This document shows, piece after piece, positions 1 through 64,000 of a DNA stretch of 64,000 nt; within the stretch, counting starts at the first letter, position 1; every line of letters begins with the position of its first letter. A program made the position numbers and the translations under genes. The DNA comes from Candidatus Omnitrophota bacterium (lineage in GTDB: Bacteria > Omnitrophota > Gorgyraeia > Duberdicusellales > 4484-171). The notes under the pieces are model-generated. The model was not told the origin of the DNA. It did no database searches and saw nothing but the letters and a program-made list of their open reading frames with translations. Location: positions 24,116 to 88,115 of the forward strand of contig JAQUWY010000001.1 of assembly GCA_028692655.1 (NCBI GenBank). The letters are read 5' to 3'.

Positions 1-716
1 CTTAAATATCTGGTCTATTATGTGCCTGGGCCGGGAGCCTTTCTTTATGGATAAAAATAATAATTTAAGGCTGCGTTTCGCTCCGGTATTAAAGAAGAAT
101 TTTTTTACATCTTTGCCCCGAAATGTAAAATTTAACGGTAAAAGCATAAAAATTGAAAAAAATACCTTTGCCTTTAAGCTCTTTTCAAAGACCCTGGTTT
201 GTTACCATAATGACTTGCGTAAAGATACTTTTTGTGATTGCCGGGTTAAAAAAATAGAGGTGGTTTTGAAAAACAAAAAAGATGTATGTTTTTCAAGCAT
301 TTTAAGCCCTTCCTTAAGTTTTGCTGTGCGCCGGGGCGAAGCTGAAAAGATTGATATTTATTTGGGCTGAAACGGCTCTAAAGCCTTAATTATCAAAGCA
401 TTAGCTTAAAAATTAATTTTTTAGAAAACCCTTGACAATAAGGGGTTTATTTGATAAAAATCTTATAGGGTTATTTGGGGGCAAAACTAATAAAATTAAG
501 AACAATTCTGAATCTATCCCCATATAACGAGTTCTTTGATTTAACAGGTAAATAACGGTTATACCATTCAAGGCGTATTCAAACCTGGCAAAAAAGGAGG
601 TGGGGATAAAAGACGCAGCCAGAATATGTCAAAAAAATGGATGATATAACTATAGATTGTCAATAACAAGGGTTGAGAACCTTGTGGTATAGAGATTTTA
701 ATAAAGGAGGATTTGA

Positions 717-2033
717 ATGAGTAGAAAATTGATAATGGCTATTGTAGCCCTTTCTTTTGTCTTTACAGGGGCTGCTTTCGCCGCGGTTGAAAACATCAAA
801 GTAAGCGGAGACATTGGAGAGCAATATCTTGTCAGAGATTTCACTATGGGTGCTTCCACTGATGGTGATGACTCTGATCACCAAGGCATTTTCTCCCAAA
901 TCCGCTTAAGATTTGATGCTGACTTAACCGAAGGCGTTAGCGCTACTGTCCGGTTATTGAATGAAAGACTTTGGGGTGTAGAAGATGGTTTCAATGATAC
1001 AGAATCTTTCAATTTGGATTTAGGCTACATTGAGTTAAAGGAATTTCTTTATCAGCCTCTGACTATGATCATTGGTCGTCAGAACCTTCGCTACGGTAAT
1101 GCTCTTATCATCGGCGACCCTGACACAAACCAGACTGCAGCCGGCGAAACTCCATCGCTTGTTGGTGATTTGTCATGGAAGAAGTCATTTGATGCTGCCA
1201 GGGCAGTTCTTGATTTCTCTCCTTACACAATTGATGTGATTTATGCTCGTTTAGATGAAAATCTTACCGGTTATCGCGATGAGCAGAATATCTACGGTGT
1301 GTATGGAACTTATGACTGGAGTTCTTACAATGGTGTTACCGAAGCCTATTTTATCGGCGCGGATAACTCTGATGGCGGAACTTGGACTGAAAAGAAAGAA
1401 AGAACCTATACTGTAGGTGCCCGGGCTCAGATGGATCCTAACGATCACATCACTCTTGGCCTTGAAGGTGCTTGGCAGTTTGGTAACGACGCCGTTGCTT
1501 CTGATGACAACCGCAGCCGCCGTGCTTATGCTACACAGTTACTTACAGAATACAGATTTCTTAACAAATACAACGCTAAGGTTGGCATAGATTTTACTTA
1601 TCTTAGTGGTGATAAAGGGAAAACAACCGGAAGAACCGAATCTTGGGATCCTTTATACGAAGACCAGACACCGGGAGAATTGGTAAATATATTATTTGCT
1701 AATACAAACCTTTTATTGCCTGGTTTCAAAGTTTCTATGATGCCCAGAGAAGACCTTACTTTGAATTTACGCTACGTTCATGCAAGATATGCTAGAAAAG
1801 TTGCTTCTGATACCTATGAGCCAACTAAAGGCCCATCTTATGGTGAATCTTATAGTGTAGACAGGAACAAAAAGTATCTTGGTGATGAAGTTGATTTTGG
1901 TGCTACTTATGATTACACTGAAGATGTTCAGTTTAACTTAAGCGGCGCTTTGTTTATGCCGGGAGCTTATTTTAAATCAACCCATGACAATACCTCTTAT
2001 TCAGTAAGAGGCGGCGTAACAGTTAACTTCTAA
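717..2033 (+). CDS. outer-membrane beta-barrel protein (porin-like), paralog A
   Basis: 438-aa ORF with a signal peptide ending AFA|AVEN. Strong SD aaaggagg 8 nt upstream. C-terminal ...VRGGVTVNF ends in F, typical of outer-membrane beta-barrels. Tandem paralog of 2301..3617. Confidence 0.6.
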   Translation: MSRKLIMAIVALSFVFTGAAFAAVENIKVSGDIGEQYLVRDFTMGASTDGDDSDHQGIFSQIRLRFDADLTEGVSATVRLLNERLWGVEDGFNDTESFNLDLGYIELKEFLYQPLTMIIGRQNLRYGNALIIGDPDTNQTAAGETPSLVGDLSWKKSFDAARAVLDFSPYTIDVIYARLDENLTGYRDEQNIYGVYGTYDWSSYNGVTEAYFIGADNSDGGTWTEKKERTYTVGARAQMDPNDHITLGLEGAWQFGNDAVASDDNRSRRAYATQLLTEYRFLNKYNAKVGIDFTYLSGDKGKTTGRTESWDPLYEDQTPGELVNILFANTNLLLPGFKVSMMPREDLTLNLRYVHARYARKVASDTYEPTKGPSYGESYSVDRNKKYLGDEVDFGATYDYTEDVQFNLSGALFMPGAYFKSTHDNTSYSVRGGVTVNF

Positions 2034-2052
2034 GTAATTACTTAAGATTATA

Positions 2053-2088
2053 AAAACCCCGTGCTTCTAAAGAGCACGGGGTTTTTTA
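2053..2088 (+). terminator. rho-independent terminator
   Basis: ccccgtgct-tctaaagag-agcacgggg stem-loop followed by a T tract, directly after the stop of ORF 717..2033. Confidence 0.7.
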
Positions 2089-2300
2089 TTGCATCTTGCC
2101 TGCTTGCCACAAGTATAAGCGGGATTATTTTTTTCTTGCCTACCATTAAAATATTCAGTATAATAAAACTAATAATATTTAAATAACCTTTCCTCATCTG
2201 TAGAATTTGCTTTTGATCTGTGTATATCCGTTTTTTAATCCGTGAGAATCCGTGTAGCCATTTGTAATCGGTGTAATCAATCTTTAAAGGAGGGATTTGG

Positions 2301-3617
2301 ATGAGTAGAAAACTGGTATTTTTTCTGGTTGTTTTTTTCTTTTGTTTTTCCGCGGCCGCTTTTGCGGCGGTTGAAAACATCAAGGTAAGCGGAGATATTG
2401 GCGAGCAATACTTTGCCCGCGGCCTTACTCTTGGCCAGAGCTATAACGGAAGTAATTCTCATCAGGGTGTATTCTCTCAAATCCGCTTAAGATTTGATGC
2501 TGACTTAACCGAAGGAGTAAGCGCGACTGTCAGGTTGCTTAATGAAAGGCTTTGGAATGCCGAAGATTCAAATGATGATAAAGAATCTTTAAATTTAGAT
2601 TTAGGTTATATTGAATTAAAAGAGTTTTTCTATCAACCCTTAACTTTAATTGTCGGCCGCCAGAATTTGCGTTACGGAAACGCTATGATTGTAGGTGACC
2701 CTGACACAAACCAGACCGCCGCCGGCGAAACCCCTTCGATTGTAAGTGATTTATCCTGGAAAAAGTCATTTGACTCTATCAGGGCAATCCTTGATTTTTC
2801 TCCCTACACAATTGATGTGATTTACGCCCGTTTAAAAGAAAACGAAACCGGATATCGTGATGAGCAGAATTTATACGGCGTTAACGTAGCCTATGACTGG
2901 GCTATGGGTAATGGCGCGGTAACCGAAGGCTATTTCTTCGGCACTGATAATTCTGATTCTACCGGCACCTGGACCGATAAAAAAGACAGAGTTTATGCCT
3001 TGGGTGCCAGAACCCTGTTTCATTTGAGTGAAAATTTTACCCTTGGCACAGAAGGCGCTTATCAGTTTGGCAGAAGAGCTGTTAGTGCTACCAGCCATCA
3101 GTCACGCCGGGCTTATGCCGGACAATTTATCAGTGAATATCGGTTCAACAATAAATATGATGCCAAGATTGGCATTGATTATTCTTTCTTCTCCGGAGAT
3201 AAGCCCAACAGCGACCGCTATGAAGCCTGGGACCCGATGTATGAAGACCAGACTCCAGCTGAGCTGATGAATGTTTTGCTTACCCAGAGTAACCGTCAAT
3301 TGATAGGCTTTACCGCTTCAATGGTTCCGGTTGAAGATGTAATTTTGAAAGTAAGGTATGCCCGCGGCTGGTGCGTAAAGGGATTTACTTCTTCTATTAT
3401 ACAAGTCGCCGCAGGGCCTGCCGCCGGAAACGTCTATTATGTAAACGTAGGAAAGAAGTTTCTGGGTGATGAAATCGATATCAGCGCCAATTATGATTAC
3501 ACCGAAGATATTAAATTCAGCCTTTCCGGAGCCTGCCTGCTTCCGGGGAAGGTCTTTACCGGTGAAAACAACCATCCTGCCTATTCAGTGAGAGGCGGAG
3601 TAGTGGTTAATTTCTAA
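2301..3617 (+). CDS. outer-membrane beta-barrel protein (porin-like), paralog B
   Basis: 438 aa, same length and architecture as 717..2033. Signal peptide AFA|AVEN. C-terminal ...VRGGVVVNF. Blocks of near-identical nucleotide sequence shared with paralog A. Confidence 0.6.
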   Translation: MSRKLVFFLVVFFFCFSAAAFAAVENIKVSGDIGEQYFARGLTLGQSYNGSNSHQGVFSQIRLRFDADLTEGVSATVRLLNERLWNAEDSNDDKESLNLDLGYIELKEFFYQPLTLIVGRQNLRYGNAMIVGDPDTNQTAAGETPSIVSDLSWKKSFDSIRAILDFSPYTIDVIYARLKENETGYRDEQNLYGVNVAYDWAMGNGAVTEGYFFGTDNSDSTGTWTDKKDRVYALGARTLFHLSENFTLGTEGAYQFGRRAVSATSHQSRRAYAGQFISEYRFNNKYDAKIGIDYSFFSGDKPNSDRYEAWDPMYEDQTPAELMNVLLTQSNRQLIGFTASMVPVEDVILKVRYARGWCVKGFTSSIIQVAAGPAAGNVYYVNVGKKFLGDEIDISANYDYTEDIKFSLSGACLLPGKVFTGENNHPAYSVRGGVVVNF

Positions 3618-3646
3618 AAGAATTTTGTAAAAATTTGCTTAGTTGC

Positions 3647-3683
3647 AACCCCGTACTTTTTAAGAAGTACGGGGTTTTATTTA
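3647..3683 (+). terminator. rho-independent terminator
   Basis: aaccccgtactt-tttaagaa-gtacggggtt stem-loop plus T tract after the stop of ORF 2301..3617. Confidence 0.7.
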
Positions 3684-4203
3684 ATATCTCCATAAAAATT
3701 CCTTTCTTTGATAGTTAAGGCGTACTATGTTACACTTATAGGTGCAATGAGAGCGTAGTTATGATATCCTTAAAGTCAACTGTAACCGTAGCGTAGGATT
3801 ATCGGAATTAAGAATTCCAAAAAAAGTTGACTATGCTTATCTGTGTATTGTAATAAACAGTTGTATAATAAATTATACAGGAGAAAATGCAGGAAAGGTT
3901 TTACTGTAGTACTGATGCCAATAGAGCTGTTCCCTGCTGAACTGTAGGCGATGACCAAACCACGACTGTAACAGCCAATTATATGATTATCTGTGTTAAA
4001 TAGCGGGGGATTAACTTAAGAGTTAATAATGTATTCATTTTTTATCGAAAGTAGCTACGTCTACACACAAAGTCTTTTAACGCTCCAAGCATTTTTAGGC
4101 AGATTGCTAATGCTGAATATTTAATTTGTAATATTAGATATTAGGGGTAAAAATGTTACTGATTTATTGAGTTAGTATAATTTAGGGCTTAAGCATAATT
4201 TTA

Positions 4204-4243
4204 TCTCCGCGTCAATTTTCTATTGGTGCGGAGGTTTTTATTT
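4204..4243 (+). terminator. rho-independent terminator closing an ORF-free ~0.5 kb stretch
   Basis: ctccgc...gcggag stem followed by gtttttattt. No ORF upstream of it between 3700 and 4200. Confidence 0.45.
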
Positions 4244-4312
4244 GGGGTGATTTTGGCCTTGCAAATTGTTATGGCATATGGTACAATTTTCTTGTAAAAG
4301 ATAGTAGGACAT

Positions 4313-5257
4313 ATGTCCTATATAGAATATAAGGGGTTTAGCCAGATTATGAAAAGATATCAACTAAGCGATAAGGAAAAGCTGGAAAAAGTATTGCTGG
4401 AAACGGGTATTTCCCGCTCTGAGCTTGCTCGGCGCTTGGAGGTGGATTATAAGACTGTTTATCGCTGGCTGGATAAAGAGGTTAAGCCTCACCCAGCCCA
4501 GGCTCAGGATATTGACCAGCTTTTTAAAGAATATGTTGACTTGAGGGAGATAGTGCTGCAATTGCAAAATAAACTAAAAAGCCCCATGCATATCTTAAAA
4601 GGCAATCAGGTTATCCGGGAAAAATTTCTTTTAGAGATGACTTATCACTCTAACGCCATTGAGGGAAGCCGGATGACCGTAAAAGAGACCCAGAGGGCTT
4701 TTGACGGCAAACAGGTACGGGGCAAGGAGATGTTTGAAGTATTAGAGGTAATAAACCATAAAAATGCACTACAGTTTTTATTAGAAAATATCCGGTCAGG
4801 CTTTAAAATTGATAGCAATTATATCTTTCAATTGCACAGAACAGTAATGTATAATTTTAATAATAAATTGCCCGGAAAATACAGAACCGGCCATGTCAAC
4901 TTGCTGAATACTGAAAAAGCGCTTCCATCCGCCCAGGAAGTTCCTTTGAGGATGGGTAAGTTAATCAAGAATATCAACAATTACGGTAAGGATGCGATAA
5001 GTAAGATTGCCCGCGACCATTATGAATTTGAAGCCATTCATCCTTTTTTTGACGGAAACGGCAGAGTAGGCAGGCTGATAATGATAACCCAGCTTTTAAT
5101 TAAAGGGTTTGCGCCGGCAATTGTCCAGGTTGAGGATAGGTATAAATATTATATGGCTTTGAGCAAGGCTGATTTTGGTAATTTTGAAAATATGGTGCAA
5201 GTGGTTTGTGATAGTATTGTGAAAGGCTATAGGTTGTTAACGGGCAGCATTAAATAG
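4313..5257 (+). CDS. Fic family protein (Fic/Doc AMPylation fold) with N-terminal HTH-like region
   Basis: Canonical Fic motif HPFFDGNGRVGR at residues ~240-251. sigma70-like promoter ttgcaa-17-tacaat at 4259-4287. Alternative start at 4349 has the better SD (aagggg). Confidence 0.8.
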   Translation: MSYIEYKGFSQIMKRYQLSDKEKLEKVLLETGISRSELARRLEVDYKTVYRWLDKEVKPHPAQAQDIDQLFKEYVDLREIVLQLQNKLKSPMHILKGNQVIREKFLLEMTYHSNAIEGSRMTVKETQRAFDGKQVRGKEMFEVLEVINHKNALQFLLENIRSGFKIDSNYIFQLHRTVMYNFNNKLPGKYRTGHVNLLNTEKALPSAQEVPLRMGKLIKNINNYGKDAISKIARDHYEFEAIHPFFDGNGRVGRLIMITQLLIKGFAPAIVQVEDRYKYYMALSKADFGNFENMVQVVCDSIVKGYRLLTGSIK

Positions 5258-5465
5258 GGACAGCGACCATTTTCTTAGAAATTCTAAGGTCTCTATTAAA
5301 TCTCTGCGCAATTATTGTTTTTTCTGCGTAACGAATCTTTATTTTGTTTTGTGTTTCTGTTAAGTAAACGGCTTAAGGAATGAGGCTTTAACGAAACAGA
5401 TTGACATATACGAAAAAGCTAATATAATGGATTTGTGTCCAAAATTTTAGAAAGTTGAGGAACCT

Positions 5466-6002
5466 ATGCTAAAAGAGGTATTTTATAGTACGAGTGCCCA
5501 AAAAGTCTTATGTTTCCTTTTGGCTAATCCTGAAAAGAGATTTTACGATAGGGAAGTCTCAAGGCTTACGAAAATAGGTCGAGCAGCCGGTAATTATTCG
5601 TTGCGTACTTTGATAGCGACAGGCATTGTTAAAAGGGAAAAAAGAGGCAGGATGTATTTTTACCATGTGAGCCTCGATGATCCAATTATAAGGCAGTTAA
5701 AAATAACTCAGAATCTCATCAACATTAAGCCATTAGCTGACAAATTAAGAGATATTTCTCTGAAGATAGTTCTTTATGGAAGCTCCGCAGGCGGGACTAA
5801 TCACGCAGAAAGCGATATAGATCTGTTTGTCCTTACCCGGGATGTTAAGAAGGTCAAGGATATCGTTTATAAGAGCTCTCTTAAGCAAAAGCTTCAGCAC
5901 GTAGTTACAACTCCACAGGACTTGATTAAACTAAAGAAAGATAATCCCGTATTCTATAAGGAAGTTTCCAGCGGGATAGTTCTCCACGAGGAGAAAAGAT
6001 GA
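5466..6002 (+). CDS. minimal nucleotidyltransferase (MNT) with N-terminal winged-helix, antitoxin-type
   Basis: NTase signature LYGSSAGG...ESDIDLFVL (GS...DxD). Stop overlaps the start of the downstream HEPN ORF (ATGA). Confidence 0.75.
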   Translation: MLKEVFYSTSAQKVLCFLLANPEKRFYDREVSRLTKIGRAAGNYSLRTLIATGIVKREKRGRMYFYHVSLDDPIIRQLKITQNLINIKPLADKLRDISLKIVLYGSSAGGTNHAESDIDLFVLTRDVKKVKDIVYKSSLKQKLQHVVTTPQDLIKLKKDNPVFYKEVSSGIVLHEEKR

Positions 6003-6430
6003 GCATTGAGTTCCAAAAGGCCATAGAGAAGAAACGGATATTACACTTTGCGCCAGGGAAAAATCAGGTTAAGAAAGAGCTTCTGGAGGCAGAAAACGAC
6101 TTATCCGAGGCGTTTAATAGGTTTGAGAGTGAAAAATACAAATACGCTACTATTACCGGCTACTATTCGATGTTTCATTCTGCCAGGGCCCTTATTTACT
6201 CAAAGGGATATCGTGAGAAAAGTCATTATTATCTGCTGGTTGCTTTAAACAGCCTTTTTGTAAACGCGGGGATCTTGTCTGAGGAGATAACCTCAGAATT
6301 TCATGATGCTATGGTTTTACGCGAGGATGCCGATTATCACGGCAATTTTACTAAAGAAGGCGCGGAAGCAGTGCTCAAAACAGCAAAGGAATTTTTGGCT
6401 ACTGCTAAGACTGTCTTAAAAACCAAATAA
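5999..6430 (+). CDS. HEPN domain protein (toxin-type partner of the MNT)
   Basis: 143 aa. R-x4-H HEPN motif in LREDADYHG. Translationally coupled to the upstream NTase, the classic HEPN/MNT arrangement. Confidence 0.7.
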   Translation: MSIEFQKAIEKKRILHFAPGKNQVKKELLEAENDLSEAFNRFESEKYKYATITGYYSMFHSARALIYSKGYREKSHYYLLVALNSLFVNAGILSEEITSEFHDAMVLREDADYHGNFTKEGAEAVLKTAKEFLATAKTVLKTK

Positions 6431-6601
6431 GATGAAAAGGGGGCAGATGTTAATGCTCAACAATTGGGTAATTCTTTTGATATGGTATAATGCCATAAAT
6501 TAAAGGAGAACCTAATGCAACACTCACAACAAATTATTGAAAAGAGTCTTCAGCTTGTTTGTGCGGTGTGCAAATTGTTTTAAACAGATAAGGAGGGTTA
6601 T

Positions 6602-6928
6602 ATGGAAGAAAAAAAATTCACTGAGGTAGAAATTAAGGAAGGTGCGCCTTTTGCGGCATTGTCTTATGTGTTTTTTTTGTGGATACTGACTTTTATTTTC
6701 AAAAAAGACAATGCCTTTGCTTTATATCATGCCCGCCAGGGGATAGTGATATTTATAGGAGATGTAATCTGTTTGACATTTATGTTTATACCGATTATAG
6801 GCGTTTTGTTTGGGCTGCTGGCATTAATTTTAGCGGTAGTCCGTGTGTATGGAATTCTACTCTCACTTACCGGCAAGAGCGACAAAATTTATGTAATTAG
6901 TGATTTGGCAGAAAAATTAGTTGTATGA
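6602..6928 (+). CDS. small integral membrane protein (DUF4870-like)
   Basis: 108 aa, two or three hydrophobic helices. Motif ALSYVFF...ALYHARQG typical of DUF4870-type proteins. SD aaggaggg upstream. Confidence 0.5.
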   Translation: MEEKKFTEVEIKEGAPFAALSYVFFLWILTFIFKKDNAFALYHARQGIVIFIGDVICLTFMFIPIIGVLFGLLALILAVVRVYGILLSLTGKSDKIYVISDLAEKLVV

Positions 6929-6985
6929 GGCTGAGAAACCAAAAAACGAAAAAACAGAAAAACAAGAAAACGAAAAGCATAAAGC

Positions 6986-7369
6986 ATGAGTGATATATTT
7001 CGCTTTCAGAAGTTTCCAGTATATAATGAAGCGAAATTATTTCGTCGGAAGTTAAAAGATTTAAGCAGTAGCAAATTTCCCAAGCAAGAACAGTATTGTT
7101 TGCTTTCTCAATTATGGAGAGCCTTAGATTCCATTTTACTTAATATTGCTGAGGGTTCGGATAGATACTCTGATATAGATTTTAGCAGGTTTTTAAATAA
7201 TGCGCTAACTTCTCTGAATGAAGCAGTCGCGTGCTTAGATTGTGCTTTGAGTGACTCTTATATTAATCCGGAGGAATACAGAAATTATCTTTTGGAGGCA
7301 GAGAGCCTATCTAAACAATTAAAAGCTTTTTCTTCAAAGGTAAGAAAATCGGATAGTAAGCAAAAATAG
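6986..7369 (+). CDS. four-helix-bundle protein (23S rRNA intervening-sequence protein family, TIGR02436-like), copy 1
   Basis: 127 aa. Family hallmarks: FPK.E.Y.L..QL.RA..SI..NIAEG and later ...NEA...L. Flanked by A-rich and T-rich low-complexity inverted repeats. Confidence 0.8.
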   Translation: MSDIFRFQKFPVYNEAKLFRRKLKDLSSSKFPKQEQYCLLSQLWRALDSILLNIAEGSDRYSDIDFSRFLNNALTSLNEAVACLDCALSDSYINPEEYRNYLLEAESLSKQLKAFSSKVRKSDSKQK

Positions 7370-7493
7370 ATTTTATTTATGTTTTTCCTGTTTTTAAAGC
7401 TTTTAGTTTCTTAGTTTTTATGTTTTTGGGTTTTTCAGTTTTTATGTCGTTATATCAAAAAAGTACAATTCAACGAAGGAGAAGAGGTTAATT

Positions 7494-8216
7494 ATGGCAA
7501 ATAAGAAAAGAAAAATAATTTATCCTGTCTCCGGGCCCAGCCAGCTGACTACAACTTTTGATGAGCATTTTGCCAGTTCAGACACCTGGAGAGTCTTCAG
7601 AATTATGAGCGAGTTTGTTGACGGGTTTGAAAGCCTTTCCCGGGTAAAACACGGAGTCTGTTTCTTCGGTTCACGCTGCACCCCAAAGAAACACCCCTAT
7701 TACAAATGCGCGTATGAAGCCGCGCGCCTATTAGCCAAAAAAGGTTATAGCATTATTACCGGTGCCGGCGGAGGCATAATGGAGGCTTCCAACAAAGGGG
7801 CTGATGAAGCCGGGGGGGTATCAGTGGGGCTAAATATACTTATACCTCAAAAGCAAAACGCCAACCCCTATGTTAATTATCTTATGGAATTCAGGTATTT
7901 TTTTGTCCGCAAAGTTATGTTTACCAAGAATTCCCATGCTTCAATCGTCTTTCCCGGCGGTTTTGGCACGCTTGATGAGCTTTTTGAGACATTAGCGTTG
8001 GTCCAAACGCACAGAGTGCCCCGGATTCCTGTGATCTTGGTCCATAAAGAATACTGGCAGGGGCTCGTTAATTGGCTCAAAACAAAGCTAATACAGGAAG
8101 GGACTATAGAGAAAAAAGATTTAGATTTGTTTGTGGTAGTTGACACTCCTCAGGAAATTTTATCGGCAGTAGAAAAGTTTTACGGCAAACCTAAAACTAA
8201 AAAAAAGGCAGAATAA
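7494..8216 (+). CDS. LOG family / TIGR00730 Rossmann-fold nucleotide-binding protein
   Basis: ITGAGGGIMEASNKGA and PGGFGTLDELFE motifs, the LOG-family signatures. Confidence 0.8.
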   Translation: MANKKRKIIYPVSGPSQLTTTFDEHFASSDTWRVFRIMSEFVDGFESLSRVKHGVCFFGSRCTPKKHPYYKCAYEAARLLAKKGYSIITGAGGGIMEASNKGADEAGGVSVGLNILIPQKQNANPYVNYLMEFRYFFVRKVMFTKNSHASIVFPGGFGTLDELFETLALVQTHRVPRIPVILVHKEYWQGLVNWLKTKLIQEGTIEKKDLDLFVVVDTPQEILSAVEKFYGKPKTKKKAE

Positions 8217-8515
8217 TGACTGGTCTGATCAGAGTCTGGAAAGAGCTGGATTTACAGGATATCGAAAAAAATCTAATTGTCGTAGGCGAGCTTTCCAGCG
8301 AATGTTTTGCATGCCACAAGATTGGTATTGATTTGCATTCTATACAATGTCCCGGCTGCGGTATATATTTCAAATATGTAGGTTTCAGGCGGAGAGTTCA
8401 GGCGGGATACTTGAAAAAGCTTAAAGACCAGCATCCTCAACTTTTATTCATAGATTTTGAAGATTTCAAAAAATCTCTGGGTAAGCGCGATGCCCGGAAA
8501 TTACTGGATATCTAG
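8216..8515 (+). CDS. hypothetical zinc-ribbon protein
   Basis: 99 aa. CxxH...CPGC cysteine pairs. Start overlaps the stop of the upstream gene (TAATG). Confidence 0.4.
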   Translation: MTGLIRVWKELDLQDIEKNLIVVGELSSECFACHKIGIDLHSIQCPGCGIYFKYVGFRRRVQAGYLKKLKDQHPQLLFIDFEDFKKSLGKRDARKLLDI

Positions 8516-8814
8516 TGGAGATATTCTTGCAACTCCTTCTTTTCTAACCTCTTGATATTGAATAATTTACCTAAAATTATCTGCAAAGCTCTACGTTTTA
8601 TTTTTGATATATACCATCCGAATTCTTAGGATTTTCCCCCTCATGGTAAAAAGACAAAAAGATTTTTATATTCCCAAAGCTCTATTTTTGCGCTAAAATA
8701 TTACATAATTTAGCGTAAGCTGGGGAGCGTACATTCAAAAGAGCCGTTTCGGATGTCTGCTTCCAGATAAATAAAAAGGTTTCATAATGGCAAGTCAATG
8801 TGATTATTTAAGTT

Positions 8815-9561
8815 ATGAAGAAATTTAAAGATAAGGTAATAGTCGTTACCGGAGGCTCACGGGGTATTGGCAAAGCCTGCTGTGAGGCTTTTGCCAGAGA
8901 AGGTGCCAATATAGTTTTTACTTACAACTCAAGTCAAGAGGCTGCCAAGAGCCTGAAACAGGAAATAGAAACTTCAGGTTCGCAAGTTTTAGCCTTACAG
9001 TTAGATGTGAAAAAATATGACGCCTGCCGCAAATTTGTTGAAAAAGTTTTAGACAAATTCCAGAAAATAGACGTGCTCATCAACAATGCCGGGATCATCA
9101 ACGATAAAGCCCTTATGATGATGAGCGAAAGCGACTGGCTGGATGTTATCAATACCAACCTTAACGGCACCTTTAACGTAACCAAGAACTCTATAATCTC
9201 CTTTATGAAGCAGAGAAAAGGTAATATTATCAATATTTCTTCCTTGAGCGGGATTCTGGGCCTGCCGCGCCAGGCTAATTATGCTGCCTCAAAAGGCGGG
9301 ATGATTTCTTTTACGCGCTCCCTGGCTAGGGAAGTAGCCCCGTTAAATATAAGGGTCAATGCCATAGCCCCCGGTTTCATACAAACCGATATGATAAAGG
9401 GCTTGAGGGAAGATTACGTTAAAGATGTTCTGCCGCAGATCCCCTTAGGGCGCTTCGGTGAGGCAAAAGAAGTGGCTCAAGTTGCTTTATTTTTAGCGGG
9501 AGATGAGTCGGACTATATAACCGGACAAGTCTTAAGGGTTGACGGGGGGTTGGGAATGTGA
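8815..9561 (+). CDS. fabG: 3-oxoacyl-ACP reductase (SDR family)
   Basis: VTGGSRGIGKA Rossmann motif. NNAG. Y-x3-K catalytic pair in YAASKGG. 248 aa. Confidence 0.8.
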   Translation: MKKFKDKVIVVTGGSRGIGKACCEAFAREGANIVFTYNSSQEAAKSLKQEIETSGSQVLALQLDVKKYDACRKFVEKVLDKFQKIDVLINNAGIINDKALMMMSESDWLDVINTNLNGTFNVTKNSIISFMKQRKGNIINISSLSGILGLPRQANYAASKGGMISFTRSLAREVAPLNIRVNAIAPGFIQTDMIKGLREDYVKDVLPQIPLGRFGEAKEVAQVALFLAGDESDYITGQVLRVDGGLGM

Positions 9562-9980
9562 GGCCGCAGATGATCACTGAAGGAAAAGCGCAGATGATCA
9601 CTAATAAGAAAGATTATATTTACAAAGACTTAACTTATAGAGTAATCGGGTGTTTGTATGTTGTGCATAAAGAATTAGGCAACGTCCATAAAGAAATTAT
9701 TTATCATAAAGCTTTGGCGATAGAATTAAAGAGCAAAAATATAGCATTTGTTGACGAAAAATCCATTGATGTAAAATATAAAGGTAAAAAAATAGGAGCA
9801 TACAGGCCTGATTTTATAATAGAGGATAAAGTTATTCTAGAAATCAAGGTTTCACCGGCTATAACCAGAGCTATGCAGGATCAAGTTTATTTTTATGTAA
9901 AGGGAACTAAATACAAGTTGGTTTTATTGGCTAATTTTGGAACAAGCAAAGTTGGTATCAAAAGATTAATTTATTCATAA
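9558..9980 (+). CDS. GxxExxY family protein (PD-(D/E)xK-like), copy 1
   Basis: KDLTYRVIGCLYVVHKELG...GAYRPDFIIEDKVILEIKV matches the TIGR04256-type GxxExxY family. True start is probably internal (MITNKK...). Flanked by CAGATGATCAC / GTGATCATCTG inverted repeats. Confidence 0.7.
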   Translation: MRPQMITEGKAQMITNKKDYIYKDLTYRVIGCLYVVHKELGNVHKEIIYHKALAIELKSKNIAFVDEKSIDVKYKGKKIGAYRPDFIIEDKVILEIKVSPAITRAMQDQVYFYVKGTKYKLVLLANFGTSKVGIKRLIYS

Positions 9981-10030
9981 TCTGCGATTATCTGTAGTAT
10001 TCAATTTGTGATCATCTGTGTAAAAAAGAT

Positions 10031-11257
10031 ATGAAAAAGAAAGCTGTAATAACCGGCATTGGGGTGATTTCGCCTTTAGGTAAGAGCAAGGAAGAGTTTT
10101 GGGAAAATCTGTTTAAAGGTGAATCTGTATTCCATGAGATTGCCTTGTTTGATACTGAAGGCCTTAAGGTTAAAAAAGCCGGTGAGATTTGCAATTTTGA
10201 GCCGAAAGCCATATTGGGAGATAAAGGCCTAATGGATGTTGACCGGGCCAGCCTTATTTTAATGTCGGCGGCAAAACTTGCCCTTGATGATGCGGGTTTT
10301 AAAATTACCCAGGAAAATACTCATTCTACAGGGGTATCAATTGGAACAACTTTTGGAAGCCTTTATAGTATTTCTAAGTTTGACCAAGAGTCGTTAACCG
10401 AAGGCCCTCGATATGTGAACCCTTCTATATTTCCCAGCACAGTCGGTAATTCTCCGGCCAGTCGCCTGGGTATTCGTTACAATATTAAAGGGTTTAATAC
10501 AACCATATCAACCGGAATGTGCGCCGGGCTTGATGCCCTGGATTATTCCCGGGATTTTATTAATTTAGACAGAGCCGATACTGTTGTATCCGGAGGCTTG
10601 GGAGATTTAAACATTCAGACCTTTTTAGGTTTTTATAAACTGGGGTATCTTGCCGGCTTAAAGTATGGCTCAACGGAAGAGATGTGTCCTTTTGATAAGC
10701 GAAGAAACGGGATTATCCTTTCCGAAGGAGCGGTTATTTTTATTATTCAAAACAAAGATGCAGCCAATAGCCAGAAAAAAAGAATTTATGGAGAAATCTT
10801 AGGAACGGGCTCCTGTTTTGAACCGGGTAAGTTTTATAAGTATAGCCGTAAGGGTGAGGGGATGAAAAGGGCTATGGAGCTTGCCTTGGAAGACTCAGGT
10901 ATTAAGGCCTGTGATATAGACTGCATTTTCGCTAATGCCAATTCCACTAAAGACGCTGATTTAATCGAATCAAAAGCCATAAAAGAGGTTTTCGGGGAAA
11001 ACGTTCCTGTCACGGCAGTAAAATCACTCGTAGGAGAAACCTTTAGCGCTTCAGGTACGATGTCAGTTTTGGCAGCACTGGGAGCTTTTGAAAAGCAAAG
11101 CATTCCCGCAATAGCAAATTACCGCGAGAAAGATGAAGATTGCGATTTAGATTATGTAGTCGGAGAATCTCGCAAGAAAAGCATATCAAAAGTAATGATA
11201 AATTCATTCGATCCTAACGGCGCTAGTAGTTGTATGATTGTAGGTAAACCTGTATGA
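10031..11257 (+). CDS. beta-ketoacyl synthase family protein lacking both catalytic His (CLF-like but retaining the active-site Cys)
   Basis: Thiolase-fold KS with active-site Cys in TGMCAGLDA. The HGTGT box is replaced by NANST and the downstream GH by GE. Confidence 0.65.
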   Translation: MKKKAVITGIGVISPLGKSKEEFWENLFKGESVFHEIALFDTEGLKVKKAGEICNFEPKAILGDKGLMDVDRASLILMSAAKLALDDAGFKITQENTHSTGVSIGTTFGSLYSISKFDQESLTEGPRYVNPSIFPSTVGNSPASRLGIRYNIKGFNTTISTGMCAGLDALDYSRDFINLDRADTVVSGGLGDLNIQTFLGFYKLGYLAGLKYGSTEEMCPFDKRRNGIILSEGAVIFIIQNKDAANSQKKRIYGEILGTGSCFEPGKFYKYSRKGEGMKRAMELALEDSGIKACDIDCIFANANSTKDADLIESKAIKEVFGENVPVTAVKSLVGETFSASGTMSVLAALGAFEKQSIPAIANYREKDEDCDLDYVVGESRKKSISKVMINSFDPNGASSCMIVGKPV

Positions 11258-11308
11258 CACGGATGAACACGGATTTTTAAGAAACACGGATATACACGGA
11301 TAGATATT

Positions 11309-11683
11309 GTGGGAAAACTTGAGCAAGAAGATTTGACCTATAGAATAAGAGGCGCGATTTTCGAAGTGTATAATATATTAGGTCCGGGGTTTAAAGAGAT
11401 AATCTACCATAACTCTTTACGAGAAGAATTTGATAAGCGAAAGATTAAATATGCAGAGAAAAAAAGAGTTAAGATTGACTACAAAGGTAAACAAGTAGGT
11501 TTGTATGAACCGGACTTTGTAGTTGAAGGCAAGGTGATTATAGAGACAAAAGCGGTGGAAGTTATGCCTAAGGCGTTTGAAAAACAGTTGTATAATTATC
11601 TGAAAGCTACAGAGTATAAAATCGGAATTCTGGTTAATTTCGGTAGTGAAAAACTGGATATGAGGCGCCGTATCTACGGATAA
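11309..11683 (+). CDS. GxxExxY family protein, copy 2 (GTG start)
   Basis: LTYRIRGAIFEVYNILGPG...GLYEPDFVVEGKVIIETKAV, paralog of 9558..9980. Flanked by CACGGAT x4 upstream and ATCCGTG-type repeats downstream. Confidence 0.7.
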   Translation: MGKLEQEDLTYRIRGAIFEVYNILGPGFKEIIYHNSLREEFDKRKIKYAEKKRVKIDYKGKQVGLYEPDFVVEGKVIIETKAVEVMPKAFEKQLYNYLKATEYKIGILVNFGSEKLDMRRRIYG

Positions 11684-11816
11684 AATTATCCGTGACAGAG
11701 ATGCAGACACACAAGGATTTAAAATGGATGGATATAGATGAATATATTCTGTGTTAATCTGTATATTCAATCCGTGGGAATCCGTGTATGCAATCTGTGT
11801 GTATCCGTGTAATAAA

Positions 11817-12254
11817 ATGAAACAACTAAACATAGAAGAAATCCAGAAAATACTACCCCAGAGGTATCCGTTTTTGCTTATTGATAAAATAATAGAAATT
11901 GAGCCAGGCCAAAGAGTGGTAGCGATTAAGAATGTAAGCAATACCGAGGGGTTTTTTTCGGGGCATTTTCCCGGTAAACCCGTTATGCCAGGAGCTTTGA
12001 TAATTGAGGCAATGGCGCAAGCCTCGATAGTTCTTTACTGGAGTAAATATAAAGATGAATTAGTTAAAACACCTAATTATTATCTTGTTTCGGTCAAGGT
12101 AGATTTAGAAAACCCGGTTTACCCAGGTGATAGTTTAATGATTGAGTCTAAAGCGCTAAAAATTATTCCCAAGGCCGGTTTTGTTGAAGTGAACGCATCT
12201 ATAGACAAAACTATTATTGCCAAAGGCCAGGCTACATTTGCGATAGAAAGATGA
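11817..12254 (+). CDS. fabZ: 3-hydroxyacyl-ACP dehydratase
   Basis: LPQRYPFLLIDKIIE...GHFPGKPVMPGALIIEAMAQ hot-dog fold FabZ signature. ATG at 11817. The track ORF extends upstream through the repeat region. Confidence 0.85.
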   Translation: MKQLNIEEIQKILPQRYPFLLIDKIIEIEPGQRVVAIKNVSNTEGFFSGHFPGKPVMPGALIIEAMAQASIVLYWSKYKDELVKTPNYYLVSVKVDLENPVYPGDSLMIESKALKIIPKAGFVEVNASIDKTIIAKGQATFAIER

Positions 12255-13456
12255 AAAAAAGAATAGTAATAACAGGCTTAGGTTTGGTAACTTCCATAGG
12301 AATTGGTAAAGACGATTTTTGGAAAGCGCTCATTTCCGGAAAGTCCGGGATATCAGAGATAGACTCTTTTGATACTTCAGAACACACTACTCATTTTGGC
12401 GGCCAAGTTAAGAATTTTAAAGCTGAAATGTTTTTAGATAGAAGGAAAATAAAAGCAATGGCTAGAGCGTCACACTTAGCCATTGCTGCGACAAAATTAG
12501 CAATTGAAGATGCCAATATAGGCCTTAAAAAGCGAAACACTAATAAAGTTGCAGTTATGTTTGGGACTACTGGTGGAGAAATCCAGGAAATGGAAAAAAT
12601 GGATATCATCTGGTTAAAACAAGGCAAAGAAGCTGTGGGCTTAAAATCAATAGTTCAATATCCGGTAAATAACATTTCAGCTAATGTAGCTAAGGAATTA
12701 AAACTTAAAGGCTTTAATAGAATGTTTACCACTGCTTGTGCCGCCGGAAATTATGCCCTTGGCTATGGGCTTGACCTTATGAGGTTAGGAAAAACCGACA
12801 TAGCTGTTGTTGGCGGTTCAGATGCTTTTTCTTATCTTTCCTTTACCGGCTTTAATCAGGTTCGGGCGGTTGCGCCTTTAAAGTGCCAGCCTTTTGATAA
12901 AAACAGAAAAGGTATGATTCCCGGGGAAGGCTCAGGCGTTTTAATTTTAGAAACCTTAGAGTCAGCCATGGAGCGAAAAGCCAATATATATGCTGAAGTC
13001 TTAGGTTATGGGCTAAGCTGTGATGCTTACCATATGACACAACCCAATGTTGAAGGGGTAAGCAAATGTATGCAAAAAGCTTTAGATGATTCAGGCATAA
13101 AGCCTGAGGAAGTAGATTATATTTGTGCGCATGGAACAGGAACCCGCCATAATGACAAAGTTGAGTGTGCAGCGATAAAAAACGTCTTTGGAGATAGAAA
13201 AATAGCAGTCAGCTCTATTAAGTCAATGCTTGGCCATTGCATGGGTGCGGCTTCGGCAATCGAGATGGCAGCTTGTTGTTTGGCAATAAAGGAAGGGATT
13301 CTGCCTCCTACGATAAGTTTTGAAACACCTGATTTAGAATGTAATATTGATTGTGTTCCTAATAAAGCAAGAAAACAGAAAGTAAAAGTTGTTCTAAACA
13401 ATGGTTTTGCTTTTGGTGGAAATAACTGTTGTGTAGCAATTAGAAAATTCAATTAA
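12251..13456 (+). CDS. fabF: beta-ketoacyl-ACP synthase II
   Basis: Cys in TTACAAGN. HGTGT present (CAHGTGTRHND). GHCMGAAS. Overlaps fabZ by ATGA. Confidence 0.85.
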   Translation: MKKRIVITGLGLVTSIGIGKDDFWKALISGKSGISEIDSFDTSEHTTHFGGQVKNFKAEMFLDRRKIKAMARASHLAIAATKLAIEDANIGLKKRNTNKVAVMFGTTGGEIQEMEKMDIIWLKQGKEAVGLKSIVQYPVNNISANVAKELKLKGFNRMFTTACAAGNYALGYGLDLMRLGKTDIAVVGGSDAFSYLSFTGFNQVRAVAPLKCQPFDKNRKGMIPGEGSGVLILETLESAMERKANIYAEVLGYGLSCDAYHMTQPNVEGVSKCMQKALDDSGIKPEEVDYICAHGTGTRHNDKVECAAIKNVFGDRKIAVSSIKSMLGHCMGAASAIEMAACCLAIKEGILPPTISFETPDLECNIDCVPNKARKQKVKVVLNNGFAFGGNNCCVAIRKFN

Positions 13457-13467
13457 AGGAGGAGACT

Positions 13468-13734
13468 ATGTCAGAAAATGCGTTTGAAGGATTAGGAAAA
13501 GAAATTCAGCAGTTAATTGCCGAAGTTACTGGAAAAAGTATGGAGGATTTAAGACCCGAAGCTAATTTTTGGGAAGATTTGGGTATTGATTCAATTAAGG
13601 CCATTGAGATAACAGTAGCCATAGAGAGAAAATACAAGATAAGGATAGGCGATGAGCAAATACCACAAATAATGACCGTTGGCAAAGCTGTTGAGGTGGT
13701 TCGACAAGCTCTGGAGAAAAAGAAAAATGCATAA
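13468..13734 (+). CDS. acpP: acyl carrier protein
   Basis: 88 aa. Phosphopantetheine-attachment region LGIDSIKAIE (conserved Ser). SD aaaggagg upstream. Confidence 0.8.
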   Translation: MSENAFEGLGKEIQQLIAEVTGKSMEDLRPEANFWEDLGIDSIKAIEITVAIERKYKIRIGDEQIPQIMTVGKAVEVVRQALEKKKNA

Positions 13735-15025
13735 AAAAAGAATAGTTGTTACTGGAATTGGACCCATGGCTTCAGTAGGTGTGGGGAAGGATTTATTTTG
13801 GAAGGGAATTTTAGATAAGAATATTAATATTAGTTTAGAAAAAACCTGTATAGACTCAGAACTTTGGGATGAGTTTTATCTTCATAAAATAAATAATTTT
13901 TCCATAAACGACTTCGGCATCGATAAAGAGAGATTAAATGACATAAAAGAATGGAAAGATGGAGGAAGTGTTTTAGAATTAGATTATCTTATTGCCCTGG
14001 TCAAACTAGCATTAGACGACAGCAAACTCAATTATAATGCTAGCAATAATGACATTGGTTTAGTCCTAGCTCATGAGAATTTAGGCATAATGCAGTTTGC
14101 TTATCAAATAAGTGATTTAGCATACGAAGGCCTGATTGATAAAAAAAGATCTGATCTATCTAAGAGAGATTTTTTTGATGAGTTTTACCGTAAATTTTTA
14201 AAGATTGGGTACGATATTCAAACTTTTCCTGATTTATTTCATATCGCAAGGGTTTTTAATATTCGTAATTATTCTTTATTCATAAATAATGCCTGTGCTT
14301 CAGGGCTTTATGCGTTAGAGGCAGCGAGCAATGTAATAAATAGTGGCCAGGCTAAAGCTATGGTTATCGCTGTCTCAGACTGTCCAGAAATATATAAATA
14401 TATTTGGTTTAAAAGTTTGGGGATATATTCTGTTGATGGAATATGCCGGCCATTTTGTAAGAATAGCAACGGCCTTGTTTTTGGCGACGGGGGTGTGGGC
14501 ATGGTGGTTGAAGATTTAGAGCATGCCAGAGAAAGAGGTGCGGAGATTTATGCCGAATACTTAGGGGGAGGTTTTGATTTGGAAGGTTGGAAAATTACCG
14601 TTCCTCAGCTAGGCAGTGATTCTTATCAAAAAGCAATGCAGAAAGCATTCGCGCAAAGTAATGTTAATAAGGATGAAATTGATTTGCTTTGTCCGCATGG
14701 GGTAGGCTCACAAGTCATAGATTATTATGAAGCTAAGGCTATAACAGATATATTTGGTAAAAATCCGCAAAAACCCTTAATGACTACATTTAAGCCTTAT
14801 GTTGGGCATAATTTAGGAGGTAGCGCGCTTTTAGAAACTGCGATACTTTTACTTTCCTTAAAAAATAATGTTATTCCGCCTACTTTAAATTATGATGAGC
14901 CTGACCCTAAATTTAATATTTCTTTGGTTAAAGAAAAAAAAGAAGTAGAGCTAAAAACTGTTATGAAAGCGTGCTGTGCTTTTGCAGGGTTTAACGCGGC
15001 GGCGATATTTAGAAAAATTGACTGA
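13727..15025 (+). CDS. beta-ketoacyl synthase family protein (atypical, with N-terminal insertion)
   Basis: Cys in NNACASGLYA. His in CPHGVGS and in VGHNLGGSA. Overlaps the ACP stop. About 430 aa. Confidence 0.7.
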   Translation: MHKKRIVVTGIGPMASVGVGKDLFWKGILDKNINISLEKTCIDSELWDEFYLHKINNFSINDFGIDKERLNDIKEWKDGGSVLELDYLIALVKLALDDSKLNYNASNNDIGLVLAHENLGIMQFAYQISDLAYEGLIDKKRSDLSKRDFFDEFYRKFLKIGYDIQTFPDLFHIARVFNIRNYSLFINNACASGLYALEAASNVINSGQAKAMVIAVSDCPEIYKYIWFKSLGIYSVDGICRPFCKNSNGLVFGDGGVGMVVEDLEHARERGAEIYAEYLGGGFDLEGWKITVPQLGSDSYQKAMQKAFAQSNVNKDEIDLLCPHGVGSQVIDYYEAKAITDIFGKNPQKPLMTTFKPYVGHNLGGSALLETAILLLSLKNNVIPPTLNYDEPDPKFNISLVKEKKEVELKTVMKACCAFAGFNAAAIFRKID

Positions 15026-15027
15026 CT

Positions 15028-16578
15028 ATGAAAAAAACCGACTATGATGTAATTATTATTGGCGCGGGAATTGGTGGTTTGGTTTCTGGCAATATTTTAG
15101 CTAAAAATGGATTAAGGGTTTTATTATTGGAGAAAAATAACGTACCGGGCGGTTCAGTTTCTACATTTTATAAAGATGGTTACCCCATTGACATAACTCA
15201 TTCTTTTTGTGGAATGAAGCAAGGTTCGTTTATCAGGAAGATTTTTGATTATCTAGATATTTATAGAAAGTTAGAACTTATTGAGTTAAAAAAAGCTTTT
15301 ATATATATATCTGAGCATCGAAATGAACCAATCTTTTGTTATACAGATACAGAACGATACAAAAAAGAACTTAAATCCCATTTTCCATATGAAAGGAAAA
15401 GTATAGATGGATTTTTTAGAGAAATTGAATTAATCTGGAATGAAGAGATTCTAAAAAGTTATTACAACCCTTCCTTTTATCAGTTATTAAGTTACCCTTT
15501 TCTATTTCCTCGTCTTTGTAAATACAGAAATTATACTTTCGAAAGGTTTCTTAGTATTTTTACTGGTTCTAAAGAATTGAAAGAAGTGCTGTCTGTGGGC
15601 TGGCCTTATTTAGGTTTAGACAGATTTTCGGTTTCTGCTTTATACATGGTGTGTTTAATAATGGCCTATTGGAAAGAAGGCAGTTTTTACGTTAAGGGAG
15701 GGGTTGGAAAAATTGCTGAAGCATTAGCTTGTAATTTTAAAAATATGGGAGGCTATCTTCTTTACAATGTAGATATTGAATCTATAATAGTGAATGACAA
15801 AAGAACAGCGTTGGGCGTAAGGGATAAAAATAATGAAGTTTATCGTGGAGAAAAGATAGTCTCAAATGTTGATACTAAAAAAACATTTTTTGAATTAGTA
15901 GGACGTACATTTCTATCAAAAAAAACTTTGAGAAAGATTCAAAAGTCGATAGCATCTTGTTCTCTTATTCAAGTTCATATAGCGGCGGAGGCTCAAATTA
16001 AGGAAGATTACCTATCCGCAGGCTCAATAGTATTACCGTTTCGTATCGATTTAGAAGAAACCATAAAGGCTTTATTAGGTGTTGACACAAGCCCCTTTGG
16101 TAATTCTTCAATGATGGTAAGCATTAATTCTCTGGATTGTTTTTCGAATGATAGTAAAGAAAATGAATATATGTTCAATGTGGCATGGTTCCCCGCACAT
16201 TATAGTTTATGGAAAAAACTTATGGTTTTTTACGGGAGGAGGAAATATGAGATTTTGAAAGAAGAAATTGCTCAAAAAGTCATCAAGATATTACAGAAAT
16301 CAAAAATCATTGGTAGATTTAAATTCAGCAATGTATTGACGCCTCTTTCTGTAGAGAATTGGCTTAATGCATCTGAGGGAGCAATCTATGATTTTGCCGC
16401 TATTCCTCAACAAATGCTTCTTTCACGTTTCAAACATACAACATGTATAGATAAACTGTATCTTGTAGGTGCAAAAACATTTCCTGGCGCCGGTATCGCC
16501 GGCGCTTTTTGTTCTGCCGTCTGTCTTTCAGATATTCTTTTAAAAGGAGGCCTTTCCAAGGGCAAATTTACGTTATAA
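15028..16578 (+). CDS. FAD-dependent oxidoreductase, phytoene-desaturase (CrtI/COG1233) family, paralog 1
   Basis: N-terminal dinucleotide fold DVIIIGAGIGGLVSGNILAKNGLRVLLLEKNNVPGG. 516 aa. C-terminal GAGIAGA motif. Confidence 0.7.
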   Translation: MKKTDYDVIIIGAGIGGLVSGNILAKNGLRVLLLEKNNVPGGSVSTFYKDGYPIDITHSFCGMKQGSFIRKIFDYLDIYRKLELIELKKAFIYISEHRNEPIFCYTDTERYKKELKSHFPYERKSIDGFFREIELIWNEEILKSYYNPSFYQLLSYPFLFPRLCKYRNYTFERFLSIFTGSKELKEVLSVGWPYLGLDRFSVSALYMVCLIMAYWKEGSFYVKGGVGKIAEALACNFKNMGGYLLYNVDIESIIVNDKRTALGVRDKNNEVYRGEKIVSNVDTKKTFFELVGRTFLSKKTLRKIQKSIASCSLIQVHIAAEAQIKEDYLSAGSIVLPFRIDLEETIKALLGVDTSPFGNSSMMVSINSLDCFSNDSKENEYMFNVAWFPAHYSLWKKLMVFYGRRKYEILKEEIAQKVIKILQKSKIIGRFKFSNVLTPLSVENWLNASEGAIYDFAAIPQQMLLSRFKHTTCIDKLYLVGAKTFPGAGIAGAFCSAVCLSDILLKGGLSKGKFTL

Positions 16579-16588
16579 TAACAATATT

Positions 16589-18022
16589 ATGAAAAAAAAG
16601 CGTGATTACGATGTTGCGATTATTGGTTCTGGTATAGGGGGCTTAGTTTGCGGTTGCTATTTGGCAAAAGCGGGCTTGAAGACAGCAATAATTGAAAAAC
16701 ATCATTCTCCGGGAGGGTATTGCACTTCTTTTAAACGAAGAGGGTATAGATTTGATACATCTGTGCACTATATAGGGGGGATAAAAAAAGGAGCGCTAAG
16801 TGAAATATTGATGAATTTAGAGATGGAAACCTCATTAAAGTTTCATCAAGATGATCCCTCAGACGGCATTTTTTTACCGGATACGTCAACTTATATTAGA
16901 GCCAATTCTCAGGATACAATTAAAGAATTTAAGAAGAGTTTTCCTTCGGAGAGCAAAGACATTGAAAGGTTTTTTAGATTCATCATGCAAAATGATATCG
17001 CATCTATTTATAGAAAAACGATAGAAATTACTTTAGAAGAATTACTAAATGATTTTTTTAGTGATACGAATCTTCGAGCAACCATAGGAATTCCTTTTTT
17101 AGGAAATATGGGTTTGCCGCCCGGTAAAATTTCTGCTTTTGCTGCCATTGTTTTCTTTCGGGAATTTCTATTAGACCCAGGATATTATCCTGTTGGAGGG
17201 ATGCAAGCTTTTGCTGACTGTTTAGCTAACAGATTTAAAGGCTATGGTGGCGATTTAGTTTTGTCGAAAGAAATTTCCAAAATAATATTAAATAACAATG
17301 TTGCCGAAGGGGTAGTGACTTCATCTGGAAAAGAAATCAAGTCCAAATTCGTAGTTTCTAATATCGATGCTACGCGAACTTTCAAACATCTTATTAAGTC
17401 TAAAACCAAAGAGGCGCTAGTCGTAGACAAGATGGTGCCATCTAATTCTATTTTTGCTGTTTATGTAGGCCTCAAAAGAACTTTTAAAGATAGCTTTAAA
17501 AATCTTTATGATACTTGGCTATTCAAAAATTATGATTTAAATGATAGCTATAAATATTTGACAAAGAACATAGCTGAAGGCCAAATTTCTGGAGTCATGG
17601 TATCATTTCCTTCCTTCAAAGACCTTTCTTTTACAAAGACATCTAAGTTTACTGCCGAAATTTTTACAATGGCCCCATATGTGAGTGAAAATTTTTGGGC
17701 TATCAATCAAGAATTAGTAACTGAGGCGGTTTTAAACTTTGTAGACGAAAATATTCCAGGTTTCAAAAAATACGTAGATTTTAAGTTAGTCGCGACTCCT
17801 CACACGTATTATAGGTATACTATGAATAGGGAAGGAGCTGCTTTTGGTTGGGCGTCAATCATAAACCAGATAAAATCTTCTTTGTTGCCCCAAGTTTCGT
17901 CAGTCAAGAATTTATTTGTAGTTGGGCATTGGTGCACTATGGGAACGGGGCAAGGTGGTGTGTCAACCGTGGCTTTAGCTGGGAAAAAGGTTTACGAAAG
18001 GATAACTAACTTGTTACTATGA
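16589..18022 (+). CDS. FAD-dependent oxidoreductase, phytoene-desaturase (CrtI/COG1233) family, paralog 2
   Basis: DVAIIGSGIGGLVCGCYLAKAGLKTAIIEKHHSPGG. 477 aa. Tandem to paralog 1. Confidence 0.7.
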   Translation: MKKKRDYDVAIIGSGIGGLVCGCYLAKAGLKTAIIEKHHSPGGYCTSFKRRGYRFDTSVHYIGGIKKGALSEILMNLEMETSLKFHQDDPSDGIFLPDTSTYIRANSQDTIKEFKKSFPSESKDIERFFRFIMQNDIASIYRKTIEITLEELLNDFFSDTNLRATIGIPFLGNMGLPPGKISAFAAIVFFREFLLDPGYYPVGGMQAFADCLANRFKGYGGDLVLSKEISKIILNNNVAEGVVTSSGKEIKSKFVVSNIDATRTFKHLIKSKTKEALVVDKMVPSNSIFAVYVGLKRTFKDSFKNLYDTWLFKNYDLNDSYKYLTKNIAEGQISGVMVSFPSFKDLSFTKTSKFTAEIFTMAPYVSENFWAINQELVTEAVLNFVDENIPGFKKYVDFKLVATPHTYYRYTMNREGAAFGWASIINQIKSSLLPQVSSVKNLFVVGHWCTMGTGQGGVSTVALAGKKVYERITNLLL

Positions 18023-20184
18023 ACTTTTTTACGTTTTCTTCTATATTTTCAACCTTTTCAACTTTCGCTATAGCTTTATTACTTTTCGTTAAAGTAAAAA
18101 ATAAAAGTCCAAGCTATAATTTTGCCTACACTTCTTTAGCTTCAGGAATTTGGACCTTGGGAGCGTGGGGATTTTCGACAACTACTTCGTATGATACAGC
18201 GTTGATATGGATCAAGGTTGCTCACATAGGAACAATTTTAACCCCTGCTTTCTTTTTCCATTTCGTTTCGGGTCTTACGAAAAAATATAATAAATTCCTA
18301 ATTTTGTTAAATTATTGTCTTGCAGCGCTGTTTGTTTTTTATACTTTTTTTTATAAAGATTTTATTCATATCAAATATGTTTTTGGTCAATTCTATTTTC
18401 CCATCTATGTTAATCCAGCTTCTGTATTATTTTATATAAGTGTTTACGGAATATTTCTCCCGTATGCGTTTTTTCTATTAATAACTTTTTTTAGAACTAC
18501 CAGGGGCATTTTACGAAATCAGCTTAAATATTTTATAATTGGTCTTATAGTAGCGTGGTCAGGTCCTGAAGGGTTATTCTTGTTTGCCTTAGGGGTTCCG
18601 ATTTATCCTTGTTCGAATATTCTTATAGGTGTCTATCCTTTAATATTTGCTTACGCTATCCTTAAATACCATCTAATGGATATCCGAATTTTTATCTCTC
18701 GGGCGGCGGCGTTTCTCATCAGTTATCCTTTCTTTTTAGGAGTTCCCTTTATATTCGCTTATCGAATGGAGCCGGTTCTGTTTCCTTTATTGGGAATGAA
18801 TTGGTGGCTTGTGCCTACAAGCTTAATTGTTTTCTTTGCCACCCTTGCCCCTTTGGCCTACGGGCAGATAAGAAGCAAAATGGAAAATGCCTTTTTGGCT
18901 GAACAAAAAAGATACCAGAAACTTTTACTTCAAGCTGCAAGCGGTATGGCGACAGAACATGATCTAAATCGTCTGGCAAAGCTGATTGTTTATATTGTAA
19001 AGAAGGCCGTAAGAATTGATTTTGCGGCTATTTTCCTTGATGATAAATCCAACGAGATTTATCGGCTCAAGGCTTATCGTGATAGAGGAAGCAAAATATC
19101 AAAGGATATGGTTTTTCTTTATGAACATCCCCTTGTGCAATATTTAAAGAAGCAAAAAGAACCTGTGCTTTATGAAGAACTGCCTCCTGAGTTAAGAGAA
19201 TCTTTAGGTGAATTCTCCAAAACCAGCCTTATTGTTCCTTCCGGTATTGAAGATAATCTGCTGGGCTTTGTGTTTTTTGGTGAAAAACTTAATCGCCAAC
19301 CTTATACTAACGATGATATTGATGTGTTTAAAATACTTTCCCATCAGGCGGCTTTGGCTATAGAAAATTGTCTTTTTATGGAGGAATCGCGCCAGGCTCA
19401 GGAGAAAATATTTGCCGCTGAAAAACTGGCTTCAATCGGAGGCATCGCTGACGGTGTGGCTCATCAGATTAAAAACCGTTTGAATCAATTTTCTGTTGCC
19501 AGCGGAGAGCTTCGCTATGAAATAAAAGATTTTGCCCAGAAGCATTCCGAGCTGATATTGAAGAATCCTGACCTTAAAAAAACCTTTGATTATTTGGCCG
19601 AAATCGCTACATCTTTTCTTAATAATGTCAAAAGGACTGACGGCATTGTTAAGGGAATACTTAATTTTGCAAGGGTGGAGGAGAAAGAGACTTTTTTCAG
19701 CAAGTTTTCTTTAAAAGAGGTGATAGATGTTTCTACTGAACTTCTGCAGATAAAGCATGAAATTTCCCAGGTACCTCTAAAGCTTAATCTAGGTTCTTCA
19801 GATATTATTTATGGTGTTAAAGCCCAAATGACCGAAGTCGTGTATAATATGCTCGACAACGCCTATGAGGCTATACAGGATAAAGTTATGCGTCTTGAGC
19901 CGGAAGAAAAACTGAAATTTTCTCCTGAAATTAAATTACGCTTGCTTCACGAGCAATCAATAGACGTTATAGAAATCTCTGATAATGGTATTGGAGTCAG
20001 CAAAGAAAATGAGCGCAAAATATTCGCTCCGTTTTTTACCACAAAATCTTCATACAAATCAGGCACAGGCATTGGAATGTATGTTGTAAAGCGTATGGTG
20101 GAGGAAAATCATAAAGGAAAAGTTTGGTTTGAATCTACGCATATGAAAGGAATCAAGTTTTTTGTGGAATTGCCACGGAAATAA
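18019..20184 (+). CDS. sensor histidine kinase with large multi-TM N-terminal domain and GAF-like region
   Basis: About 300 aa of hydrophobic helices. H-box GVAHQIKNRLN. HATPase_c motifs DNGIGV and GTGIGMYVV. Overlaps the upstream gene stop. Confidence 0.8.
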   Translation: MNFFTFSSIFSTFSTFAIALLLFVKVKNKSPSYNFAYTSLASGIWTLGAWGFSTTTSYDTALIWIKVAHIGTILTPAFFFHFVSGLTKKYNKFLILLNYCLAALFVFYTFFYKDFIHIKYVFGQFYFPIYVNPASVLFYISVYGIFLPYAFFLLITFFRTTRGILRNQLKYFIIGLIVAWSGPEGLFLFALGVPIYPCSNILIGVYPLIFAYAILKYHLMDIRIFISRAAAFLISYPFFLGVPFIFAYRMEPVLFPLLGMNWWLVPTSLIVFFATLAPLAYGQIRSKMENAFLAEQKRYQKLLLQAASGMATEHDLNRLAKLIVYIVKKAVRIDFAAIFLDDKSNEIYRLKAYRDRGSKISKDMVFLYEHPLVQYLKKQKEPVLYEELPPELRESLGEFSKTSLIVPSGIEDNLLGFVFFGEKLNRQPYTNDDIDVFKILSHQAALAIENCLFMEESRQAQEKIFAAEKLASIGGIADGVAHQIKNRLNQFSVASGELRYEIKDFAQKHSELILKNPDLKKTFDYLAEIATSFLNNVKRTDGIVKGILNFARVEEKETFFSKFSLKEVIDVSTELLQIKHEISQVPLKLNLGSSDIIYGVKAQMTEVVYNMLDNAYEAIQDKVMRLEPEEKLKFSPEIKLRLLHEQSIDVIEISDNGIGVSKENERKIFAPFFTTKSSYKSGTGIGMYVVKRMVEENHKGKVWFESTHMKGIKFFVELPRK

Positions 20185-20268
20185 TATTTTATGATTACGT
20201 AGTCTGGTATATGTTGACCGTTGAAAGGTTGCGTAGCTGGAAACGTTAAAGGTTTAGCGTTAATCGTT

Positions 20269-20700
20269 ATGGAAGATAAAAAAATAAGAAGCTTTCACGA
20301 TTTAGATGTATATCAAAATTCATATGGAGCCATGCTGATAGTTTATAAAGAAATAATGCCTAAATTACCCAAAGAAGAGGAATATGACCTTAAAGATCAG
20401 CTTAGAAGGTCAACTAAAGCTATTCCAAGATTGATAGCCGAAGGGCATTCTAAAAGACATCAAAAGAGGGGATTTCAGAAATATATAGACGATTCTTTAG
20501 CAGAGTCTAACGAGACAATTGTTTCACTAAGTCAGGCTCGCGATTTGTACGCAAATTACGTAGATACTAAATTATGCAATGAACTGATTGATAGATACGA
20601 TAAAATAAGCAGGCAGTTATATAATTTAGCTTTGGCTTGGGATAAATTTAATAGGCGCAGCCGTAAAACGACAAACGATTCGAGCTACACAACCGTATAG
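20269..20700 (+). CDS. four-helix-bundle protein (23S rRNA IVS protein family), copy 2
   Basis: FHDLDVYQNSY...LRRSTKAIPRLIAEGHSKRH...AESNETI. ATG at 20269. The track ORF starts at 20221. Flanked by ggttgcgtagctgg / cgagctacacaacc inverted repeats. Confidence 0.75.
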   Translation: MEDKKIRSFHDLDVYQNSYGAMLIVYKEIMPKLPKEEEYDLKDQLRRSTKAIPRLIAEGHSKRHQKRGFQKYIDDSLAESNETIVSLSQARDLYANYVDTKLCNELIDRYDKISRQLYNLALAWDKFNRRSRKTTNDSSYTTV

Positions 20701-20766
20701 CTTATTACGGAAAAGCTAATTGTTAATTTTTTATTTTACATTCCCGAATAAGATGAGGGGTGAATT

Positions 20767-21135
20767 ATGAGCAAAGTATTAGTAATTGATGATGAAGTGG
20801 AAGTGGTAGATTTTCTATTTAATTTTCTCAGGAGATTCAAAATTCAGGTTGAGAAAGCTGTGAGCGGTAAAGGGGCTCTTGAGGCTTTTATGAAGGTCAA
20901 GCCCGATTGGGTATTTTTGGACATCAAAATGCCGGATATAGACGGTTTCGAAGTTTTAAAAGCGATAAAATCTATGTCGCCGGAAGTCAACGTTATAATG
21001 ATAACCGGAAAGGAAGATAAAGAATCCCAGGATAAGGCCAGGAAGCTTGGAGCATTTGATTACATAATTAAGCCTTTGGATTTAGAGCAGCTACATAAGA
21101 AAATTCAGGTTAATATACTGGATAAAAATAATTAA
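20767..21135 (+). CDS. response regulator receiver domain protein (CheY-like, stand-alone)
   Basis: VLVIDDE. Phospho-acceptor in LDIKMPDIDGF. Conserved K in IIKP. 122 aa. Confidence 0.85.
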   Translation: MSKVLVIDDEVEVVDFLFNFLRRFKIQVEKAVSGKGALEAFMKVKPDWVFLDIKMPDIDGFEVLKAIKSMSPEVNVIMITGKEDKESQDKARKLGAFDYIIKPLDLEQLHKKIQVNILDKNN

Positions 21136-21189
21136 CATTAGTAAAAAACTCTTTTTGTAAATGTAAGCCTGTGTATAATATAAAGAATT

Positions 21190-22371
21190 ATGAAAGCACA
21201 TCCCGACTATAGGAAAGACTTGGAGATTGCCGCGAAGCAGATGATTCTTATCCACCGTGTGGATACTTTGATTAAACTGATTCTGCGCACTATAGTCAGG
21301 TCACTTAAGGTTAAACATGCCGGGCTTCTTTTATATGATAAAGATAGAGATGAATATGTGGTTAAGGTGTCCCGCGGTAAGGGTGGATTCAAGATTCCTT
21401 CCGGATTTACCAAAATAAATAAAGATAACGCTTTAATAAGATATTTTACTGAAGATAGCCTGCGTATTTTCGGCAAGGATGTTTTACTTCTGCGCCGGTT
21501 GAATGCTTTTTTAAGCTCAAAAAAGACCAAAAAGGATAAAAACTTAAGAACTTTTCTTGAAAGTATTAAGCTGCAGTTTTCTTTATATAACGCAAAGGCT
21601 TGCATTCCGGGATTTTTTAGGGATAAACTTATTTGTATTTTTTTTCTTGGCCAAAAGTTAGACGGTAAAGATTTCAACCGGGACGAGTTAGGATTTCTTT
21701 CGGTTCTAAGCTCAGACGCAGTAATGGCTATCCAAAATGCTTGGTTTTTCCAGGATTTGAATAACCAGCTTGGTATAAATAAAAAGCTCTTTTTACAGAC
21801 TGTGATGGCGCTTGCTTCAGCAATTGAAGCCAAAGATAAATATACAATAGGCCACACAGAAAGAGTATCAAAATATTCTTTGATAGTTGCCCAGGAAATT
21901 AAAGCAATGAAGAAAGTTCCTTCTAAGGACAGGGAAGATTTTCTGGAAAATTTAAGGATAGCGTCTTTGCTTCACGACATAGGAAAAATCGGCGTCAGGG
22001 AAGATGTGCTTAACAAAAATGGGTTTCTTGATCAAGAAGAACGCCGCGAAATCGAAAAACACCCAACGATAGGGTTTTCGATATTGAAACAAGTTGATGA
22101 ATTTCATGAGCCTATTTTAGGGGTGAAATACCACCATGAGCGTTATGATGGCAAAGGATATCCCGAAGGCATAAAGGGAAAGAAAATTCCTCTTATTGCC
22201 CAGATAATTGCCGTAGCAGATACCTTTGATGCGATGACCTCTGATAGGCCATATCGTAAGGGTTTATCCAAGGAAGAAGCAGCTAGGGTAATTGAGGAAA
22301 ATAAAGGCAAGCAATTTTCTCCTTTGATCGTGGATGCGTTCTTAAGGGTGTATAAGGCAGGGAAGCTGTAA
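21190..22371 (+). CDS. GAF domain / HD-GYP phosphohydrolase
   Basis: HD motif LLHDIGKIGV. HD-GYP signature HHERYDGKGYP. Confidence 0.8.
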   Translation: MKAHPDYRKDLEIAAKQMILIHRVDTLIKLILRTIVRSLKVKHAGLLLYDKDRDEYVVKVSRGKGGFKIPSGFTKINKDNALIRYFTEDSLRIFGKDVLLLRRLNAFLSSKKTKKDKNLRTFLESIKLQFSLYNAKACIPGFFRDKLICIFFLGQKLDGKDFNRDELGFLSVLSSDAVMAIQNAWFFQDLNNQLGINKKLFLQTVMALASAIEAKDKYTIGHTERVSKYSLIVAQEIKAMKKVPSKDREDFLENLRIASLLHDIGKIGVREDVLNKNGFLDQEERREIEKHPTIGFSILKQVDEFHEPILGVKYHHERYDGKGYPEGIKGKKIPLIAQIIAVADTFDAMTSDRPYRKGLSKEEAARVIEENKGKQFSPLIVDAFLRVYKAGKL

Positions 22372-22815
22372 TAGTCGATAGTCCATAGTCCATAGATGAT
22401 AGGCTGTACAGGTTAAGGTTAAGGTTGAGGTTGAGAAAGACAGAAAAACCGAAAAACCAAAGAATCGAAAAACGGAAGAACTAAAAACTGAAAGACCAAA
22501 AAACCGAAGAACATAAAAACTAAAAGACTGAAAAACATAAAGAATAGGGAAGTTAAGACCTTGTCTACCGGCAGGCAGGCGCTAACCGAAAACCGAAAGA
22601 ATATTTCTTTAGTAGAAATACGATAGAAATATATGGAAATACATAGAAATAAATTGTTTTGAATTTTATTCATTTGAATTTGTTTAGGGATTAGAATTTC
22701 GGATTTAGTATTTGGTTGGTTAGTATTATTGGAATTTTTGATGTTCTGGCGCTCTGGTGACTAGTGTACTGGTGTTCTTAAAATATTTATTTAACGCGTA
22801 AGCATTCTGCGAATA

Positions 22816-22903
22816 GGAGAGGTCGCATAGCCCGGTCGAGTGCGCGTGTTTGGAGAACACGTATCCGCTTTGCGGATCCAGGGTTCGAATCCCTGCCTCT
22901 CCG
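22816..22903 (+). tRNA. tRNA-Ser (anticodon GGA)
   Basis: Acceptor GGAGAGG/CCTCTCC. Anticodon stem CGTGT/ACACG with loop TTGGAGA. Long variable arm ATCCGC-TTT-GCGGAT. T arm CAGGG-TTCGAAT-CCCTG. No encoded CCA. Confidence 0.8.
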
Positions 22904-23021
22904 TTTTTTGACCTTTGGTCAAAAAACGGAGCAATTGAGCAATAGACAATAGAACAATAGATGCGTTTGCTCAATTGCGGTCTAATGCTCAATTGTTCTA
23001 TTGTTCTAAAGAAGGTGACAA

Positions 23022-23342
23022 ATGCCTTTCATGTTCGAAAATCTGGAGGTTTATAAGAAGGCTATCGATATCGCCGAAGAGCTTGGCGTTCTCACGGAAT
23101 CTTTTCCAAAAGGTAACTATTATTTAGCCGATCAGTTGAATCGAGCGGCTCTATTAATCGCGACAAATATTGCCGAGGGCAATGGTAAGTATCATAAAGC
23201 AGATAGGATTAACTTTTTTCGCATCGCTCGTGGTTCTGCGTTTGAATGTATTCCCATATTAGAATTATGTAAGCGCAAAAGATTAATCAAAGAAGAGGAC
23301 GCTTCAGGCATCAATTCGGCTAAGGCCTCTTTGAAATGGTAA
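23022..23342 (+). CDS. four-helix-bundle protein (23S rRNA IVS protein family), copy 3
   Basis: LEVYKKAIDIAEEL...FPKGNYYLADQLNRAALLIATNIAEGNGKYH...FRIARGSAFE. Confidence 0.8.
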   Translation: MPFMFENLEVYKKAIDIAEELGVLTESFPKGNYYLADQLNRAALLIATNIAEGNGKYHKADRINFFRIARGSAFECIPILELCKRKRLIKEEDASGINSAKASLKW

Positions 23343-23562
23343 TTTCAAAAGGCCTAGTCTCATTGAGACAACGGACTCCGGACGAGGCTTGGTCCGAGCC
23401 GGAGTTTTAATAGTCGTAGAGCTGTTTTGAATCTAAGCCTTTTTCTTTATCTACGAAATAGCCAGGTTTTTCTCGAAATAAGATTTTTCCTTGACACCTG
23501 CGCTATAAATATGTTATATTAACTCCGGTTAATTTATAGGTTAAACCTTTACGGTTAAGGAT

Positions 23563-23655
23563 ATGCGGACAAAAAACCATTACAAGGCAATTTTTTCTCT
23601 AGTTGTAGGGGTAGTAGTCTCTGCGTTCTGCCGTAGGGGTCTAGCTAATAAGTAG
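23563..23655 (+). promoter_or_regulatory. candidate ilv leader peptide 1 (MRTKNHYKAIFSLVVGVVVSAFCRRGLANK)
   Basis: 30-codon ORF with a Val-rich core LVVGVVV, followed 25 nt later by an intrinsic terminator. Lies upstream of ilvB. Confidence 0.45.
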
Positions 23656-23681
23656 ATTAACCGAAAATTAGCGAAAACAAA

Positions 23682-23719
23682 GCCCTTGTCGGTAGAAACG
23701 ACAGGGGCTTTTTTATTTT
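23682..23719 (+). terminator. attenuator terminator 1 (ilv leader)
   Basis: gcccttgtcg-gtagaaa-cgacaggggc stem followed by ttttttatttt. Confidence 0.55.
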
Positions 23720-23752
23720 ATACTGCATAAAAATAGCAAAATGCCAAATAAT

Positions 23753-23821
23753 ATGGAGAAAAATAGGCTTAATAATCAGGTTAAACTAGAATTGGTCGTA
23801 GTCAACAAGGCACCGCCTTAA
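23753..23821 (+). promoter_or_regulatory. candidate ilv leader peptide 2 (MEKNRLNNQVKLELVVVNKAPP)
   Basis: 22-codon ORF with LELVVV, followed about 25 nt later by a second intrinsic terminator. An in-frame alternative start lies at 23741. Confidence 0.4.
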
Positions 23822-23844
23822 GGCGCTTATGTTTTGTAAGCATA

Positions 23845-23885
23845 GGCCCCTGCCGGCGGTAAACGAGGCAGGGGTTTTTTATTTT
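23845..23885 (+). terminator. attenuator terminator 2 (ilv leader)
   Basis: cccctgcc-ggcggtaaacga-ggcagggg stem followed by ttttttatttt, 28 nt before the ilvB start. Confidence 0.55.
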
Positions 23886-23912
23886 CAAAAGGGATTTTAG
23901 AAGGAGGGGAAA

Positions 23913-25583
23913 ATGTATTACAGCGGAGCGCAGATTCTTATTAAATTATTGGAGAAATTCGGAATAAGAAAAATTCCCGGAATTCCCGGGGGCGCGAATC
24001 TTCCAATTTATAGCGCCCTGGCAGACAGTTCTATAGAGCATATCTTGGCACGGCATGAGCAGGGAGCTGGATTTATTGCTCAAGGCATGGCACGCTCAAC
24101 CGGTAAGCCTGCAGTTTGTTTTGCCACTTCCGGCCCGGGTGCTACGAATTTATTAACAGCCATTGCCGACGCAAAATTAGATTCGGTGCCGATAATTGCT
24201 ATTACCGGACAGGTGCCTACAACTTATTTGGGGACAGATGCTTTCCAGGAAATCGATACCTACGGCCTTACTTTGCCGATTACAAAACACAATTTTCTCA
24301 TTCGTTCGCCAGCGGAGCTGCTGGAAGTTATTCCTGAAGCTTTCAGGATTGCTAGAGACGGCCGGCCGGGGCCGGTTGCAATTGATATTCCTAAGGATGT
24401 ACAGTTTGAGAAGATTAAAGTTTCTAAATGGCCATCTCCGAAAAGGACAAAAATTAAAAAAATTGACCAAAAAACTATTAGGAAAATAGCGCAAGAAATC
24501 AATAAAGCAAAAAAGCCCTTGCTTTATATCGGCGGCGGGATTATCAGCTCAGGGGCTCATTTGGCTTTGCGTAAGTTTTCCGGTAAGAATTCTATTCCGG
24601 TTACATCAACCCTTATGGGCCTGGGAGCTTTTTTGCCTCAGGGCTCCTTATATTTGGGGATGCTGGGAATGCATGGGGCGCGCTATACAAATCTTCTTCT
24701 TAAGGAAACAGATTTACTTTTGGCTTTTGGGGTTAGATTTGATGACAGGGCAACTGGCAACATAAAAGAATTCTGCAGCCAGGCTAAGATAATCCATATC
24801 GATATTGACTATGCAGAAATAGACAAATTGAAGAAAACTAATATTTCCATAGCAGGGGATATCAAGCAGGCGTTAGAGCAGATCCTTCCTTATTTAAGGC
24901 GCGATGCCCGAAGGCAGTGGCTTGCTCATATAGAAAAGTTTAAGAAAGAATATCCTTTTTTTATGCCGGCAAAAAAATATTTTTTTCAACCGCTTAACTT
25001 TATACAGGCTATAAACAGGCATCTTGCGCCTCAGGATATTATTACTACTGATGTTGGCCAACACCAGATGTGGGTTGCCCAGGCTTATACTTTCAGCTAT
25101 CCCAGGACTTTTTTGACATCCGGAGGCCTGGGAACAATGGGTTTTGGGTTCCCGGCGGCTATCGGTGCGGCTCTGGCTAATCCCGGCAGGCGTGCGGTTT
25201 GTATTAGTGGAGACGGCTCATTCCTTATGAATATACAGGAATTAGCCACTCTGGCCGATTTGAATTTAGATGTTGCCGTAATAATAATGAATAATAAAAA
25301 TTTAGGATTGGTTCGTCAACAGCAGGAACTTTTTTACGGTAAAAAATACATAGGGACCTTCTTTAAGAGTAATCCTGATTTTACGAAAATAGCTGAAAGC
25401 TTTGGCATAAGGGGCTATGATTTGGGAAAGGCAAAGCAACCAGCGAAGATGCTGGATGAGGCTTTACGGAAAAAGGGCCCTTGTGTTATCAATGCCCCGA
25501 TCCATTATGCCGAAAACGTTATGCCTATGGTTGCTCCGGGAGCGGCCAATAGCGAAATGATAGGAGGCCAGGAATATGAATAA
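23913..25583 (+). CDS. ilvB: acetolactate synthase large subunit (ThDP-dependent)
   Basis: 556 aa. TPP-enzyme N/M/C domains. GDGSFLMNIQEL ThDP-binding motif. SD aaggagggg. Confidence 0.9.
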   Translation: MYYSGAQILIKLLEKFGIRKIPGIPGGANLPIYSALADSSIEHILARHEQGAGFIAQGMARSTGKPAVCFATSGPGATNLLTAIADAKLDSVPIIAITGQVPTTYLGTDAFQEIDTYGLTLPITKHNFLIRSPAELLEVIPEAFRIARDGRPGPVAIDIPKDVQFEKIKVSKWPSPKRTKIKKIDQKTIRKIAQEINKAKKPLLYIGGGIISSGAHLALRKFSGKNSIPVTSTLMGLGAFLPQGSLYLGMLGMHGARYTNLLLKETDLLLAFGVRFDDRATGNIKEFCSQAKIIHIDIDYAEIDKLKKTNISIAGDIKQALEQILPYLRRDARRQWLAHIEKFKKEYPFFMPAKKYFFQPLNFIQAINRHLAPQDIITTDVGQHQMWVAQAYTFSYPRTFLTSGGLGTMGFGFPAAIGAALANPGRRAVCISGDGSFLMNIQELATLADLNLDVAVIIMNNKNLGLVRQQQELFYGKKYIGTFFKSNPDFTKIAESFGIRGYDLGKAKQPAKMLDEALRKKGPCVINAPIHYAENVMPMVAPGAANSEMIGGQEYE

Positions 25584-25875
25584 AATTGCCAGCACTATAA
25601 TAGAGTTGACGGTTAGGAATCATCCGGGGGCCATGTCGCACATAACCGGTTTGTTTTCCCGCAGGGGATTTAATCTGGAGGGAATACTATGTGCTTCCAT
25701 AGGCAATGGCGAAAATAGCCGCATGTATTTACTGGTCGAAAACAATAGCCGTCTTGAGCAGATAGTAAAACAACTACAGAAATTATACGATGTTCTAAAA
25801 CTGCGAATAAGGCATGATTATGACCACACTTTATTTAATCGCCTGCATGAGCTTATTAAGGGAGAAGGACTATAA
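25576..25875 (+). CDS. ilvN: acetolactate synthase small subunit (ACT domain, short form)
   Basis: 99 aa. ACT-domain start LTVRNHPGAMSHITGLFSRRGFNLEG. Overlaps the ilvB stop. Confidence 0.8.
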   Translation: MNKIASTIIELTVRNHPGAMSHITGLFSRRGFNLEGILCASIGNGENSRMYLLVENNSRLEQIVKQLQKLYDVLKLRIRHDYDHTLFNRLHELIKGEGL

Positions 25876-26006
25876 GTCGACAGAAGCAGGTAGAGGCTAA
25901 GGCAAAGGCATAGACACAAAGCTTCATTTTCAGCTTAATAAAATCTCGTCAGTATTTGATTGATGGACGAGCAGGCATGTTTAAATAAGGTTTAGCTTTT
26001 ATTTAA

Positions 26007-26642
26007 GTGGGCCGAAACTGTTTGCTAATCTTGGCCTTTTGCGGTAAAATTCCATCAATGGAGAAGAAAAATATATATATAATATCTGGGCCAAATGGTT
26101 CAGGCAAGACTACTTTTGCCAAGGAATTCTTGCCTGATTATGCAAATTGTCCCAATTTTATAAATGCTGACCTTATCGCTCAGGGGTTATCTCCCTTTTC
26201 GCCTCAACAAGTGGCAATCAAAGCCGGCAAACTCGTTCTTGAACAAATCACTCAATTTTCCGAAAAAGGCCTTGATTTTGGGTTTGAGACTACTCTATCC
26301 GGAAAAACTTACCTTAAACATTTTAAGGTTTTTAAGAAAAAGGGTTACCGGCTAAATTTATTTTTTCTCTGGATTCCCAGCCCGCAGTTGTCTATAGTCC
26401 GTATTCAAGATAGAGTTAAACAAGGCGGGCATGATGTGCCAATAGCAGATATCAAGCGTAGGTTTGACAGAAGTATAGAAAAGTTTTTTAAAGAATACCG
26501 CTTATTGGCAGACAAATGGATATTATTTAATAATTCTGGGGAAAAGCCGAAGATTATTGCAAAAAAACAAAACGCACATATCGATATAATTGATAGAGAA
26601 CTAATGACGAAAATTACTAAAAAAGCCGGAGTAAAATTATGA
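26007..26642 (+). CDS. zeta-toxin-like P-loop kinase (AAA-type ATPase)
   Basis: Walker A ISGPNGSGKTTFAKE. Zeta/PezT-like length and layout. GTG start at 26007 or ATG at 26058. Confidence 0.5.
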   Translation: MGRNCLLILAFCGKIPSMEKKNIYIISGPNGSGKTTFAKEFLPDYANCPNFINADLIAQGLSPFSPQQVAIKAGKLVLEQITQFSEKGLDFGFETTLSGKTYLKHFKVFKKKGYRLNLFFLWIPSPQLSIVRIQDRVKQGGHDVPIADIKRRFDRSIEKFFKEYRLLADKWILFNNSGEKPKIIAKKQNAHIDIIDRELMTKITKKAGVKL

Positions 26643-26790
26643 AAAAGAAACGCTTAACGATACTAGACAAAGCCGAGCTTGCCATGAAACAAGCCATAAA
26701 AAAAGTTGTGGCCCAACATAAAAAAGACGGCCGCCCGTTGGCGGTATGGGAAAACGGCAGGGTTAAAAGAATCTACGTTAAGTAATACTT
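26639..26790 (+). CDS. small hypothetical protein (50 aa) translationally coupled to the zeta-like kinase
   Basis: ATG overlaps the upstream stop (ATGA). Basic, lysine-rich. Not in the supplied ORF track because it is under 60 aa. Confidence 0.3.
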
Positions 26791-26906
26791 GCTATTTATT
26801 ATCCGGTGTTTGATTTTATCTTATCCAGCCAAATAGCTTACAGTTTACTTCCTGCATAACCATTTATCTTGTCAAGAGATAGCAGGTATGTTAAAATCTA
26901 AGCACT

Positions 26907-28466
26907 ATGAGCGAAATTATCTATCATATTGGCTTGCCTAAAAACGGACGATTAAAATCAATTCCTAAAAATCTTCTCAATGCTTCTTTTAAAAGAATAT
27001 CTAAACTAAAAGATATTGAGAAAACGGGGCCGTCTCTTGTAGTGGTAGATGAAAGCCTTCTCAGAAAAAAAACCAAATTTAATCTCGCCCTTTTAACTGG
27101 TAAAGTTTGTCTTGCTCATTTCAAAGAAGCCAGTAAAAAACATTTCAGCACAATTAAAAAATTTAATTGTTTCGGTTATTTTACTGATCAGGATTCAAAA
27201 ACAGAGGTTTCTTTTAAATTTAAGAGGGCATTGAAGGTCCTTACGTCTGTGCGACAGCTCTATAAAGCAAGGGATGAACTGACCAAAAAAGAAGAACAGA
27301 TCCAAAAAATGACCTTGGTTGACCCTTTGACCGGCTGTTACAACTGGCGCTATTTTTTGAATCGTCTTTCCCAGGAGATAAGCCGCAGCCGCAGGTATCT
27401 TTATAGCGTTTCGTTTGTCGGTATAGACATAGATAATTTCCGCCAGATAAATGAGATTTACGGCGTCAAAGTTGCAGATCAAGTTACCAAAGATTTAGTG
27501 GCTCTTTTGAATAGGACGTTGAGGAAGGAGGATGTCCTTTGCCGCTGGAGAGGGGATGAGTTTTTTATTATCGCTCCTCATATTGAAAGTAAGAATGGCT
27601 ACAGGATGGCGGCGAGGATAAGGAACAAGATAAATTCTTATAAATTTAAGTATCGCAATTTAACAATAAGCATAAAAGCCAGCATAGGCGTTACTTCTTC
27701 TCCGGAAGACAGCCTTTTTAATGCCAGGGATATTGTTGGAGCTTTAAACAGGTGCCTTGTCCTGGCTAAACGCAAGGGCGGAAATACTATAGTGTTGCAT
27801 TCTGAATCCAAATTCAAGTTTATCCGAAAAGAAAAGGATAAAGCTAATGTTGTGGATTTAAGAGGCAAAATCGAGAAGATGAATGTTCTCATGACCAGGG
27901 ATTTTCTTGAAATGATCTATGGATTTGCCCGGGCCATAGAAGCTAAAGATTCTTATACCGGCAAACACGTTGAATATACGGCTGTTTTAGCTGAAGAAAT
28001 AGCTAACAGCTTAAAGCTTTCTAAAAGTGAGGTTGAAAACATTAAGCATGCCGCGGTTTTACATGATTTGGGTAAGGTTGGCATAGATGGCAGTATCCTT
28101 TCCAAAAAAGGCTCTTTGACCGCCAAAGAGAGAAACATTATAAAAACTCATCCTTCCATTGCTGCCGGAATCTTAAAAGATATCCATAGCTTGCGAGGAG
28201 CTGTCCCGGCGATTCTTTACCATCACGAACGCTATGACGGCAAGGGCTATCCGCTGGGCCTCAAAGGAGAAGAGATACCTTTAAGTGCCCGAATTGTTTC
28301 TGTGGCGGACGTATATCAAGCGCTTATTTCCGACAGGCCTTATCGTAAAGGCTTTAGCAGAAAAGAAGCGATACGAATTGTTAAAAGCGAATCCGGAAAG
28401 CAATTTGACCCTAAAATCGTAAAAATATTTGAAAAGGTAGTTAAAAAGATAAATGGCCGAAGATGA
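26907..28466 (+). CDS. degenerate GGDEF domain + HD-GYP domain protein
   Basis: GGDEF-like region DPLTGCYNWRYF...RWRGDEF (first Gly of GG(D/E)EF replaced by Arg). HD-GYP motifs HDLGKVGI and HHERYDGKGYP. Confidence 0.8.
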   Translation: MSEIIYHIGLPKNGRLKSIPKNLLNASFKRISKLKDIEKTGPSLVVVDESLLRKKTKFNLALLTGKVCLAHFKEASKKHFSTIKKFNCFGYFTDQDSKTEVSFKFKRALKVLTSVRQLYKARDELTKKEEQIQKMTLVDPLTGCYNWRYFLNRLSQEISRSRRYLYSVSFVGIDIDNFRQINEIYGVKVADQVTKDLVALLNRTLRKEDVLCRWRGDEFFIIAPHIESKNGYRMAARIRNKINSYKFKYRNLTISIKASIGVTSSPEDSLFNARDIVGALNRCLVLAKRKGGNTIVLHSESKFKFIRKEKDKANVVDLRGKIEKMNVLMTRDFLEMIYGFARAIEAKDSYTGKHVEYTAVLAEEIANSLKLSKSEVENIKHAAVLHDLGKVGIDGSILSKKGSLTAKERNIIKTHPSIAAGILKDIHSLRGAVPAILYHHERYDGKGYPLGLKGEEIPLSARIVSVADVYQALISDRPYRKGFSRKEAIRIVKSESGKQFDPKIVKIFEKVVKKINGRR

Positions 28467-28908
28467 ACTGCATATGCAAAGAGCCCTCGTTCAGGCTCGC
28501 CGCGCGTTTGAAGAGGATGAGGTTCCTGTAGGGGCTGTTATTGTCTATAAAAATAAAATTATAGCTAAAAGTTATAATCAGGTCGAAAAACTCAAAGATC
28601 CTACCGCTCACGCCGAGATGATTGCTATTACTCAAGCCGCTAGTTTCCTCAAATCAAAGTGGCTGACTGATTGCGTGATGTATGTTACTATCGAGCCTTG
28701 TGCTATGTGTGCCGGGGCACTAGTCTTAAGCCGCATAAAGAAATTAGTTTTTGGGGTAAAGGATTCTAAGACCGGGGCTTTTGGTTCAAAGCTTGATATG
28801 AACTCCTTTGGCTTAAATCATCAGATAAAAGTTAAGAAAGGCGTACTTTGTGATGAATGCTCAGCTATCATTAAGAGTTTTTTTAAAGGCAAGCGAAAAA
28901 TAGCCTAA
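28453..28908 (+). CDS. tadA: tRNA-specific adenosine deaminase
   Basis: HAEMIAI and PCAMCAGAL zinc-binding motifs of CMP/dCMP-type deaminases. 151 aa. Confidence 0.85.
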   Translation: MAEDELHMQRALVQARRAFEEDEVPVGAVIVYKNKIIAKSYNQVEKLKDPTAHAEMIAITQAASFLKSKWLTDCVMYVTIEPCAMCAGALVLSRIKKLVFGVKDSKTGAFGSKLDMNSFGLNHQIKVKKGVLCDECSAIIKSFFKGKRKIA

Positions 28909-29118
28909 AACCTGCCATTTATAACCTCCTGTTCAAAACTCCTATTTAGCCTTTAAAACCTTCATTTTAGAAGATTTTTTAACTTTTTTAGAGAAAATAA
29001 GCAGATTGCCTTGAAAAAACAATATAAATATGTTACCTTTTCTACGGGTATGGTTTAGTAATTCCGAACTTGTTGTTAAAAAGCCACGGGTTCGGATTTT
29101 GTTTTTAAGGAGTTTTGA

Positions 29119-29457
29119 ATGAATGCTTTAGAAGAAAGAAGGCAGTTTCCGAGGGTGAAAGTATCGTTTCCGGTTGAATGCAAAACCCTTCCTTCCCGCA
29201 AGTATTTTTATACAGTCAGCAAAGATGTTAGCATGGTAGGTATGAAGATTCTTATTAACGGTTTCATTCCCCGCGATAAGCTTCTGCGCCTGGATTTAAA
29301 CCTTATCGATACAGTTTTGGAATTAAAAGCAAAAATAGTCTGGTGCAATCGCGAAAGAATGTCTGACAAGTATTCAGCAGGCTTACAATTCGTTGAAGTA
29401 GGCCAAGATTGCCGTAAAGCTTTAACCCAGTTTTTAAGCAATGTCTGTCTTGCCTGA
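29119..29457 (+). CDS. PilZ domain protein (c-di-GMP receptor type)
   Basis: RRQFPRVKV (RxxxR) near the N-terminus. DVSMVGM (D/NxSxxG). 112 aa. Confidence 0.65.
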   Translation: MNALEERRQFPRVKVSFPVECKTLPSRKYFYTVSKDVSMVGMKILINGFIPRDKLLRLDLNLIDTVLELKAKIVWCNRERMSDKYSAGLQFVEVGQDCRKALTQFLSNVCLA

Positions 29458-29820
29458 GCCTCAGTATCTATTCTAAAAAACCTCAAAAAACTTTAAAAAA
29501 AGCCCATAAACTAAAAATAGGGGCTTTTTTAGCCCCTATTTTAGGAGAATTGAATGAGTTCGTTTAAGGCCTCTCCCGTGGCTGGCAGTGCCTCTTTACA
29601 CTTAATGTATAAAACAAATAAAGGCAGTTTTCAATACTCTGAGGGTGTGGGTTTGAAAGCGCTTCAATTCCAGCATGCATATGTTTTAAGTCTCTGGCTT
29701 TGCTTATTAAGTCTTTTTTTGATTAATTATAAATATTTTTCTGTTGAAAGAATCAGTTTGTAGTAGTATTATTATTCAATAGATATTTACCAAAAGTCTG
29801 AATACCAAGGGGGGTGGACG

Positions 29821-30129
29821 ATGGTTGAGGTAGTGCATGAAAGGGGAATGAGTTGGAAAACTTTCTTCCAGGTAATTTTACTGATGTGTGCTTTGGGGTT
29901 TCTGTTCTATCTTGTATATCCTAAATATCAACACGGATTTAAACTGCCCTACAGGGCCAATAAGATTACTGGAAAAGTTGAATATTGGATGAATGGCAAA
30001 TGGTATGTACTTAAAGATAAAGACAAGCAAAGTTTGTTCGCTAAACTTGGGAACAGCAATCTTTACAGAATTCCCGGGAAAAAACTTGCTTTAATGAAAC
30101 AAGCTCTTAATAGGCAGGCAGATAAATAG
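29821..30129 (+). CDS. hypothetical small membrane protein
   Basis: 102 aa with one N-terminal TM helix. SD gggggtgg upstream. Confidence 0.3.
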   Translation: MVEVVHERGMSWKTFFQVILLMCALGFLFYLVYPKYQHGFKLPYRANKITGKVEYWMNGKWYVLKDKDKQSLFAKLGNSNLYRIPGKKLALMKQALNRQADK

Positions 30130-30797
30130 CTTTGGTTTTATAACAAGCCGCATTCTTTAGATAACAATATAATGCTTCTGTTCCCGCCGGCCACAGTCCA
30201 CAGTCCACAGTCGATAGTCCACGGTCCACAGACTATAGGATATCCAGGATGAGGTTAAGGTTGAGAAAAACTAAAAAACCAAAAGACAAAAAAACAGAAA
30301 ACTAAAGAACTAAAAACAGAAAAACTGAAAGACCAAAAAACCGAAGAACATAAAAACTAAAAGATTGAAAAACATAAAGAATAGGGAAGTTAAGACCTTG
30401 CCTACCGGCAGGCAGGCGCTAACCGAAAAACGAAAGAACATTTCTTTAGCGGAAATACGGTAGAGATATATGGAAACAAATAGAAATAGATTGTTTGAAA
30501 AAATTCTTCGGGTCACAGGTCGCAAGCCACAGGTATCAGGTAACAGGTTATTTAAAATAACCAATAACCAAGCAACAAGAAACAAATAAATTACAATATT
30601 CAATAACCAAACAGAATGAAAAATCCAAAATCCAAATACTACCAAATCCCAAACAAATTCAAAATCCCAAATCCCAATTTTGGATTTGGTAATTGGGATT
30701 TATTTGGTAGTATTGGCATTATTGGAATTTGGGATTTTTAGCATTTTCGCTCTAACAACTTTGTTATTGAAGATAATGCGTAAGCATTCTGCGAATA

Positions 30798-30890
30798 GGA
30801 GGGGTGGCCGAGCTCGGTTTAAGGCGGCGGTTTGCTAAACCGTTGTACGGTCGAAAGTCCGTACCTGGGGTTCAAATCCCCACCCCTCCG
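30798..30890 (+). tRNA. tRNA-Ser (anticodon GCU)
   Basis: Acceptor GGAGGGG/CCCCTCC. Anticodon stem GCGGT/ACCGT with loop TTGCTAA. Long variable arm GTACGG-TCGAAAGT-CCGTAC. T arm TGGGG-TTCAAAT-CCCCA. CCA encoded at 30891-30893. Confidence 0.8.
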
Positions 30891-31092
30891 CCAATTTAAA
30901 CCTTTGGTTTAAATTGGCGGAGCAATCGATAATCGAAATTCGATTATAAGAGGTTATCGATTGCGGTCAAATTTTAACTATCGATTTTCAGAAAATTGTA
31001 ATCGCTATGCCGACGATTGTACCGAATGATCTAAGATAAACAAATTTCAACACACTGCCAAAAACACAGTGTTTAGTGTATAATAGGGTTAA

Positions 31093-32055
31093 ATGGAAGT
31101 CATTTCAAATTTTATAATTTTCTTCGTTGGCTTGTTGATTTTGATTTTTTCTTCGGGCTGGATGATACAGGCAAGTGTCAAAGTATCCTATCTTTTCAGG
31201 TTATCCCCCTTATTCATAGGTTTAATTTTGGTTGCTTTCGGAACTTCTGTGCCTGAGGCTGGAGTGGGAATAGTGGCGGCTATCCGTAATTACAGAGGCG
31301 TTGCTTTAGGCAATATAATAGGAAGCAATATTGCTAATATTGGCCTTATACTGGGGATTTGTGCTCTTTTTAGGCCGTTGGGTGTAAACAAGAGCATCTT
31401 TAAACGAGAAATGCCAATGATGCTGGCTTCGGTGCTTTTGCTTTTTATCCTAAGCGCTGATTTATGCATAAGCCGCATTGACGGTATTATTTTGCTGGCA
31501 GGTTTTGTAGCTTTTTGTATTATAGCTTATACAGGCGGCAAGAAGTCTTTTGATACCAGCGAAATTGACAATTTTAAACTAAAAAGTTTTCTGAAAAAAA
31601 GCGCCTCAACGCCGTTAGTTCTAATAATTATATTATTGTCATTGTTGGGAGTATTCTGGGGGGCTAACTTAATGGTTAATTCCGGAGTCCTGCTGGCCGC
31701 GGCCTTTGGAATCAGTCCTTGGGTTGTGGGCTTAACTGTTTTTGCTATAGGCACATCGTTGCCTGAACTTTCGGCTTCGCTTACAGCTGCTTTTAAGAAA
31801 GTTCCCAGCATAAGCGTGGGCAATATTGTCGGCAGTAATATTTTTAATATTTTATTTATATTGGGAGTGGTGGCGCTTGTAAGGCCGATCACTATTTCTG
31901 CGGAGATATTTAGTTTAGAGTTGCCGGTATTGCTGATTTATAGCTTGGCGATTTTAGTTGTTATGAGAACCGGTTTTAAGATAACCCGTTGGGAAGGGGG
32001 AGCTTTGCTTTTAGGATATGTAGGATTCTTGGCGGCTTTATTTTTAAAAAGATAA
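31093..32055 (+). CDS. Ca2+/Na+ antiporter (CaCA family, YrbG-like)
   Basis: Two alpha-repeats with GTSVPE and GTSLPE motifs. 320 aa, about 10 TM. Confidence 0.8.
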   Translation: MEVISNFIIFFVGLLILIFSSGWMIQASVKVSYLFRLSPLFIGLILVAFGTSVPEAGVGIVAAIRNYRGVALGNIIGSNIANIGLILGICALFRPLGVNKSIFKREMPMMLASVLLLFILSADLCISRIDGIILLAGFVAFCIIAYTGGKKSFDTSEIDNFKLKSFLKKSASTPLVLIIILLSLLGVFWGANLMVNSGVLLAAAFGISPWVVGLTVFAIGTSLPELSASLTAAFKKVPSISVGNIVGSNIFNILFILGVVALVRPITISAEIFSLELPVLLIYSLAILVVMRTGFKITRWEGGALLLGYVGFLAALFLKR

Positions 32056-32057
32056 AT

Positions 32058-33782
32058 ATGGAATATGTAGTTTTTGCTTTAAAGTATCGACCGGCTGATT
32101 TTGACGGTGTTGTAGGGCAGGAAAATGTGGTTATGTCCTTAAAGAACGCCATAATTAGCAAAAGAGTTCATCACGCTTATCTTTTCAGCGGGCCCAGGGG
32201 AGTGGGTAAAACTTCTTTAGCCAGAATCTTTGCTAAATCCCTGAATTGTTTTGAGGGCCCGAAACCTAAGCCATGTGGGAAATGCCTAAGCTGTGTTGAA
32301 ATCGCCAAAAACCAATCATTGGATGTGATTGAAATAGACGGCGCTTCCAACCGGGGTATCGATGAGATAAGGACTTTACGAGAAAATGTTAAGCTTTCAG
32401 CGGCTCATTCGCGGTACAAAATATATATTATCGATGAAGTTCATATGTTGACTCAAGAGGCTTTCAATGCTCTCCTTAAAACTTTAGAAGAGCCTCCGGC
32501 GCACGTTAAATTTATTTTTGCTACCACTCATCCGCATAAAGTACCACCGACAATATTATCCCGTTGCCAGAAGTTTCAGTTTAACCTTTTGCCGGTGGAG
32601 AAGGTGGTGTTTAAACTTAAAAAAATCGTTGAAGCTGAAAAATTGGATATCAAAGACAGCCTTCTTCATACAATAGCTCAAGCCAGTGGCGGCAGTATCC
32701 GTGATGCCGAATCTTTGCTGGATCAGGTGGTGCCGGTAATTCTTGAAAAAGGTTCCCTGGAAGACGTTTTTTCTTTTCTGGGCATAGTAGACGAAGAGAG
32801 CCTAAACCAGGCTTTGGATAAGATTATAAAAAAAGACTTGCCTTCTTGCCTGGAATTTATCGAAAAGTTATCCGCAGACGGAAAAGATTTGGGGATTTTT
32901 TTAAACGGACTCATTGAACACGCCCGCAACCTTCTTCTGGCAAAGATTTCTCCTAAAAACTTTAAAGAGCTCAGTGAATTGTCTCCCCAGGGCAAAGATG
33001 CTGCCATGGCTTTGACAAAGGTTTCATCTACCGCGGACATATTAAGATTTATAGATTTATTGATAGAGGCCAAAGATCTTTCTCGTACACTCAATACGGC
33101 TCGAATTCCTTTCGAACTTGCCCTCATAAAGTATTGTCATAAACCCGAAACCCGGCAGTCCAAAATACCCGTGAAGAATACTGAAAGTGTTAGTATTCAG
33201 CCTAAAAAGAATTTAGCCGAGAAAATAAATCCGATTAAAAATGTAACGCCGATTGAAGCTTTGGGCAAAGAAATAGACGATGCTGATTTTGATTTGCCGA
33301 TTAATAAGGCTAAAGCCTCTGAATCTAAAGCTGATATCCCGGCGCAAGCCCCGCTGGATTTCGGCCCCGAAGACGATGCGTTATTACCTTTAATAAAAGC
33401 AAGATGGAACCAGATAATAACCTATATACAAAAGGTAAGGGCTGCGATAGCTTCGCATTTGCATTTCTCTCAGCCTGTTTCATCCAGGGGTTGTGTTGTG
33501 ACTATAGGGTTTTTACCGGCCAACTATTTTCATAAAGAAATCGTTGAGACTGCAAAGAATGTCCAATTCATCGAAGAGGCAATGTCAAAGATTATGGAAA
33601 AAAAAGTTGGAGTAAAGTTTGAGCTAAAAGATACTCTCGGAGATTCTAGGCAAACGGATTTTCCCCAGGAAGCTGAAGAAAAGCCAATTCCTGAGGAAAG
33701 TAAGGCGCATAGCGAAGGCGATGATGAATTTTTAAATGATTTACTTGATACTTTTGGAGGAAAATTCCAGACGGAAGAGTAG
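32058..33782 (+). CDS. dnaX: DNA polymerase III subunit gamma/tau
   Basis: Walker A GPRGVGKTS. Zn module CGKCLSC. DEVHML. ATG at 32058. The track ORF begins at 31989. Confidence 0.85.
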   Translation: MEYVVFALKYRPADFDGVVGQENVVMSLKNAIISKRVHHAYLFSGPRGVGKTSLARIFAKSLNCFEGPKPKPCGKCLSCVEIAKNQSLDVIEIDGASNRGIDEIRTLRENVKLSAAHSRYKIYIIDEVHMLTQEAFNALLKTLEEPPAHVKFIFATTHPHKVPPTILSRCQKFQFNLLPVEKVVFKLKKIVEAEKLDIKDSLLHTIAQASGGSIRDAESLLDQVVPVILEKGSLEDVFSFLGIVDEESLNQALDKIIKKDLPSCLEFIEKLSADGKDLGIFLNGLIEHARNLLLAKISPKNFKELSELSPQGKDAAMALTKVSSTADILRFIDLLIEAKDLSRTLNTARIPFELALIKYCHKPETRQSKIPVKNTESVSIQPKKNLAEKINPIKNVTPIEALGKEIDDADFDLPINKAKASESKADIPAQAPLDFGPEDDALLPLIKARWNQIITYIQKVRAAIASHLHFSQPVSSRGCVVTIGFLPANYFHKEIVETAKNVQFIEEAMSKIMEKKVGVKFELKDTLGDSRQTDFPQEAEEKPIPEESKAHSEGDDEFLNDLLDTFGGKFQTEE

Positions 33783-33834
33783 CGTTCGTATATAGTATGT
33801 CGTATATAGCATTTCGCATATAGGATATCGTGGG

Positions 33835-34200
33835 TTGCAGATGGAGAAGATAAATAGCTTTAAGCAGTTAAAAATTTGGCAAAAGGGAATTGAGATTGTC
33901 AAAGACATATATAGCATTACAGAAAAATTTCCCAATAAAGAGACTCGCGGTTTAATTTCGCAGATGCGAAGAGCGTCCGTATCTATACCGTCTAATATAG
34001 CTGAAGGTTTTAAGAGATATCACAATAAAGAATATAAGCAATTTCTGTTTATTGCTTTAGGCTCTTGCGCGGAATTAGAAACTCAGTTTATCATTTCAAA
34101 TGAGCTCAGGTATATAGACAAAATAAATATGGAATTCATTTGTGAAAAATTAGACCATCTTTCAAGAATGGCTACGGTTTTAATTGGTAAACTCAAATAA
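33835..34200 (+). CDS. four-helix-bundle protein (23S rRNA IVS protein family), copy 4
   Basis: FPNKETRGLISQMRRASVSIPSNIAEG...LGSCAELETQ. Likely ATG at 33841. Flanked by an 18-bp perfect inverted repeat ttcgtatatagtatgtcg / cgacatactatatacgaa. Confidence 0.8.
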   Translation: MQMEKINSFKQLKIWQKGIEIVKDIYSITEKFPNKETRGLISQMRRASVSIPSNIAEGFKRYHNKEYKQFLFIALGSCAELETQFIISNELRYIDKINMEFICEKLDHLSRMATVLIGKLK

Positions 34201-34247
34201 CCATCACGCTGTGCACGACATACTATATACTATATACGAATTAATCT

Positions 34248-34847
34248 ATGGGTTTTAACAAAGCATTTAATGATTTAGCAAAGAGTTTTTCGAAATTTCC
34301 CGGCGTGGGCAGGCGCAGCGCCGAGAGGATGGCTTTTTATATCCTGAAAATGAAGCCTGAAGAGGTTAAAGATATGGCTCTAAAGATGGAGGAAATCCAT
34401 AATCACATAAAGCCTTGCAGCTTATGTAATAATTTTTCAACCAAAGATATCTGCTCTATCTGTTCTGACCCAAAAAGAGAGAAAGACGTGATATGCATTG
34501 TGGAGGAGCCCAAAGATATAATGGCAATTGAAAAAACTTCCCGTTACCGGGGGCTTTACTATGTCCTCTTAGGTTCTATTTCTCCCATAGAAGGCATAAA
34601 TGCTGAGAATCTTAATTTGCAAAAGCTGATTAATCGTCTTGAAAAAAAGGAGATCAGAGAAATCATTATTTCTACCGACCCAGATAACGACGGAGAAATT
34701 ACCGCCCAGTATCTTATCAAATTGCTTTCTTCTTACGATGTGAAGATTTATCGCATAGCCATCGGCGTCCCTCTGGGTACCCAAATCGAATATATTGACT
34801 CAGCTACCCTCGGCCAGGCCCTTACTGAAAGAAAGGCCATTGCCTGA
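34248..34847 (+). CDS. recR: recombination protein RecR
   Basis: Zinc finger CSLCNNFSTKDICSIC. Toprim domain. 199 aa. Confidence 0.9.
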   Translation: MGFNKAFNDLAKSFSKFPGVGRRSAERMAFYILKMKPEEVKDMALKMEEIHNHIKPCSLCNNFSTKDICSICSDPKREKDVICIVEEPKDIMAIEKTSRYRGLYYVLLGSISPIEGINAENLNLQKLINRLEKKEIREIIISTDPDNDGEITAQYLIKLLSSYDVKIYRIAIGVPLGTQIEYIDSATLGQALTERKAIA

Positions 34848-34954
34848 AAAATATTCTTTAAAATCATAATCCCATTGCTTTAAGGAGAGTTTCCAGATAT
34901 AATAAATACAGGTACTATATTGTATAAGGCTTAACCGTTAAATCATTCTAAGAG

Positions 34955-36286
34955 ATGCCGGAAAAAAAAGAAAAGTTGTTCATAATAGACACCAACGTCA
35001 TTCTGCATGATTCATCCTGCATTTACCAATTCGCCGAGAATAACATCGTCATCCCGATTACTGTCTTAGAAGAGCTTGATAAATTTAAAAAGGGCCATCA
35101 GACAGTAAATTTAAATGCCCGCCAATTTCTTCGCGCTCTGGACTCAATAAACGGAGACCGTATCTTTGATGAAGGGGCAAAGATAAGCCCTGAACACGGC
35201 AAGATAATCATTAAGCTGGATAGAAATTTTGATGATAAATTTGCTTTAAGCTTCTCTCCCAGCAATCCCGATCATCATATCCTTAATACCGCCTATTGCC
35301 TGACTAAAGATTATCCCGGAGAGCAGGTTATCCTGGTATCAAAAGACGTTAACCTGCGCATGAAAGCCAGGGCTTTGGGTGTGAAAACAACTGATTATAC
35401 AACCGACCATGTTAAAGATATCTCCGACCTTTATACCGGTTACCGCGTGCAGGAAGGGGTTTCTCAGGAGACGATCAACCGGCTGTATAAAAAGCCTTTC
35501 GAGATTGATTCTTCTGAGGTTGGCTTTGACAAAGAATTATCTCCTAATGAATATATTATACTGCGCAACGGAAAACATTCGGTGCTCACGCGCTTTGAGC
35601 ATGCTAAGAGAAAAATAAAACATGTTGATAAGATTTATGCCAACGGCATTGCTCCCCGTAATGCCGAGCAAATCTTTGCTTTGGATGCGTTAATGAACAA
35701 TAAAATTCAACTAGTTACTTTAACCGGTAAAGCCGGAACCGGTAAAACCCTTCTTGCTTTAGCCGCGGCTCTTGAGAGTAAAAAAGCTTATCGCCAAGTT
35801 TTTCTGGCCCGGCCGGTAGTGCCTTTGAGCAATCGGGATATAGGGTTTTTGCCGGGAGATATTGCTGATAAACTAGATCCTTACATGCAGCCCTTGTTTG
35901 ATAACTTAGGTGTTATTAAAAATGAATACTTGGGCTCAGACATTCGCCACCAGCAGACAAAGAACCTGTTAACAAAAGAGAAGCTGATTATCGCTCCTTT
36001 AGCTTACATCAGAGGAAGGAGCCTGGTAAATATTTATTTTATCGTCGATGAAGCCCAGAACTTAACACCCCATGAAGTTAAAACCATAATTACCCGTGCC
36101 GGGGAAAATACCAAGCTTGTTTTTACCGGCGATATCTTCCAGATAGATCACCCGTATTTAGACACCTATTCTAACGGCCTAAGCTACCTGATTGATAAAA
36201 TGCGGGGCCAGAGGCTTTACGCTCACATAAACCTTGAGAAAGGTGAGCGTTCAGAATTGGCTGATTTAGCCAGCAATATACTTTAA
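34955..36286 (+). CDS. PhoH-like ATPase with N-terminal PIN domain (YlaK-like)
   Basis: N-terminal PIN (FIIDTNVILHD). Walker A LTGKAGTGKTLLA. PhoH-family C-terminal region. Confidence 0.8.
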   Translation: MPEKKEKLFIIDTNVILHDSSCIYQFAENNIVIPITVLEELDKFKKGHQTVNLNARQFLRALDSINGDRIFDEGAKISPEHGKIIIKLDRNFDDKFALSFSPSNPDHHILNTAYCLTKDYPGEQVILVSKDVNLRMKARALGVKTTDYTTDHVKDISDLYTGYRVQEGVSQETINRLYKKPFEIDSSEVGFDKELSPNEYIILRNGKHSVLTRFEHAKRKIKHVDKIYANGIAPRNAEQIFALDALMNNKIQLVTLTGKAGTGKTLLALAAALESKKAYRQVFLARPVVPLSNRDIGFLPGDIADKLDPYMQPLFDNLGVIKNEYLGSDIRHQQTKNLLTKEKLIIAPLAYIRGRSLVNIYFIVDEAQNLTPHEVKTIITRAGENTKLVFTGDIFQIDHPYLDTYSNGLSYLIDKMRGQRLYAHINLEKGERSELADLASNIL

Positions 36287-36304
36287 CAAAAGAATAAAGC
36301 TATT

Positions 36305-36886
36305 ATGACTGCTGAGGAAATTCAAAAACTCAACCAGGAAATTCATTCTTGTCAGAAATGTCCATTGGGTGCAACCCGCACAAACGCGGTTCCCGGACAA
36401 GGAAACCTGAACGCTAAGGTTATGTTTATCGGAGAAGCCCCCGGTGCCACAGAAGATGCTCAAGGCATACCTTTTTGTGGTAAGGCCGGAGGAGTCCTTG
36501 ATGAATTGCTGGCGATTGCCGGGTTAAAGAGGGAGGAGATATTTATCGGCAATATTTTAAAATGCCGTCCGCCTAATAACCGCAACCCTCAAGAAATTGA
36601 AATAAAAACCTGCACTCCTTATCTTGATAGGCAAATTGAGCTTATTAAGCCGTCTGTTTTATGCTGTCTTGGGAATTTCTCAACCGGCTATATCATGAAG
36701 AAGTTTTCTCTTGGAGCAAAAGTGCAGGGGATAACCAAAATCCACGGAAAAATCTTCCTCAGTGATGTAGCTTACGGAAAGATAAAGATAATGCCTTTGT
36801 TTCATCCGGCAGTAGTAACTTATGATATGAGTAAGAAGAGCGTCCTCGCCGAAGACTTCCGTCTGTTGAAGAATATACCGAAGTAG
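36305..36886 (+). CDS. uracil-DNA glycosylase, family 4
   Basis: CQKCPL Fe-S Cys. GEAPGATED motif A. FHPAVV motif B. Confidence 0.85.
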   Translation: MTAEEIQKLNQEIHSCQKCPLGATRTNAVPGQGNLNAKVMFIGEAPGATEDAQGIPFCGKAGGVLDELLAIAGLKREEIFIGNILKCRPPNNRNPQEIEIKTCTPYLDRQIELIKPSVLCCLGNFSTGYIMKKFSLGAKVQGITKIHGKIFLSDVAYGKIKIMPLFHPAVVTYDMSKKSVLAEDFRLLKNIPK

Positions 36887-37003
36887 ATAAGAGCAGGTTG
36901 AGGCAGAGGTAGAGGTTGAGGAAATTCCAAATTCAAATATTGCCAAATTCCAAATAATTTCCAAACCTCAATTTCCAAAGCCTAAACGGATTCAATTAGT
37001 TTA

Positions 37004-37222
37004 CTACTTAGACTGTGCTGCCAGAACTATGCAAATGACAGATAAAATTACTCCGATGATAAGAGCTGGCCAGCCTAAAGGCATAAGATAATTTGCTAGA
37101 AGTATTCCCAGGCCCAAGCCTACAAGAAGTTTTGAAACCGCAAAAACAATAAACATAGGTTCAGATAGCTTTTTGACTCCGGCGATAAGGTTTTTCATAC
37201 ACCCTCCTTTTTTCAAGTCCAT
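37004..37222 (-). CDS. hypothetical small membrane protein
   Basis: 72 aa with two predicted TM helices. Weak evidence. Confidence 0.3.
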   Translation of the reverse strand: MDLKKGGCMKNLIAGVKKLSEPMFIVFAVSKLLVGLGLGILLANYLMPLGWPALIIGVILSVICIVLAAQSK

Positions 37223-37462
37223 AAAAGGCCACCAATCTATTATACTACGAAATGTAAGGGGGAGAAGCTGGAAGTTGAAGATTGTGTGGGGAAGGGTTTC
37301 GTACGGAGACCTCGACGCTTACTCAGATATTTCGTTTTCGGTTACTCAACCTAGCTCGCCTTTGGCGAATCGTTTTGAAAATAGAAAATCGACATTAGAC
37401 CGCAATAGAAAATTTTTCCTTCAATTTTCGATTCTCTATTTTCTATTGCTCTGCTTCATAAA

Positions 37463-37494
37463 AAAAGCCCGCATTTCTGCGGGCCTTTTTATGA
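37463..37494. terminator. bidirectional intrinsic terminator
   Basis: aaaaaaagcccgc-atttct-gcgggcttttt. Lies immediately 3' of the minus-strand tRNA-Asn. Confidence 0.6.
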
Positions 37495-37500
37495 AGCCAA

Positions 37501-37805
37501 CTCCCCGGGTAGGGCTCGAACCTACGACCTATTGGTTACGATCTGACTCACATTACTGTGAGAGTCGGACTATCCCTTTACCATGACTGAACAACTTACC
37601 CCTTATTTTATTCGGGATAAAACTTCGCTTCGTTCAGTTTTAGGTAGCGAGTGTCTAGTCTCTGCACCTTCCCTTTTGGGGCTTGGCTCAGGATTGCCCT
37701 TCGCTTGAAGGGTTTCCCTGAATTTACTCGCTGTTTCAATCTCAATTTCTTGAGAAAGCTGCTAACCTTAACAGCCAACCGCTCTACCAATTGAGCTACC
37801 GGGGA
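37501..37805 (-). tRNA. tRNA-Asn (anticodon GUU) interrupted by a group I intron in the anticodon loop
   Basis: Minus-strand exons. 5' exon (37805..37771): TCCCCGG-TA-GCTC-AATTGGTA-GAGC-G-GTTGG-CTGT. 3' exon (37538..37501): TAA-CCAAT-AGGTC-GTAGG-TTCGAGC-CCTAC-CCGGGGA-G. Spliced product is a 73-nt cloverleaf with anticodon loop CUGUUAA. Confidence 0.7.
37539..37770 (-). ncRNA. group I self-splicing intron (cyanobacterial/plastid tRNA-intron-like), 232 nt
   Basis: Intron begins after exon U. Ends in omega-G (...GAGUCAGAUCG). Core AAAUUCAGGGAAACCCUUCAAGCGAAGGGCAAUCCUGAGCCAAGCC plus P7-like GCAGAGACUAGACACUCGC strongly resemble the tRNA-Leu(UAA)-type group I intron core (GGGCAAUCCUGAGCCAA). Confidence 0.7.
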
Positions 37806-38040
37806 ATAAATTATCTAAGAACTTTCTTCCTTGACCAGACTTGAGAAATTTCTCTCTTTGCTTGGCCTCTTTTATATTAGAGAATTCTTCGTAATGCAAT
37901 AAATCAAATGGACGATTCAACCTTGTCCAGCGTGTATTTCCCGAGTTATGTTCTTTTAAGCGAATCCTCACATTCTTTGATGTGTAGCCTACGTATCTTT
38001 TACCATTATGTTTGCTTTTTAATACATAAATAAATGGCAT
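37768..38040 (-). CDS. GIY-YIG nuclease domain protein (YhbQ/UPF0213-like)
   Basis: FIYVLKSKHNGKRYVGYTSKNVRIRLKEHNSG matches the GIY...YIG...R...E...N core. Same strand as the intron-containing tRNA and directly 5' of it. The ORF's last ~38 nt overlap the tRNA 5' exon, so the true C-terminus is uncertain. Confidence 0.55.
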   Translation of the reverse strand: MPFIYVLKSKHNGKRYVGYTSKNVRIRLKEHNSGNTRWTRLNRPFDLLHYEEFSNIKEAKQREKFLKSGQGRKFLDNLFPGSSIGRAVGC

Positions 38041-38323
38041 AAGCGCTGCCTATTTAGAGCTTCCGCCAGAGGCGGATCAGCCTATGGCTGAACCGGGGAA
38101 TTCAATGAAACCGTGATTTTTAAGTATCTAGTAAAAATCGCTTGGTTGAATTAATTCCGACTGCTATCGGGAAAACTTGCTTAAAAGAGCACTAATCTGT
38201 GTAATCTTTTTCGAATCGGTGTAATCGAATATCTCATTAAGACTGCTAATTATAGCGTATTTGATAAAAAGCGTCAAGATTTTGATTTTTGTGGCCTAAA
38301 CCTGAGGAAAAGCTCTAGGAAAA

Positions 38324-38488
38324 CAGGAGAAAATTTACAAGAGAGAGTACAAAAATATCTCCTTGTAAATATTTAAAGAAAGTACTATAATTCCTTTTGT
38401 TACGGTTAAACGGATATCTATGCATTGGCAATATACCCAAATTATTTAAGTAAATCAAAGCGCTAGGAACACCTAGCGCTTTTTTTTG
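38324..38488 (+). repeat. promoter-leader-terminator module, copy A (candidate small RNA or attenuated leader)
   Basis: 126 nt identical to 41537-41662. Contains a perfect sigma70 promoter ttgtaa-17-tataat. Ends in hairpin gcgctagg...cctagcgc plus a T8 tract. Lies upstream of lipoprotein gene 38551. Confidence 0.6.
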
Positions 38489-38550
38489 TTTTTGGTGAGC
38501 TGATAAGCTAATCTTGTCTTTTCTTTTTACAATCAAGAATTTGGCTGAAA

Positions 38551-39099
38551 ATGAGAAATATTTTTATAGTTTTGCTTATCACGGTTTCATTAATAACATC
38601 AGGATGTACAGTACTTTTAGTTGGTGCCGCTGTGGGCTTAACAGCTCTAGCTGTAAAGAAAATGGCTTCCAATCCTTACGATTTAACAGAAGAGGAAAGA
38701 AAAAAAACAGAATATCGTGAAATAAAGGGAAACGAAAAAGATGTATTGTGTGCTGCGAAACAAGCATTAAAGAATATGGGATACGCAGTAAAAGAGACGT
38801 CAGTTGGGCAAATCAAGAATGTTGAACAATATAGGCAAGGAACGAATATAAGTTTTGGAAAAAGAGATGAAATTGCGACAAATAATAGAGTTGTGAAGAA
38901 GGGAAAAGACTTTTCGGAGGGGCTGATTGTTGGTGTCAGGCATGATCCATTTTTGCAGATAACGGCTGTTGTTAAAAAAACAGTGGCAGACCACGTCGGA
39001 TTGAGATTAATCGCTGAGAATGAGGAAGGGATAGTGGAAAACAAGCGGCTATATGAAGTATTGTTTGATAAAATTATGGAAGAGTTAAGAGAAACGTAA
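38551..39099 (+). CDS. hypothetical lipoprotein
   Basis: Lipobox LITSGC at residues 13-18. 182 aa. Confidence 0.5.
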   Translation: MRNIFIVLLITVSLITSGCTVLLVGAAVGLTALAVKKMASNPYDLTEEERKKTEYREIKGNEKDVLCAAKQALKNMGYAVKETSVGQIKNVEQYRQGTNISFGKRDEIATNNRVVKKGKDFSEGLIVGVRHDPFLQITAVVKKTVADHVGLRLIAENEEGIVENKRLYEVLFDKIMEELRET

Positions 39100-39101
39100 G
39101 A

Positions 39102-40430
39102 ATGGAGGCTGGCGTGACGAAAAAATCAGTTAAATTAATTTTGATAGTTTTGTTGTCAATGTCGTTGTTTGGTTGTGCTAGAGCGGTTAGAATCAAAAAT
39201 ATAACTAGAATGCCGGTAATTGTGCCCAAAAGCCAAGAAACAAAACCTGTAATGTTAAAAAAGGTTGTTATAAAGCTTAGCAGAGGCCAATTTATTGGAA
39301 GTGTTCAAGCTGGGATGTTTTGCATACCTCAAGCGCAGTTATTTTACAGACGTGGTAGATACAATGTGCCTGATGAAGAATATACCGAAATTTTGAATGA
39401 AGAGCTTGAAAAAAATGGATATACTGTTGTCGGGGACCCCACATCTCTTTGGGATGATGAAGAAGGTGATTGTGCAAATTTCCTAATAGGTGCACTCATA
39501 ACAGACATAAAGGCAAATGTATGTTATCCGAATTTAGGCTGGGGAGATTTCTTAACATCAAGTGGTGAAGCATATATGGAAATTGAGTGGCAAATTTATA
39601 GCCGTTTAACGCGAGATGTGGTGTTACGATTTAAGACAGAAGGAAGTTCAAAAACAAAAAATATGGAATATGGAAGTGATGAAGCGTTCTATCAAGCCTT
39701 TTCTGTGGCCACTAATAATATGCTAGCAGATAGAAACTTTTTTCAATTAGTTGCTTTACATCAGGATATTGGAGAGAAGGTAGATAAGAAAGAGTTAAAG
39801 CCTATACAGGTTAGTTATAAAAAAATGAATGAAAAGAATATCGGAGACTTTTCCGACAAGAACATGATTAAAAAAGCTAGAAATGCTGCCGTTACAATTT
39901 TTGCTGGGGATGGATGGGGATCTGGATTTTTAATATCCAATGATGGATACATTTTAACCAATGCGCATGTTGTGGGTGGTGCTAATTTTGTTCAGGTTAA
40001 GCTAGTTACTGGATCAGAAAGAACCGGTGAAGTTATTCGTAAAGACAAGAGAAGAGATGTTGCCCTCGTGAAGCTAGAAGCTGACCTATACCCGTATATT
40101 GTTTTGAGCGACAGCTCTCTTTTATCAATTAGCGATGAAGTTTTCGCTATTGGTACACCTAAGAAAGAAAAATATTCTAATACTGTTTCCAAGGGTATCG
40201 TTAGTAGCTTTCGAGTCGATGAAGGTATCAGATATATACAAAGTGATGTTACTGTACATCCAGGTAATTCAGGTGGTCCTCTAATTTCAGAAAAAAGTGG
40301 GGCTGTTGGAATAACGGTACAGGCATATCCCATTATTGCTGCTGGCAGGGACAGAGTTGGAATTGGTTTGAATTATTTTATTCCTGTCGAGGAAGCTTTA
40401 GACATATTGAAAATTAAAAAAGCAGAATAG
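39102..40430 (+). CDS. trypsin-like serine protease (S1 family) lipoprotein with ~230-aa N-terminal domain
   Basis: Lipobox LFGCARA. Catalytic-triad contexts TNAHVV (His), RDVAL (Asp) and GNSGGPL (Ser). Confidence 0.75.
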   Translation: MEAGVTKKSVKLILIVLLSMSLFGCARAVRIKNITRMPVIVPKSQETKPVMLKKVVIKLSRGQFIGSVQAGMFCIPQAQLFYRRGRYNVPDEEYTEILNEELEKNGYTVVGDPTSLWDDEEGDCANFLIGALITDIKANVCYPNLGWGDFLTSSGEAYMEIEWQIYSRLTRDVVLRFKTEGSSKTKNMEYGSDEAFYQAFSVATNNMLADRNFFQLVALHQDIGEKVDKKELKPIQVSYKKMNEKNIGDFSDKNMIKKARNAAVTIFAGDGWGSGFLISNDGYILTNAHVVGGANFVQVKLVTGSERTGEVIRKDKRRDVALVKLEADLYPYIVLSDSSLLSISDEVFAIGTPKKEKYSNTVSKGIVSSFRVDEGIRYIQSDVTVHPGNSGGPLISEKSGAVGITVQAYPIIAAGRDRVGIGLNYFIPVEEALDILKIKKAE

Positions 40431-40456
40431 AGACTCTTAATAATAAAAGGGACATA

Positions 40457-41530
40457 AAAGGGACGGAGTTAACTTAATAACTTATGGACATAGTTAATAC
40501 TTTCTGTAAAATGATTATATGCCAAGAAACAAACGATTAAACGTTATTGGCGGTGTATATCATGTATTTACTCGGGGAATAGAGCGTAAAGAGATATTTA
40601 AAGATTCAACCGACCGTGAAGAATTCTTATCCCGCCTTGCTGATACGCTAGATAAAACAAAATCAACCTGTTATGCCTGGGCATTGATGCCTAATCATGT
40701 TCATATTATGCTTCGTCCTGGCAAGAGAACCTTAACTGATATAGCCCGAAGAATATTCACCGGCTATGCTGTATATTTCAACATCAGACATAAACGTAGA
40801 GGGTATCTTTACCAGAACCGATATAAATCAATTCTTTGCCAAGAGGACATATATTTTGAAGAACTTATAAGATATATCCACTTAAACCCTTTAAAAGCTA
40901 AAATAGTATCAACAATCAGCCAATTAGATAAATACCCTTGGACTGGTCATTTTACAATAATGAGTAGTAAAAATTGTCCTTGGCAGAATATAGATGAAGT
41001 ATTGCTTCGCTTTTCGAAGAAAAAGGGAAAAGCGGTAGCTGCCTACAGAGATTTTATAAAAGAAGGCGTAGGCAAAAAGTCTATGGTAGACTTTTTAGGT
41101 GGCGGATTGATAAGAAGTGCCGGCGGCTGGAGCGAACTTGCTGCCATGAGGCGTAAAAAAGATTATTGGCGGGGAGACGAGAGAATACTAGGGGGCGATT
41201 CATTTGTTAATCAGGTATTGAATGAATACGAGGAGAAAATGGATCAAAAAGATAAGCTAAGGAGAGCGGGCTGGGATTTAACTAAGGTAATCCATAAGGT
41301 ATGTTGCGAATTGGCCATAAGTGAGGAAGACATCTACAAAAAAGGCAGAAACAATATATACTCAGAAGCCAAAGCCTTGATTTGTTACCTTGCCAATAAA
41401 AAGCTCGGTATCAGCGGAGCCCAAATAGCCAAAAGGCTTAGAATATCTCAACCGGCGGTAGCCAAGTATATGATTAAAGAGATTGTGAGGGAGAGGGGAA
41501 ATAAGTTATTAAGTTAACTCCGTCCCCTCC
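40457..41530 (+). mobile_element. IS element with ~25-bp terminal inverted repeats carrying an IS200-like (HUH/Y1) transposase gene
   Basis: Left end aagggacggagttaacttaataactta (40457-40483). Right end taagttattaagttaactccgtccc (41503-41527), a perfect inverted copy. Single ORF between them. Confidence 0.6.
40519..41517 (+). CDS. IS200-like / REP-associated tyrosine (HUH) transposase with C-terminal DnaA-domain-IV-like HTH
   Basis: GVYHVFTRG. HUH motif NHVHIML. YLYQNRY catalytic Tyr region. C-terminal ...AKALICYLANKKLGISGAQIAKRLRISQPAV resembles a DnaA C-terminal HTH. Confidence 0.7.
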   Translation: MPRNKRLNVIGGVYHVFTRGIERKEIFKDSTDREEFLSRLADTLDKTKSTCYAWALMPNHVHIMLRPGKRTLTDIARRIFTGYAVYFNIRHKRRGYLYQNRYKSILCQEDIYFEELIRYIHLNPLKAKIVSTISQLDKYPWTGHFTIMSSKNCPWQNIDEVLLRFSKKKGKAVAAYRDFIKEGVGKKSMVDFLGGGLIRSAGGWSELAAMRRKKDYWRGDERILGGDSFVNQVLNEYEEKMDQKDKLRRAGWDLTKVIHKVCCELAISEEDIYKKGRNNIYSEAKALICYLANKKLGISGAQIAKRLRISQPAVAKYMIKEIVRERGNKLLS

Positions 41531-41536
41531 TCCTCA

Positions 41537-41699
41537 CAGGAGAAAATTTACAAGAGAGAGTACAAAAATATCTCCTTGTAAATATTTAAAGAAAGTACTA
41601 TAATTCCTTTTGTTACGGTTAAACGGATATCTATGCATTGGCAATATACCCAAATTATTTAAAGAATTTAAAGCGCTAGGTGCCCCTAGCGCTTTTTTT
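41537..41699 (+). repeat. promoter-leader-terminator module, copy B
   Basis: Same 126-nt sequence as copy A, then a variant terminator hairpin gcgctagg-tgcc-cctagcgc plus a T tract. Lies upstream of lipoprotein operon 41750. Confidence 0.6.
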
Positions 41700-41749
41700 G
41701 CTTCGAGGTACTTTTTAAGGTTTTTTTATAGACATTAAAAGGAGGCAGG

Positions 41750-42154
41750 ATGAAGATATTCTATATAACTTTTGTTGCTCTAATGATTTTTAGTGGCTGT
41801 GCATCTGCTAGCAAGCATAGGCAGAATGTCCAAGATGATACCGGAGAGCGCATAACGGTTGGAAAGGTTCAACGAGAAATACGCGTAGGCATGCCATCAG
41901 CTCAGGTTGCTGAAATTCTGGGATCTCCAAATGTTGTGAGTACCGATGAAGAGAGGCGAGAAGTTTGGCTTTACGACAAAATTTCTACTGATGTCAGTTA
42001 TTCAAAAAGTGAAGCTGGCGCAGGACTCCTAATTATTGGCGGTAGTGGGGCTTCAGGAGCGCAATCAACATCACAGAGGACTCTGACAGTTATAATAAAA
42101 TTCGATAAAGATAATAAGGTTCGTGACTTTGCATATCATACATCACGATTTTAA
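41750..42154 (+). CDS. lipoprotein with BamE/SmpA-OmlA-like domain
   Basis: Lipobox IFSGCASA. GMPSAQVAEILGSPN resembles the BamE motif (GMT..QV...LGTP). Confidence 0.45.
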   Translation: MKIFYITFVALMIFSGCASASKHRQNVQDDTGERITVGKVQREIRVGMPSAQVAEILGSPNVVSTDEERREVWLYDKISTDVSYSKSEAGAGLLIIGGSGASGAQSTSQRTLTVIIKFDKDNKVRDFAYHTSRF

Positions 42155-42158
42155 AATA

Positions 42159-42713
42159 ATGTTGTTACGTGTCTCAAAATTACTCCCGTTAATTATTATC
42201 AGTTGTTTTTTGTCCGGGTGTGTTAGTGCTCCAAAAGGTTTTCTAAAGTTTCCTGAAACATATCTTGAAAAGCGGCAATTGCAAATACGGCAATATGATA
42301 CAACAGATGAAGAAAAAATTATTATTTCTGTAGCAGGAGTTTTGCAAGATTTAGGATTTATGCTTGATGATAGCGAAACAGAAGTGGGTTTGGTGGTTGC
42401 TTCAAAAAAAGCTGATGCTACTGACGGTGGGCAAATTGCAACTGCTTTTTTTATCGACTTGCTAGCCGCGTTGGGTGGTTCGTATTCAAACGCATCAGCC
42501 AATGTTGATGCTGTACAGCATGTTAAAGCCTCTGTAATTGTTAAACCTAGCCTTGAAGGTGGCAGAACTGTTGTTCGTGTGACTTTTCAGCGTATTGTTT
42601 GGAATGTCAGCAATAAAATTAATAGAGTGGAAACTGTAGACGAACCCGAGATTTACCAGAAGTTTTTTGATAGTCTATCAAAATCGATATTTTTGGAGGC
42701 ACATTCAATATGA
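42159..42713 (+). CDS. hypothetical lipoprotein (paralog family with 42710..43138)
   Basis: Lipobox FLSGCVSAP. Shares DTTDEE...QDLGF...YQKFFDSLSKSIFLEAH with the next ORF. Confidence 0.45.
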   Translation: MLLRVSKLLPLIIISCFLSGCVSAPKGFLKFPETYLEKRQLQIRQYDTTDEEKIIISVAGVLQDLGFMLDDSETEVGLVVASKKADATDGGQIATAFFIDLLAALGGSYSNASANVDAVQHVKASVIVKPSLEGGRTVVRVTFQRIVWNVSNKINRVETVDEPEIYQKFFDSLSKSIFLEAHSI

Positions 42714-43138
42714 ATAGACAGAGTAAAAAAATGTTTTTTACAATATTCTTAGTTGTTTTTCTTGCAGGTTGCGCTTCGACTTCACAAAAGGCATTTGTGA
42801 CTAACGAGAGCCAGGTTATGCTGAGAAGTATGCAGACGAGGGCATTTGATACAACAAATAAAAAAGCGATGATGCAAACAGTTATTAGCACAATGCAGGA
42901 TTTAGAATTTGTTATTGATAAAGCAGATTTTATGCTTGGGTCGGTGACCGGTACAAAATTTTTAGGATATGCCGTTATAAAAATGACAGTAACGATTAGG
43001 CCTCGAGGAAAGACTCAATTATTAGTAAGAGCAAACGCTCAGCATGGGATAAATTCTATTAATGATGCCGAAACCTATCAAGATTTCTTTACCGCTTTAG
43101 GAAAGTCATTATTTCTTACAGCTCACCAAGTGGATTAG
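42710..43138 (+). CDS. hypothetical lipoprotein (paralog of 42159..42713)
   Basis: Lipobox FLAGCAST. C-terminal YQDFFTALGKSLFLTAH. Overlaps the upstream stop. Confidence 0.45.
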   Translation: MNRQSKKMFFTIFLVVFLAGCASTSQKAFVTNESQVMLRSMQTRAFDTTNKKAMMQTVISTMQDLEFVIDKADFMLGSVTGTKFLGYAVIKMTVTIRPRGKTQLLVRANAQHGINSINDAETYQDFFTALGKSLFLTAHQVD

Positions 43139-43184
43139 ATGTTTTTACAACCGATAGAATTCAGGAGGGCAGAGTACTTATTTC

Positions 43185-43212
43185 GAATTAAGTAATACGT
43201 CCCCTCCTCCAA
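43185..43212 (+). repeat. possible solo IS-end remnant
   Basis: gaattaagtaatacgtcccctcctcc shares cgtcccctcctcc plus a taagt(a/t)a prefix with the right end of the IS at 41503-41536. Confidence 0.3.
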
Positions 43213-43392
43213 CGGATTAACGATTTTAAAATAAACATACCGGGGGTGCTCATTGTTGTTTGCGTGGCTTTTATCATTTTTGGCTTATCTTTACGGAGTA
43301 GTAAATTTATAAGTGTAAAAACTCAAAATAAGGTCATGGGTATTTTATCACTAGACAAAGAGAAGAATTAACTTCCTTTATAAATTAAGGAG

Positions 43393-44154
43393 GTGTTAAA
43401 ATGGCCGAAGGTGGCTTTTAGTGAGGTTTATGGATGGAGAGATATATATATGAATTACGGTATTCTATCGCACAGTGAAGCGAGGGCGTTTTTCAAAAAA
43501 GAAATAAATTCACAGAAATTGTGTAATGAATGTCGATCGGCAAGGTCAGAATTTCGTTTAAAGGATCAAAAATATAATTCTTCTTACAGCAATCTCCTTC
43601 CTGGCTTTTCAAGTTCTAAAGTAAAGATACCAATAGATGTATTAGTTATTGCTGAGGCCCATGGCGGCGGTCGAGAAAAGTGCTTTCGTAAACAGCTATC
43701 TCTGGAAAAAGAAGTTACTGAGATAGGTAATTATTATCGCAGTGACTCTATTGAGAAATTCCATCAATATGAAATGAGAAAATTGTTTAAACGATTAGAT
43801 CAAAAGGGAAAGAGCTGGATTTTTGCTGATTTAATACGTTGTTTTGTTTGGCAAGGAATAGACATAGCCGCTAATTTGGACGGCAGAATTAATGTTCAAA
43901 AAGCTATAGGCTACTGCCGGAAATATCTAGACAAAGAGATTGCTTTTTTGAAGCCTAAAAAAATAATTTGTTTAGGAAATAAAGTCGCCAGAGATTATTT
44001 TGGAATAGACGAAAGAATGATACACGGTATGGAGTATAAATACAATAGCAAAAATACTGAGTCCGTCGTTATCCGGTCGTACTTCCCAAGCAGAAATACA
44101 GCTGATATATGGGTGACGGTTGGAGGGTGGAAAGAAATTCTCGCTAAAATCTAA
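43393..44154 (+). CDS. hypothetical protein, possibly UDG-superfamily-like
   Basis: VLVIAEAHGGGRE resembles UDG motif A (GEAPG) and SYFPSRN resembles motif B (HPSP). CNECRS cysteine pair. Start uncertain: GTG at 43393 or ATG at 43450. Confidence 0.35.
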   Translation: MLKWPKVAFSEVYGWRDIYMNYGILSHSEARAFFKKEINSQKLCNECRSARSEFRLKDQKYNSSYSNLLPGFSSSKVKIPIDVLVIAEAHGGGREKCFRKQLSLEKEVTEIGNYYRSDSIEKFHQYEMRKLFKRLDQKGKSWIFADLIRCFVWQGIDIAANLDGRINVQKAIGYCRKYLDKEIAFLKPKKIICLGNKVARDYFGIDERMIHGMEYKYNSKNTESVVIRSYFPSRNTADIWVTVGGWKEILAKI

Positions 44155-44240
44155 TTCCTTGACAGAATTTCCGATCAGAGCTATATTAAAAGTAACAATT
44201 AGGCAAAAGTCCCGAGTTAGAGGATTAAATCCCGGACTTA

Positions 44241-44288
44241 AAAAAAGTAAAACCTTCACTGGAAACGGTGAGGGATTTTTTATTTTAT
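44241..44288 (+). terminator. intrinsic terminator, copy 1 of a 44-bp duplicated sequence
   Basis: aaaaaagtaaaaccttcactggaaacggtgagggattttttatttta. Repeated at 44893-44942. Confidence 0.55.
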
Positions 44289-44904
44289 GGAAATGAAACA
44301 AAAATATTGGTTATTTAATGTTTTGTTTTTATTGTTTTTTGCTAACGCAATAGCATCGGAAGTTAATCCTTCGGCAAAGCCTAAGATTTATGTTAGTACG
44401 CATAGAGGGATAGATTATTATCATATGAAATATACACTGACTCCCGATAATGTAGAATTAACCTTGCCTACTTATCATAAATATGGACCTAGCGAATATT
44501 TCTTTGAATATGGAAACTTTCAACTATTTATTCCCAAGGAAAAATTTCCCATCTCAGCGCCTAATTGCAACACGCATATTATTTTACGTATGCCTATGAC
44601 AATGGGCGATGTTTTTGCGAAAAGGTATTACACTTCTGAACAAGAGCGCTATATTGCAGAGAAAAGAGCTGTTTACGACAAAATTAAACAAATAAAGGAA
44701 TCAGGCAGGGGCGAGTTAGAGGTAGTGGTTGAGTTAAACCCGTATGTGAAAGTAAAGCAAGAGGAGCCGTTAGAGGTTGAATTAGAGTGGTGCAATGTTT
44801 TTTTCAGAGATGCTTATGGTCAATATATTGATTATGTGGGTCCGTTAAAATGGACAATTCCGCGGATAAATAAAAAGTTGTTTAAACGTCTTGAGAAAAA
44901 GTAA
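44287..44904 (+). CDS. hypothetical secreted protein
   Basis: 205 aa with signal peptide ending ANAIA|SE. Bounded on both sides by the duplicated terminator sequence. Confidence 0.4.
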   Translation: MEMKQKYWLFNVLFLLFFANAIASEVNPSAKPKIYVSTHRGIDYYHMKYTLTPDNVELTLPTYHKYGPSEYFFEYGNFQLFIPKEKFPISAPNCNTHIILRMPMTMGDVFAKRYYTSEQERYIAEKRAVYDKIKQIKESGRGELEVVVELNPYVKVKQEEPLEVELEWCNVFFRDAYGQYIDYVGPLKWTIPRINKKLFKRLEKK

Positions 44905-44942
44905 AACCTTCACTGGAAATGGTGAGGGATTTTTATTTTAAG
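44893..44942 (+). terminator. intrinsic terminator, copy 2 of the 44-bp duplicated sequence
   Basis: aaaaagtaaaaccttcactggaaatggtgagggatttttatttta. Its stop codon taa is embedded in the repeat. Confidence 0.55.
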
Positions 44943-44965
44943 AATACATAAAATAAAAGGGATAT

Positions 44966-45166
44966 ATGAAAATCAAAAAATGCAGAAAATGTGGAGGGGA
45001 TAATTTTATCATTCAGGAAACTATTCTTCACGAAGCTGCACTTTGCTTGGAAGATAAAGAATTGACTGTTTACAAGGAACGCACTGGAGGCATAGAAAAA
45101 ATAATATGCAAAAATTGTAATACAGATTACTCTGAGGAAGATTTTTCAAGAATAAACTTTCGGTAA
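44966..45166 (+). CDS. small zinc-ribbon protein
   Basis: 66 aa. CRKCGG...CKNCN. Confidence 0.3.
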   Translation: MKIKKCRKCGGDNFIIQETILHEAALCLEDKELTVYKERTGGIEKIICKNCNTDYSEEDFSRINFR

Positions 45167-45423
45167 TAAAGTTATTATAAAAAATAAGTACGTTTGTTTA
45201 CAGCAGGGTTTACACATATTCAGTTGCTAAAAAAGCGTGGTTGCCGGAGGAAAGATTTTATATATTGACACTGGATTTCAGTACATTAAGATAATCATAA
45301 TGCTTTGGGCAAGGAAGAGGAATCTATGCGTAAAAATAAGCAAAACCTTTGCAAAACAAGCGAAGGTTTTTGTATTTTTATAGGGGTAGTGAAAAAGTGA
45401 AAAATTTGGTATAATAACAACAT

Positions 45424-46713
45424 ATGAAAACGATGCATAAAATTATCATTGGTGATTCGCGAAAGATGAAGGAGCTTTCTGATGAAAGCATCCATATAGT
45501 TGTAACTTCTCCGCCATATTGGCAACTGAAAGATTACGGAGTTAAAGATCAAATAGGATTTAATGATAGTTATGAGAGCTACATCAATAACCTTAATTTA
45601 GTCTGGAAAGAATGCCATAGGGTTTTACATAAAGGTTGTCGTTTATGCGTCAACATTGGAGATCAATTCGCACGTTCAGTTTACTATGGAAGATATAAGA
45701 TTATTCCTATCCGAACGGAGATTATTAGGTTTTGCGAAACGATCGGGTTTGATTATATGGGCGCTATAATCTGGCAAAAAGTAACTACCTGCAATACTAC
45801 AGGTGGTGCGACAATAATGGGTTCATTTCCTTACCCCCGGAATGGGATTTTAAAGTTAGATTACGAATTTATTCTGTTATTTAAAAAACCAGGCATTTCT
45901 CCACGACCATTTAGAGAGATTAGAGAACGCTCAAAGATGACAACTGAGGAATGGAATAAGTATTTTGCTGGACATTGGCAATTTACCGGAGAAAGACAGA
46001 ATAAGCATTTGGCAATGTTTCCGGAGGAATTACCTAAACGTCTTTTAAGAATGTTTACTTTTGTCGGCGATACGGTATTAGACCCTTTCCTAGGGAGCGG
46101 TACGACTTCTTTGGCAGCAAGGAATTTAGAAAGAAACTCTGTCGGATACGAGATAAATAAAGATTTTTTGTCTGTTATAAAATCAAAACTCGGAATGAAG
46201 CAGCACAATTTTTTTCATACGCATAATTTCGAAGTTATACAACAAGAAAAAATAGCGAATAATTTAACCGAGGAAATTAATAAATTGCCTTATGTTTTTA
46301 AGGATCCAATAAAATTTGATAAAAAAGTTGATCCTAGAAAGTTGCAGTTTGGTTCAAGAATCGATAAAAATAGTGGGGAGCGACACCAATCCTTTGTTGT
46401 AAAGGAAGTTATTAGCCCCGAATTACTAAAACTCAACAATGGTCTTACTATACGACTTCTAGGCATCAAGCAGAACCTTGACAAAAATGGAAAAGCTACT
46501 CAGTTTTTGAGCGATAAGGTTAAGGGAACAAGAGTTTTTCTTAAATACGATAAAGCAAAACATGATGAAAAAAATAACCTGCTTTGTTACCTTTATTTAC
46601 AAAATAAGACTTTTGTGAATGCACATCTAGTAAAAAATAACCTAGTGGACGTTGATGCAGCAACGGATTATAGATATAAGACAAAATTTTTATCTTTGGC
46701 AGGAGCTAAATAA
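45424..46713 (+). CDS. DNA methyltransferase, beta-class amino-MTase (N4-C or N6-A)
   Basis: Motif IV SPPYW precedes motif I DPFLGSGTT, the beta-class permutation. About 150-aa C-terminal extension. Confidence 0.8.
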   Translation: MKTMHKIIIGDSRKMKELSDESIHIVVTSPPYWQLKDYGVKDQIGFNDSYESYINNLNLVWKECHRVLHKGCRLCVNIGDQFARSVYYGRYKIIPIRTEIIRFCETIGFDYMGAIIWQKVTTCNTTGGATIMGSFPYPRNGILKLDYEFILLFKKPGISPRPFREIRERSKMTTEEWNKYFAGHWQFTGERQNKHLAMFPEELPKRLLRMFTFVGDTVLDPFLGSGTTSLAARNLERNSVGYEINKDFLSVIKSKLGMKQHNFFHTHNFEVIQQEKIANNLTEEINKLPYVFKDPIKFDKKVDPRKLQFGSRIDKNSGERHQSFVVKEVISPELLKLNNGLTIRLLGIKQNLDKNGKATQFLSDKVKGTRVFLKYDKAKHDEKNNLLCYLYLQNKTFVNAHLVKNNLVDVDAATDYRYKTKFLSLAGAK

Positions 46714-47345
46714 TGGCAAAAGAATGGATATTAAATCAGGCAAATATGCGATGGGGGTTAACTAGAAAGAGTAAAGTTGGTCCTGTTGCAGAACTAATAA
46801 GGAAATGTTCACCCAAGACATTAAAAGAATGGGAAGAGTTTTATTTGCATAAAGCTTATTCAAAGCAACACCTTGAACAGCTCGGGAAAATATTGTTCAT
46901 TAAGGTAACTGATATTTGCAAGGCAGAAATAGAAGATATTACCGAAGAAGATTGCATAGGATTTGTATATAATTTGGTAATTAACAGAACCTTTGATGGA
47001 TATCAGTCAGAAATTCAAACAATATATGGCCAACTTGAAAAGATTCTTGGGGTAAAAATTGAATCCGCTCCTGACGAATGGGATAGAGGCTATAACGTTG
47101 ATTATTTCATTCGAATTGATGGTAAACATATCGGTCTTCAAATAAAACCCGCAGGTTATGAGTATATAACGCAAATAATTAATGAGAGAGAGCAGCAGAA
47201 GAAAACTCACGAAAAATTTTCAGCAAAGTATGGAGGTAAAGTGTTCTATATTATTTCAATAACTGAAGGTAAAAATAAGTTAATTCATAATCCCGAAGTA
47301 ATCGAGGAAATAAAAAAAGAGATCGAAAGGCTAAAAAGAGTATAA
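46713..47345 (+). CDS. hypothetical protein, candidate cognate restriction endonuclease
   Basis: Translationally coupled (ATGA) to the MTase. VDYFIRIDGKHIGLQIK could be a PD-(D/E)xK-like core. Assignment by position only. Confidence 0.3.
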   Translation: MAKEWILNQANMRWGLTRKSKVGPVAELIRKCSPKTLKEWEEFYLHKAYSKQHLEQLGKILFIKVTDICKAEIEDITEEDCIGFVYNLVINRTFDGYQSEIQTIYGQLEKILGVKIESAPDEWDRGYNVDYFIRIDGKHIGLQIKPAGYEYITQIINEREQQKKTHEKFSAKYGGKVFYIISITEGKNKLIHNPEVIEEIKKEIERLKRV

Positions 47346-47707
47346 AGATCAGTGATAAAAAGGGGAATTTCTACCCCGAAATTCTTCGGGCTGGGTGGGT
47401 ATTTAGTGTTCCACTCACTTGCAGGTTCGGAGTCCCGAACCAGAATAGATTCGGTTCGGGGTAAACTCCGGTAGGCCCGAGCAGAGCGAAGCCTTCTTTT
47501 AGGGGTTGAGACTGCAACAAGCAACCACGATGTATATGCACCCCACCAGAGACGCCAACAGGCTACCACGATGAGGCTGGCCCTTGGCCGTTTCTTAAAC
47601 AACAAAGATGAACTCCAGCCATTTTTCACATTTCGAACTATTCTGCCGTCCATTTCTAAGAGGATTTTCTCCCTTCACGAATTTGCCAATAATGATATAC
47701 TTAAAAT

Positions 47708-48247
47708 ATGCAAAACATAAAAGCCGGTGACATTATTCTTTTTAAGCCCGGGGGAGATTTGCTTTCAAGGATTATTGCCTGGGGCACAAAAAGCGCCTAT
47801 TCTCATGTTGCTGTTTGTGTATCGGCAGAAATGAACCTGGCCATTGAGGCAAACACAAGAGGCGGAGTGAGAGCAATTGACTTACGCAAAATTAAACGCA
47901 GGATAGATATTTACCGCATCAAAAACGAGCATCAATTCCGGCTGGATGGAGTAATTTCTTTTTTAGTTGAGCAGTTAAATAACAAGTATGACTTTTTAGG
48001 CGTAATATACTTAGCAATTTTAAAGAGTTTAGCTATTGTTTTACGCAGGCCCCTTAAAAATGCCGCCAATAGATGGCAGAAAGGCAAAGACTATTTTTGC
48101 TCAGAGCTCTGCTATGAAGCTTTTTTAAAGGGCGGCGATTTAGATATCGTACCGCAAAGCGATAAAGCGGATGTAACTTCTCCCGGTGATATTGCCAAAA
48201 GCCCGATTGTCGAATTAGTGGAGCAAAAAAGAACTTTCTACAATTAG
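47708..48247 (+). CDS. permuted papain-fold hydrolase-like protein (YiiX/DUF830-like)
   Basis: GDIILF near the N-terminus. SHVAVCV. FCSELCYEAF. Order and spacing are typical of permuted NlpC/P60-like amidases. Confidence 0.4.
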   Translation: MQNIKAGDIILFKPGGDLLSRIIAWGTKSAYSHVAVCVSAEMNLAIEANTRGGVRAIDLRKIKRRIDIYRIKNEHQFRLDGVISFLVEQLNNKYDFLGVIYLAILKSLAIVLRRPLKNAANRWQKGKDYFCSELCYEAFLKGGDLDIVPQSDKADVTSPGDIAKSPIVELVEQKRTFYN

Positions 48248-48490
48248 GCTGGGATTTGCCTACTGCTTAATCATTTACGGTCATTTTTATATTAAAAAAG
48301 TTATTTATAATGTAAGATATTGCAGAGGGTTTTCTTTTTCGTGATATAATATAAAAATGTAATTCCGGCCGCTTATATAGCGGGTTAAATCTTGCCCTGT
48401 TTTGCGCCGTAACTTTTAACCCTAAGCGGTTCGGACATAATTCACCCTTGACATTAAAGATATCAAGGGTTCATTAAAAGGAGGTTAGAT

Positions 48491-48745
48491 ATGCAAGAGC
48501 AAGAGATTGGAGTAGTTGACCATTTTTTTGGCAAGATTTCTGTTGGGATGATCAACCTAAGCGGCGAGCTTAAAGTAGGAGAGACCATTCGCATTAAAGG
48601 AAAGCAGGCGGATTTTTCTCAAAAGGTCGAATCGATGCGGATAGGGTTTGATGATGTAACTGAGGCTAAAGAAGGGGACAAGGTAGGCATAAAAGTTTCC
48701 GAAGCTGTCCATGCTAACGATAAAGTATATAAAGTGATTGCTTAA
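48491..48745 (+). CDS. small EF-Tu domain-2-like beta-barrel protein
   Basis: 84 aa. GKISVGMINLSGELKVGETIRIKG resembles the translation-factor beta-barrel domain 2. SD aaaggagg. Confidence 0.4.
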   Translation: MQEQEIGVVDHFFGKISVGMINLSGELKVGETIRIKGKQADFSQKVESMRIGFDDVTEAKEGDKVGIKVSEAVHANDKVYKVIA

Positions 48746-48793
48746 ATCCCGGCGATAAATATTATTTTCCCAAGAAACTTTTAAAATAAGTCT

Positions 48794-49951
48794 ATGCAAT
48801 TCAGTGAGCTTAATTTACCGCAATCTATATTAAAATCTCTGCAAAGAATGGGGTTTAAGGAGCTTACTCCTATACAGGAAGCAACTTACCCGATTATTTT
48901 GACCGGGCGTGATATCTGCGCATTGGCTGAGACCGGTTCAGGTAAGACTAGCGCTTGCGCGATTCCGCTTATTCAGATAGTTGATTCTAATATTAAAAGT
49001 ATCCAAGGGCTGGTGATTGTGCCTACACGCGAGCTCTGCATTCAATATGTCGATGAAATTCATAAGATTGCGCTTAAAACTCAGGTTGCAGTTTTTGCCG
49101 CTTACGGCGGTTTTGATAAGTCAATACAAGTAACCAAGCTTAAACATGGGGTGCATATCCTGGTGGCTACTCCCGGACGGCTTATAGACCTGATTTATGA
49201 CGGAGTAGTTGATTTAACCGGTATAAAATGCGTGATATTGGATGAAGCTGACCGGCTGCTCGACGATGGTTTTTTAGAAGGTATTGAGCTTATTCTTTCC
49301 TGTATAAGGCAGGAACACCAGATACTTATGTTTTCAGCCACGATGAACGAGGAGACGAAAAAACTCGCCAATGACTGCCTTAAAAACCCCAAGCATATAT
49401 CGTTGATTAACAAGCAGGCTACACCCAAGAGTATTGAGCATTATTTTGCTTATGTTAAACGGGAAACTAAAGAAAAAGCCCTCTTTGATTATTTGCGCCG
49501 CGAAAGAGTTAACCAGGCGATTATTTTTTGCAATGCCCGGAGCATGGTGGATACCCTGCACAGGATTGTGCGCAAGCATTTTCGTGATGTAGAGTATATT
49601 CATGCCGGCCTTGAACAGGGCAAGCGTTCTTCAATAGTGCGCCGATTCAGGGCTAAAAAGATTCGCTATTTGATTGCAACAGATGTTGCCGGCCGCGGCC
49701 TTGATTTTTCCCATATTTCTCATATTGTTAACTGGAATTTTCCCCGAGGCGAGCAATATACGCATCGTACCGGACGAGTCGGGCGTATGGGCAGAAAAGG
49801 CAGGGCATTATCTTTGATAACCCATCATGACATTCCTGCGGTGCGGGAAATGCTAAGCGCTACTAAAATTAAACCTCATTGGTTCGGGATAGATCCATTG
49901 AGCCAGTTATCAGCGCCGCATCGTTCCAGCCGTCGGCCGCCGAGAGGTTAA
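48794..49951 (+). CDS. DEAD-box ATP-dependent RNA helicase
   Basis: Q motif region. AETGSGKT. DEAD. SAT. HRTGRVGR motifs in order. Confidence 0.9.
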   Translation: MQFSELNLPQSILKSLQRMGFKELTPIQEATYPIILTGRDICALAETGSGKTSACAIPLIQIVDSNIKSIQGLVIVPTRELCIQYVDEIHKIALKTQVAVFAAYGGFDKSIQVTKLKHGVHILVATPGRLIDLIYDGVVDLTGIKCVILDEADRLLDDGFLEGIELILSCIRQEHQILMFSATMNEETKKLANDCLKNPKHISLINKQATPKSIEHYFAYVKRETKEKALFDYLRRERVNQAIIFCNARSMVDTLHRIVRKHFRDVEYIHAGLEQGKRSSIVRRFRAKKIRYLIATDVAGRGLDFSHISHIVNWNFPRGEQYTHRTGRVGRMGRKGRALSLITHHDIPAVREMLSATKIKPHWFGIDPLSQLSAPHRSSRRPPRG

Positions 49952-50147
49952 CAAGTTAAGCAATTTATGCGCTTATCAGAAATGGATGAGCCTGAGGAGA
50001 TGGAGGGTTATTTAGAATTTTTGCTTAAGGCGTGCAGAGAATTGGTTGTTACTTTTTTGTGTTAATAAAAATGTTAAAAGTTGTCTTTTTTACCATTTGT
50101 GGTAGCGTAAAAGAGAGAAGGATTTAAAATAAAAAAAGGAGGCGGGA

Positions 50148-50663
50148 ATGAGGCAAAAGATGATATTGGCGGTTTTATTGTCACTGGGTTTTATTTTTGT
50201 TACTTCATCAGTTAACGCCGGCCAGGCGGAAGGATTAGAGGCAAATAAAGAAATTGCCGTAAAGTATGTAGAGGAAATTTTAGAAGAAGGCAATATTGAT
50301 TTTATTGTTGATAATTATCTTGCCCCTGAGATTGAAATTGAGTTTCCTGAAAATTTCATAATTCCGGCATTAGGAACTAACCAGGTTAAAGGGAAGGAGG
50401 CCCATCGTAGGGCAGCTAAGGCTTGGAAGAGCGAAACGGCGCATAACGTTGATATCTCTGAGGTCATTGCCGAGGATGATAAAGTGGTAGTATTGGTTTA
50501 TGTTGATCGAGCATTCAAAATAATAGAAGGTAAGGAAAGATTATTCAATGACCATCCGATGGTATTTATTTTTAAGTTTAAGGATGGCCAGATTATTAAT
50601 GCTAAGATAATTTTTGACGTGTTGGATGAAATTGAACAGATGAAAGCAAAAAAATATAATTAG
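50148..50663 (+). CDS. secreted SnoaL/ketosteroid-isomerase-like fold protein
   Basis: Signal peptide ending VNA|GQ. About 150-aa mature domain of NTF2-like composition. Weak evidence. Confidence 0.35.
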   Translation: MRQKMILAVLLSLGFIFVTSSVNAGQAEGLEANKEIAVKYVEEILEEGNIDFIVDNYLAPEIEIEFPENFIIPALGTNQVKGKEAHRRAAKAWKSETAHNVDISEVIAEDDKVVVLVYVDRAFKIIEGKERLFNDHPMVFIFKFKDGQIINAKIIFDVLDEIEQMKAKKYN

Positions 50664-50738
50664 CTAATAGAGTTAATAAGCAATAAAATATTTATTTTTA
50701 GCTGACAAGAATATCTCTATGCTTAGAGAGGGGTATAA

Positions 50739-51515
50739 GTGATTTTACGTAAGGTTTCTATATTATTTTTCTCGATAGTTTTTCTGTCAGTTATTTTTTT
50801 CATTAAATACGCCAGTGCTGAGGGCAAATGGCAAATTACCGGCCAAAGGCATTTTGGTACGCGTGTTGTCGATGACAGCGATTTTGCGAAGGTAAAAAGT
50901 ATACCTGCTTGGTGCGGAGTGGCTCGGATAGTAAACTGCGGCGGCAGGCAGGCCTTAGAATACGCCTGTTTAGAGGATGCTCTCTGGACTCCTTATACAG
51001 AAAGCAGCCTTATCGGCCCGATAGGGTTTGATTTTCAGGGTTATAACGAGTTAGTGGTTTATATTTATTCTACCGCGGCAAATTCTCCGGGCCGTTTCCT
51101 AAGGCTTAAAGGAATAGACTTAGATAAAACAATGATCGGCAAGGTAGGAGAATTCACCGGGAAAATAACTCCCTGGGTTAAAGGCAAAAGCCCGGGAGTG
51201 ATGGAGGTGGAAGAATACCACTGGCTGCCTCCAGTCTGCATAAAAGGCATTGTGAGAGAAGAAAACAGATGCCAGGGGGAGCGGAAAGAATCCACAGCTC
51301 TTGTTTTTGATGTGAAAGGAAGAAAAGGTACGGTTACATTTTTTATCAGCCAGAATTCACCGGTTTATTCAGAGCTTAGACAGCATCTTGGAGAAGAGAT
51401 TAGCTTAGCTGCCTATGTTTGCAATAAATGGCTAAGCGAGCATATCTTCCCCGAGATGAGTTGGACATGTTTCCTTGGTATGCCGGCGATGAGTGTGCAG
51501 TGGCTTTGCGATTAG
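50739..51515 (+). CDS. hypothetical secreted protein
   Basis: 258 aa, N-terminal TM/signal, several Cys. Confidence 0.3.
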   Translation: MILRKVSILFFSIVFLSVIFFIKYASAEGKWQITGQRHFGTRVVDDSDFAKVKSIPAWCGVARIVNCGGRQALEYACLEDALWTPYTESSLIGPIGFDFQGYNELVVYIYSTAANSPGRFLRLKGIDLDKTMIGKVGEFTGKITPWVKGKSPGVMEVEEYHWLPPVCIKGIVREENRCQGERKESTALVFDVKGRKGTVTFFISQNSPVYSELRQHLGEEISLAAYVCNKWLSEHIFPEMSWTCFLGMPAMSVQWLCD

Positions 51516-51528
51516 ATTGTCCATGAGC

Positions 51529-51876
51529 AGAGCGGGAAACATAGAAAGCCTTTTACAAAAATCAAAATTCAGGTCGAGCTTTAAACTTACCCTCAAAGAC
51601 TTAGCTTATATAAAAAGAGTTGGGCTTGCAAAAATTAAGAGTCATGCCCACGATTTTATCGTTACAAGATTAAAACCGGCAAATCCTGAAAATGACGGAA
51701 AGCAAACCCCTTTTAGGGGCCACCCAGTTTTTAAGGCTCAACACGCTACTGCTACATGCTGCCGCAAGTGCCTTTATAAGTGGTATGAAATACCAGAAAA
51801 AAGACAGCTGAGTGAAACTGAAACAACATTTATTGAAAAGCGTATTATGAATTGGATTAATGCGCGCTTACAATAA
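51529..51876 (+). CDS. hypothetical protein (DUF4186-like)
   Basis: CCRKCLYKWYEIPEKRQL motif. The track ORF starts at 51493. Confidence 0.3.
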   Translation, partial: RAGNIESLLQKSKFRSSFKLTLKDLAYIKRVGLAKIKSHAHDFIVTRLKPANPENDGKQTPFRGHPVFKAQHATATCCRKCLYKWYEIPEKRQLSETETTFIEKRIMNWINARLQ

Positions 51877-52083
51877 ATATAGCTTTGCCGGTGAAAGCGG
51901 TTGGAAACGGCTGTTTATTTTTGAAAAAGTAATTAAACCAGAAGAATCGCAGCAGTTTTTGCCAGATATAAGCAATATATATTGTTTTATTCTTGTAAGA
52001 GAGTTCAAGCAGCGATAAAATGTTTAGAAGTCGCCGGAGTAATTAATGTAGGATTATTTTGTTTATTGCATAGGAGGTTTTTA

Positions 52084-53136
52084 ATGGAAAAAGAGTCCTT
52101 AGAGTTTCTAAAAAAATTGATTAATACTGCCAGCCCTTCAGGTTCTGAAGAAGAAGCAGGCATAATATGGAGAGAGGAAGTAGCCAAGAGCATCAGTAAG
52201 GTTAAAAATGATATTCACGGCAATAGCATTGCGGTTATAAATGAGGCTAAAACTCCCAAGGTGATGCTTGCGGCTCATATTGATGAAATTGGGTTTATGG
52301 TGAAATATATCGACAAAGAGGGATTTATTTATTTTTCGGCAGTCGGCGGCATTGACGCGCGTTTAGTTTCCGGGCAGAGGGTAAAAATCAAAACCAAAAA
52401 AGGAAATGTTTTAGGCGTTGTCGGAAAAAAACCAATTCATTTATTAAAACCGGAGGAAAAGAAAAAGGCAGAAGAAATAACCGACCTTTGGATAGACATT
52501 GGGGCAGAAAATCAAGCCCAAGCTAAAGCAAAAGTTGATATTGGAGATGTGGCGGTTATTGATGTAGGGTTTGACAGCTTATGCTCTGATCGGATAGTCG
52601 GAAGGGGCTTGGATGATAAGGCAGGGGTTTTTGTTGCGGCGGAAGTTTTAAAATCTATCTTCAAAGAAAGTTTTGACACTTGCTTGGTTGGCGTAGCTAC
52701 GGTTCAGGAAGAGATAGGCCTGCGCGGTGCGAAAACAAGCGCTTACGGAATTTCTCCTGATATCGGAATCGCTGTTGACGTAACTTTTGCTTCGGATTTT
52801 CCCACAATGGATAAAAAAGAAACGGGAGATATTAAAATCGGAGCTGGACCGGTAATCGCTAAAGGCCCTAATATTAATTCTAAAATATTTGATTTACTGG
52901 TCAATACGGCAAAGGAGAAAAATATTCCTTATCAGATAGAGGCAATATCCCGGGCTACCGGAACTGATGCCAATGTTATCCAGCTTACGAAATCGGGAGT
53001 AGCTACGGGACTGGTGAGTATTCCTTTAAGGTATATGCATACCCCGGTAGAAATAGTCAGCCTCAAGGATTTAGAAAATACGATTGCATTGATAAAACAG
53101 TTTATTTTAAAAGTTGATAAAAACTTACTGGTTTAA
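52084..53136 (+). CDS. M42 family aminopeptidase (FrvX/CelM-like)
   Basis: AHIDEIGFMV metal-binding motif. 350 aa. ATG at 52084 with SD taggagg. Confidence 0.8.
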   Translation: MEKESLEFLKKLINTASPSGSEEEAGIIWREEVAKSISKVKNDIHGNSIAVINEAKTPKVMLAAHIDEIGFMVKYIDKEGFIYFSAVGGIDARLVSGQRVKIKTKKGNVLGVVGKKPIHLLKPEEKKKAEEITDLWIDIGAENQAQAKAKVDIGDVAVIDVGFDSLCSDRIVGRGLDDKAGVFVAAEVLKSIFKESFDTCLVGVATVQEEIGLRGAKTSAYGISPDIGIAVDVTFASDFPTMDKKETGDIKIGAGPVIAKGPNINSKIFDLLVNTAKEKNIPYQIEAISRATGTDANVIQLTKSGVATGLVSIPLRYMHTPVEIVSLKDLENTIALIKQFILKVDKNLLV

Positions 53137-53169
53137 GCAAAGATGGGTTTTAAAAGATTAAGGAGGCAA

Positions 53170-54141
53170 ATGATGGCAGGTATCCGAGAAGTAAAAGCAG
53201 AAGGCATGGATGCGGAAGGTTTTATAAACGAGAAAGTTAAAGAGATATCTGCAGCTGTCGGTGATGGCGTTGCTATTAACGCTTTATCTGGAGGGGTAGA
53301 TTCTTCAGCGGTAACGATGCTGGGGCACCGGGCTTTAGCAGGCAGGTTGAAAACTTACTTTATTGATAATGGAATAATGAGGGAGAACGAACCTGAACAG
53401 ATAGCCGGAATATTTAAAAAATTAGGCGTGCCGGTAGAGATAATAGATGCTCGCAAGGAGTTTTTTACTGCTCTTAAAGGCCTAACTGATCCGGAAGAAA
53501 AAAGAGAAGCAATCACCCAAACTTTTTACAAGGATGTCTTTGGAAAATTGGTAAAGAATAGCGGGGCAAAATATCTTTTACAGGGAACAATCTTAACCGA
53601 TGTGGATGAAACTGTTGCCGGAATCAAAAGGCAGCATAATGTATTTGAACAGCTGGGCATAGACCCGCAAAGCACTTTTGGCTACAAAATCATTGAGCCT
53701 TTAATACAGTTGCGTAAGGATGGAGTAAGAAAAATCGCCAAAGCAACAGGCTTGCCGGAGTCTTTGTTCAACCGGATGCCGTTCCCCGGGCCGGCTCTTG
53801 CGGCGCGGGTAATTGGCGAAGTGACACCCGAGAAAATAGAAGTCGTCAGAATTACTACCAAGATAGTTGAGGCAGAGCTTGTTTCTTCAGGAGCCTTCCA
53901 ATATATGGCCATTTTACATAACGATAGAGTAACCGGAATGCGCCAGGGAAAAAGAGATTTTGGTTTGCAAATTGAGATAAGGTGCTGGGATAGCGTTGAT
54001 GCCCGCAGGGCCACACCGACTAATTTGCCTTACGAGCTTCTTTGTAAGCTTGGCGATAGAATTTCTACCGAGGTTCCCGGGGTGGTGAGCGTTACTTACA
54101 ATATAGTTAATAAACCCCCCTCAACCATGGAAGCGATATAA
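53170..54141 (+). CDS. GMP synthase ATP-pyrophosphatase subunit (stand-alone GuaA C-terminal half)
   Basis: PP-loop SGGVDSSAV. C-terminal GMP-synthase dimerisation region PGPALAARVIGEVT. No glutamine-amidotransferase domain in this ORF. Confidence 0.7.
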   Translation: MMAGIREVKAEGMDAEGFINEKVKEISAAVGDGVAINALSGGVDSSAVTMLGHRALAGRLKTYFIDNGIMRENEPEQIAGIFKKLGVPVEIIDARKEFFTALKGLTDPEEKREAITQTFYKDVFGKLVKNSGAKYLLQGTILTDVDETVAGIKRQHNVFEQLGIDPQSTFGYKIIEPLIQLRKDGVRKIAKATGLPESLFNRMPFPGPALAARVIGEVTPEKIEVVRITTKIVEAELVSSGAFQYMAILHNDRVTGMRQGKRDFGLQIEIRCWDSVDARRATPTNLPYELLCKLGDRISTEVPGVVSVTYNIVNKPPSTMEAI

Positions 54142-54170
54142 AAATAACTTTTTGAAAAAATGGAGGGAGA

Positions 54171-55154
54171 ATGAAATTCCGGCAGCTATTAAGAGCCAGT
54201 TTGCTTTTTTTGAGCCTATGTTTTTGTTTTGTTAATGAAGGTGTATGCCTTGATACTAAAAGCGTAGTTTTGCCGGAGCCGGATTACGTGAATTCTATAA
54301 ATTGGATGTTTTTACCCGGAGATTCTAATGCTCAAGCAGCCGATATTTTCTGGGTGTATCCGACTATATATGTTTCAGAGGATAACTGGAATATGCCCCT
54401 TGATGATAAAGAGGCTATGGCGAAAGCAAAAGAGGTTACTTCTAAATATCTTGATATGTTCAAAGACAATGGAAACCTTTACGCACCTTACTACCGGCAG
54501 GCGAGCCTGAAGGTTCTTTCCGCAAACGAGCAGGAAAAAGAAAAATATTTAGGCATAGCGATTGAGGATATCAAAAATGCCTTTAATTTTTACCTTGATA
54601 ATTACAATCACGGCAAGCCGTTTATCCTTGCCGGCCACAGCCAGGGAGCTAATGTGCTTCTTGAAATGATGAAGGATATGTTTGCCAGTGAGCAAATACG
54701 CAAAAAATTAGTAGCAGCCTATATAGTAGGCTGGTCGGTTACAGAAGATGATCTCAAAGAGTATCCTTTCTTGAAAATTGCCCAGGCACCCGATGATACC
54801 GGGGTGATAATAACTTATAACGTTGTTGCTGACGGATTCCAGGATAAGTCGCCTACACTTTTGGCGGGAGCGGTCGCGGTTAACCCGCTTTGCTGGCTGA
54901 AATCGGATATTTTTATGCCGGCGATGCTTAATGAGGGAGCGGTGTTTTTTGATGATAAGATGATTGAGACAATAATTCCTTATTACACAGGTGCTCAGGT
55001 AAAAAATGGCGCTTTGGTTATACCGAAGATAGAAGACGAGAGCCAATTTGATATGCTTTTTGGGCCGGGGGTGTATCATGTTTATGACTATTATTTCTTT
55101 TATGAGAATATCCGTAAAAATATGAAACAGCGCTTAAGGGCTTTTTTGCAGTAA
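54171..55154 (+). CDS. secreted alpha/beta-hydrolase (lipase/esterase-like)
   Basis: Signal peptide. Nucleophile elbow GHSQG. Confidence 0.55.
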   Translation: MKFRQLLRASLLFLSLCFCFVNEGVCLDTKSVVLPEPDYVNSINWMFLPGDSNAQAADIFWVYPTIYVSEDNWNMPLDDKEAMAKAKEVTSKYLDMFKDNGNLYAPYYRQASLKVLSANEQEKEKYLGIAIEDIKNAFNFYLDNYNHGKPFILAGHSQGANVLLEMMKDMFASEQIRKKLVAAYIVGWSVTEDDLKEYPFLKIAQAPDDTGVIITYNVVADGFQDKSPTLLAGAVAVNPLCWLKSDIFMPAMLNEGAVFFDDKMIETIIPYYTGAQVKNGALVIPKIEDESQFDMLFGPGVYHVYDYYFFYENIRKNMKQRLRAFLQ

Positions 55155-55219
55155 AAATATTTCAGGGGCTTATGATTGTTTTAAACTAGATATGAATATG
55201 GAAGGATAATTAAAGTTAT

Positions 55220-55582
55220 ATGCCAATGGATAAACAGGTAAATATCCAGCATAAAAATTTAGCTGCCGGGCGATGGAAGGAAATATCTCTTTGCGAGCAG
55301 ATGGCAAATATTGGCAGTGAAATATCCAGAGCGCTTAATTGGCAAAATAAGGGCAGAGAAGAGATGTCCAAAAAAGCTGTTTTAAGAGCTCTGGAATTGT
55401 TGGATTTAAGTTTAGATTCATCTAAAAAAATATCTCGCCTTAAGGAAATGGCCCGTTTACGAGAAGCAATAGTTGATTATTTTTATAGCTCTAATGAGTT
55501 TTCTTCTTTAGAGAAGCTGTTTCGCGGATATTTTGACCATTTCAATTATGCCGCACGGCATTCTTGCCGCCGGCTGGGTTGA
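55220..55582 (+). CDS. hypothetical protein
   Basis: 120-aa ORF, no recognisable motif. Confidence 0.25.
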   Translation: MPMDKQVNIQHKNLAAGRWKEISLCEQMANIGSEISRALNWQNKGREEMSKKAVLRALELLDLSLDSSKKISRLKEMARLREAIVDYFYSSNEFSSLEKLFRGYFDHFNYAARHSCRRLG

Positions 55583-55627
55583 GCGGGATAACGGTTTATG
55601 ATATAATTTTAAAAAAAGGAGGGAGGA

Positions 55628-56107
55628 GTGAATATTTTTAAAATAGCTATTTTTGGATTATGCGCTTTTATGTTTATGACCGGTTGTGAAACCATGGATA
55701 CTGCTTCAAAATTTACCAGGCCGGTTATAAAAAAGAGGGTTTTTGATGCTTCATACGATGTTGTTTGGAACGCAGTATTGGAGACTGTGTCTTCTCAGGG
55801 AGTTGAGATTACTGCCGCGGATAAAAATAAAGGCGTTATTACTTTTAAGAAAGCACTTACTAACAAAGAAGCCAAAGAGTATATCGCTCCTGACTCCAGA
55901 ATTGCCTGGTATCGTGCCAATGCTAATGGCGAGGTGTTAATCAAAGAAGAGGATGTTGGGAAGATTACTGTTGTTATAAATATGAGTTTCAGAGGAAGTA
56001 TCAGCGGCTCCTCCGGCCCTTTAGCGCAGAGTCATGGGGGTGATACAAGCGGAGTTTTTGAAGAAAAAGTTTTCTACGGAATAAAAAATCTGGTTAGTGG
56101 GAATTAA
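55628..56107 (+). CDS. hypothetical lipoprotein
   Basis: Lipobox FMTGCET. SD aaaggaggg. Confidence 0.4.
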   Translation: MNIFKIAIFGLCAFMFMTGCETMDTASKFTRPVIKKRVFDASYDVVWNAVLETVSSQGVEITAADKNKGVITFKKALTNKEAKEYIAPDSRIAWYRANANGEVLIKEEDVGKITVVINMSFRGSISGSSGPLAQSHGGDTSGVFEEKVFYGIKNLVSGN

Positions 56108-56226
56108 TAACTGTCCAGGGGAAAATCGCGATAAGTAACTAAGCTCAGAAGAAAATCTTTTAGCTTGCGTTAGTATATTATTCTAAGTACAATATTTAAC
56201 GGATATTAATTAAAAAGGAGGGGAGG

Positions 56227-56607
56227 ATGCTTAAAAGATTCTTAGTTGTATTTTTTATGGCAGCTTTGGTCATATCTTCTTCAGGTTGTGTTGGAGGGCT
56301 CATAGTCGGTGCCGGAGGAGCAGCCCTGTGGCAGTCAGGAAAAGTTATTTCCGAGGAAACAGTATCCTTTGACAGGGCTGTAGCTGTGGTTGAAGCTACG
56401 TTTAAGGCGCAGAAGATTACACTTACCGATAAGCTTGTCAAAGAGAAGACTGCCCAGATAAGAGGGGATGATAAAGATGGCAAAAAAGTTGCCGTGGATA
56501 TTTTTGATAAAGGCCCGAAAGTGGTCAGCATTGAGATACGCTACGGGTTAGTAGGAAAAGAAAAGCCGGCCCGTGAGCTCTTAGGCCAGATAAAGAAACG
56601 TCTGTAA
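56227..56607 (+). CDS. hypothetical lipoprotein
   Basis: Lipobox SSSGCVG. SD aaaggagggg. Confidence 0.4.
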   Translation: MLKRFLVVFFMAALVISSSGCVGGLIVGAGGAALWQSGKVISEETVSFDRAVAVVEATFKAQKITLTDKLVKEKTAQIRGDDKDGKKVAVDIFDKGPKVVSIEIRYGLVGKEKPARELLGQIKKRL

Positions 56608-56735
56608 AAACGAAAGTTTTCAAGAGATAATTTTAAACCCACCGCGTTTAAATGAGGCGCGGTGGGTTTTTAAATTATTGATAAGGTTTTGGAATGATTG
56701 TTATGAATAGAAGCATACAGAGGAAAGAAAAACCG

Positions 56736-58145
56736 ATGGTAAAGGGCGGCGTGCGAGAAATGATTTCTATCGCGATGCCAATGGTAATATCGCAGGCCTG
56801 CTATACAATCATGACTTTTACCGACCGGATGTTTCTATCGCGCCTTGGCCCTGAATATATGAATGCGGCTATGGCCGGAGGCCTGACGGCTTTTATGATG
56901 ATGACGTTTTTCCTAGGCTTAATCGGTTATACTACAGCTCTCGCGGCTCAGTATTTAGGCTCCGGCAAAAAAGATAAATGCGCTGTTACTGTAAGCCAGG
57001 CCGCGATTATAGCTTTGGTGGCTTATCCGCTGATTCTTTCCTGCCGGCCTCTGGCTCATGGCCTTTTTGAATTTATGGGGATAATTCCCGGCCAACTGGC
57101 ACTGCAAAAGATTTATTTCGATATATTATTATGGGCGGTGTTCGTCAGCTTATTGCGAAATTGCCTTAGCGGTTTTTTCTCCGGTATAGGCAAAACAAAG
57201 ATTGTAATGATTTCGGCATTTGCCGCTATGCTTGTAAATGTCGTAATTAACTATGTCCTTATTTTCGGTAAGTTGGGTTTCCCGGCTTTAGGCATAAGGG
57301 GGGCGGCCTATGGAACCATTGCCGGGGGAGTAAGCGGCTTGATAATTTTGTTGGTTTCATATCTTGGAAAAACTAATCGCAGAGAATACAAAGTTTTAAA
57401 ATCTTTATATTTTGATAAAACCGTGATGACAAGGTTGCTATGGTTTGGCTATCCGGCCGGTCTTGAGATGTTTCTTAATCTCTTAGCGTTTGATATAGTA
57501 ATAATGATTTTTCATTCCGCAGGTGCTATTGCCGCTACAGCCGCGACTATTGTCTTTAACTGGGACATGGTTTCCTTTGTGCCTTTATTGGGGGTAGAGG
57601 TGGGAGTGATGAGCTTGGTTGGCCGTTATATGGGAGCAAGAGACCCTGATACTGCCCATAAAGTTACTATGTCCGGGCTTAAAATGGGGGCAGCGTATTC
57701 GGCAATAGTTTTTGTTTTATTTTTCGGATTTCCGCAATTTTTGACTGAAATTTTCCGGCCCAGTAATTCCGCAAGCGTATTTATAGCCGCTAAGCCGGTA
57801 ATAGTTTTTATGATACGGCTGGCGTCGATCTATGTTTTAGTTGAGGCGATGATAGTAGTTTTTATCGGAGCCTTAAGAGGAGCCGGAGATACTTTCTGGG
57901 CAATGCTTATTTCAGTTTCCCTGCATTGGGTTCTGGTGCCGGTACTATTTGTGCTGTTGAAAATATACGGAGTATCATTACAGATTAGCTGGAGCGTGGT
58001 GGTAGGAATATTTCTTATGTTCTCGTTTCTTGTTTACTGGCGCTATTCAATTGGTAAATGGAGGAAGATATCTGTGGTAAGCGCGTCGCCGGTAGTTCCG
58101 GCAGTTACCGTATATGAAGACTTTCATGAATCTTTGGACCTATGA
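56736..58145 (+). CDS. MATE family efflux transporter
   Basis: 12 TM. N-terminal MVKGGVREMISIAMPMV typical of the MATE start. The track ORF begins at 56694. Confidence 0.8.
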   Translation: MVKGGVREMISIAMPMVISQACYTIMTFTDRMFLSRLGPEYMNAAMAGGLTAFMMMTFFLGLIGYTTALAAQYLGSGKKDKCAVTVSQAAIIALVAYPLILSCRPLAHGLFEFMGIIPGQLALQKIYFDILLWAVFVSLLRNCLSGFFSGIGKTKIVMISAFAAMLVNVVINYVLIFGKLGFPALGIRGAAYGTIAGGVSGLIILLVSYLGKTNRREYKVLKSLYFDKTVMTRLLWFGYPAGLEMFLNLLAFDIVIMIFHSAGAIAATAATIVFNWDMVSFVPLLGVEVGVMSLVGRYMGARDPDTAHKVTMSGLKMGAAYSAIVFVLFFGFPQFLTEIFRPSNSASVFIAAKPVIVFMIRLASIYVLVEAMIVVFIGALRGAGDTFWAMLISVSLHWVLVPVLFVLLKIYGVSLQISWSVVVGIFLMFSFLVYWRYSIGKWRKISVVSASPVVPAVTVYEDFHESLDL

Positions 58146-58231
58146 TTTTATATCTTCAAACCTTTTGGTTGCAATAAGCCTCATTTCTTATAAAATATAG
58201 TTCTAAAGTTTTTTTTAACCCCGAGATCAGT

Positions 58232-58789
58232 ATGTTTTCTCAAAAATCTAAAATTAGTGATTTTGGATTCATCGCTGAGGGCAATTCCCTTTTTCAAATT
58301 TATCCAAGAACATATGGCATTATTCTGTTATTACTCATAATGCTGTCCGGAAGCCTTCTTATTGCCGGATTATTTATGCCGGTTCTAACTTTTAAAGAAA
58401 TGGCCTGGTTTAAAACTACCTTTTCGGTTCTTTCGGGGATACAGAACTTATGGCAGGAAAAGCAGCCATTTTTAGCTTTGATAATTGTCCTTTTTTCGGT
58501 GATATTTCCTGTGATTAAACTATTCGCTCTGGCTTGGCTTTGGCTGGCGAAACTTTCGAGTAAACGCAGAATGGTTATAATTGAACGGCTTGAGCTTTTG
58601 GGGAAATGGTCGATGCTGGATGTTTTTGTAGTCGCGGTTACGGTTGTTGCGGTTAAACTCGGGTTTTTAATTAAAGCAAGGCCCCGAGCCGGCATTTATG
58701 TCTTTGCCTCTTCTATTATACTTACCATGTTTATAATGATGTGGTTGAGTAAACTTGCGCTTAAAGCATCTCGCCGTCAGGATCAATAA
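58232..58789 (+). CDS. PqiA-like integral membrane protein
   Basis: Four TM. WSMLDVFVVA-type motif. Weak evidence. Confidence 0.35.
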   Translation: MFSQKSKISDFGFIAEGNSLFQIYPRTYGIILLLLIMLSGSLLIAGLFMPVLTFKEMAWFKTTFSVLSGIQNLWQEKQPFLALIIVLFSVIFPVIKLFALAWLWLAKLSSKRRMVIIERLELLGKWSMLDVFVVAVTVVAVKLGFLIKARPRAGIYVFASSIILTMFIMMWLSKLALKASRRQDQ

Positions 58790-58833
58790 CGGCAGGCGGA
58801 TACAACTATAAAGGTATAACATTATATTTATAG

Positions 58834-60126
58834 ATGCAAAACGGAGGTTGTATGGGTAAGCGGCTTATTCTGGCGTTTGTCTTTATTTTTTTTATTTCTT
58901 TTCAAAATCTCCTTGAAGCCAGCGAGATAGATATATTAGTTGATAAATTAGTGGAAAAAGGCATTTTGAGCCGGGACGAAGCCAAAGAAATCCTGGATGA
59001 AACCAGAAACGAGGCCGCTAAAGAGGCCGAAAAAACGGTTCTTGGCCGGGAGGCTAAGGGTAGTTTTGAGAAAAAAACTTTTGATTTGCCGCAGTGGGCC
59101 AAAAACCTGAATATTAAAGGAGACTTGCGCCTGCGTTATCAGTATGATGATACAAAACATGATTCTACTGATGGAAGAAATCTTGGCAAAATACAATATC
59201 GTTTAGGGTTTGACGTTAAGATAAACGATAGAATAGCATTGGCCGGAGGGCTTGCTTCAGGAGGAAGTGATCCCCGTTCGCGTAATATTACCTTTGACGG
59301 AACTTTTGACGGCAAAGCAATATGCCTTGATTATGCTTACCTCAGGTATGCTCCGCTTCCCTGGTTTATTTTTGAAGCCGGTAAAATGAAACGCAATACC
59401 GTTATGTGGGAGCCCACGGATCTTTTATGGGATACATCTATTACTCCTGAAGGCGGGGCGGTTGTATTTTTAAAAGAAACCCCGGAGATTAAGTATTTCT
59501 CGAATATGAATATGTATGTTCTTGAGGCTGATTCGGGAAGCGATAACGGTGCTTATGTGGCTTTTGTGCAACCGGGGATAGATTGGGCGGTGGATGAAGG
59601 TACGAATCTTAAGGCAGCAGTTACCTATTATAATGTTAATACTAAAGGTAAAACTCTTACTCATCCGGGTGCGGGAAACACTATGGCGGGAGATAGCCAG
59701 AGATACGATTATGATTCTGTGAGCCCGGCTTTTGAATTAGGGTTTGATAATCCTTTAGGGTTATTACCTTATGCGTCTTTAACCGGTGAATACATTCACG
59801 CCTTAAAGCCCAAGAAGAACGAGAATGGTTTTATAGCCGGATTCAAACTCGGCGATAAAGATATTGAGAATTTCGGCAATTGGCAATTCGGCTACTACTA
59901 TAGGAGGCTTGAGGCTGATTGCTGGCTGGATGCTCTTCCTAATTCTGATACATATAGCGGTGATACCAACACTAAAGGACATACCTGGTTTTTGGGGTAT
60001 GGACTGGGAAAGAATGCACTGTTTAATCTTACCTGTTATTATGCTCAACCGATAAAGAGCATTAATTCCATGGATACCGAGGCTAAGCAGATTGTCGTGC
60101 AGTCTGACTTTATAGTTAAGTTTTAA
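58834..60126 (+). CDS. outer-membrane beta-barrel porin-like protein with N-terminal coiled-coil segment
   Basis: Signal peptide. Charged helical segment. Alternating beta-strand pattern. C-terminal ...DFIVKF. Confidence 0.5.
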   Translation: MQNGGCMGKRLILAFVFIFFISFQNLLEASEIDILVDKLVEKGILSRDEAKEILDETRNEAAKEAEKTVLGREAKGSFEKKTFDLPQWAKNLNIKGDLRLRYQYDDTKHDSTDGRNLGKIQYRLGFDVKINDRIALAGGLASGGSDPRSRNITFDGTFDGKAICLDYAYLRYAPLPWFIFEAGKMKRNTVMWEPTDLLWDTSITPEGGAVVFLKETPEIKYFSNMNMYVLEADSGSDNGAYVAFVQPGIDWAVDEGTNLKAAVTYYNVNTKGKTLTHPGAGNTMAGDSQRYDYDSVSPAFELGFDNPLGLLPYASLTGEYIHALKPKKNENGFIAGFKLGDKDIENFGNWQFGYYYRRLEADCWLDALPNSDTYSGDTNTKGHTWFLGYGLGKNALFNLTCYYAQPIKSINSMDTEAKQIVVQSDFIVKF

Positions 60127-60211
60127 AGCATTAATATCCCTTGACTCTAAAAAATCCCTGCCATATAATTCATCTTTGCATTATTAACCATTTTTTGAAA
60201 TAAGAGGAAAA

Positions 60212-61132
60212 ATGATTAGTTTAAACGACTATATAAAACCGGAAGCCATTGTAACCGGAATGAAAGCCCAGACTAAAGAAGAGGCTATAAAAATTCTGAT
60301 CAAACGTGTTTTTCAGGAGGATAATTCCTGCTGTGGTTCGGTAAGCTTTGAAGATGTTTGCAGGGAAGTTCTATACCGGGAAAGCATGCAGACGACCGGC
60401 GTGGGAGAACATATGGCTTTCCCTCATGCCCGTATAGCCGGATGGAAGAAGCTATCCGTAGCCTTGGGTATTTGTAATGAAGGTATTGACTTTAAAAGCC
60501 TGGACAAAAACCCGGTTAACTTTGTCTGTCTCATGGTTTCATCATTGGATGAGCCTTATGTAATTCTTCAGACTATGGCTTCTATAATAAGATGCCTGCG
60601 CCGAATGAAAAAAAGCGGCGGGTCTTTTGAAAATATGGATTCCCGACAAATAGCGGACAGTTTTACGTCTTACGATGTGCGAACAAGTGAAAATATTCTT
60701 GCCGGGGATATAATGAGGCCGGTAAAAGCATCTGTTAAATTAGATTCAAGCCTTGAAGATGTGGCCCGGCTGATGCATCTTAACCATCTCGACGTTCTCC
60801 CGGTAGTAAACGGAGGAGATAGGCTGTGTGGTGAAATATCCTGCCTTGATATTTTTTCTTACGGTATGCCGGATTTTTTTAAGCAGTTAAGTACGGTTTC
60901 ATTTGTGCGCCATATTGACCCTTTCGAAAATTATTTTAAAATCAAACGCGGAGTAAAAGTAAAAAATCTTTTAAGTAAAGATGTTTCGGCTATAGCCAAG
61001 GATGCTACATTACTTGAGATAGTATTTCAACTTACGGTTAAAAACAGGCAAAAACTTTTTGTGGTCGATGAGGGCAGGTTAGTAGGAGAGTTGGACCGTT
61101 TTAATATAATCGATAAAATATTGTTTTTTTAA
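60212..61132 (+). CDS. PTS EIIA(Ntr)-type domain fused to CBS pair
   Basis: N-terminal PTS EIIA type-2 with His in MAFPHARI. Two C-terminal CBS motifs. Confidence 0.65.
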   Translation: MISLNDYIKPEAIVTGMKAQTKEEAIKILIKRVFQEDNSCCGSVSFEDVCREVLYRESMQTTGVGEHMAFPHARIAGWKKLSVALGICNEGIDFKSLDKNPVNFVCLMVSSLDEPYVILQTMASIIRCLRRMKKSGGSFENMDSRQIADSFTSYDVRTSENILAGDIMRPVKASVKLDSSLEDVARLMHLNHLDVLPVVNGGDRLCGEISCLDIFSYGMPDFFKQLSTVSFVRHIDPFENYFKIKRGVKVKNLLSKDVSAIAKDATLLEIVFQLTVKNRQKLFVVDEGRLVGELDRFNIIDKILFF

Positions 61133-61141
61133 AATTAAAAC

Positions 61142-62443
61142 ATGATACCGTCACTAGTTATATTTATAATTGCGTATATTCTCATTGCCACAGACAGGCT
61201 TGATAAGACTACCGTTGTGCTTATAGGAGCCGGGTTGATGCTTTTTTTCCGCTTGATAACTTTTGAAAATGCGGTAGCGGCGATAGATCTAAATGTTATT
61301 TTTCTTCTTGTGGGCATGATGACCAGTGTTTTTGTTTTGGCAAAAACAGGATTTTTTGAGTGGGTTGCCATTATTGTGGCAAAGCTGGCCAGGGGAAATC
61401 CGATGCTAATAACCCTTTTATTCCTGATAGTGACGGCTATTCTTTCAGCTTTCCTGGATAATGTTACCACAATAATTCTTTTGGCGCCGGTTACCATACT
61501 TATAATGCAGATTTTAGAAATTTCCCCCGTACCTCTGCTTATTCTGGAAGTTATCGCTTCTAATATTGGCGGAGCAGCCACTCTTATTGGAGACCCTCCC
61601 AATATCATCGTGGGTTCACAGGCCAACCTGTCTTTTAACGATTTTTTGATTAATCTATTTCCGGTAGTCAGTGTCATGTTTGTTGTATTTCTGCTTACAG
61701 TATATATTCTGTTTCGCAGGCGCTGGAACATATCCGGGCAAATCAGAAAGAGGGTGATTGAGTCTGTACCACATTTGGCTATTATTGACCGCAAGAATAT
61801 GATCAAAGCTTTGGTCGTTTTAAGTTTTATATTTTTGGGATTTTTTACCCATACCTTGACAGGCGTGAAACCGGGGGTTATAGCTCTTTTTGGGGCGATG
61901 GTTATGACTTTAGTCTGTAAAGTCGAGATTGATAGGACATTTAAATCAGTTGAGTGGAGTGTAGTATTTTTTTTCATAGGCTTATTCATGATGGTGGCGG
62001 CTTTGGAACATAACGGGGTTATAGAATTTTTGGCTCAAGGGTTATTAAATGCTGCCGGGTCAAATTTATTTATTTTATGCGTTGTCATTCTTTGCGGCAG
62101 TGCGCTTTTGTCTTCAGTTTTGGACAACATACCTTTTGTTGTAACCATGATACCGATGGTTAAAAGCATTATCGGAAAAGTTTCTCTTTCTTATGGCCTG
62201 GCTGATGCTTCTCTTATCCAGGCTCAAATAGCTTACCCTCTTTGGTGGTCGTTGGTTCTGGGAGTGTGCCTGGGGGGTAACGGTACTTTAATCGGGGCTT
62301 CAGCGAATGTAGTTATGGCTAAGATCAGCCAGCGTAATAAATATCCTGTTAGTTTTATGAAATTTTCCAAATACGGGTTTCCTTTTATGCTGCAGACTTT
62401 AGTTATTTCTGTTCTGTATATCTGGATAAGGTATTTTCTCTAA
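61142..62443 (+). CDS. ArsB/NhaD-superfamily anion permease
   Basis: 433 aa, about 12 TM. Duplicated GDPPN/ GASAN-type hairpin motifs. Confidence 0.65.
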   Translation: MIPSLVIFIIAYILIATDRLDKTTVVLIGAGLMLFFRLITFENAVAAIDLNVIFLLVGMMTSVFVLAKTGFFEWVAIIVAKLARGNPMLITLLFLIVTAILSAFLDNVTTIILLAPVTILIMQILEISPVPLLILEVIASNIGGAATLIGDPPNIIVGSQANLSFNDFLINLFPVVSVMFVVFLLTVYILFRRRWNISGQIRKRVIESVPHLAIIDRKNMIKALVVLSFIFLGFFTHTLTGVKPGVIALFGAMVMTLVCKVEIDRTFKSVEWSVVFFFIGLFMMVAALEHNGVIEFLAQGLLNAAGSNLFILCVVILCGSALLSSVLDNIPFVVTMIPMVKSIIGKVSLSYGLADASLIQAQIAYPLWWSLVLGVCLGGNGTLIGASANVVMAKISQRNKYPVSFMKFSKYGFPFMLQTLVISVLYIWIRYFL

Positions 62444-62530
62444 TTGTTTTAGCAATGCGCCTTTAAAATGGATTTAGCTGCGATGTGGCTAGTCTAAGCT
62501 TAAAGGCGTTTTTTATTAAGGAGAAACAGT

Positions 62531-63544
62531 TTGGCCGCAAAAAAAATACTCATTGTTTTCACCAGGGATGAAGAGATTAAGAAAAACATAAAGGATACGG
62601 TTCTGGCCGTTGATGAAATAAAAAAGGCTCTTGTTGCTGGTGGATTTGAAGTAGAAGCCAGATGCCTTACGGAAGAAGATTTCAAGGACGTTGGACGCCT
62701 TAAGAGAAAAATATTTGTAAAAAGACCCGATTGTATTTTTAATCTTTTTGAAGGGTTCGTTGATGACTCATCGAAAGAGATAGAATTGGTTCGCATAATT
62801 GAAAGCGAAGGCCTACCTTATACGGGTAACGGCTCTATGGCTTTAGAAAATTGTTTGGACAAAGCAGCCTGCAAGAAAATACTCAAAGAAGCAGGCGTAA
62901 GCGTGCCTAGAGGCATATTTATTAATAAATCCGGAGATTTTAATTTAGGAGATTTAGCGCCTCCTTTTTTTGTTAAACCCTGCTTTGAAGATGCCAGTTA
63001 TGGCATAGACGAGCAATGCCTGGTTTATGAGGAGAAAGAGCTAGCCAGTGTCATTGAAAGGGCTCTTGAAATGTTTCCCCGGGGGATTGTGGTGGAAGAA
63101 TTTATTGGGGGTAAAGAATATCATGTGGGTTTACTTGGCGAGTATCCTTATGAGTTGCTGGGAATTTCAACTACCGACTATTCTCTTTATAAGGACTTTA
63201 AGCCTTTCTTGACATATAAAGCCAAGTGGGATAGGAATACTCCTGAGTACAGACGAATAATGCCGTCTCTTATTGAGCCCATAGAGGGGCAGATAGAAAA
63301 TAAGCTACACGAAACTGCTTCTTTTTGCGCGAAAGCGTTAGGTTGTAAAGGCTACCTGAGAGTTGACATACGCGAAAAACGGGGCGGTTTTTTCGTTCTG
63401 GATGTTAACCCTAACCCGGATATATCGGTTGAGAGCGGTTTTATAAAGCAGGCCTATCAAAAAGGGTATGATTATCAGAAAATAATAGTTAAAATTGTTC
63501 AATTGGCAAACATTGGGCCGGGAGAAACAAAATGCAACAGATAA
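62531..63544 (+). CDS. ATP-grasp enzyme (D-Ala-D-Ala ligase-like)
   Basis: ATP-grasp layout: FVKP...E.FI.G.E..V....., then LRVDIR and DVNPNPD. Confidence 0.6.
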   Translation: MAAKKILIVFTRDEEIKKNIKDTVLAVDEIKKALVAGGFEVEARCLTEEDFKDVGRLKRKIFVKRPDCIFNLFEGFVDDSSKEIELVRIIESEGLPYTGNGSMALENCLDKAACKKILKEAGVSVPRGIFINKSGDFNLGDLAPPFFVKPCFEDASYGIDEQCLVYEEKELASVIERALEMFPRGIVVEEFIGGKEYHVGLLGEYPYELLGISTTDYSLYKDFKPFLTYKAKWDRNTPEYRRIMPSLIEPIEGQIENKLHETASFCAKALGCKGYLRVDIREKRGGFFVLDVNPNPDISVESGFIKQAYQKGYDYQKIIVKIVQLANIGPGETKCNR

Positions 63545-64000
63545 GTAGCATATATTTAAAGATTGCTGACAATGCGAGAGTTTTTACTCCGGTTGAGCTG
63601 GGTGTTTTAAGAGAGGTACTTCTGGACATAAATGTCAATTCCAACAGTACATATAAACTGGTTGAGGAAAAAGAAGGAGAGCGTGTCGCCGGGTTTGCAG
63701 TGTTAGGCAGAATTCCCATGACAGCTTTTGGCTGGGATATATATTGGATGGCCATTGATAAGGATTTACAGGGTAAAGGTATCGGGACCAGGCTTTTGAG
63801 GCGGGTTGAAGCGCTTATTCTAAGCGCAGCGGATAAAGCTATAGTAAGAGTTGAAACCTCAGCTAGGAAAGATTATGTTTTGGCTCAGAATTTCTATTGT
63901 AAAAGAGGTTTTATTCAAGCGGGGATAATACCAGATTTTTACGGCACTTGTGATGATCTGATGGTTTTTTATAAGAAGATAACCAATCGCAGTCTTAAGT
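63532..64000 (+). CDS. GNAT family N-acetyltransferase (3'-truncated by window end)
   Basis: Motif A LQGKGIGTRLL. Overlaps the ATP-grasp stop. Not in the ORF track because it runs off the window. Confidence 0.55.
   Translation, partial: MQQISSIYLKIADNARVFTPVELGVLREVLLDINVNSNSTYKLVEEKEGERVAGFAVLGRIPMTAFGWDIYWMAIDKDLQGKGIGTRLLRRVEALILSAADKAIVRVETSARKDYVLAQNFYCKRGFIQAGIIPDFYGTCDDLMVFYKKITNRSLK

Follow-up and report, generated by a model that had tools for sequence, protein, structure and literature searches.

We analysed a window of 64,000 nt from Candidatus Omnitrophota bacterium (contig JAQUWY010000001.1, positions 24,116-88,115, assembly GCA_028692655.1); all coordinates given here are positions in this window, and genes are named by the position at which they start. 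The gene at 10031 encodes a KS-fold protein and lies within a single plus-strand operon whose gene junctions are short or overlapping (Table 1).

Table 1. Genes of the operon around 10031, and residues of the 10031 protein discussed in the text.
Feature	Position (nt)	Strand	Remarks
FabG-type 3-oxoacyl-ACP reductase, first operon gene	8815..9561	+	TIGR01830, 310 bits, above cutoff
GxxExxY / PD-(D/E)XK_3 small gene, lineage-specific insertion between FabG and 10031	9558..9980	+	TIGR04256, PF13366
Inactive KS paralogue, amxFabFmut / CLF-like family	10031..11257	+	408 aa, intact ORF
Phe134, Thr137 and Val138 of the 10031 protein, predicted to line the tunnel	10430-10444	+	Match F135/T138/V139 of the preprint
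Met163 of the 10031 protein, nucleophile position	10517-10519	+	Alignments to active KSs
Cys164 of the 10031 protein, +1 of the nucleophile	10520-10522	+	Alignments to active KSs
Asn302 of the 10031 protein, His1 position	10934-10936	+	Within ANANST
Lys331 of the 10031 protein	11021-11023	+	
Glu336 of the 10031 protein, His2 position	11036-11038	+	Within GE
Second GxxExxY / PD-(D/E)XK_3 insertion	11309..11683	+	NCBIfam and Pfam matches
FabZ-type dehydratase	11817..12254	+	Best solved relative amxFabZ 7qv0_A (E 3e-35); canonical FabZs rank lower
Active KS, probable partner of 10031	12251..13456	+	TACAAG / HGTGT / GH; amxFabF2 orthologue
Acyl carrier protein	13468..13734	+	PF00550; second-best solved relative, amxACP 7qv0_D
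Third, divergent KS	13727..15025	+	Triad intact (NACASG, PHGVGS, GHN); insertion of about 20-30 aa in the dimer-interface helix-loop-helix
CrtI/phytoene-desaturase-like FAD oxidoreductase 1	15028..16578	+	TIGR02734 below cutoff, PF01593; 26% identity to the Brocadia cluster PDH
CrtI/phytoene-desaturase-like FAD oxidoreductase 2	16589..18022	+	33% identity, 251 bits to the Brocadia PDH adjoining amxFabFmut
7TM-GAF histidine kinase, directly downstream of the cluster	18019..20184	+	PF16927, PF13492, PF02518

Much of this arrangement recurs at related loci, which are designated here by L numbers. Without the two GxxExxY genes, the gene order is kept in L081 (62% identity) and L084 (55% identity), where both insertions are absent from their positions. 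Each of these small genes is 99.5% identical at the nucleotide level to L082, and the neighbours of the first one are 89-94% identical to that locus. FabG directly precedes the mut-like gene in L081, L084, L014, and L031, and the same histidine kinase follows the PDH genes in L003, L030, L081, and L084. The start of the FabZ gene was set at the ATG that agrees with 145-aa homologues; the FabZ homologue in L081 has ApeI/ApeP-like Pfam matches. Of the two flavoenzymes, the second (16589) is the closer counterpart of the PDH in the anammox Cluster I.

The 10031 protein contains both KS Pfam domains (PF00109 and PF02801), and an AF2 model built with 49 homologues (mean pLDDT 90.4) superposes on B. 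subtilis FabF with a TM score of 0.94. The fold is confirmed by Foldseek against a PDB library older than the release of 9s5h, where the best matches are canonical FabFs. The score on TIGR03150, the model for beta-ketoacyl-ACP synthase II, is 288.7 bits against a cutoff of 493.75, and this, together with the lack of an intact Cys-His-His triad, rejects a canonical FabF identity. An NCBIfam match to cispentacin AmcF, an acyltransferase subunit, was also set aside, at 129 bits against a cutoff of 325 and well under the FabF models. The gene is under purifying selection, with a dN/dS of 0.12 relative to its closest relative (91% identical); its intact reading frame, this low ratio, and hundreds of conserved homologues rule out a pseudogene or decaying copy.

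To place the catalytic positions we used HMMER alignments against both chains of the Brocadia structure 9s5h (9s5h_B and 9s5h_C) and against V. cholerae FabF (4jrh_A), as well as two MAFFT alignments. The first of these, of 123 sequences, combines 120 close homologues with the two other KSs of the window; the second, of 124 sequences, includes 119 KS-fold ORFs from 80 genome loci, collected in a broad scan of one genome per species. The preliminary description of this gene had reported that both catalytic histidines are gone, with NANST in place of HGTGT and GE in place of GH. Indeed, NANST (aa 302-306) lies opposite HGTGT and GE (aa 335-336) opposite GH in every alignment that covers them (HMMER to 9s5h_B and 9s5h_C, and both MAFFT sets), and among the close homologues His1 is replaced by Asn in 119 of 120 and His2 by Glu in all 120. 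The possibility that these motifs had been misaligned can thus be put aside: the histidine register is correct, and it is the reading of the cysteine that was misaligned.

The same description had taken the cysteine in TGMCAGL (aa 161-167) to be the retained acyl-accepting residue. In all five independent alignments, through an ungapped segment, the KS nucleophile falls on Met163, and Cys164 sits at +1. TG-M-C-AG of the 10031 protein aligns with TA-C-A-AG of the 12251 KS and of Brocadia amxFabF2, and in the alignment to V. cholerae FabF the string ...istgmcagl... stands opposite ...ISTACTTGL.... Met163 is also opposite the Val of NGVTSS in 9s5h_C, the residue that, according to the crystallographers, replaces the catalytic Cys (10.64898/2026.05.19.726425). 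The nucleophile column of the 124-sequence alignment is Cys in 69 of 69 triad-intact KSs and M, F, I, V, E, L, T, or A in the 44 triad-less family members, with Cys in none. One position on, the triad-less relatives carry C, T, S, A, P, V, or I, and active KSs carry Ala or Ser; within the closer set of 120 homologues this +1 residue is Cys in 97 and Ser, Gly, or Thr in the other 23. The supposed acyl-accepting Cys thus comes from a register shifted by one residue, and the protein lacks the whole triad (Cys to Met163, His to Asn302, and His to Glu336). A combination of Cys present and His absent, which had seemed unusual, gives way to the pattern of complete triad loss found in CLFs and in amxFabFmut.

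Among solved structures the best HMMER match to the 10031 protein is 9s5h_C, the Brocadia amxFabFmut chain (E 5.5e-99), followed by its partner chain 9s5h_B and then by canonical FabFs. By BLASTP, the 10031 protein and 9s5h_C are reciprocal best hits that share 41% identity along their full length and score 326 bits; identity to active KSs is 32%, and the score against 9s5h_B is 227 bits. All 44 triad-less sequences, including these two, form one clade in a neighbor-joining tree. With a KS fold, a replaced triad, a nearer relative in amxFabFmut than in any active KS, a co-encoded amxFabF2-type KS, and conserved tunnel residues, the 10031 protein belongs to the amxFabFmut / CLF-like family of inactive FabF paralogues; sequence, fold, and context agree on every point that we checked.

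The anammox members of this family provide the functional precedent. A preprint of May 2026 describes the active amxFabF2 and the triad-less amxFabFmut, both FabF homologues encoded in the anammox "Cluster I", and the PDB entries 9s5h and 9s5i match the structures that it reports (10.64898/2026.05.19.726425). The two proteins co-purify; malonyl-ACP decarboxylation and acetoacetyl-ACP formation are seen only when both are present; and they crystallise as a KS/CLF-like heterodimer, amxFabFhet (9s5h/9s5i), with the heterodimer and the activity that depends on it demonstrated for the Kuenenia and Brocadia proteins (10.64898/2026.05.19.726425). In the same work, amxFabFmut residues F135, T138, and V139 line the tunnel of amxFabF2 and influence chain-length preference, and crosslinking assays yield an acyl-ACP adduct on the active amxFabF2 only. 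Isolated anammox amxFabFmut has no detectable activity and the authors judge its tunnel unlikely to be catalytic, although the S. brodae protein is able to crystallise as a homodimer (10.64898/2026.05.19.726425).

The likeness between the 10031 protein and amxFabFmut (Kuste3606 / Brocadia fulgida, chain C of 9s5h and 9s5i) is extensive. In both, Cys, His, and His are all replaced, the histidines by Asn and Glu, and the Lys is kept; the solved fold nearest to each is that of B. subtilis FabF; and both are co-encoded with amxFabF2-, amxFabZ-, amxACP-, and PDH-like genes. They differ at the nucleophile position, which is Met in the 10031 protein and Val or Thr in amxFabFmut, and in gene order. 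The 10031 gene is upstream of both FabZ and the KS, the anammox mut gene directly downstream of its KS; this separation of 10031 from the 12251 KS by FabZ and an inserted gene counts against the pairing that we propose below.

We think it highly probable, by analogy with the anammox proteins, that the 10031 protein is a non-catalytic, CLF-like subunit that forms a heterodimer with the 12251 KS and shapes its tunnel. By homology to the Brocadia proteins, it would have no condensing or decarboxylating activity alone and would act when paired with the 12251 KS. The expectation that it could not decarboxylate malonyl groups by itself, voiced in the preliminary description, is supported by the replacement of all three triad residues; of the two roles suggested there, acyl carrier or partner subunit, the second is the most likely one, and the first lacks its nucleophile cysteine. 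Within the heterodimer, the 10031 protein would make the 12251 KS competent and tune malonyl-ACP decarboxylation, elongation on the cluster ACP, and chain-length preference.

The model of the 10031 protein is consistent with such a role. Confidence is low only at residues 110-140 (pLDDT 56-63), which form a helix-loop-helix motif; in the anammox system this motif takes on order only in the heterodimer, and in crystals of the amxFabFmut homodimer it is disordered (10.64898/2026.05.19.726425). In the window protein it would likewise become ordered against the 12251 subunit, with Phe134, Thr137, and Val138 forming part of the wall of a single productive acyl tunnel in the 12251 KS. Of the 44 family members, 40-41 keep these three residues, and active KSs vary at the same positions. 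Net charges counted along the helix-loop-helix and interacting-helix segments failed to tell the two kinds of subunit apart, even for the Brocadia sequences, for which electrostatic asymmetry has been reported.

Two KSs with intact triads are encoded downstream of 10031, and the choice of partner has to be made between them. The 12251 KS and Brocadia amxFabF2 (9s5h_B) are reciprocal best hits with 53% identity (E 1e-141), and the 12251 KS keeps the amxFabF2 tunnel and gate residues A164, F203, M337, and F394 (preprint numbering). Its second-best solved match is 6kxd_A, the ishigamide KS Iga11. In the broad scan, the triad-less family was found in Omnitrophota, Nitrospirota, Planctomycetota (anammox and other lineages), Acidobacteriota, Desulfobacterota, and Actinomycetota, and a FabF2-type KS is encoded in the same locus for 30 of 42 loci with a family member. 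Of the 12 loci that lack one, eight are on short or cut contigs; the other four (L005, L007, L012, and L017) are long and have a mut-like gene, FabG, and FabZ; the next 5-10 kb or so downstream holds no FabF2-type KS, which counts against the model. We take the 12251 KS to be orthologous to amxFabF2 and to be the likely partner of the 10031 protein.

The 13727 KS had been put forward as the partner in the preliminary description, and it is less likely to be so, given that the 12251 KS is the amxFabF2 orthologue and the type of KS that co-occurs with the family across phyla. The 13727 KS belongs to a large Omnitrophota family that was seen only with the nearer relatives of 10031, in the same operon in L081 and L084 and on many shared contigs; it could be an alternative or additional partner, which counts against the model; the unusual insertion in its dimer-interface helix-loop-helix might also disfavor homodimers. 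At only 25% identity to the 10031 protein and 28% to amxFabF2, however, it is a distant relative of both, and in most lineages, the anammox bacteria included, the mut-like family is found with a FabF2-type KS and no 13727-type KS. None of the genes in the 80 loci of the broad scan has its best match to 13727, so the conserved role of the triad-less protein cannot depend on this KS. As the mut-FabF2 pairing has been demonstrated experimentally in anammox bacteria (10.64898/2026.05.19.726425), we consider it unlikely that a CLF-like 10031 protein pairs with the 13727 KS, whether instead of the 12251 KS or besides it.

A second alternative is that the 10031 protein is a homodimer with a non-KS catalysis of its own in the pocket formed by Asn302, Asn304, Lys331, and Glu336, for example the coupling or modification of acyl chains, as Rattray et al. 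2009 proposed for Kuste3606. ANANST, Lys331, and Glu336 are almost invariant among the 120 close homologues; such strict conservation in a supposedly dead pocket counts against an inactive partner, and both the low dN/dS and the homodimer crystal of S. brodae amxFabFmut fit this alternative too. Yet across the wider triad-less family the His1 position is N, S, T, G, C, or A, and this variation, along with the inactivity of the isolated anammox protein and the verdict on its tunnel, makes a separate catalytic function very improbable.

CLFs of type II PKSs (actinorhodin ActB, 1tqy_B; ishigamide Iga12, 6kxd) are likewise triad-less KS-fold paralogues, whose genes accompany those of a dedicated ACP and an active KS; like them, the 10031 protein would be expected to shape the tunnel of its partner. 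In aromatic-PKS CLFs the nucleophile position is typically Gln. The 10031 protein has Met163 there, its similarity to 1tqy_B (E 5e-37) is far lower than that to 9s5h_C, and its neighbors are FAS-like (FabG and FabZ), with no cyclases or aromatases; an aromatic type II PKS CLF (KS-beta) can thus be rejected. The KS0 domains of trans-AT PKSs are non-elongating, keep the Cys, and have lost the catalytic His. That the 10031 protein is a free-standing counterpart of these, acylated without decarboxylating and serving to hold or transfer acyl groups, has in its favor the Cys of TGMCAGL, fairly common in the closest subfamily, beside two replaced histidines, but we give it hardly any credence: that Cys is at +1 of a nucleophile column that is Met, it is exchanged in nearly a fifth of the close homologues and in most other family members, the crosslinked adduct of the anammox system forms on amxFabF2 only, and the protein is not a domain of a PKS module but stands alone as a FabF-like subunit. 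With no acyl-accepting Cys, the idea of an acyl carrier has no basis.

The operon as a whole resembles the anammox Cluster I, since homologues of amxACP, amxFabZ, amxFabF2, amxFabFmut, and PDH are all present. It differs by the addition of FabG, a third KS, and a second PDH, by its gene order, and by its host, as Omnitrophota are not known to make ladderanes. It also differs in what follows the PDH: a B12-radical SAM gene is found there in the Brocadia, Kuenenia, and Loosdrechtia loci, and tblastn gave no match to such a gene anywhere in the 64-kb window. Lacking this gene, the window cluster falls short of a complete anammox Cluster I. Nor did we find a radical SAM counterpart adjoining the PDH genes in the Omnitrophota loci that we examined, some of which carry a fatty-acyl reductase or an alpha/beta hydrolase instead; neither of these companions, known from the cluster in other lineages, was found in the window. 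By its gene content, then, we classify the operon as a radical-SAM-less, "ladderane-like" fatty-acid/polyketide cluster of Omnitrophota. The set of FabG, FabZ, a KS/CLF-like pair, an extra KS, and two CrtI-like flavoenzymes, with no FabI seen in the operon and no radical SAM, would suggest that the product is not a ladderane but an acyl chain with unsaturation or some other modification.

The cluster is widespread in Omnitrophota, and the operon is also conserved in Nitrospirota, Acidobacteriota, and Desulfobacterota. Structural papers describe Cluster I (the KS/CLF-like pair, FabZ, ACP, and PDH) as exclusive to ladderane producers. An earlier survey reported antiSMASH "ladderane"-type clusters in non-anammox MAGs of Omnitrophota and other phyla, at the level of annotation (10.1101/2022.12.20.521206); judged from its gene content (a FabF-like pair, FabZ, ACP, and PDH-like genes), the window operon appears to be of this type. 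The survey does not take up the inactive KS paralogue or the residues and partner of that protein.

The 10031 protein is thus most simply seen as an ordinary triad-less partner subunit, from a family whose anammox member was characterised structurally and biochemically in 2026, and its interest lies mainly in its operon context and not in a supposedly unusual active site. Omnitrophota loci without a radical SAM gene beside the PDH allow the shared core to be separated from the step that is likely to be ladderane-specific. One tentative reading, which we hold to be possible though somewhat less than an even bet, is that the KS/CLF-like pair with FabZ, ACP, and PDH constitutes an older and widespread lipid pathway, present without the B12-radical SAM in Omnitrophota and several other non-anammox phyla, and in the window with an additional KS and a second flavoenzyme. 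If so, the product of the operon would be an unsaturated or polyene-type acyl compound, and the operon would be a natural "radical-SAM-minus" ladderane pathway that could reveal the ladderane precursor. These non-anammox systems offer a place to seek the true substrate and product of the heterodimer.

A complete anammox-type Cluster I, the putative ladderane cluster of Brocadia and Kuenenia, also occurs outside Planctomycetota: it is present in a Blastocatellia MAG (L042) that is binned as Acidobacteriota. Its B12-radical SAM gene shares 62% identity with the enzyme of Brocadia. The presence of the cluster in this MAG could reflect lateral transfer or mis-binning.

Coordinates of features in the window and in homologous loci
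Feature	Location	Positions	Remarks
Complete Cluster I	L042, DASRDY010000236.1	about 5798-12000	ACP, FabZ, KS, inactive KS, PDH, B12-radical SAM
Outer-membrane porins, alginate-export type	window	717-2033, 2301-3617	tandem paralogues
Fic gene, then nucleotidyltransferase/HEPN pair	window	4313-6430	
"23S rRNA intervening sequence protein" gene	window	6986-7369	small, four-helix bundle; PF05635 in the L082 orthologue
GxxExxY / PD-(D/E)XK_3 genes	window	9558-9980, 11309-11683	either side of the inactive KS gene
Third KS	window	13727-15025	intact Cys/His/His triad; the helix-loop-helix region at the dimer interface carries an insertion of 20-30 residues
7TM-GAF histidine kinase	window	18019-20184	overlaps the second PDH gene at its stop codon
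7TM-GAF histidine kinase	L003	18210-20387	
7TM-GAF histidine kinase	L081	17498-19654	
7TM-GAF histidine kinase	L084	8994-11135	
Response-regulator-like ORF	window	20767-21135	after the histidine kinase
Zeta-toxin-like gene	window	26007-26642	

The cluster also varies among Omnitrophota. Three loci (L003, L008, and L014) carry a fatty-acyl reductase-like gene (NAD_binding_4) between the KS and PDH genes, and four others (L011, L016, L025, and L033) have an alpha/beta-hydrolase gene there; a search of the 64-kb window found neither. The presence of a reductase-like or a hydrolase gene, depending on the locus, hints that the release chemistry differs by lineage, with an alcohol or aldehyde released in some and a free acid in others. 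Four long Omnitrophota loci (L005, L007, L012, and L017) encode the inactive KS together with FabG and FabZ, with no active FabF2-type KS, ACP, or PDH in the ~5-10 kb downstream; in L007, a DNA ligase comes next. In these genomes, either the cluster has been split or the inactive subunit pairs with a partner encoded elsewhere.

The third KS is a member of a large Omnitrophota family, so far uncharacterised, which scores under every NCBIfam cutoff. In close relatives its gene always adjoins the ACP gene; the counterpart in L084 is broken into two ORFs.

The GxxExxY genes that flank the inactive KS gene are missing from the same operon in the more distant relatives L081 and L084, where FabG, the inactive KS, and FabZ abut or overlap. 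Compared with L082, the closest relative, both GxxExxY genes are 99.5% identical at the nucleotide level, the intervening and neighbouring genes share 81-94% identity (FabG 94%, FabZ 90%, the inactive KS 89%, and the active KS2 81%), and the upstream genes at 4313-8515 are 96-99.7% identical. This uneven identity suggests one of three origins: recombination, gene conversion affecting the small GxxExxY genes, or a strain-chimeric assembly. As with the GxxExxY genes, small ORFs of the 23S rRNA intervening sequence protein type are dispersed between operons; two near the cluster (20221-20700 and 23022-23342) possibly belong to this type, a resemblance judged by eye.

Downstream of the cluster, the 7TM-GAF histidine kinase gene is kept directly 3' of the CrtI-like (PDH) genes in several Omnitrophota loci. 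The conserved position of this kinase gene, together with the response-regulator-like ORF in the window, suggests that expression of the lipid operon is regulated.

Follow-up and report, generated by a model that had tools for sequence, protein, structure and literature searches.

STRR elements (short tandemly repeated repetitive sequences) are 7-bp repeats with hairpins that have been proposed to act in transcript stability or in translational coupling (PMC2670836). Like these cyanobacterial elements, the blocks that precede two tRNA-Ser genes in the 64-kb window analyzed here (the whole stretch of DNA, in whose coordinates all positions are given) are intergenic tandem arrays of ∼7-nt units; in STRR, such arrays are often paired in inverted orientation and can then fold into hairpins. 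The CCACAGT unit in the window resembles CCCCAGT and CAACAGT, which we take to be STRR units. STRR have been unexplained in function since 1990. However, STRR are found in heterocyst-forming cyanobacteria, whereas the host here belongs to the Omnitrophota, and, unlike STRR, the blocks mix 6-, 7-, and 8-nt units and string different tracts in a fixed order around a nonrepetitive 44-mer, the whole being copied as a unit (the mosaic).

The mosaic is also like enterobacterial BIME/REP elements in being extragenic and dispersed, in combining a small GC-rich palindrome with short motifs in a defined order, and in having copies in both orientations, between genes or at operon ends. In E. coli and Pseudomonas REPs, GTAG lies 5′ of the stem. 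This is not the case here; furthermore, few copies were seen, none of 10 small window open reading frames (ORFs) encodes a RayT, and, unlike in BIME/REP, the nonpalindromic modules are long tandem-repeat tracts. The BOX elements of Streptococcus pneumoniae and the MIRU elements of mycobacteria are modular, intergenic, and nonautonomous, with a variable number of internal units. The mosaic shares all of these properties but has no sequence relationship to BOX or MIRU, the modules of which are complex and 40 to 60 nt long rather than 6- to 8-nt units. Unlike a MITE, the mosaic has no terminal inverted repeats, its 5′ and 3′ parts lack significant complementarity, and no target-site direct duplication is visible at its ends in a five-copy alignment.

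The PF05635 family has been described as uncharacterized and IVS encoded (10.1101/2024.02.27.582315). Cassettes neighboring the mosaic copies resemble the IVS of 23S and 16S rRNA in that a PF05635 ORF lies between inverted arms, which would give a long stem in the transcript, and in being tied to stable-RNA genes. Unlike rRNA IVS, these cassettes are neighbors of tRNA genes or occupy the space separating protein genes, and their arms consist of tandem short repeats. The upstream blocks, unlike an IVS-like PF05635 cassette, have neither an ORF with coding signal nor a paired arm. No relevant literature was found on these elements or on a connection of PF05635 with short repeats or the flanks of tRNA genes. 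Block, leader, and post-tRNA hairpins were taken together in an earlier note on this DNA, but each has its own distribution, and they are probably three different neighbors: a dispersed noncoding mosaic repeat of this Omnitrophota lineage, a tRNA-Ser leader, and a trailer module of mobile four-helix-bundle (4HB) cassettes.

Paired blocks upstream of two tRNA-Ser genes

The similarity of the two blocks is far above chance. Alignment of 22488-22663 with 30325-30497, for which ∼90% identity over ∼175 nt had been claimed, gave 162 identical columns out of 176 (92.0%), with 3 gap columns. Ungapped homology extends over 216 nt at 88% (22444-22659 versus 30281-30496), and gapped BLAST of the blocks against the whole window aligned 295 nt at 84% identity (E 1e-89). 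Colinearity of the loci begins at the GTCC tract and lasts through the post-tRNA module; the middle parts of their spacers differ by a 140-nt indel. The module maps of the mosaic copy at tRNA-Ser(GGA) (locus 1, copy W1) and at tRNA-Ser(GCT) (locus 2, copy W2) are given with the other features in Table 1.

The tandem-unit tracts that had been noticed around the blocks were recovered by TRF at both loci as arrays of period 6 (AGGTTA, 3.8 units, 22410-22432), period 7 (ATAGTCC, 3.6 units, 22371-22395; CCACAGT, 5.9 units, 30191-30231), and period 8 (GAAAAACC, 12.9 units, 22435-22536; AAAAACTA, 14.2 units, 30266-30378). Tandem arrays are ∼13-fold enriched in noncoding DNA, and the noncoding part, 17.5% of the window, holds 74% of array bases. 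An aggttRagg unit had also been placed directly after three stop codons. This is the case at 36887; the site at 25876, after the ilvN stop, is a degenerate mini-version, and the one at 30240 sits inside the locus-2 block, ∼110 nt past the nearest ORF stop (30129).

Coding potential was absent from the minus-strand ORFs 22419-22673 and 30310-30645, for which all six frames had stops or a large nonsynonymous excess. Only tRNAs and a group I intron reached the Rfam gathering threshold in the whole window, with no match to the blocks, and at a permissive threshold there was no meaningful match for block or trailer module in 22300-23100. STRR-type inverted pairing is present in the ORF cassettes and in the A/C:T/G hairpin pair of locus 2, where W2 has inverted arms with 73% match over 44 nt and 81% over 27 nt and a fold z score of -5.8, but not in the common block: neither within a copy nor past the tRNA-4HB unit did the W1 or W2 tracts have a significant complementary partner (126/200 and 106/200 shuffles as high for the block; 170/200 in the remaining comparison).

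Table 1. Features of the two tRNA-Ser loci and related elements in the window
Feature	Position	Strand	Basis or content
4HB cassette	6923-7447	+	AGGCTGAG + A-rich 8-mer arm 6923-6984; T-rich complement 7376-7447
GxxExxY cassette	11258-11811	+	(CACGGAT)n/(ATCCGTG)n arms around gene 11306-11683
Mosaic copy W1	22372-22778	+	TRF; five-copy alignment; nhmmer profile 22370-22674, E 8e-89
W1 ATAGTCC/GTCCATAG tract	22372-22395	+	
W1 AGGTTA/AGGTTG tract	22410-22435	+	
W1 A-rich 8-mer tract	22435-22548	+	
W1 invariant 44-mer	22549-22592	+	
W1 GC-rich hairpin	22560-22579	+	CTTGTCT-ACCGGC-AGGCAGG, read directly from sequence
W1 AACCGAAA + GAAATA-type tract	22593-22663	+	
W1 T/G-rich tract	22664-22750	+	
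W1 CTGGTG tract	22751-22778	+	
Leader, locus 1	22796-22815	+	GCGTAAGCATTCTGCGAATA, directly 5′ of tRNA-Ser(GGA)
tRNA-Ser(GGA)	22816-22903	+	ARAGORN; Rfam RF00005, 50.5 bits
Perfect 15-bp hairpin	22899-22931	+	CTCCGTTTTTTGACC-TTT-GGTCAAAAAACGGAG; inverted-repeat search, 100% complementary
tRNA-trailer module, locus 1	22927-23010	+	CM match 22927-22986, 77.7 bits
Four-helix-bundle gene (PF05635/TIGR02436)	23022-23342	+	Pfam 7e-25; TIGR02436 1e-21
Degenerate mini-version	25876-25915	+	After ilvN stop codon: GTCGACAG, then AGGTAGAGGCTAAGGCAAAGG
Mosaic copy W2	30186-30740	+	TRF; nhmmer 30182-30512, E 3e-95
W2 CCACAGT tract	30186-30238	+	
W2 AGGATGAGGTTAAGGTTGAG	30245-30264	+	
W2 A-rich 8-mers	30262-30385	+	
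W2 invariant 44-mer	30386-30429	+	Hairpin 30397-30416
W2 post-core tract	30430-30497	+	
W2 CACAGG tract	30510-30550	+	
W2 A/C-rich arm paired with T/G-rich arm	30556-30677, 30679-30740	+	
Leader, locus 2	30778-30797	+	GCGTAAGCATTCTGCGAATA, directly 5′ of tRNA-Ser(GCT)
tRNA-Ser(GCT)	30798-30893	+	ARAGORN; Rfam 53.7 bits
Perfect 17-bp hairpin	30886-30922	+	CTCCGCCAATTTAAACC-TTT-GGTTTAAATTGGCGGAG; 100% complementary; overlaps tRNA-Ser(GCT) 3′ end
ORF-less tRNA-trailer module, locus 2	30918-30995	+	CM match 30918-30972, 65.1 bits
4HB cassette	33785-34240	+	TTCGTATATAGTATG-type arms around 4HB gene 33835-34200; TIGR02436 5e-35
Tract-series mini-version	36887-36980	+	Directly after stop codon: AGGTTGAGG-type, then AAATTCC-type A/C-rich units
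Third tRNA-trailer module	37370-37453	-	3′ of intron-containing tRNA; CM match 37394-37453, 71.4 bits

Mosaic copies at other loci and the GC-rich hairpin

Copies with the same module order as W1 and W2 were found on the Omnitrophota metagenome contigs L003, L004, and L005. The common order is a GTCCAYAG tract, an AGGTTRAGG tract, A-rich 8-mers, the 44-mer with its GC-rich hairpin, AACCGA units, and then T/G-rich and CTGGTG tracts. These copies adjoin protein genes, in both orientations, with no tRNA-Ser nearby. The suggestion of a composite intergenic repeat family thus held up, and because copies in the same order, unlinked to tRNA-Ser, lie on other contigs, the blocks are not unique to the two window loci as a segmental duplication would have them. 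Six copies were seen in all, 2 in the 64-kb window and the others on related metagenome contigs that possibly represent other species; relative to neighboring genes, three are co-directional, two are antisense, and one is in a divergent spacer. The two full window copies are both upstream of and co-directional with tRNA-Ser, and with six copies seen there may be an association with stable-RNA flanks. The core motif had no match in viral contigs.

The copies differ in how far their similarity extends. W1 and L003, although in unrelated contexts, match in the 5′ half of the mosaic as well as in its 3′ half, with 85% identity over 54 nt between the W1 3′ half and the L003 copy. Similarity among W1, W2, and L005 is itself mosaic (88 versus 75% in the 5′ tracts and 97 versus 91% after the core). 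The nearest database relatives are only 63 to 69% identical (ilvB, ≤69%; Na/Ca exchanger, ≤63%), and the only "empty" locus obtained, that of the syntenic complete Omnitrophota genome L019, is distant. There, tadA is followed by 110 nt, tRNA-Ser(GCT), and the exchanger, without block, leader, or module; L010 likewise has no block. No orthologous site in a close relative gave a filled and empty pair for the whole mosaic; such evidence was obtained only for the hairpin.

The 44-mer is invariant except for two R/Y positions, in copies that are 46 to 88% identical elsewhere, and the 24-nt core of the GC-rich hairpin region is identical on four metagenome contigs. The hairpin consensus, CTTGYCT-ACCGGC-AGGCAGG, is an imperfect palindrome within the 20- to 40-nt REP range. 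In W1 it forms 7 pairs, two of which are G-U pairs that hold only on the + strand of the element; the opposite strand has C-A mismatches. These strand-limited pairs hint at a role as RNA or as single-stranded DNA or RNA, something that is left unexplained if the element is purely selfish or neutral. The near-invariance of the 44-mer, together with ∼105 nt that are 96 to 100% identical among W1, W2, and L005, could conceivably reflect a real sequence-specific function.

Seven hairpin copies were found in ∼183 kb examined from several genomes. The L004b copy of the mosaic lacks exactly the 22-nt hairpin, its empty site being one base off seamless excision; solo hairpins are present in L005 and L006; and L005 contains a perfect 20-nt palindrome version, CCTGCCTACCGGTAGGCAGG, with GTAG/CTAC placed in the loop or apex. 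With its presence, absence, and solo occurrence, the GC-rich hairpin appears to be a separate, REP-like insertable unit, and the idea of a nonautonomous element, which had been put forward for the blocks, is plausible mainly for this hairpin.

Leader, trailer module, and neighboring cassettes

The identical 23 nt that had been noted before both tRNAs are indeed identical, but they are really a 20-nt leader (20/20 identical between the two genes) plus the first 3 nt of the tRNA (GGA). The leader has exactly two copies in the window, with 0 expected in shuffles even with 3 mismatches allowed. Among 185,579 species genomes, it matched only the ortholog in the related species L002 and, by chance, a coding region in Marinilabiliaceae; neither L008 nor L010 has it. 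In L002, the region 30713-30925 is 100% identical against a background of ∼88%. A promoter scan placed a promoter-like site, GTGACT-16-TAAAAT (22757-22784), before the locus-1 leader, and GATAAT lies at 30772-30777, immediately upstream of the locus-2 leader. Self-structure of the leader is weak (-1.8 kcal/mol), and nothing convincing was seen by eye for leader-trailer pairing. Judged from this distribution, the leader appears to be a separate, lineage-specific segment of the tRNA-Ser transcription units. Being promoter proximal, it is probably the 5′ leader removed by RNase P, and either selection or conversion between the two tRNA-Ser genes may have conserved it.

The hairpins after both tRNAs, described as sharing a loop, are perfect stems with a common apex, ACC-TTT-GGT, and the 5′ arm of the 15-bp hairpin takes in the last 5 nt of tRNA-Ser(GGA). 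Each is continued by a trailer module, of the form CGGAGCAATTGAG..(CAATAGA units)..CTCAATTGCGGTCTAAT..(TCTATTG units) at locus 1, where it is the 5′ flank of a 4HB gene, and CGGAGCAATCGAT..ATCGATTGCGGTCAAAT..TATCGATTTTC at locus 2. CM matches in the window coincide with exactly three tRNA 3′ flanks. The module stem is 91.8% paired, compared with ≤49% in slid controls, and has 6 compensatory cells versus 1.4 ± 1.0 in shuffles (0/500 reach it). The module constitutes a structured RNA motif on the 3′ side of tRNA genes; it travels with the cassettes and had no Rfam family match in a scan of locus 1. An integron attC reading of the GTTAAG../..CTAAC pair was dropped by eye, as the 7-mers misfit GTTRRRY/RYYYAAC.

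The module also lies 3′ of tRNAs in L004, L007, L008, L010, and L011. Together with a 4HB gene, it is found in different genomes after Ser-GGA, Ser-GCT, Gln-CTG, and the remnant of a tRNA, and in L010 module and 4HB gene are at the position orthologous to locus 2. Homologs of the 4HB gene at 23022-23342 are 75 to 93% identical in several phyla and in different neighborhoods, reaching 85 to 93% where ilvB and the exchanger are only ≤69% and ≤63% identical. At the DNA level, identity to L007 is 94% and stops abruptly at the 3′ end of the ORF. These comparisons indicate that the post-tRNA hairpins belong to a conserved, covarying trailer module that appears to be the 5′ flank of mobile PF05635 cassettes. 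This third element carries a gene at locus 1 and would be its ORF-less form at locus 2.

Three further cassettes in the window have a gene between inverted arms. In the cassette at 6923-7447, the arms flank a 4HB gene (6986-7369; TIGR02436, 1e-21) and match over 48 nt at 77%, a score reached by 0/200 shuffles. The arms at 33785-34240 match over 21 to 23 nt at 87 to 90% (2/200 shuffles reach the score), and this cassette is inserted between dnaX and recR, genes that abut in L018 and L019. The cassette at 11258-11811 carries a GxxExxY gene (TIGR04256, 1e-37), with 0/200 shuffles reaching its arm score. ORF-less arm pairs are present in L008. On a Nostoc plasmid, (GGGAACA)4 and (CTGTTCC)7 flank a 4HB gene, the same cassette design as that of the three window cassettes.

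Origin and possible roles of the mosaic

The mosaic is probably a BIME/STRR-like repeat, most likely selfish or structural DNA. Each copy consists of ordered 6- to 8-nt tandem tracts around the 44-mer, placed in intergenic spacers either way round. Recombination or gene conversion between copies, along with slipped-strand changes within tracts, may keep the copies both alike and shuffled, and the mosaic may be tolerated since it is located in spacers between transcription units. Most likely it has no locus-specific function; any function would be generic, that of a spacer or of a hairpin at RNA ends. The two tRNA-Ser genes would be alike on both sides because the stable-RNA flanks of this lineage may act as collecting points for short-repeat-armed mini-cassettes.

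Several other explanations deserve consideration. One in which the mosaic is a generic boundary element, acting where transcription units end, is unlikely. In this view, the hairpin would stabilize RNA 3′ ends or act as a weak terminator, the unstructured A-rich tract would be a spacer or a site at which a termination or decay factor is loaded, and a downstream promoter, here that of tRNA-Ser, would be insulated from read-through. Tracts do start 0 to 5 nt past an upstream stop codon at 22372, 6923, 25876, 33785, and 36887 and in L005; a promoter-like site or gene start then follows in 4/6 copies; the 44-mer is nearly invariant; and in the L003/L004a variant the hairpin is followed on the gene strand by TTTTAACTT. 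However, both orientations occur, with C-A mismatches in the hairpin on the opposite strand, a scan predicted intrinsic terminators in neither of the window copies, L019 manages without the element, and ordinary terminators in the window are conventional stems with a T run (e.g., 23690-23717 and 23850-23883). Somewhat less probable is a derivation from IVS-like cassettes that lost their ORF and partner arms, leaving a graveyard of solo arms that was later copied as a unit. The AGGYTGAG and A-rich 8-mer series recurs as the left arm of the 4HB cassette at 6923-7447, which is intact, the window contains intact cassettes whose arms are significant, locus 2 keeps a paired A/C-rich:T/G-rich hairpin, and ORF-less arm pairs are known from L008. 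Yet the W1 and W2 tracts lack a significant complementary partner, the intact cassettes have no counterpart of the 44-mer, and the conservation of order in five copies shows that the mosaic itself gets copied. We also doubt, rather more strongly, that the hairpin is a REP proper, mobilized by a RayT (Y1/HUH) encoded elsewhere, with the mosaic a BIME-type assembly around it. That the hairpin is intergenic in both orientations and occurs inside the mosaic, solo, and missing from one copy is as expected of a REP, and the perfect palindrome holds GTAG/CTAC; against this, GTAG is at the apex of the palindrome, just seven hairpin copies were seen, and the empty site is not seamless. The link to a RayT-like transposase family that had been proposed has no support so far, none of the 10 small unassigned window ORFs tested being a Y1/HUH transposase and the element having no terminal inverted repeats.

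It is improbable that the conserved ∼105 to 175 nt, made up of sub-block c, the 44-mer, and the GAAATA tract, encode a small noncoding RNA such as an A-rich sponge for proteins that has a terminal hairpin. Consistent with it are the 96 to 100% identity of ∼105 nt in three copies, the G-U pairs retained on the + strand only, and the Shine-Dalgarno-like AGGTTGAGG units with ARN-like A-rich runs. But locus 1 folds no better than its shuffles (z = -1.56), no promoter or terminator was predicted around the conserved part, L003 and L004 diverge completely past the core, and the copies are too few and too similar for a covariation test. A promoter or UP-element role had been suggested for the blocks, and both full window copies do lie upstream of tRNA-Ser, followed by the identical leader, as an UP element, upstream activating region, or long regulatory leader of the two serine tRNA genes would. 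However, the mosaic is also found far from any tRNA, its copies in L003, L004, and L005 having no tRNA-Ser nearby, and therefore is very unlikely to be a tRNA-Ser control region. The A-rich tracts are 270 to 530 nt upstream of the tRNAs, their 3′ ends being separated from the tRNA 5′ end by 267 nt at locus 1 and 412 nt at locus 2, too distant for an UP element, which is A/T rich at about -40 to -60 next to the -35 box; copies elsewhere face away from or are antisense to their neighboring genes and do not precede promoters. In L002, the proximal 85 nt are 100% identical, but all sequence beyond -85 has been replaced by foreign DNA, and the block is missing in L010 and in L019, which has a plain 110-nt spacer. 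Least probable of all is a simple segmental duplication of one tRNA-Ser region, which would account for the colinearity of the loci but is refuted by the copies at non-tRNA loci; moreover, the genes are for different isoacceptors with bodies only 62% identical, compared with 84 to 100% for the flanks, and the mid-spacer indel of 140 nt sets the loci apart.

A more speculative possibility, which we consider doubtful, is that tracts, GC-rich hairpins, and the covarying trailer module are one cross-phylum system of RNA-level, IVS-like mini-cassettes. These would carry small ORFs (PF05635 four-helix-bundle, GxxExxY, and GIY-YIG) into stable-RNA flanks and operon spacers; the tandem-repeat arms would form register-tolerant double-stranded RNA that is cut by RNase III, leaving the host transcript unharmed; and the CAGAGCAAT...ATTGCGGTC module would serve as a docking or processing signal beside tRNAs. 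The mosaic blocks would then be ORF-less landing pads or remnants, and cyanobacterial STRR the same phenomenon.

Taken alone, the block is one more intergenic repeat family, probably without locus-specific function, and it is the context that matters. The mosaic, probably a BIME/STRR-like repeat, is part of a broader and hardly described set of mini-cassettes with short-repeat arms, which gather at stable-RNA genes. This context links the very widespread 4HB/23S rRNA IVS protein family with short tandem heptamer-type repeats (STRR) in one common cassette architecture, in Omnitrophota and on a Nostoc plasmid. If confirmed, it would provide concrete sequences with which to test the movement of cassettes and their tolerance by host transcripts. 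These repeats also break MAG assemblies: a second assembly of the same population (L014, 99.99% identity) ends inside the W2 block.

The mosaic repeat upstream of two tRNA-Ser genes

Low-complexity repeat DNA, here called the block or mosaic, lies upstream of tRNA-Ser(GGA) (locus 1) and tRNA-Ser(GCT) (locus 2). The look-alike blocks described in the earlier note are real: 22488-22663 and 30325-30497 are 92.0% identical (162/176 columns), and homology extends at 88% across 216 nt ungapped and at 84% across 295 nt with gaps (E ∼1e-89 against the window). Tandem tracts of the kind that it described were also confirmed by TRF, with periods of 7 (ATAGTCC, CCACAGT), 6 (AGGTTA), and 8 (GAAAAACC, 12.9 copies; AAAAACTA, 14.2 copies). 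The flanks are far more alike than the genes, since the two tRNA bodies are only 62% identical. The proteins encoded in the window match a Candidatus Omnitrophica/Omnitrophota MAG, and a second assembly of the same population (GCA_028715335.1; 99.99% identity) has a contig that breaks off within the locus 2 block. The G+C content of the window is 38.75%, nearly all of its genes are on the + strand, and tandem arrays are ∼13-fold enriched in its non-coding DNA (17.5% of the window).

Positions of features in the window
Feature	Position	Strand	Details
Mosaic copy, locus 1	22372-22778
Mosaic copy, locus 2	30186-30740
GC-rich hairpin	22560-22579; 30397-30416		CTTGYCT-ACCGGC-AGGCAGG; loci 1 and 2
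A/C-rich versus T/G-rich hairpin	30619-30740		locus 2
Promoter-like site	22757-22784		GTGACT-16-TAAAAT; locus 1
tRNA-Ser(GGA)	22816-22903	+	Rfam
tRNA-Ser(GCT)	30798-30893	+	Rfam
Post-tRNA hairpins	22899-22931; 30886-30922
Cassette	6923-7447		A-rich/T-rich 8-mer arms; 0/200 shuffles reach arm score
Cassette	11258-11811		(CACGGAT)n/(ATCCGTG)n arms; GxxExxY gene 11306-11683; 0/200 shuffles
Cassette	33785-34240		TATAGTATG-type arms; 4HB gene; 2/200 shuffles
Other GxxExxY / PD-(D/E)XK gene	9558-9980
Nucleotidyltransferase/HEPN pair	5466-6430
Zeta-toxin-like ATPase	26007-26642
Interrupted tRNA gene	37500-37806	-
Group I intron	37546-37780		∼232 nt; RF00028, 82.7 bits
GIY-YIG nuclease ORF	37768-38040	-	Pfam 8e-17
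Double hairpin	38063-38091		solo
Repeat pair	38323-38486; 41536-41699		164 nt, 96% identity
Tandem duplicate 438-aa genes	709-2033; 2293-3617		73-83% DNA identity, with upstream regions

The block is non-coding and dispersed, a mosaic that occurs in either orientation and whose hairpin varies independently. No coding signal was found in it, all six frames having stops or nonsynonymous differences far in excess of synonymous ones, and it matched no Rfam family. An exact 24-nt core (CTACCGGCAGGCAGGCGCTAACCG) is present on four metagenome contigs, and the module order of the window copies is repeated in three (L003, L004, and L005), none with a tRNA-Ser near the mosaic copy: a GTCCAYAG tract, a conserved junction (..CCAYAGAC..ATAGGCTRTAYAGGTTAAGG), AGGTTRAGG units, A-rich 8-mers, a 44-mer (GAAGTTAARACCTTGYCTACCGGCAGGCAGGCGCTAACCGAAAA), and AACCGA units. 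The suggestion of a composite intergenic repeat family was thus right. Locus 1 and L003 continue alike into a T/G-rich tract and then a CTGGTG tract. Both window copies and L005 run in the same direction as their neighboring genes, L003 and one L004 copy (L004a) run antisense to theirs, and the other L004 copy (L004b) occupies a divergent spacer.

The GC-rich hairpin is a separate unit. L004b lacks exactly this hairpin (GAAGTTAAAAC-T-CTAACCG), and the hairpin occurs solo in L006 and again in L005, where it lies between two protein genes and forms a perfect palindrome of 20 nt. A second GC-rich unit, the double hairpin CCGCCAGAGGCGG-AT-CAGCCTATGGCTG, occurs by itself in the window and also lies within the T/G-rich part of the L003 mosaic (8496-8524, - strand). 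In L004 (2040-2440, +), a near-consensus promoter (TTGACA-17-TATAAT) comes after the hairpin-less copy, and then what looks by eye like a candidate cobalamin riboswitch before the next gene.

Several explanations for the block were weighed. A free-running microsatellite was ruled out for the A-rich tract, which consists of homologous sub-blocks whose presence or absence varies by copy. The 5′ tracts of L005 are nearer locus 2 than locus 1 (88 versus 75%), its post-core part is nearer locus 1 than locus 2 (97 versus 91%), and ∼105 nt (sub-block c plus the 44-mer) are 96 to 100% identical among all three, a pattern that fits recombination or conversion between dispersed copies. On the favored reading, recombination and slippage spread the mosaic and keep its copies alike, and it would have no function tied to a particular locus. 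The near-invariant 44-mer, together with wobble pairs of the GC-rich hairpin that are valid solely on the mosaic's + strand, would allow for two further readings, a single-strand mechanism like that of REPs and a generic function (boundary element or hairpin at RNA ends); both rank below spread by recombination and slippage. The earlier proposal of a promoter/UP element was not supported, nor was a RayT link within the window. The predicted fold of locus 1 was no better than that of shuffled sequence (z = -1.56); that of locus 2 was better (z = -5.8), apparently due to an additional low-complexity hairpin missing at locus 1. A search for complementary partners of the block tracts, inside the block and past the tRNA-4HB unit, found none above chance: 126/200, 106/200, and 170/200 shuffles reached as high a score. 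The mosaic resembles known intergenic mosaic and short-tandem repeat types (BIME-like, STRR-like), of which it would be a variant; no published description of it was found in a literature search.

Relatives of the window bear on dispensability. The complete Omnitrophota genome L019 shares synteny with the window (GGDEF-HD, tadA, then exchanger, dnaX, recR). In it, tadA is followed after 110 nt by tRNA-Ser(GCT), a plain hairpin, and the exchanger; mosaic, leader, and trailer module are all absent. The block is thus a lineage-specific addition, one that, by this comparison, at least one syntenic Omnitrophota genome does not need to express tRNA-Ser. The species L002, ∼88% identical to the window, has the tRNA-Ser(GCT) locus, and window positions 30713-30925 (85 nt upstream, tRNA, and hairpin) are 100% identical there. 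Upstream of -85, L002 has unrelated DNA (what seems to be an insertion, followed by the end of the contig), which looks like an insertion sequence within the T/G-rich tract. This foreign DNA (3725-3844, - strand view) ends at the contig edge in a reverse-oriented ORF start (MKYRKWDPKTKAKIVL...).

Leader and trailer of the tRNA genes

Leader and trailer module are distributed differently from the block. The earlier note's 23-mer is indeed identical before both tRNAs, but the true leader (GCGTAAGCATTCTGCGAATA) is 20 nt, the remainder being the first three tRNA bases. It abuts both tRNA 5′ ends and has no other site in the window even at three mismatches (0 expected). The leader is perfectly conserved in L002 and across both paralogous loci; the more distantly related Omnitrophota L008 and L010 lack it at their tRNA-Ser genes. 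A promoter-like site precedes it at locus 1, GATAAT directly adjoins it at locus 2, and its self-structure is slight; we infer a promoter-proximal 5′ leader of the pre-tRNAs. Either selection or conversion could account for its identity between the two genes.

The same-loop hairpins noted after the tRNAs have perfect stems of 15 and 17 bp with the apex ACC-TTT-GGT in both, and belong to a third element, apart from block and leader. Their 5′ arms take in the last five tRNA bases (CTCCG), so that, in part, the precursor can form either the hairpin or the acceptor stem but not both; the fold predicted for the locus 1 precursor favors the hairpin. The hairpin is followed by C(A/G)GAGCAATYGA, low-complexity units, YCRATTGCGGTC(T/A/C)AWT, and complementary units. 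This trailer module also lies 3′ of tRNA-Ser(GGA) in L007, a tRNA remnant in L008, tRNA-Ser(GCT) in L010, tRNA-Gln(CTG) in an Elusimicrobia contig (L011, two copies), tRNA-Arg(CCT) in L004, and the intron-containing tRNA of the window. Its stem, GCAATYGAR/YTCRATTGC, also examined by RNAalifold, is 91.8% paired (slid controls, ≤49%), with three pair types at two positions and 6 compensatory cells versus 1.4 ± 1.0 in shuffles (0/500 reach 6). A covariance model matched three window sites, one 3′ of each tRNA, which is by construction; the informative part is the absence of matches elsewhere in 183 kb. The two tRNA-Ser loci would be built alike because stable-RNA flanks accumulate such elements.

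Small-ORF cassettes

A four-helix-bundle (4HB; PF05635/TIGR02436) gene follows the module in five contexts; the locus 2 module is ORF-less, and the orthologous L010 has the gene. The 4HB proteins are 75 to 93% identical across Omnitrophota, Elusimicrobia, Auribacterota, and Verrucomicrobiota, above the best matches of the adjacent ilvB (≤69%) and exchanger (≤63%). Between the window and L007, DNA identity is 94% from the tRNA end through the module and the ORF, and homology ends thereafter. From these comparisons, the 4HB cassette appears to be horizontally mobile. No published description of the module was found in a literature search, and the interest lies chiefly in the cassette context and in this previously unreported tRNA-trailer motif, as far as that search reached.

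The window has four TIGR02436 genes, two GxxExxY genes, and one GIY-YIG gene. Three of these are bracketed by inverted arms of tandem short units, the unit differing per cassette, with significant arm scores. The cassette at 33785-34240 is inserted between dnaX and recR, which abut in L018 and L019, and occupies the same place in L002 at ∼96% identity, above the surrounding genes. In Nostoc sp. C052 plasmid pC052_D (219828-220984), a 4HB gene has (GGGAACA)x4 upstream and reverse-complementary (CTGTTCC)x7 downstream, arms of the cyanobacterial STRR type. Low-complexity tracts flank the 4HB gene of Nostoc PCC 7120 plasmid gamma on both sides, non-complementary, and such tracts are missing beside that of Calothrix. 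STRRs are 7-bp, hairpin-forming repeats of unknown function (PMC2670836), and PF05635 is known only as an uncharacterized ORF of rRNA intervening sequences (10.1101/2024.02.27.582315). A literature search found no published description of short-repeat-armed cassettes. The nucleotidyltransferase/HEPN pair and zeta-toxin-like ATPase share the 64 kb with the seven small "hitch-hiker" ORFs.

Interrupted tRNA gene and other neighbors

ARAGORN, with introns allowed, calls the intron-containing tRNA tRNA-Thr(CGT). We think that tRNA-Asn(GUU) is the better reading, given the G discriminator and the splice rules, under which the 5′ exon has a terminal U and the intron a terminal G. The region has 73 to 74% DNA identity in two further Omnitrophota genomes (L018, L019). 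The small GIY-YIG ORF lies directly upstream, its reading frame extending into the 5′ exon; in L008, a GIY-YIG gene immediately follows tRNA-Ser(GGA). Duplicated or degenerate tRNA fragments (L008 1500-1680; L010 3690-3800; L018 2920-2970; L019 2930-2980), such as a repeated tRNA-Arg 3′ end with trailer in L008 and a tRNA-Ser anticodon-arm piece in L010, lie beside intact tRNA genes or the exchanger. Fragments beside tRNA genes are the usual scars of integration at such genes. The window also has tandem duplicate genes and a separate repeat pair whose copies precede two different ORFs and have no sequence relationship to the mosaic.

What the first reader, a model, noticed from the sequence alone, without database searches (positions are those of the whole stretch)
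23563..23885. Two tandem Val/Leu-rich leader peptides with terminators upstream of ilvBN
ORF1 MRTKNHYKAIFSLVVGVVVSAFCRRGLANK (23563-23655) is followed by an intrinsic terminator at 23682-23719. ORF2 MEKNRLNNQVKLELVVVNKAPP (23753-23821) is followed by a second terminator at 23845-23885, right before the ilvB start.

Runs of regulatory codons followed by terminators are the hallmark of ribosome-mediated attenuation. A double attenuator in series is uncommon.
Basis: partly seen in the sequence, partly recalled or inferred. Interest (0 to 1): 0.5.

Follow-up and report, generated by a model that had tools for sequence, protein, structure and literature searches.

The report
Two valine-sensing attenuators before ilvBN
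The 390-base leader of this uncultured bacterium's valine-pathway operon (ilvBN) holds two complete "leader peptide plus terminator" switches in series; each is a textbook kind of switch, but the tandem layout is unusual and is conserved in related metagenomic lineages.

Summary
A strong sigma-70 promoter (23491-23520) drives a leader holding ORF1 (23563-23655, LVVGVVV), terminator T1 (23679-23719), ORF2 (23753-23821, LELVVV...APP), terminator T2 (23846-23885), then ilvB (23913) and ilvN. No Rfam family matches.

The source is a Candidatus Omnitrophica MAG. Relatives whose IlvB is only 64-69% identical keep the same promoter-ORF1-T1-ORF2-T2 layout, about a dozen distinct sequences in all. Most other AHAS-I-type ilvBN loci, from several phyla, carry a single Val-rich leader.

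Each unit has an antiterminator as stable as its terminator (-23 to -27 vs -22 kcal/mol). It stays intact with a ribosome stalled on the Val codons and is lost with a ribosome at the stop codon. This holds in all 14 att1 and 11 of 12 att2 sequences tested; the twelfth could not be scored.

In unit 1 the antiterminator strand can also pair with the leader ORF's own Shine-Dalgarno/start region. That motif is read in all three frames among relatives, so the RNA rather than the peptide is conserved.

Verdict: two ribosome-mediated Val (Val/Leu) attenuators in series. This is a new variant of a known mechanism, supported only by computation. Weak points are the poor or absent SD for the window's two ORFs and only modest covariation in the antiterminators.

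The parts
23491..23520 (+). Sigma-70-type promoter of the ilvBN leader (-35 TTGACA, 18-nt spacer, extended -10 TG-n-TATATT); predicted 5' end near 23527
   Evidence: 11/12 matches. The same TTGACA...TATATT arrangement is seen in relatives L082-L098. The upstream gene has its own terminator-like hairpin at 23373-23410.
23545..23570 (+). Region 0 of attenuator 1: Shine-Dalgarno/start region of ORF1 (ACCUUUACGGUUAAGGAUAUGCGGAC), which can pair with region 2 (anti-antiterminator; also hides the ORF1 start)
   Evidence: Duplex 0:2 is -28.9 kcal/mol, z = -5.2 in the window, and -14 to -30 kcal/mol with z = -2.9 to -7.1 in ten of the thirteen relatives; three are not significant (L103, L128, L149; for L128 and L149 the ORF1 start used was probably wrong). 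Anchored pair count: 85% paired vs 43-48% when slid. Fold 23545-23641: -30.6 kcal/mol, z = -2.9.
23563..23655 (+). Leader ORF1, 30 codons; regulatory run L13 V14 V15 G16 V17 V18 V19 at 23599-23619
   Evidence: Homologous Val-run ORFs sit in the same position in 13 other sequences.
23626..23640 (+). Region 2 of attenuator 1 (UUCUGCCGUAGGGGU): pairs either with region 0 or with the 5' arm and loop of T1
   Evidence: Conserved block UUUUC(A/G)CCGU(A/G)GGG in alignment A5. Its invariant CCG is read in all three frames among relatives.
23626..23697 (+). Antiterminator 1 (region 2 paired with GCCCUUGU-CGGUAGAA of T1)
   Evidence: -23.2 kcal/mol, z = -3.4. Duplex -24.3 kcal/mol, z = -4.3. 83% of cells paired across 14 sequences vs 38-53% when slid, though not better than column shuffles.
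23679..23719 (+). Intrinsic terminator T1 (13-bp stem 23679-23711, then U-run)
   Evidence: Covariation across 14 sequences: 94.6% paired, 5 pairs with changes on both sides, 0/500 shuffles as good.
23753..23821 (+). Leader ORF2, 22 codons; regulatory codons V10, L12, L14, V15-V17 (23780-23803); ends Ala-Pro-Pro-stop
   Evidence: Homologues in 11 other sequences all end in Pro-Pro or Ala-Pro in the same frame.
23805..23837 (+). Protector (1:2-like) hairpin of attenuator 2: ACAAGGCA:UGUUUUGU plus CGCC:GGCG; starts 2 nt after the Val codons
   Evidence: -11.4 kcal/mol. It appears in the full-length MFE fold when T2 is formed. It was not checked in relatives.
23813..23859 (+). Antiterminator 2: CCGCC (the Pro-Pro codons) with GGCGG, AGG with CCU, and a central hairpin that takes in GGC of the T2 5' arm
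   Evidence: -24.3 kcal/mol, z = -3.75. Across 12 sequences 86.8% paired vs 47-63% when slid, 19/500 shuffles as good; pair 34-85 is GC in 6, AU in 3, GU in 1.
23846..23885 (+). Intrinsic terminator T2 (stem 23846-23875, then U-run to 23885)
   Evidence: -21.6 kcal/mol, z = -3.8. 91.6% paired in relatives at the correct register, with 3 pairs changed on both sides (slide -1).
23901..25583 (+). Shine-Dalgarno AAGGAGGGG (23901-23909) and ilvB (23913-25583), the acetolactate synthase large subunit
25576..25875 (+). ilvN, the short (99 aa) ACT-domain small subunit, overlapping the end of ilvB

Best explanation
The ilvBN leader carries two ribosome-mediated transcription attenuators in series. Both sense the supply of charged Val-tRNA, and the second also reads Leu codons.

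Unit 1. Transcription starts near 23527. A ribosome must load on ORF1 while the leader is still being made.
- If Val-tRNA is scarce, the ribosome stalls at V14-V19. This leaves region 2 (23626-23640) free just ahead of the ribosome, and the ribosome sits between region 2 and its other partner, the ORF1 SD/start region. Region 2 then pairs with the emerging 5' arm of T1 (antiterminator), and RNA polymerase reads through.
- If Val-tRNA is plentiful, the ribosome runs on to the stop codon. It then masks region 2 or stands between region 2 and T1, so T1 forms and transcription ends.
- If no ribosome loads, region 2 pairs with the SD/start region and T1 forms. This is the default-off state, and it also shuts off further translation of the leader RNA.

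Unit 2. Polymerases that escape T1 meet the same test again.
- A stall at L12-V16 of ORF2 masks the small protector hairpin. The antiterminator (23813-23859), whose base is the Pro-Pro codons, stays intact.
- A ribosome reaching the UAA stop melts that antiterminator, and T2 forms.

Because both terminators must be passed, basal expression should be lower and the response to valine limitation steeper than with one attenuator.

Shown by computation: the ORFs, the terminators, the alternative pairings, their dependence on modelled ribosome position, and their conservation. Inferred: that the ORFs are translated, that stalling really selects the antiterminator, the steric 'ribosome as wedge' argument for unit 1, and the multiplicative effect of the two units.
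For: Anatomy.

No known RNA family matches.

Conservation of the complete tandem layout at 64-69% IlvB identity: L082, L083, L086, L087, L088, L095, L097, L098, and L102, L103, L128, L149 from the metagenome scan. IlvB-type operons in other phyla carry single Val-run leaders plus a terminator, including the enterobacterial IvbL used as a positive control. So Val-leader attenuation travels with this operon type.

Terminator covariation: T1 94.6% paired, 0/500 shuffles as good; T2 91.6% paired at the right register.

Antiterminators:
- Window energies are -23.2 and -24.3 kcal/mol with z = -3.4 and -3.75, comparable to the terminators.
- Complementarity is conserved: 83% and 87% paired vs 38-63% when slid.
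- There are compensatory changes: UUCUGCCG:CGGUAGAA in the window vs UUUUCACCG:CGGUGAAAA in relatives, and G-C vs A-U at A6 columns 34/85.

Ribosome-position dependence holds in every att1 sequence (14) and in 11 of 12 att2 sequences; in L095 the stop-codon footprint reaches T2, so it could not be scored. Stalled in the Val run, -8.6 to -32 kcal/mol of structure pairs 43-92% of the terminator 5' arm with upstream sequence. At the stop codon, 0 to -7.6 kcal/mol remains and 0-46% of the arm is paired.

SD/start pairing with region 2.

RNA-level rather than peptide-level constraint in unit 1: the invariant CCG is read in all three frames, and Gly/Glu/Lys interchange inside the hydrophobic run among close relatives.

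No promoter-like site was found between T1 and ORF2.
Against: - There are no expression data.
- In this genome ORF1's SD-like AAGGA ends 1 nt before the ATG, and ORF2 has no SD, only an A-rich upstream tract. Several relatives have good SDs for ORF1 (GGUGA) and, in the L082 group, for ORF2 (AGAGGAG).
- ORF2 has only three consecutive Val codons.
- Antiterminator 1 does not beat column shuffles (179/500 for percent paired, 124/500 for the covariation score). Its support is conserved complementarity rather than covariation.
- By duplex energy alone the window's antiterminator 2 is not significant (-15.4 kcal/mol, z = -0.5); it needs the central hairpin seen by full folding.
- At equilibrium with the complete terminator present, the terminator always wins. 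The model therefore depends on co-transcriptional kinetics that I could not simulate.
- The 0:2 helix of unit 1 is not covered by a ribosome stalled at the Val codons, so why it does not form then rests on a steric argument.
Confidence: 0.75

Rival explanations
1. Only one of the two units works as a regulated attenuator in this genome. The other is a decaying duplicate that acts as a constitutive, partly leaky terminator or does nothing.
For: The window's ORF2 lacks an SD and has only three Val codons, and ORF1's SD spacing is poor. Some relatives have lost part of the tandem. L090 has one unit. L092/L093 have one leader peptide followed by two adjacent terminators.
Against: Both units in the window keep a full set of alternative structures with significant folding energies. 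Both are conserved over 64-69% IlvB identity with their Val runs intact. SD-less, A-rich starts for ORF2 are common among relatives that still keep long Val runs.
Confidence: 0.15
2. Unit 1 is mainly a separate small gene. Either the roughly 190-nt transcript ending at T1 acts as a trans-acting small RNA, or the 30-residue hydrophobic ORF1 product is a functional small protein. In that case only unit 2 controls ilvBN.
For: The T1-terminated RNA would be closed by a long 5'-3' hairpin (23527-23662, -44.1 kcal/mol), which could make it stable. ORF1 is hydrophobic. From memory, attenuator-derived small RNAs and leader peptides with functions of their own are known (rnTrpL/peTrpL in Sinorhizobium).
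Against: The conserved region-2 motif is read in three different frames, and the C-terminal peptide differs completely between lineages. Radical substitutions (Gly/Glu/Lys) occur inside the hydrophobic run among close relatives. Region 2 is complementary to the T1 5' arm in all relatives, which is not needed for a simple terminator. No promoter separates unit 1 from unit 2. A trans function would add to attenuation, not replace it.
Confidence: 0.05
3. The leader is controlled by something other than the ribosome, such as a T-box (uncharged tRNA), a ligand riboswitch such as ppGpp, or an RNA-binding protein. On this view the short ORFs are incidental.
For: ilvB leaders in Firmicutes use such elements. 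Some loci from the scan (L131, L136, L152 and others) have a terminator but no Val-rich ORF.
Against: No Rfam family reaches its threshold even at E = 10 (best hits are terminator-driven matches to His_leader and PyrR at about half the gathering score). The Val runs are the most conserved coding feature of both ORFs. The position of the stop codons relative to the antiterminators fits ribosome control in every relative that could be scored.
Confidence: 0.03

Closest known systems
E. coli/enterobacterial ilvBN attenuator with leader peptide IvbL (Pfam PF08049, NCBIfam NF007579)
   Same: The operon type is the same: AHAS-I-like large subunit with a short ACT-only small subunit. Both have a Val-rich leader peptide that ends in Ala-Pro-stop (the window's ORF2 ends Ala-Pro-Pro-stop), followed by an intrinsic terminator just before ilvB. 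From textbook knowledge, the E. coli operon is attenuated by Val and Leu.
   Different: Enterobacteria have one leader peptide and one terminator; the window has two of each. Neither window peptide matches the IvbL profiles, although the Enterobacter control does (E = 3e-13 and 1e-13). In unit 1 the anti-antiterminator partner is the leader ORF's own SD/start region rather than the regulatory codons.
Classical leader-peptide attenuators (trp, his, leu, thr, pheA, ilvGMEDA)
   Same: A short ORF with a run of regulatory codons, mutually exclusive terminator, antiterminator and protector helices, and a decision set by ribosome position. The model is as summarised in PMC4615214 and PMC1183508.
   Different: Those operons each have a single attenuator. 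In unit 1 here the '1' strand is the SD/start region about 40-60 nt upstream of the Val run. A stalled ribosome therefore does not cover it directly.
Tandem attenuators of the Salmonella mgtCBR leader (Lee and Groisman 2012, PMC3641672)
   Same: One leader RNA holds two short translated ORFs, each governing its own pair of alternative structures, and the two act additively on transcription of the downstream genes.
   Different: The mgtCBR units sense two different signals (ATP and Pro-tRNA), regulate a virulence/Mg2+ operon, and lack canonical intrinsic terminators, as that paper itself notes when contrasting with metE. The two units here look like paralogues sensing the same amino acid, each with a canonical terminator, and they precede a biosynthetic operon.
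Tandem riboswitches and tandem T-boxes (for example B. clausii metE; Sudarsan 2006, as cited in PMC3641672)
   Same: Two complete sensor-plus-terminator units in series in one leader. Where both sense the same signal, the expected result is tighter and steeper control.
   Different: In those systems the sensor is an RNA aptamer or a tRNA-binding fold. Here the sensor is a translating ribosome.
erm(A)/erm(T)-type leaders with two leader peptides
   Same: Two short leader ORFs in series upstream of one gene, with ribosome stalling remodelling the RNA structure.
   Different: Those are translational attenuators triggered by an antibiotic-stalled ribosome that frees the erm SD. They are not terminator-based and do not sense amino acids.

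Membership tests
Ribosome-mediated (leader-peptide) transcription attenuator | Short ORF with a start codon inside the leader, upstream of the structural gene and downstream of the promoter | tested here: met
   ORF1 23563-23655 and ORF2 23753-23821 lie between the promoter (23491-23520) and ilvB (23913). The translation signals are weak in this genome: the SD is 1 nt from the ATG for ORF1 and absent for ORF2.
Ribosome-mediated (leader-peptide) transcription attenuator | Run of codons for the amino acid(s) made by the regulated pathway | tested here: met
   ORF1 has LVVGVVV and ORF2 has V.L.LVVV upstream of acetolactate synthase. The runs are conserved and usually longer in relatives.
Ribosome-mediated (leader-peptide) transcription attenuator | Intrinsic terminator between the leader ORF and the structural gene | tested here: met
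   T1 and T2 fold at about -21.7 and -21.6 kcal/mol and are followed by U-runs. Covariation.
Ribosome-mediated (leader-peptide) transcription attenuator | Antiterminator that uses the terminator's 5' arm and overlaps or abuts the end of the leader ORF | tested here: met
   Complementarity is conserved, but covariation is modest (not significant for unit 1 against shuffles).
Ribosome-mediated (leader-peptide) transcription attenuator | A ribosome stalled at the regulatory codons permits the antiterminator; a ribosome at the stop codon prevents it | tested here: met
   Footprint-masked folding for the window and for 14 att1 and 11 of 12 att2 sequences (L095 att2 could not be scored at the stop codon). 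This is a model calculation, not an experiment.
Ribosome-mediated (leader-peptide) transcription attenuator | Protector (1:2) pairing that gives termination when the leader is not translated and is disrupted by the stalled ribosome | tested here: inconclusive
   Unit 2 has a small hairpin (23805-23837, -11.4 kcal/mol) that a stalled ribosome would cover. In unit 1 the competing partner is the SD/start region, which a ribosome stalled at the Val codons does not cover. Its exclusion rests on a steric argument.
Ribosome-mediated (leader-peptide) transcription attenuator | Read-through rises when the cognate aminoacyl-tRNA is limiting | not testable with these tools
   This needs reporter assays, Term-seq or coupled in vitro transcription-translation.
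IvbL leader peptide family (Pfam PF08049 / NCBIfam NF007579) | Significant match to the family profile | tested here: not met
   ORF1, ORF2 and six relatives' peptides give no hit at E up to 10, while the Enterobacter peptide scores 49.8 and 50.8 bits. The shared features are only the Val run and the C-terminal Ala-Pro.
Known cis-regulatory RNA families (T-box, ppGpp/ykkC, Rfam amino-acid leader models) | Match reaching the Rfam gathering score | tested here: not met
   The best hits are His_leader (27.4 bits vs 49, on the minus strand) and PyrR (25.6 vs 54), both driven by the terminator hairpin.
Tandem regulatory leaders (mgtCBR-type tandem attenuators; tandem riboswitches/T-boxes) | Two complete sensor-plus-expression-platform units in one leader transcript with no promoter between them | tested here: met
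   Conserved in about 12 distinct relatives.
Tandem regulatory leaders (mgtCBR-type tandem attenuators; tandem riboswitches/T-boxes) | For the mgtCBR type: the two units sense different signals | tested here: not met
   Both ORFs are Val-dominated in the window and in relatives, and the Leu/Ile content varies without a consistent split between the units.

The most novel reading that the evidence does not exclude
This would be a natural two-stage ribosome-sensing switch for an amino-acid biosynthesis operon. Two paralogous Val-codon attenuators, each with its own intrinsic terminator, act in series and give a multiplicative, more switch-like response. In the first stage the anti-antiterminator strand is the leader ORF's own Shine-Dalgarno/start region. 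One helix would then set the default-off state, limit the leader to a single pioneering round of translation, and be kept open by the stalled ribosome acting as a physical wedge. The design is conserved across an uncultured clade (Omnitrophota and neighbours). To my knowledge, and in the searchable literature, it has not been described for leader-peptide attenuators of biosynthetic operons.
Probability: 0.5. Interest if true: 0.55.

Novelty: new variant of a known kind. Interest (0 to 1): 0.45.

Why it matters
Leader-peptide attenuation is a textbook mechanism known almost entirely from single units in cultured Proteobacteria and Actinobacteria. This finding adds three things.

- **Reach.** The mechanism, together with an IvbL-like Val leader, accompanies AHAS-I-type ilvBN operons into uncultured phyla.
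- **Layout.** One clade has duplicated the whole sensor-terminator unit. That makes it the ribosome-sensing counterpart of tandem riboswitches and T-boxes, and a natural test case for whether series attenuators sharpen the dose response.
- **Wiring.** The first unit uses the leader's own ribosome-binding site as the competing strand.

The parts are compact (about 170-190 nt each) and could be tested in E. coli or reused as amino-acid-responsive parts. This is a modest advance rather than a new principle.

Tried and rejected
- **Rfam at E up to 10**: only sub-threshold, terminator-driven hits. T-box and riboswitch explanations were dropped.
- **Aligning unit 1 against unit 2 within the window**: no convincing nucleotide homology beyond the terminators. 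Paralogy is suggested only by the shared plan, and by the similar T1 and T2 sequences in relatives.
It still supplied the cross-phylum single-leader comparison.
- **Equilibrium folding with the complete terminator and a ribosome mask**: the terminator wins at every ribosome position (P about 0.95), which is uninformative for a kinetic switch.
- **Mean pairing probability of the 5' arm in truncated transcripts**: too blunt. In unit 1 it is dominated by the long 0:2 hairpin, which was allowed to form across the masked ribosome. I replaced it by folding only the RNA downstream of the footprint.
- **Full-length MAFFT alignments A3 and A7**: these misaligned the window's region 2 or the SD block. 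I used the shorter alignment A5 and an anchored count instead.
- **T2 pair count**: my structure string was written in the window's register, which MAFFT had shifted by one column. The correct register is the slide -1 row.
- **Pfam and NCBIfam on the leader peptides**: no membership in IvbL.
- **Different amino acids sensed by the two units** (Val vs Ile/Leu): rejected, because the composition varies among relatives without a consistent split.
Full report
**1. What is in the sequence**

The interval 23343-23912 is intergenic. It lies between a four-helix-bundle gene (23022-23342, TIGR02436) and a 556-codon ORF starting at 23913.
- That ORF is a biosynthetic acetolactate synthase large subunit: TIGR00118 scores 690 bits, above its cut-off, and the best model is PRK08155, the E. 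coli IlvB type.
- The overlapping 99-codon ORF (25576-25875) is a short ACT-only small subunit. Its best model is PRK08178, the IlvN type.
- A near-consensus promoter (TTGACA, 18 nt, TG-n-TATATT) sits at 23491-23520. It is the only good promoter-like site on this strand in the region.
- The upstream gene has its own hairpin plus U-run at 23373-23410. The leader, from about 23527 to 23912, is therefore its own transcription unit.

- T1 (23679-23711 plus U-run) was found by the terminator scan.
- T2 (23846-23875 plus U-run to 23885) was missed only because its loop is 12 nt. It folds at -21.6 kcal/mol, z = -3.8; T1 folds at -21.7 kcal/mol, z = -7.1.
- The whole leader folds better than shuffles (z = -5.2).
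- No Rfam family comes near its threshold.

**2. Source and relatives**

The IlvB protein is identical to one annotated from a Candidatus Omnitrophica MAG. The next relatives are only 64-69% identical. A second assembly of the same organism (L081) has an identical leader.

I fetched the DNA around ten of these distant relatives. I also ran a metagenome scan with an alignment of the short IlvN proteins.

The complete layout is promoter, ORF1 with a Val run, T1, ORF2 with a Val/Ile/Leu run ending in Pro-Pro, T2, SD, ilvB. It recurs in:
- L082, L083 (also seen as L084, L085 and L094), L086, L087, L088, L095 (also L096), L097 and L098 (also L099);
- L102, L103 (also L104), L128 and L149 (with a partial copy in L153).

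Examples of the peptide pairs:
- L082: MQINKILFSVVGVNVVVVVHGIFTVGIK and (M)KELERIKIYIVDIVVVVSVVGRPPP.
- L097: MQINHNLVTILSLNLKMVVVVCSAMRFSP and MYKKYFLNLVVVLVVVGALSPPG.

Two members of the same IlvB clade deviate:
- L090 (Auribacter fodinae) has one unit.
- L092/L093 have one ORF1-like peptide followed by two adjacent terminators.

In a rough NJ tree of IlvB, the tandem loci fall in one clade with these two nested inside it, and L149 lies elsewhere. This suggests one duplication with later losses, but the tree is only indicative.

Outside this clade, about 25 AHAS-I-type loci each have a single Val-run leader peptide, typically ending in Ala/Ser/Thr-Pro-stop, plus one terminator. They come from contigs labelled Proteobacteria, Verrucomicrobiota, Leptospira, Spirochaetia and others. 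The Enterobacter peptide among them is the annotated IvbL family (PF08049/NF007579). The window's peptides do not match those profiles.

**3. Alternative RNA structures in the window**

*Unit 2.*
- The Pro-Pro codons CCGCC (23813-23817) pair with GGCGG (23855-23859), and AGG pairs with CCU.
- A central hairpin takes in GGC of the T2 5' arm.
- Together these form an antiterminator of -24.3 kcal/mol (z = -3.75), against -21.6 kcal/mol for T2.
- A small protector hairpin (23805-23837, -11.4 kcal/mol) starts 2 nt after the Val codons.

I modelled the ribosome footprint as the A-site codon with 15 nt upstream and 14 nt downstream. The results were:
- Ribosome at L14, V15 or V16: the antiterminator is intact (-25 to -27 kcal/mol).
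- Ribosome at V17: it is weakened (-15.6 kcal/mol).
- Ribosome on the UAA stop: only -5.0 kcal/mol remains, so T2 is free to form.

*Unit 1.*
- Region 2 (UUCUGCCGUAGGGGU, 23626-23640) pairs with GCCCUUGU-CGGUAGAA of T1. The fold is -23.2 kcal/mol, z = -3.4; the duplex is -24.3 kcal/mol, z = -4.3.
- The same region 2 can instead pair with the ORF1 SD/start region (23545-23570). That duplex is -28.9 kcal/mol, z = -5.2, and it is part of a long hairpin at 23527-23662 worth -44.1 kcal/mol.
- Downstream of a ribosome stalled at V17, V18 or V19, the antiterminator is worth -23.2, -17.8 or -12.0 kcal/mol.
- Downstream of a ribosome at the stop codon, only -2.5 kcal/mol remains.

**4. Are these pairings conserved?**

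*Terminators.*
- T1: 94.6% of cells paired across 14 sequences, five pairs changed on both sides, and 0/500 shuffles as good.
- T2: 91.6% paired at the correct register (slide -1; MAFFT had shifted the window's 3' arm by one column).

*Antiterminator 1.*
- 83% paired, against 38-53% when the partner strand is slid. It is not better than column shuffles, because the columns hardly vary.
- Two changes on both sides separate the window (UUCUGCCG:CGGUAGAA) from most relatives (UUUUCACCG:CGGUGAAAA).

*Antiterminator 2.*
- 86.8% paired against 47-63% when slid, with 19/500 shuffles as good.
- The pair at A6 columns 34-85 is G-C in six sequences, A-U in three and G-U in one.

*Duplex energies against shuffles.* These are significant for most relatives in both units.

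*SD/start pairing with region 2 in unit 1.*
- ACGGUGAAAA pairs with UUUUCACCGU.
- 85% of positions are paired against 43-48% when slid, with compensations in L095 and L092.
- Unit 2 has no such pairing.

*Frame usage.*
- The invariant CCG of region 2 in unit 1 is read in frame 0 (Pro-stop; L090, L097, L098, L128, L149), frame 1 (L082-L088, L095, L102, L103) and frame 2 (window, L092).
- The RNA motif is therefore what is conserved, not the peptide's C-terminus.
- In unit 2 the CCNCCN is always read as Pro-Pro, or GCNCCN as Ala-Pro, in frame.

*Ribosome-position test.* I repeated it on all 14 att1 and 12 att2 sequences, and it gave the same answer wherever it could be scored.
- Stalled in the Val run: -8.6 to -32 kcal/mol of structure, pairing 43-92% of the terminator 5' arm with upstream sequence.
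- At the stop codon: 0 to -7.6 kcal/mol, with 0-46% of the arm paired.
- L095 att2 could not be scored at the stop codon, because the footprint reaches T2.

**5. Most likely mechanism**

Each unit is a ribosome-mediated attenuator of the classical kind summarised in PMC4615214 and PMC1183508.

When Val-tRNA is scarce, the ribosome stalls in the Val run. The antiterminator forms as the terminator's 5' arm emerges, and the polymerase reads through.

When Val-tRNA is plentiful, the ribosome reaches the stop codon.
- In unit 2, and in unit 1 of most relatives, the stop lies 3-14 nt beyond the region-2 anchor, so the ribosome covers that strand.
- In unit 1 of the window and of L092 the stop lies 22 nt beyond it. 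The ribosome instead stands between region 2 and T1, and region 2 is free to pair backwards with the SD/start region.
- Either way the terminator forms.

Without translation, the 0:2 helix in unit 1 and the protector hairpin in unit 2 favour termination.

The 0:2 helix would also block re-initiation on finished leader RNA. From memory, a comparable pairing of the leader ribosome-binding site was described for the E. coli trp leader by Yanofsky's group; I could not retrieve that paper here.

Because the two units are in series with no promoter between them, expression should require passing both terminators. This should give lower basal expression and a steeper response.

The terminal Pro-Pro-stop of ORF2 may slow ribosome release, which would prolong masking of the antiterminator. 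That is speculation based on general knowledge of slow termination after proline.

Steps shown by computation: the anatomy, the alternative pairings, their conservation, and their dependence on modelled ribosome position. Steps inferred: translation of the ORFs, the kinetic competition, the steric exclusion of 0:2 during a stall, and multiplicative action of the two units.

**6. Weak points**

- In this genome ORF1's SD-like AAGGA ends 1 nt before the ATG. Relatives have GGUGA 4-7 nt upstream.
- ORF2 has no SD, only an A-rich tract. Several relatives share this; the L082 group has AGAGGAG.
- ORF2 has only three consecutive Val codons.
- Covariation support for the antiterminators is modest.
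- Equilibrium folding always prefers the terminators, as expected for a kinetic switch.
- There are no expression data.

**7. Comparison with known systems, and novelty**

The closest family is the enterobacterial ilvBN/IvbL attenuator. It shares the operon type, the Val leader and the Ala-Pro-stop ending. However, it is single, and the peptides here fail the IvbL profiles.

I searched the library for tandem or double attenuators and for leaders with two leader peptides.
- The only natural tandem attenuators I found are in the Salmonella mgtCBR leader. Its authors call it a singular example and state that biosynthetic operons normally have one attenuator (PMC3641672).
- The only leaders with two leader peptides I found are the erm-type translational attenuators.
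- The comparative study of ilvB leaders in Actinobacteria reports leader peptides with terminators and makes no mention of tandem or double attenuators (PMC1262725).

The library lacks most subscription-journal papers, including the early comparative-genomics surveys of attenuators. Prior description therefore cannot be excluded.

I rate this a new variant of a known kind. It combines a conserved duplication of a whole leader-peptide attenuator before a biosynthetic operon with an SD-sequestering first stage, in an uncultured phylum.

**8. Verdict**

I put about 0.75 confidence on both units being working Val-sensing attenuators in series. Interest is moderate (0.45): the mechanism is textbook, the architecture is uncommon, and it can be tested cleanly.

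Noticed in passing
window 22908-23021: A long imperfect palindrome, rich in CAATTG/CAATAG repeats, lies directly upstream of the four-helix-bundle gene (23022-23342). It gave spurious microRNA-precursor (MIR6135) hits on both strands.
   Followed up: no
window 23373-23410: A hairpin (ACUCCGG...CCGGAGU) followed by UUUU, probably the terminator of the upstream four-helix-bundle gene. It separates that gene from the ilvBN leader promoter.
   Followed up: partly
window 26007-26785: A Zeta_toxin-like ORF (211 aa, PF06414 in the precomputed hits) lies directly after ilvN, with an overlapping 48-aa ORF (26639-26785). NCBIfam gave no hit. It could be a toxin-antitoxin remnant.
   Followed up: no
window 21190-22371 and 26907-28466: Two c-di-GMP-related proteins flank the ilvBN operon: an HD-GYP-like response regulator and a GGDEF plus HD-GYP-like protein.
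   Followed up: no
L092 1760-1960 (same in L093): This Omnitrophota relative has one ORF1-like leader peptide (MKQKIREFNNIAVLLVLVVVAGSCRRGMPMY), which shares the window's CRRG / GCCGUAGGGGU motif. Two back-to-back terminators follow it, and there is no second ORF. It may be a decayed tandem.
   Followed up: partly
L149 930-1000: In this tandem locus from a different IlvB clade, the strand competing for region 2 (ACGGUG) lies inside ORF1, directly next to region 2 (palindrome ACGGUGUACACCGU). This is the classical 1:2 arrangement rather than the SD-region pairing of the window's clade.
   Followed up: partly
L001-L013, L105-L168 (upstream of ilvB): Single Val-run leader peptides, mostly ending in Ala/Ser/Thr-Pro-stop and followed by a terminator, precede AHAS-I-type ilvBN on contigs labelled delta-proteobacterium, Verrucomicrobiota, Leptospira, Zoogloea, Spirochaetia and Treponema. 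The leader seems to travel with the operon across phyla.
   Followed up: partly
L131, L136, L138, L140, L146, L151, L152, L154, L157, L165, L177 (upstream of ilvB): These loci, some from gut metagenomes, share a different conserved terminator (CUUCGUCCUAU...AUAGGAUGAAG) and have no Val-rich leader ORF. They probably carry a T-box or another RNA element; I did not check.
   Followed up: no
L090 1480-1560: A tRNA-like sequence appears to lie just upstream of the ilvBN leader promoter in the Auribacter fodinae contig. I saw this only by reading the sequence.
   Followed up: no
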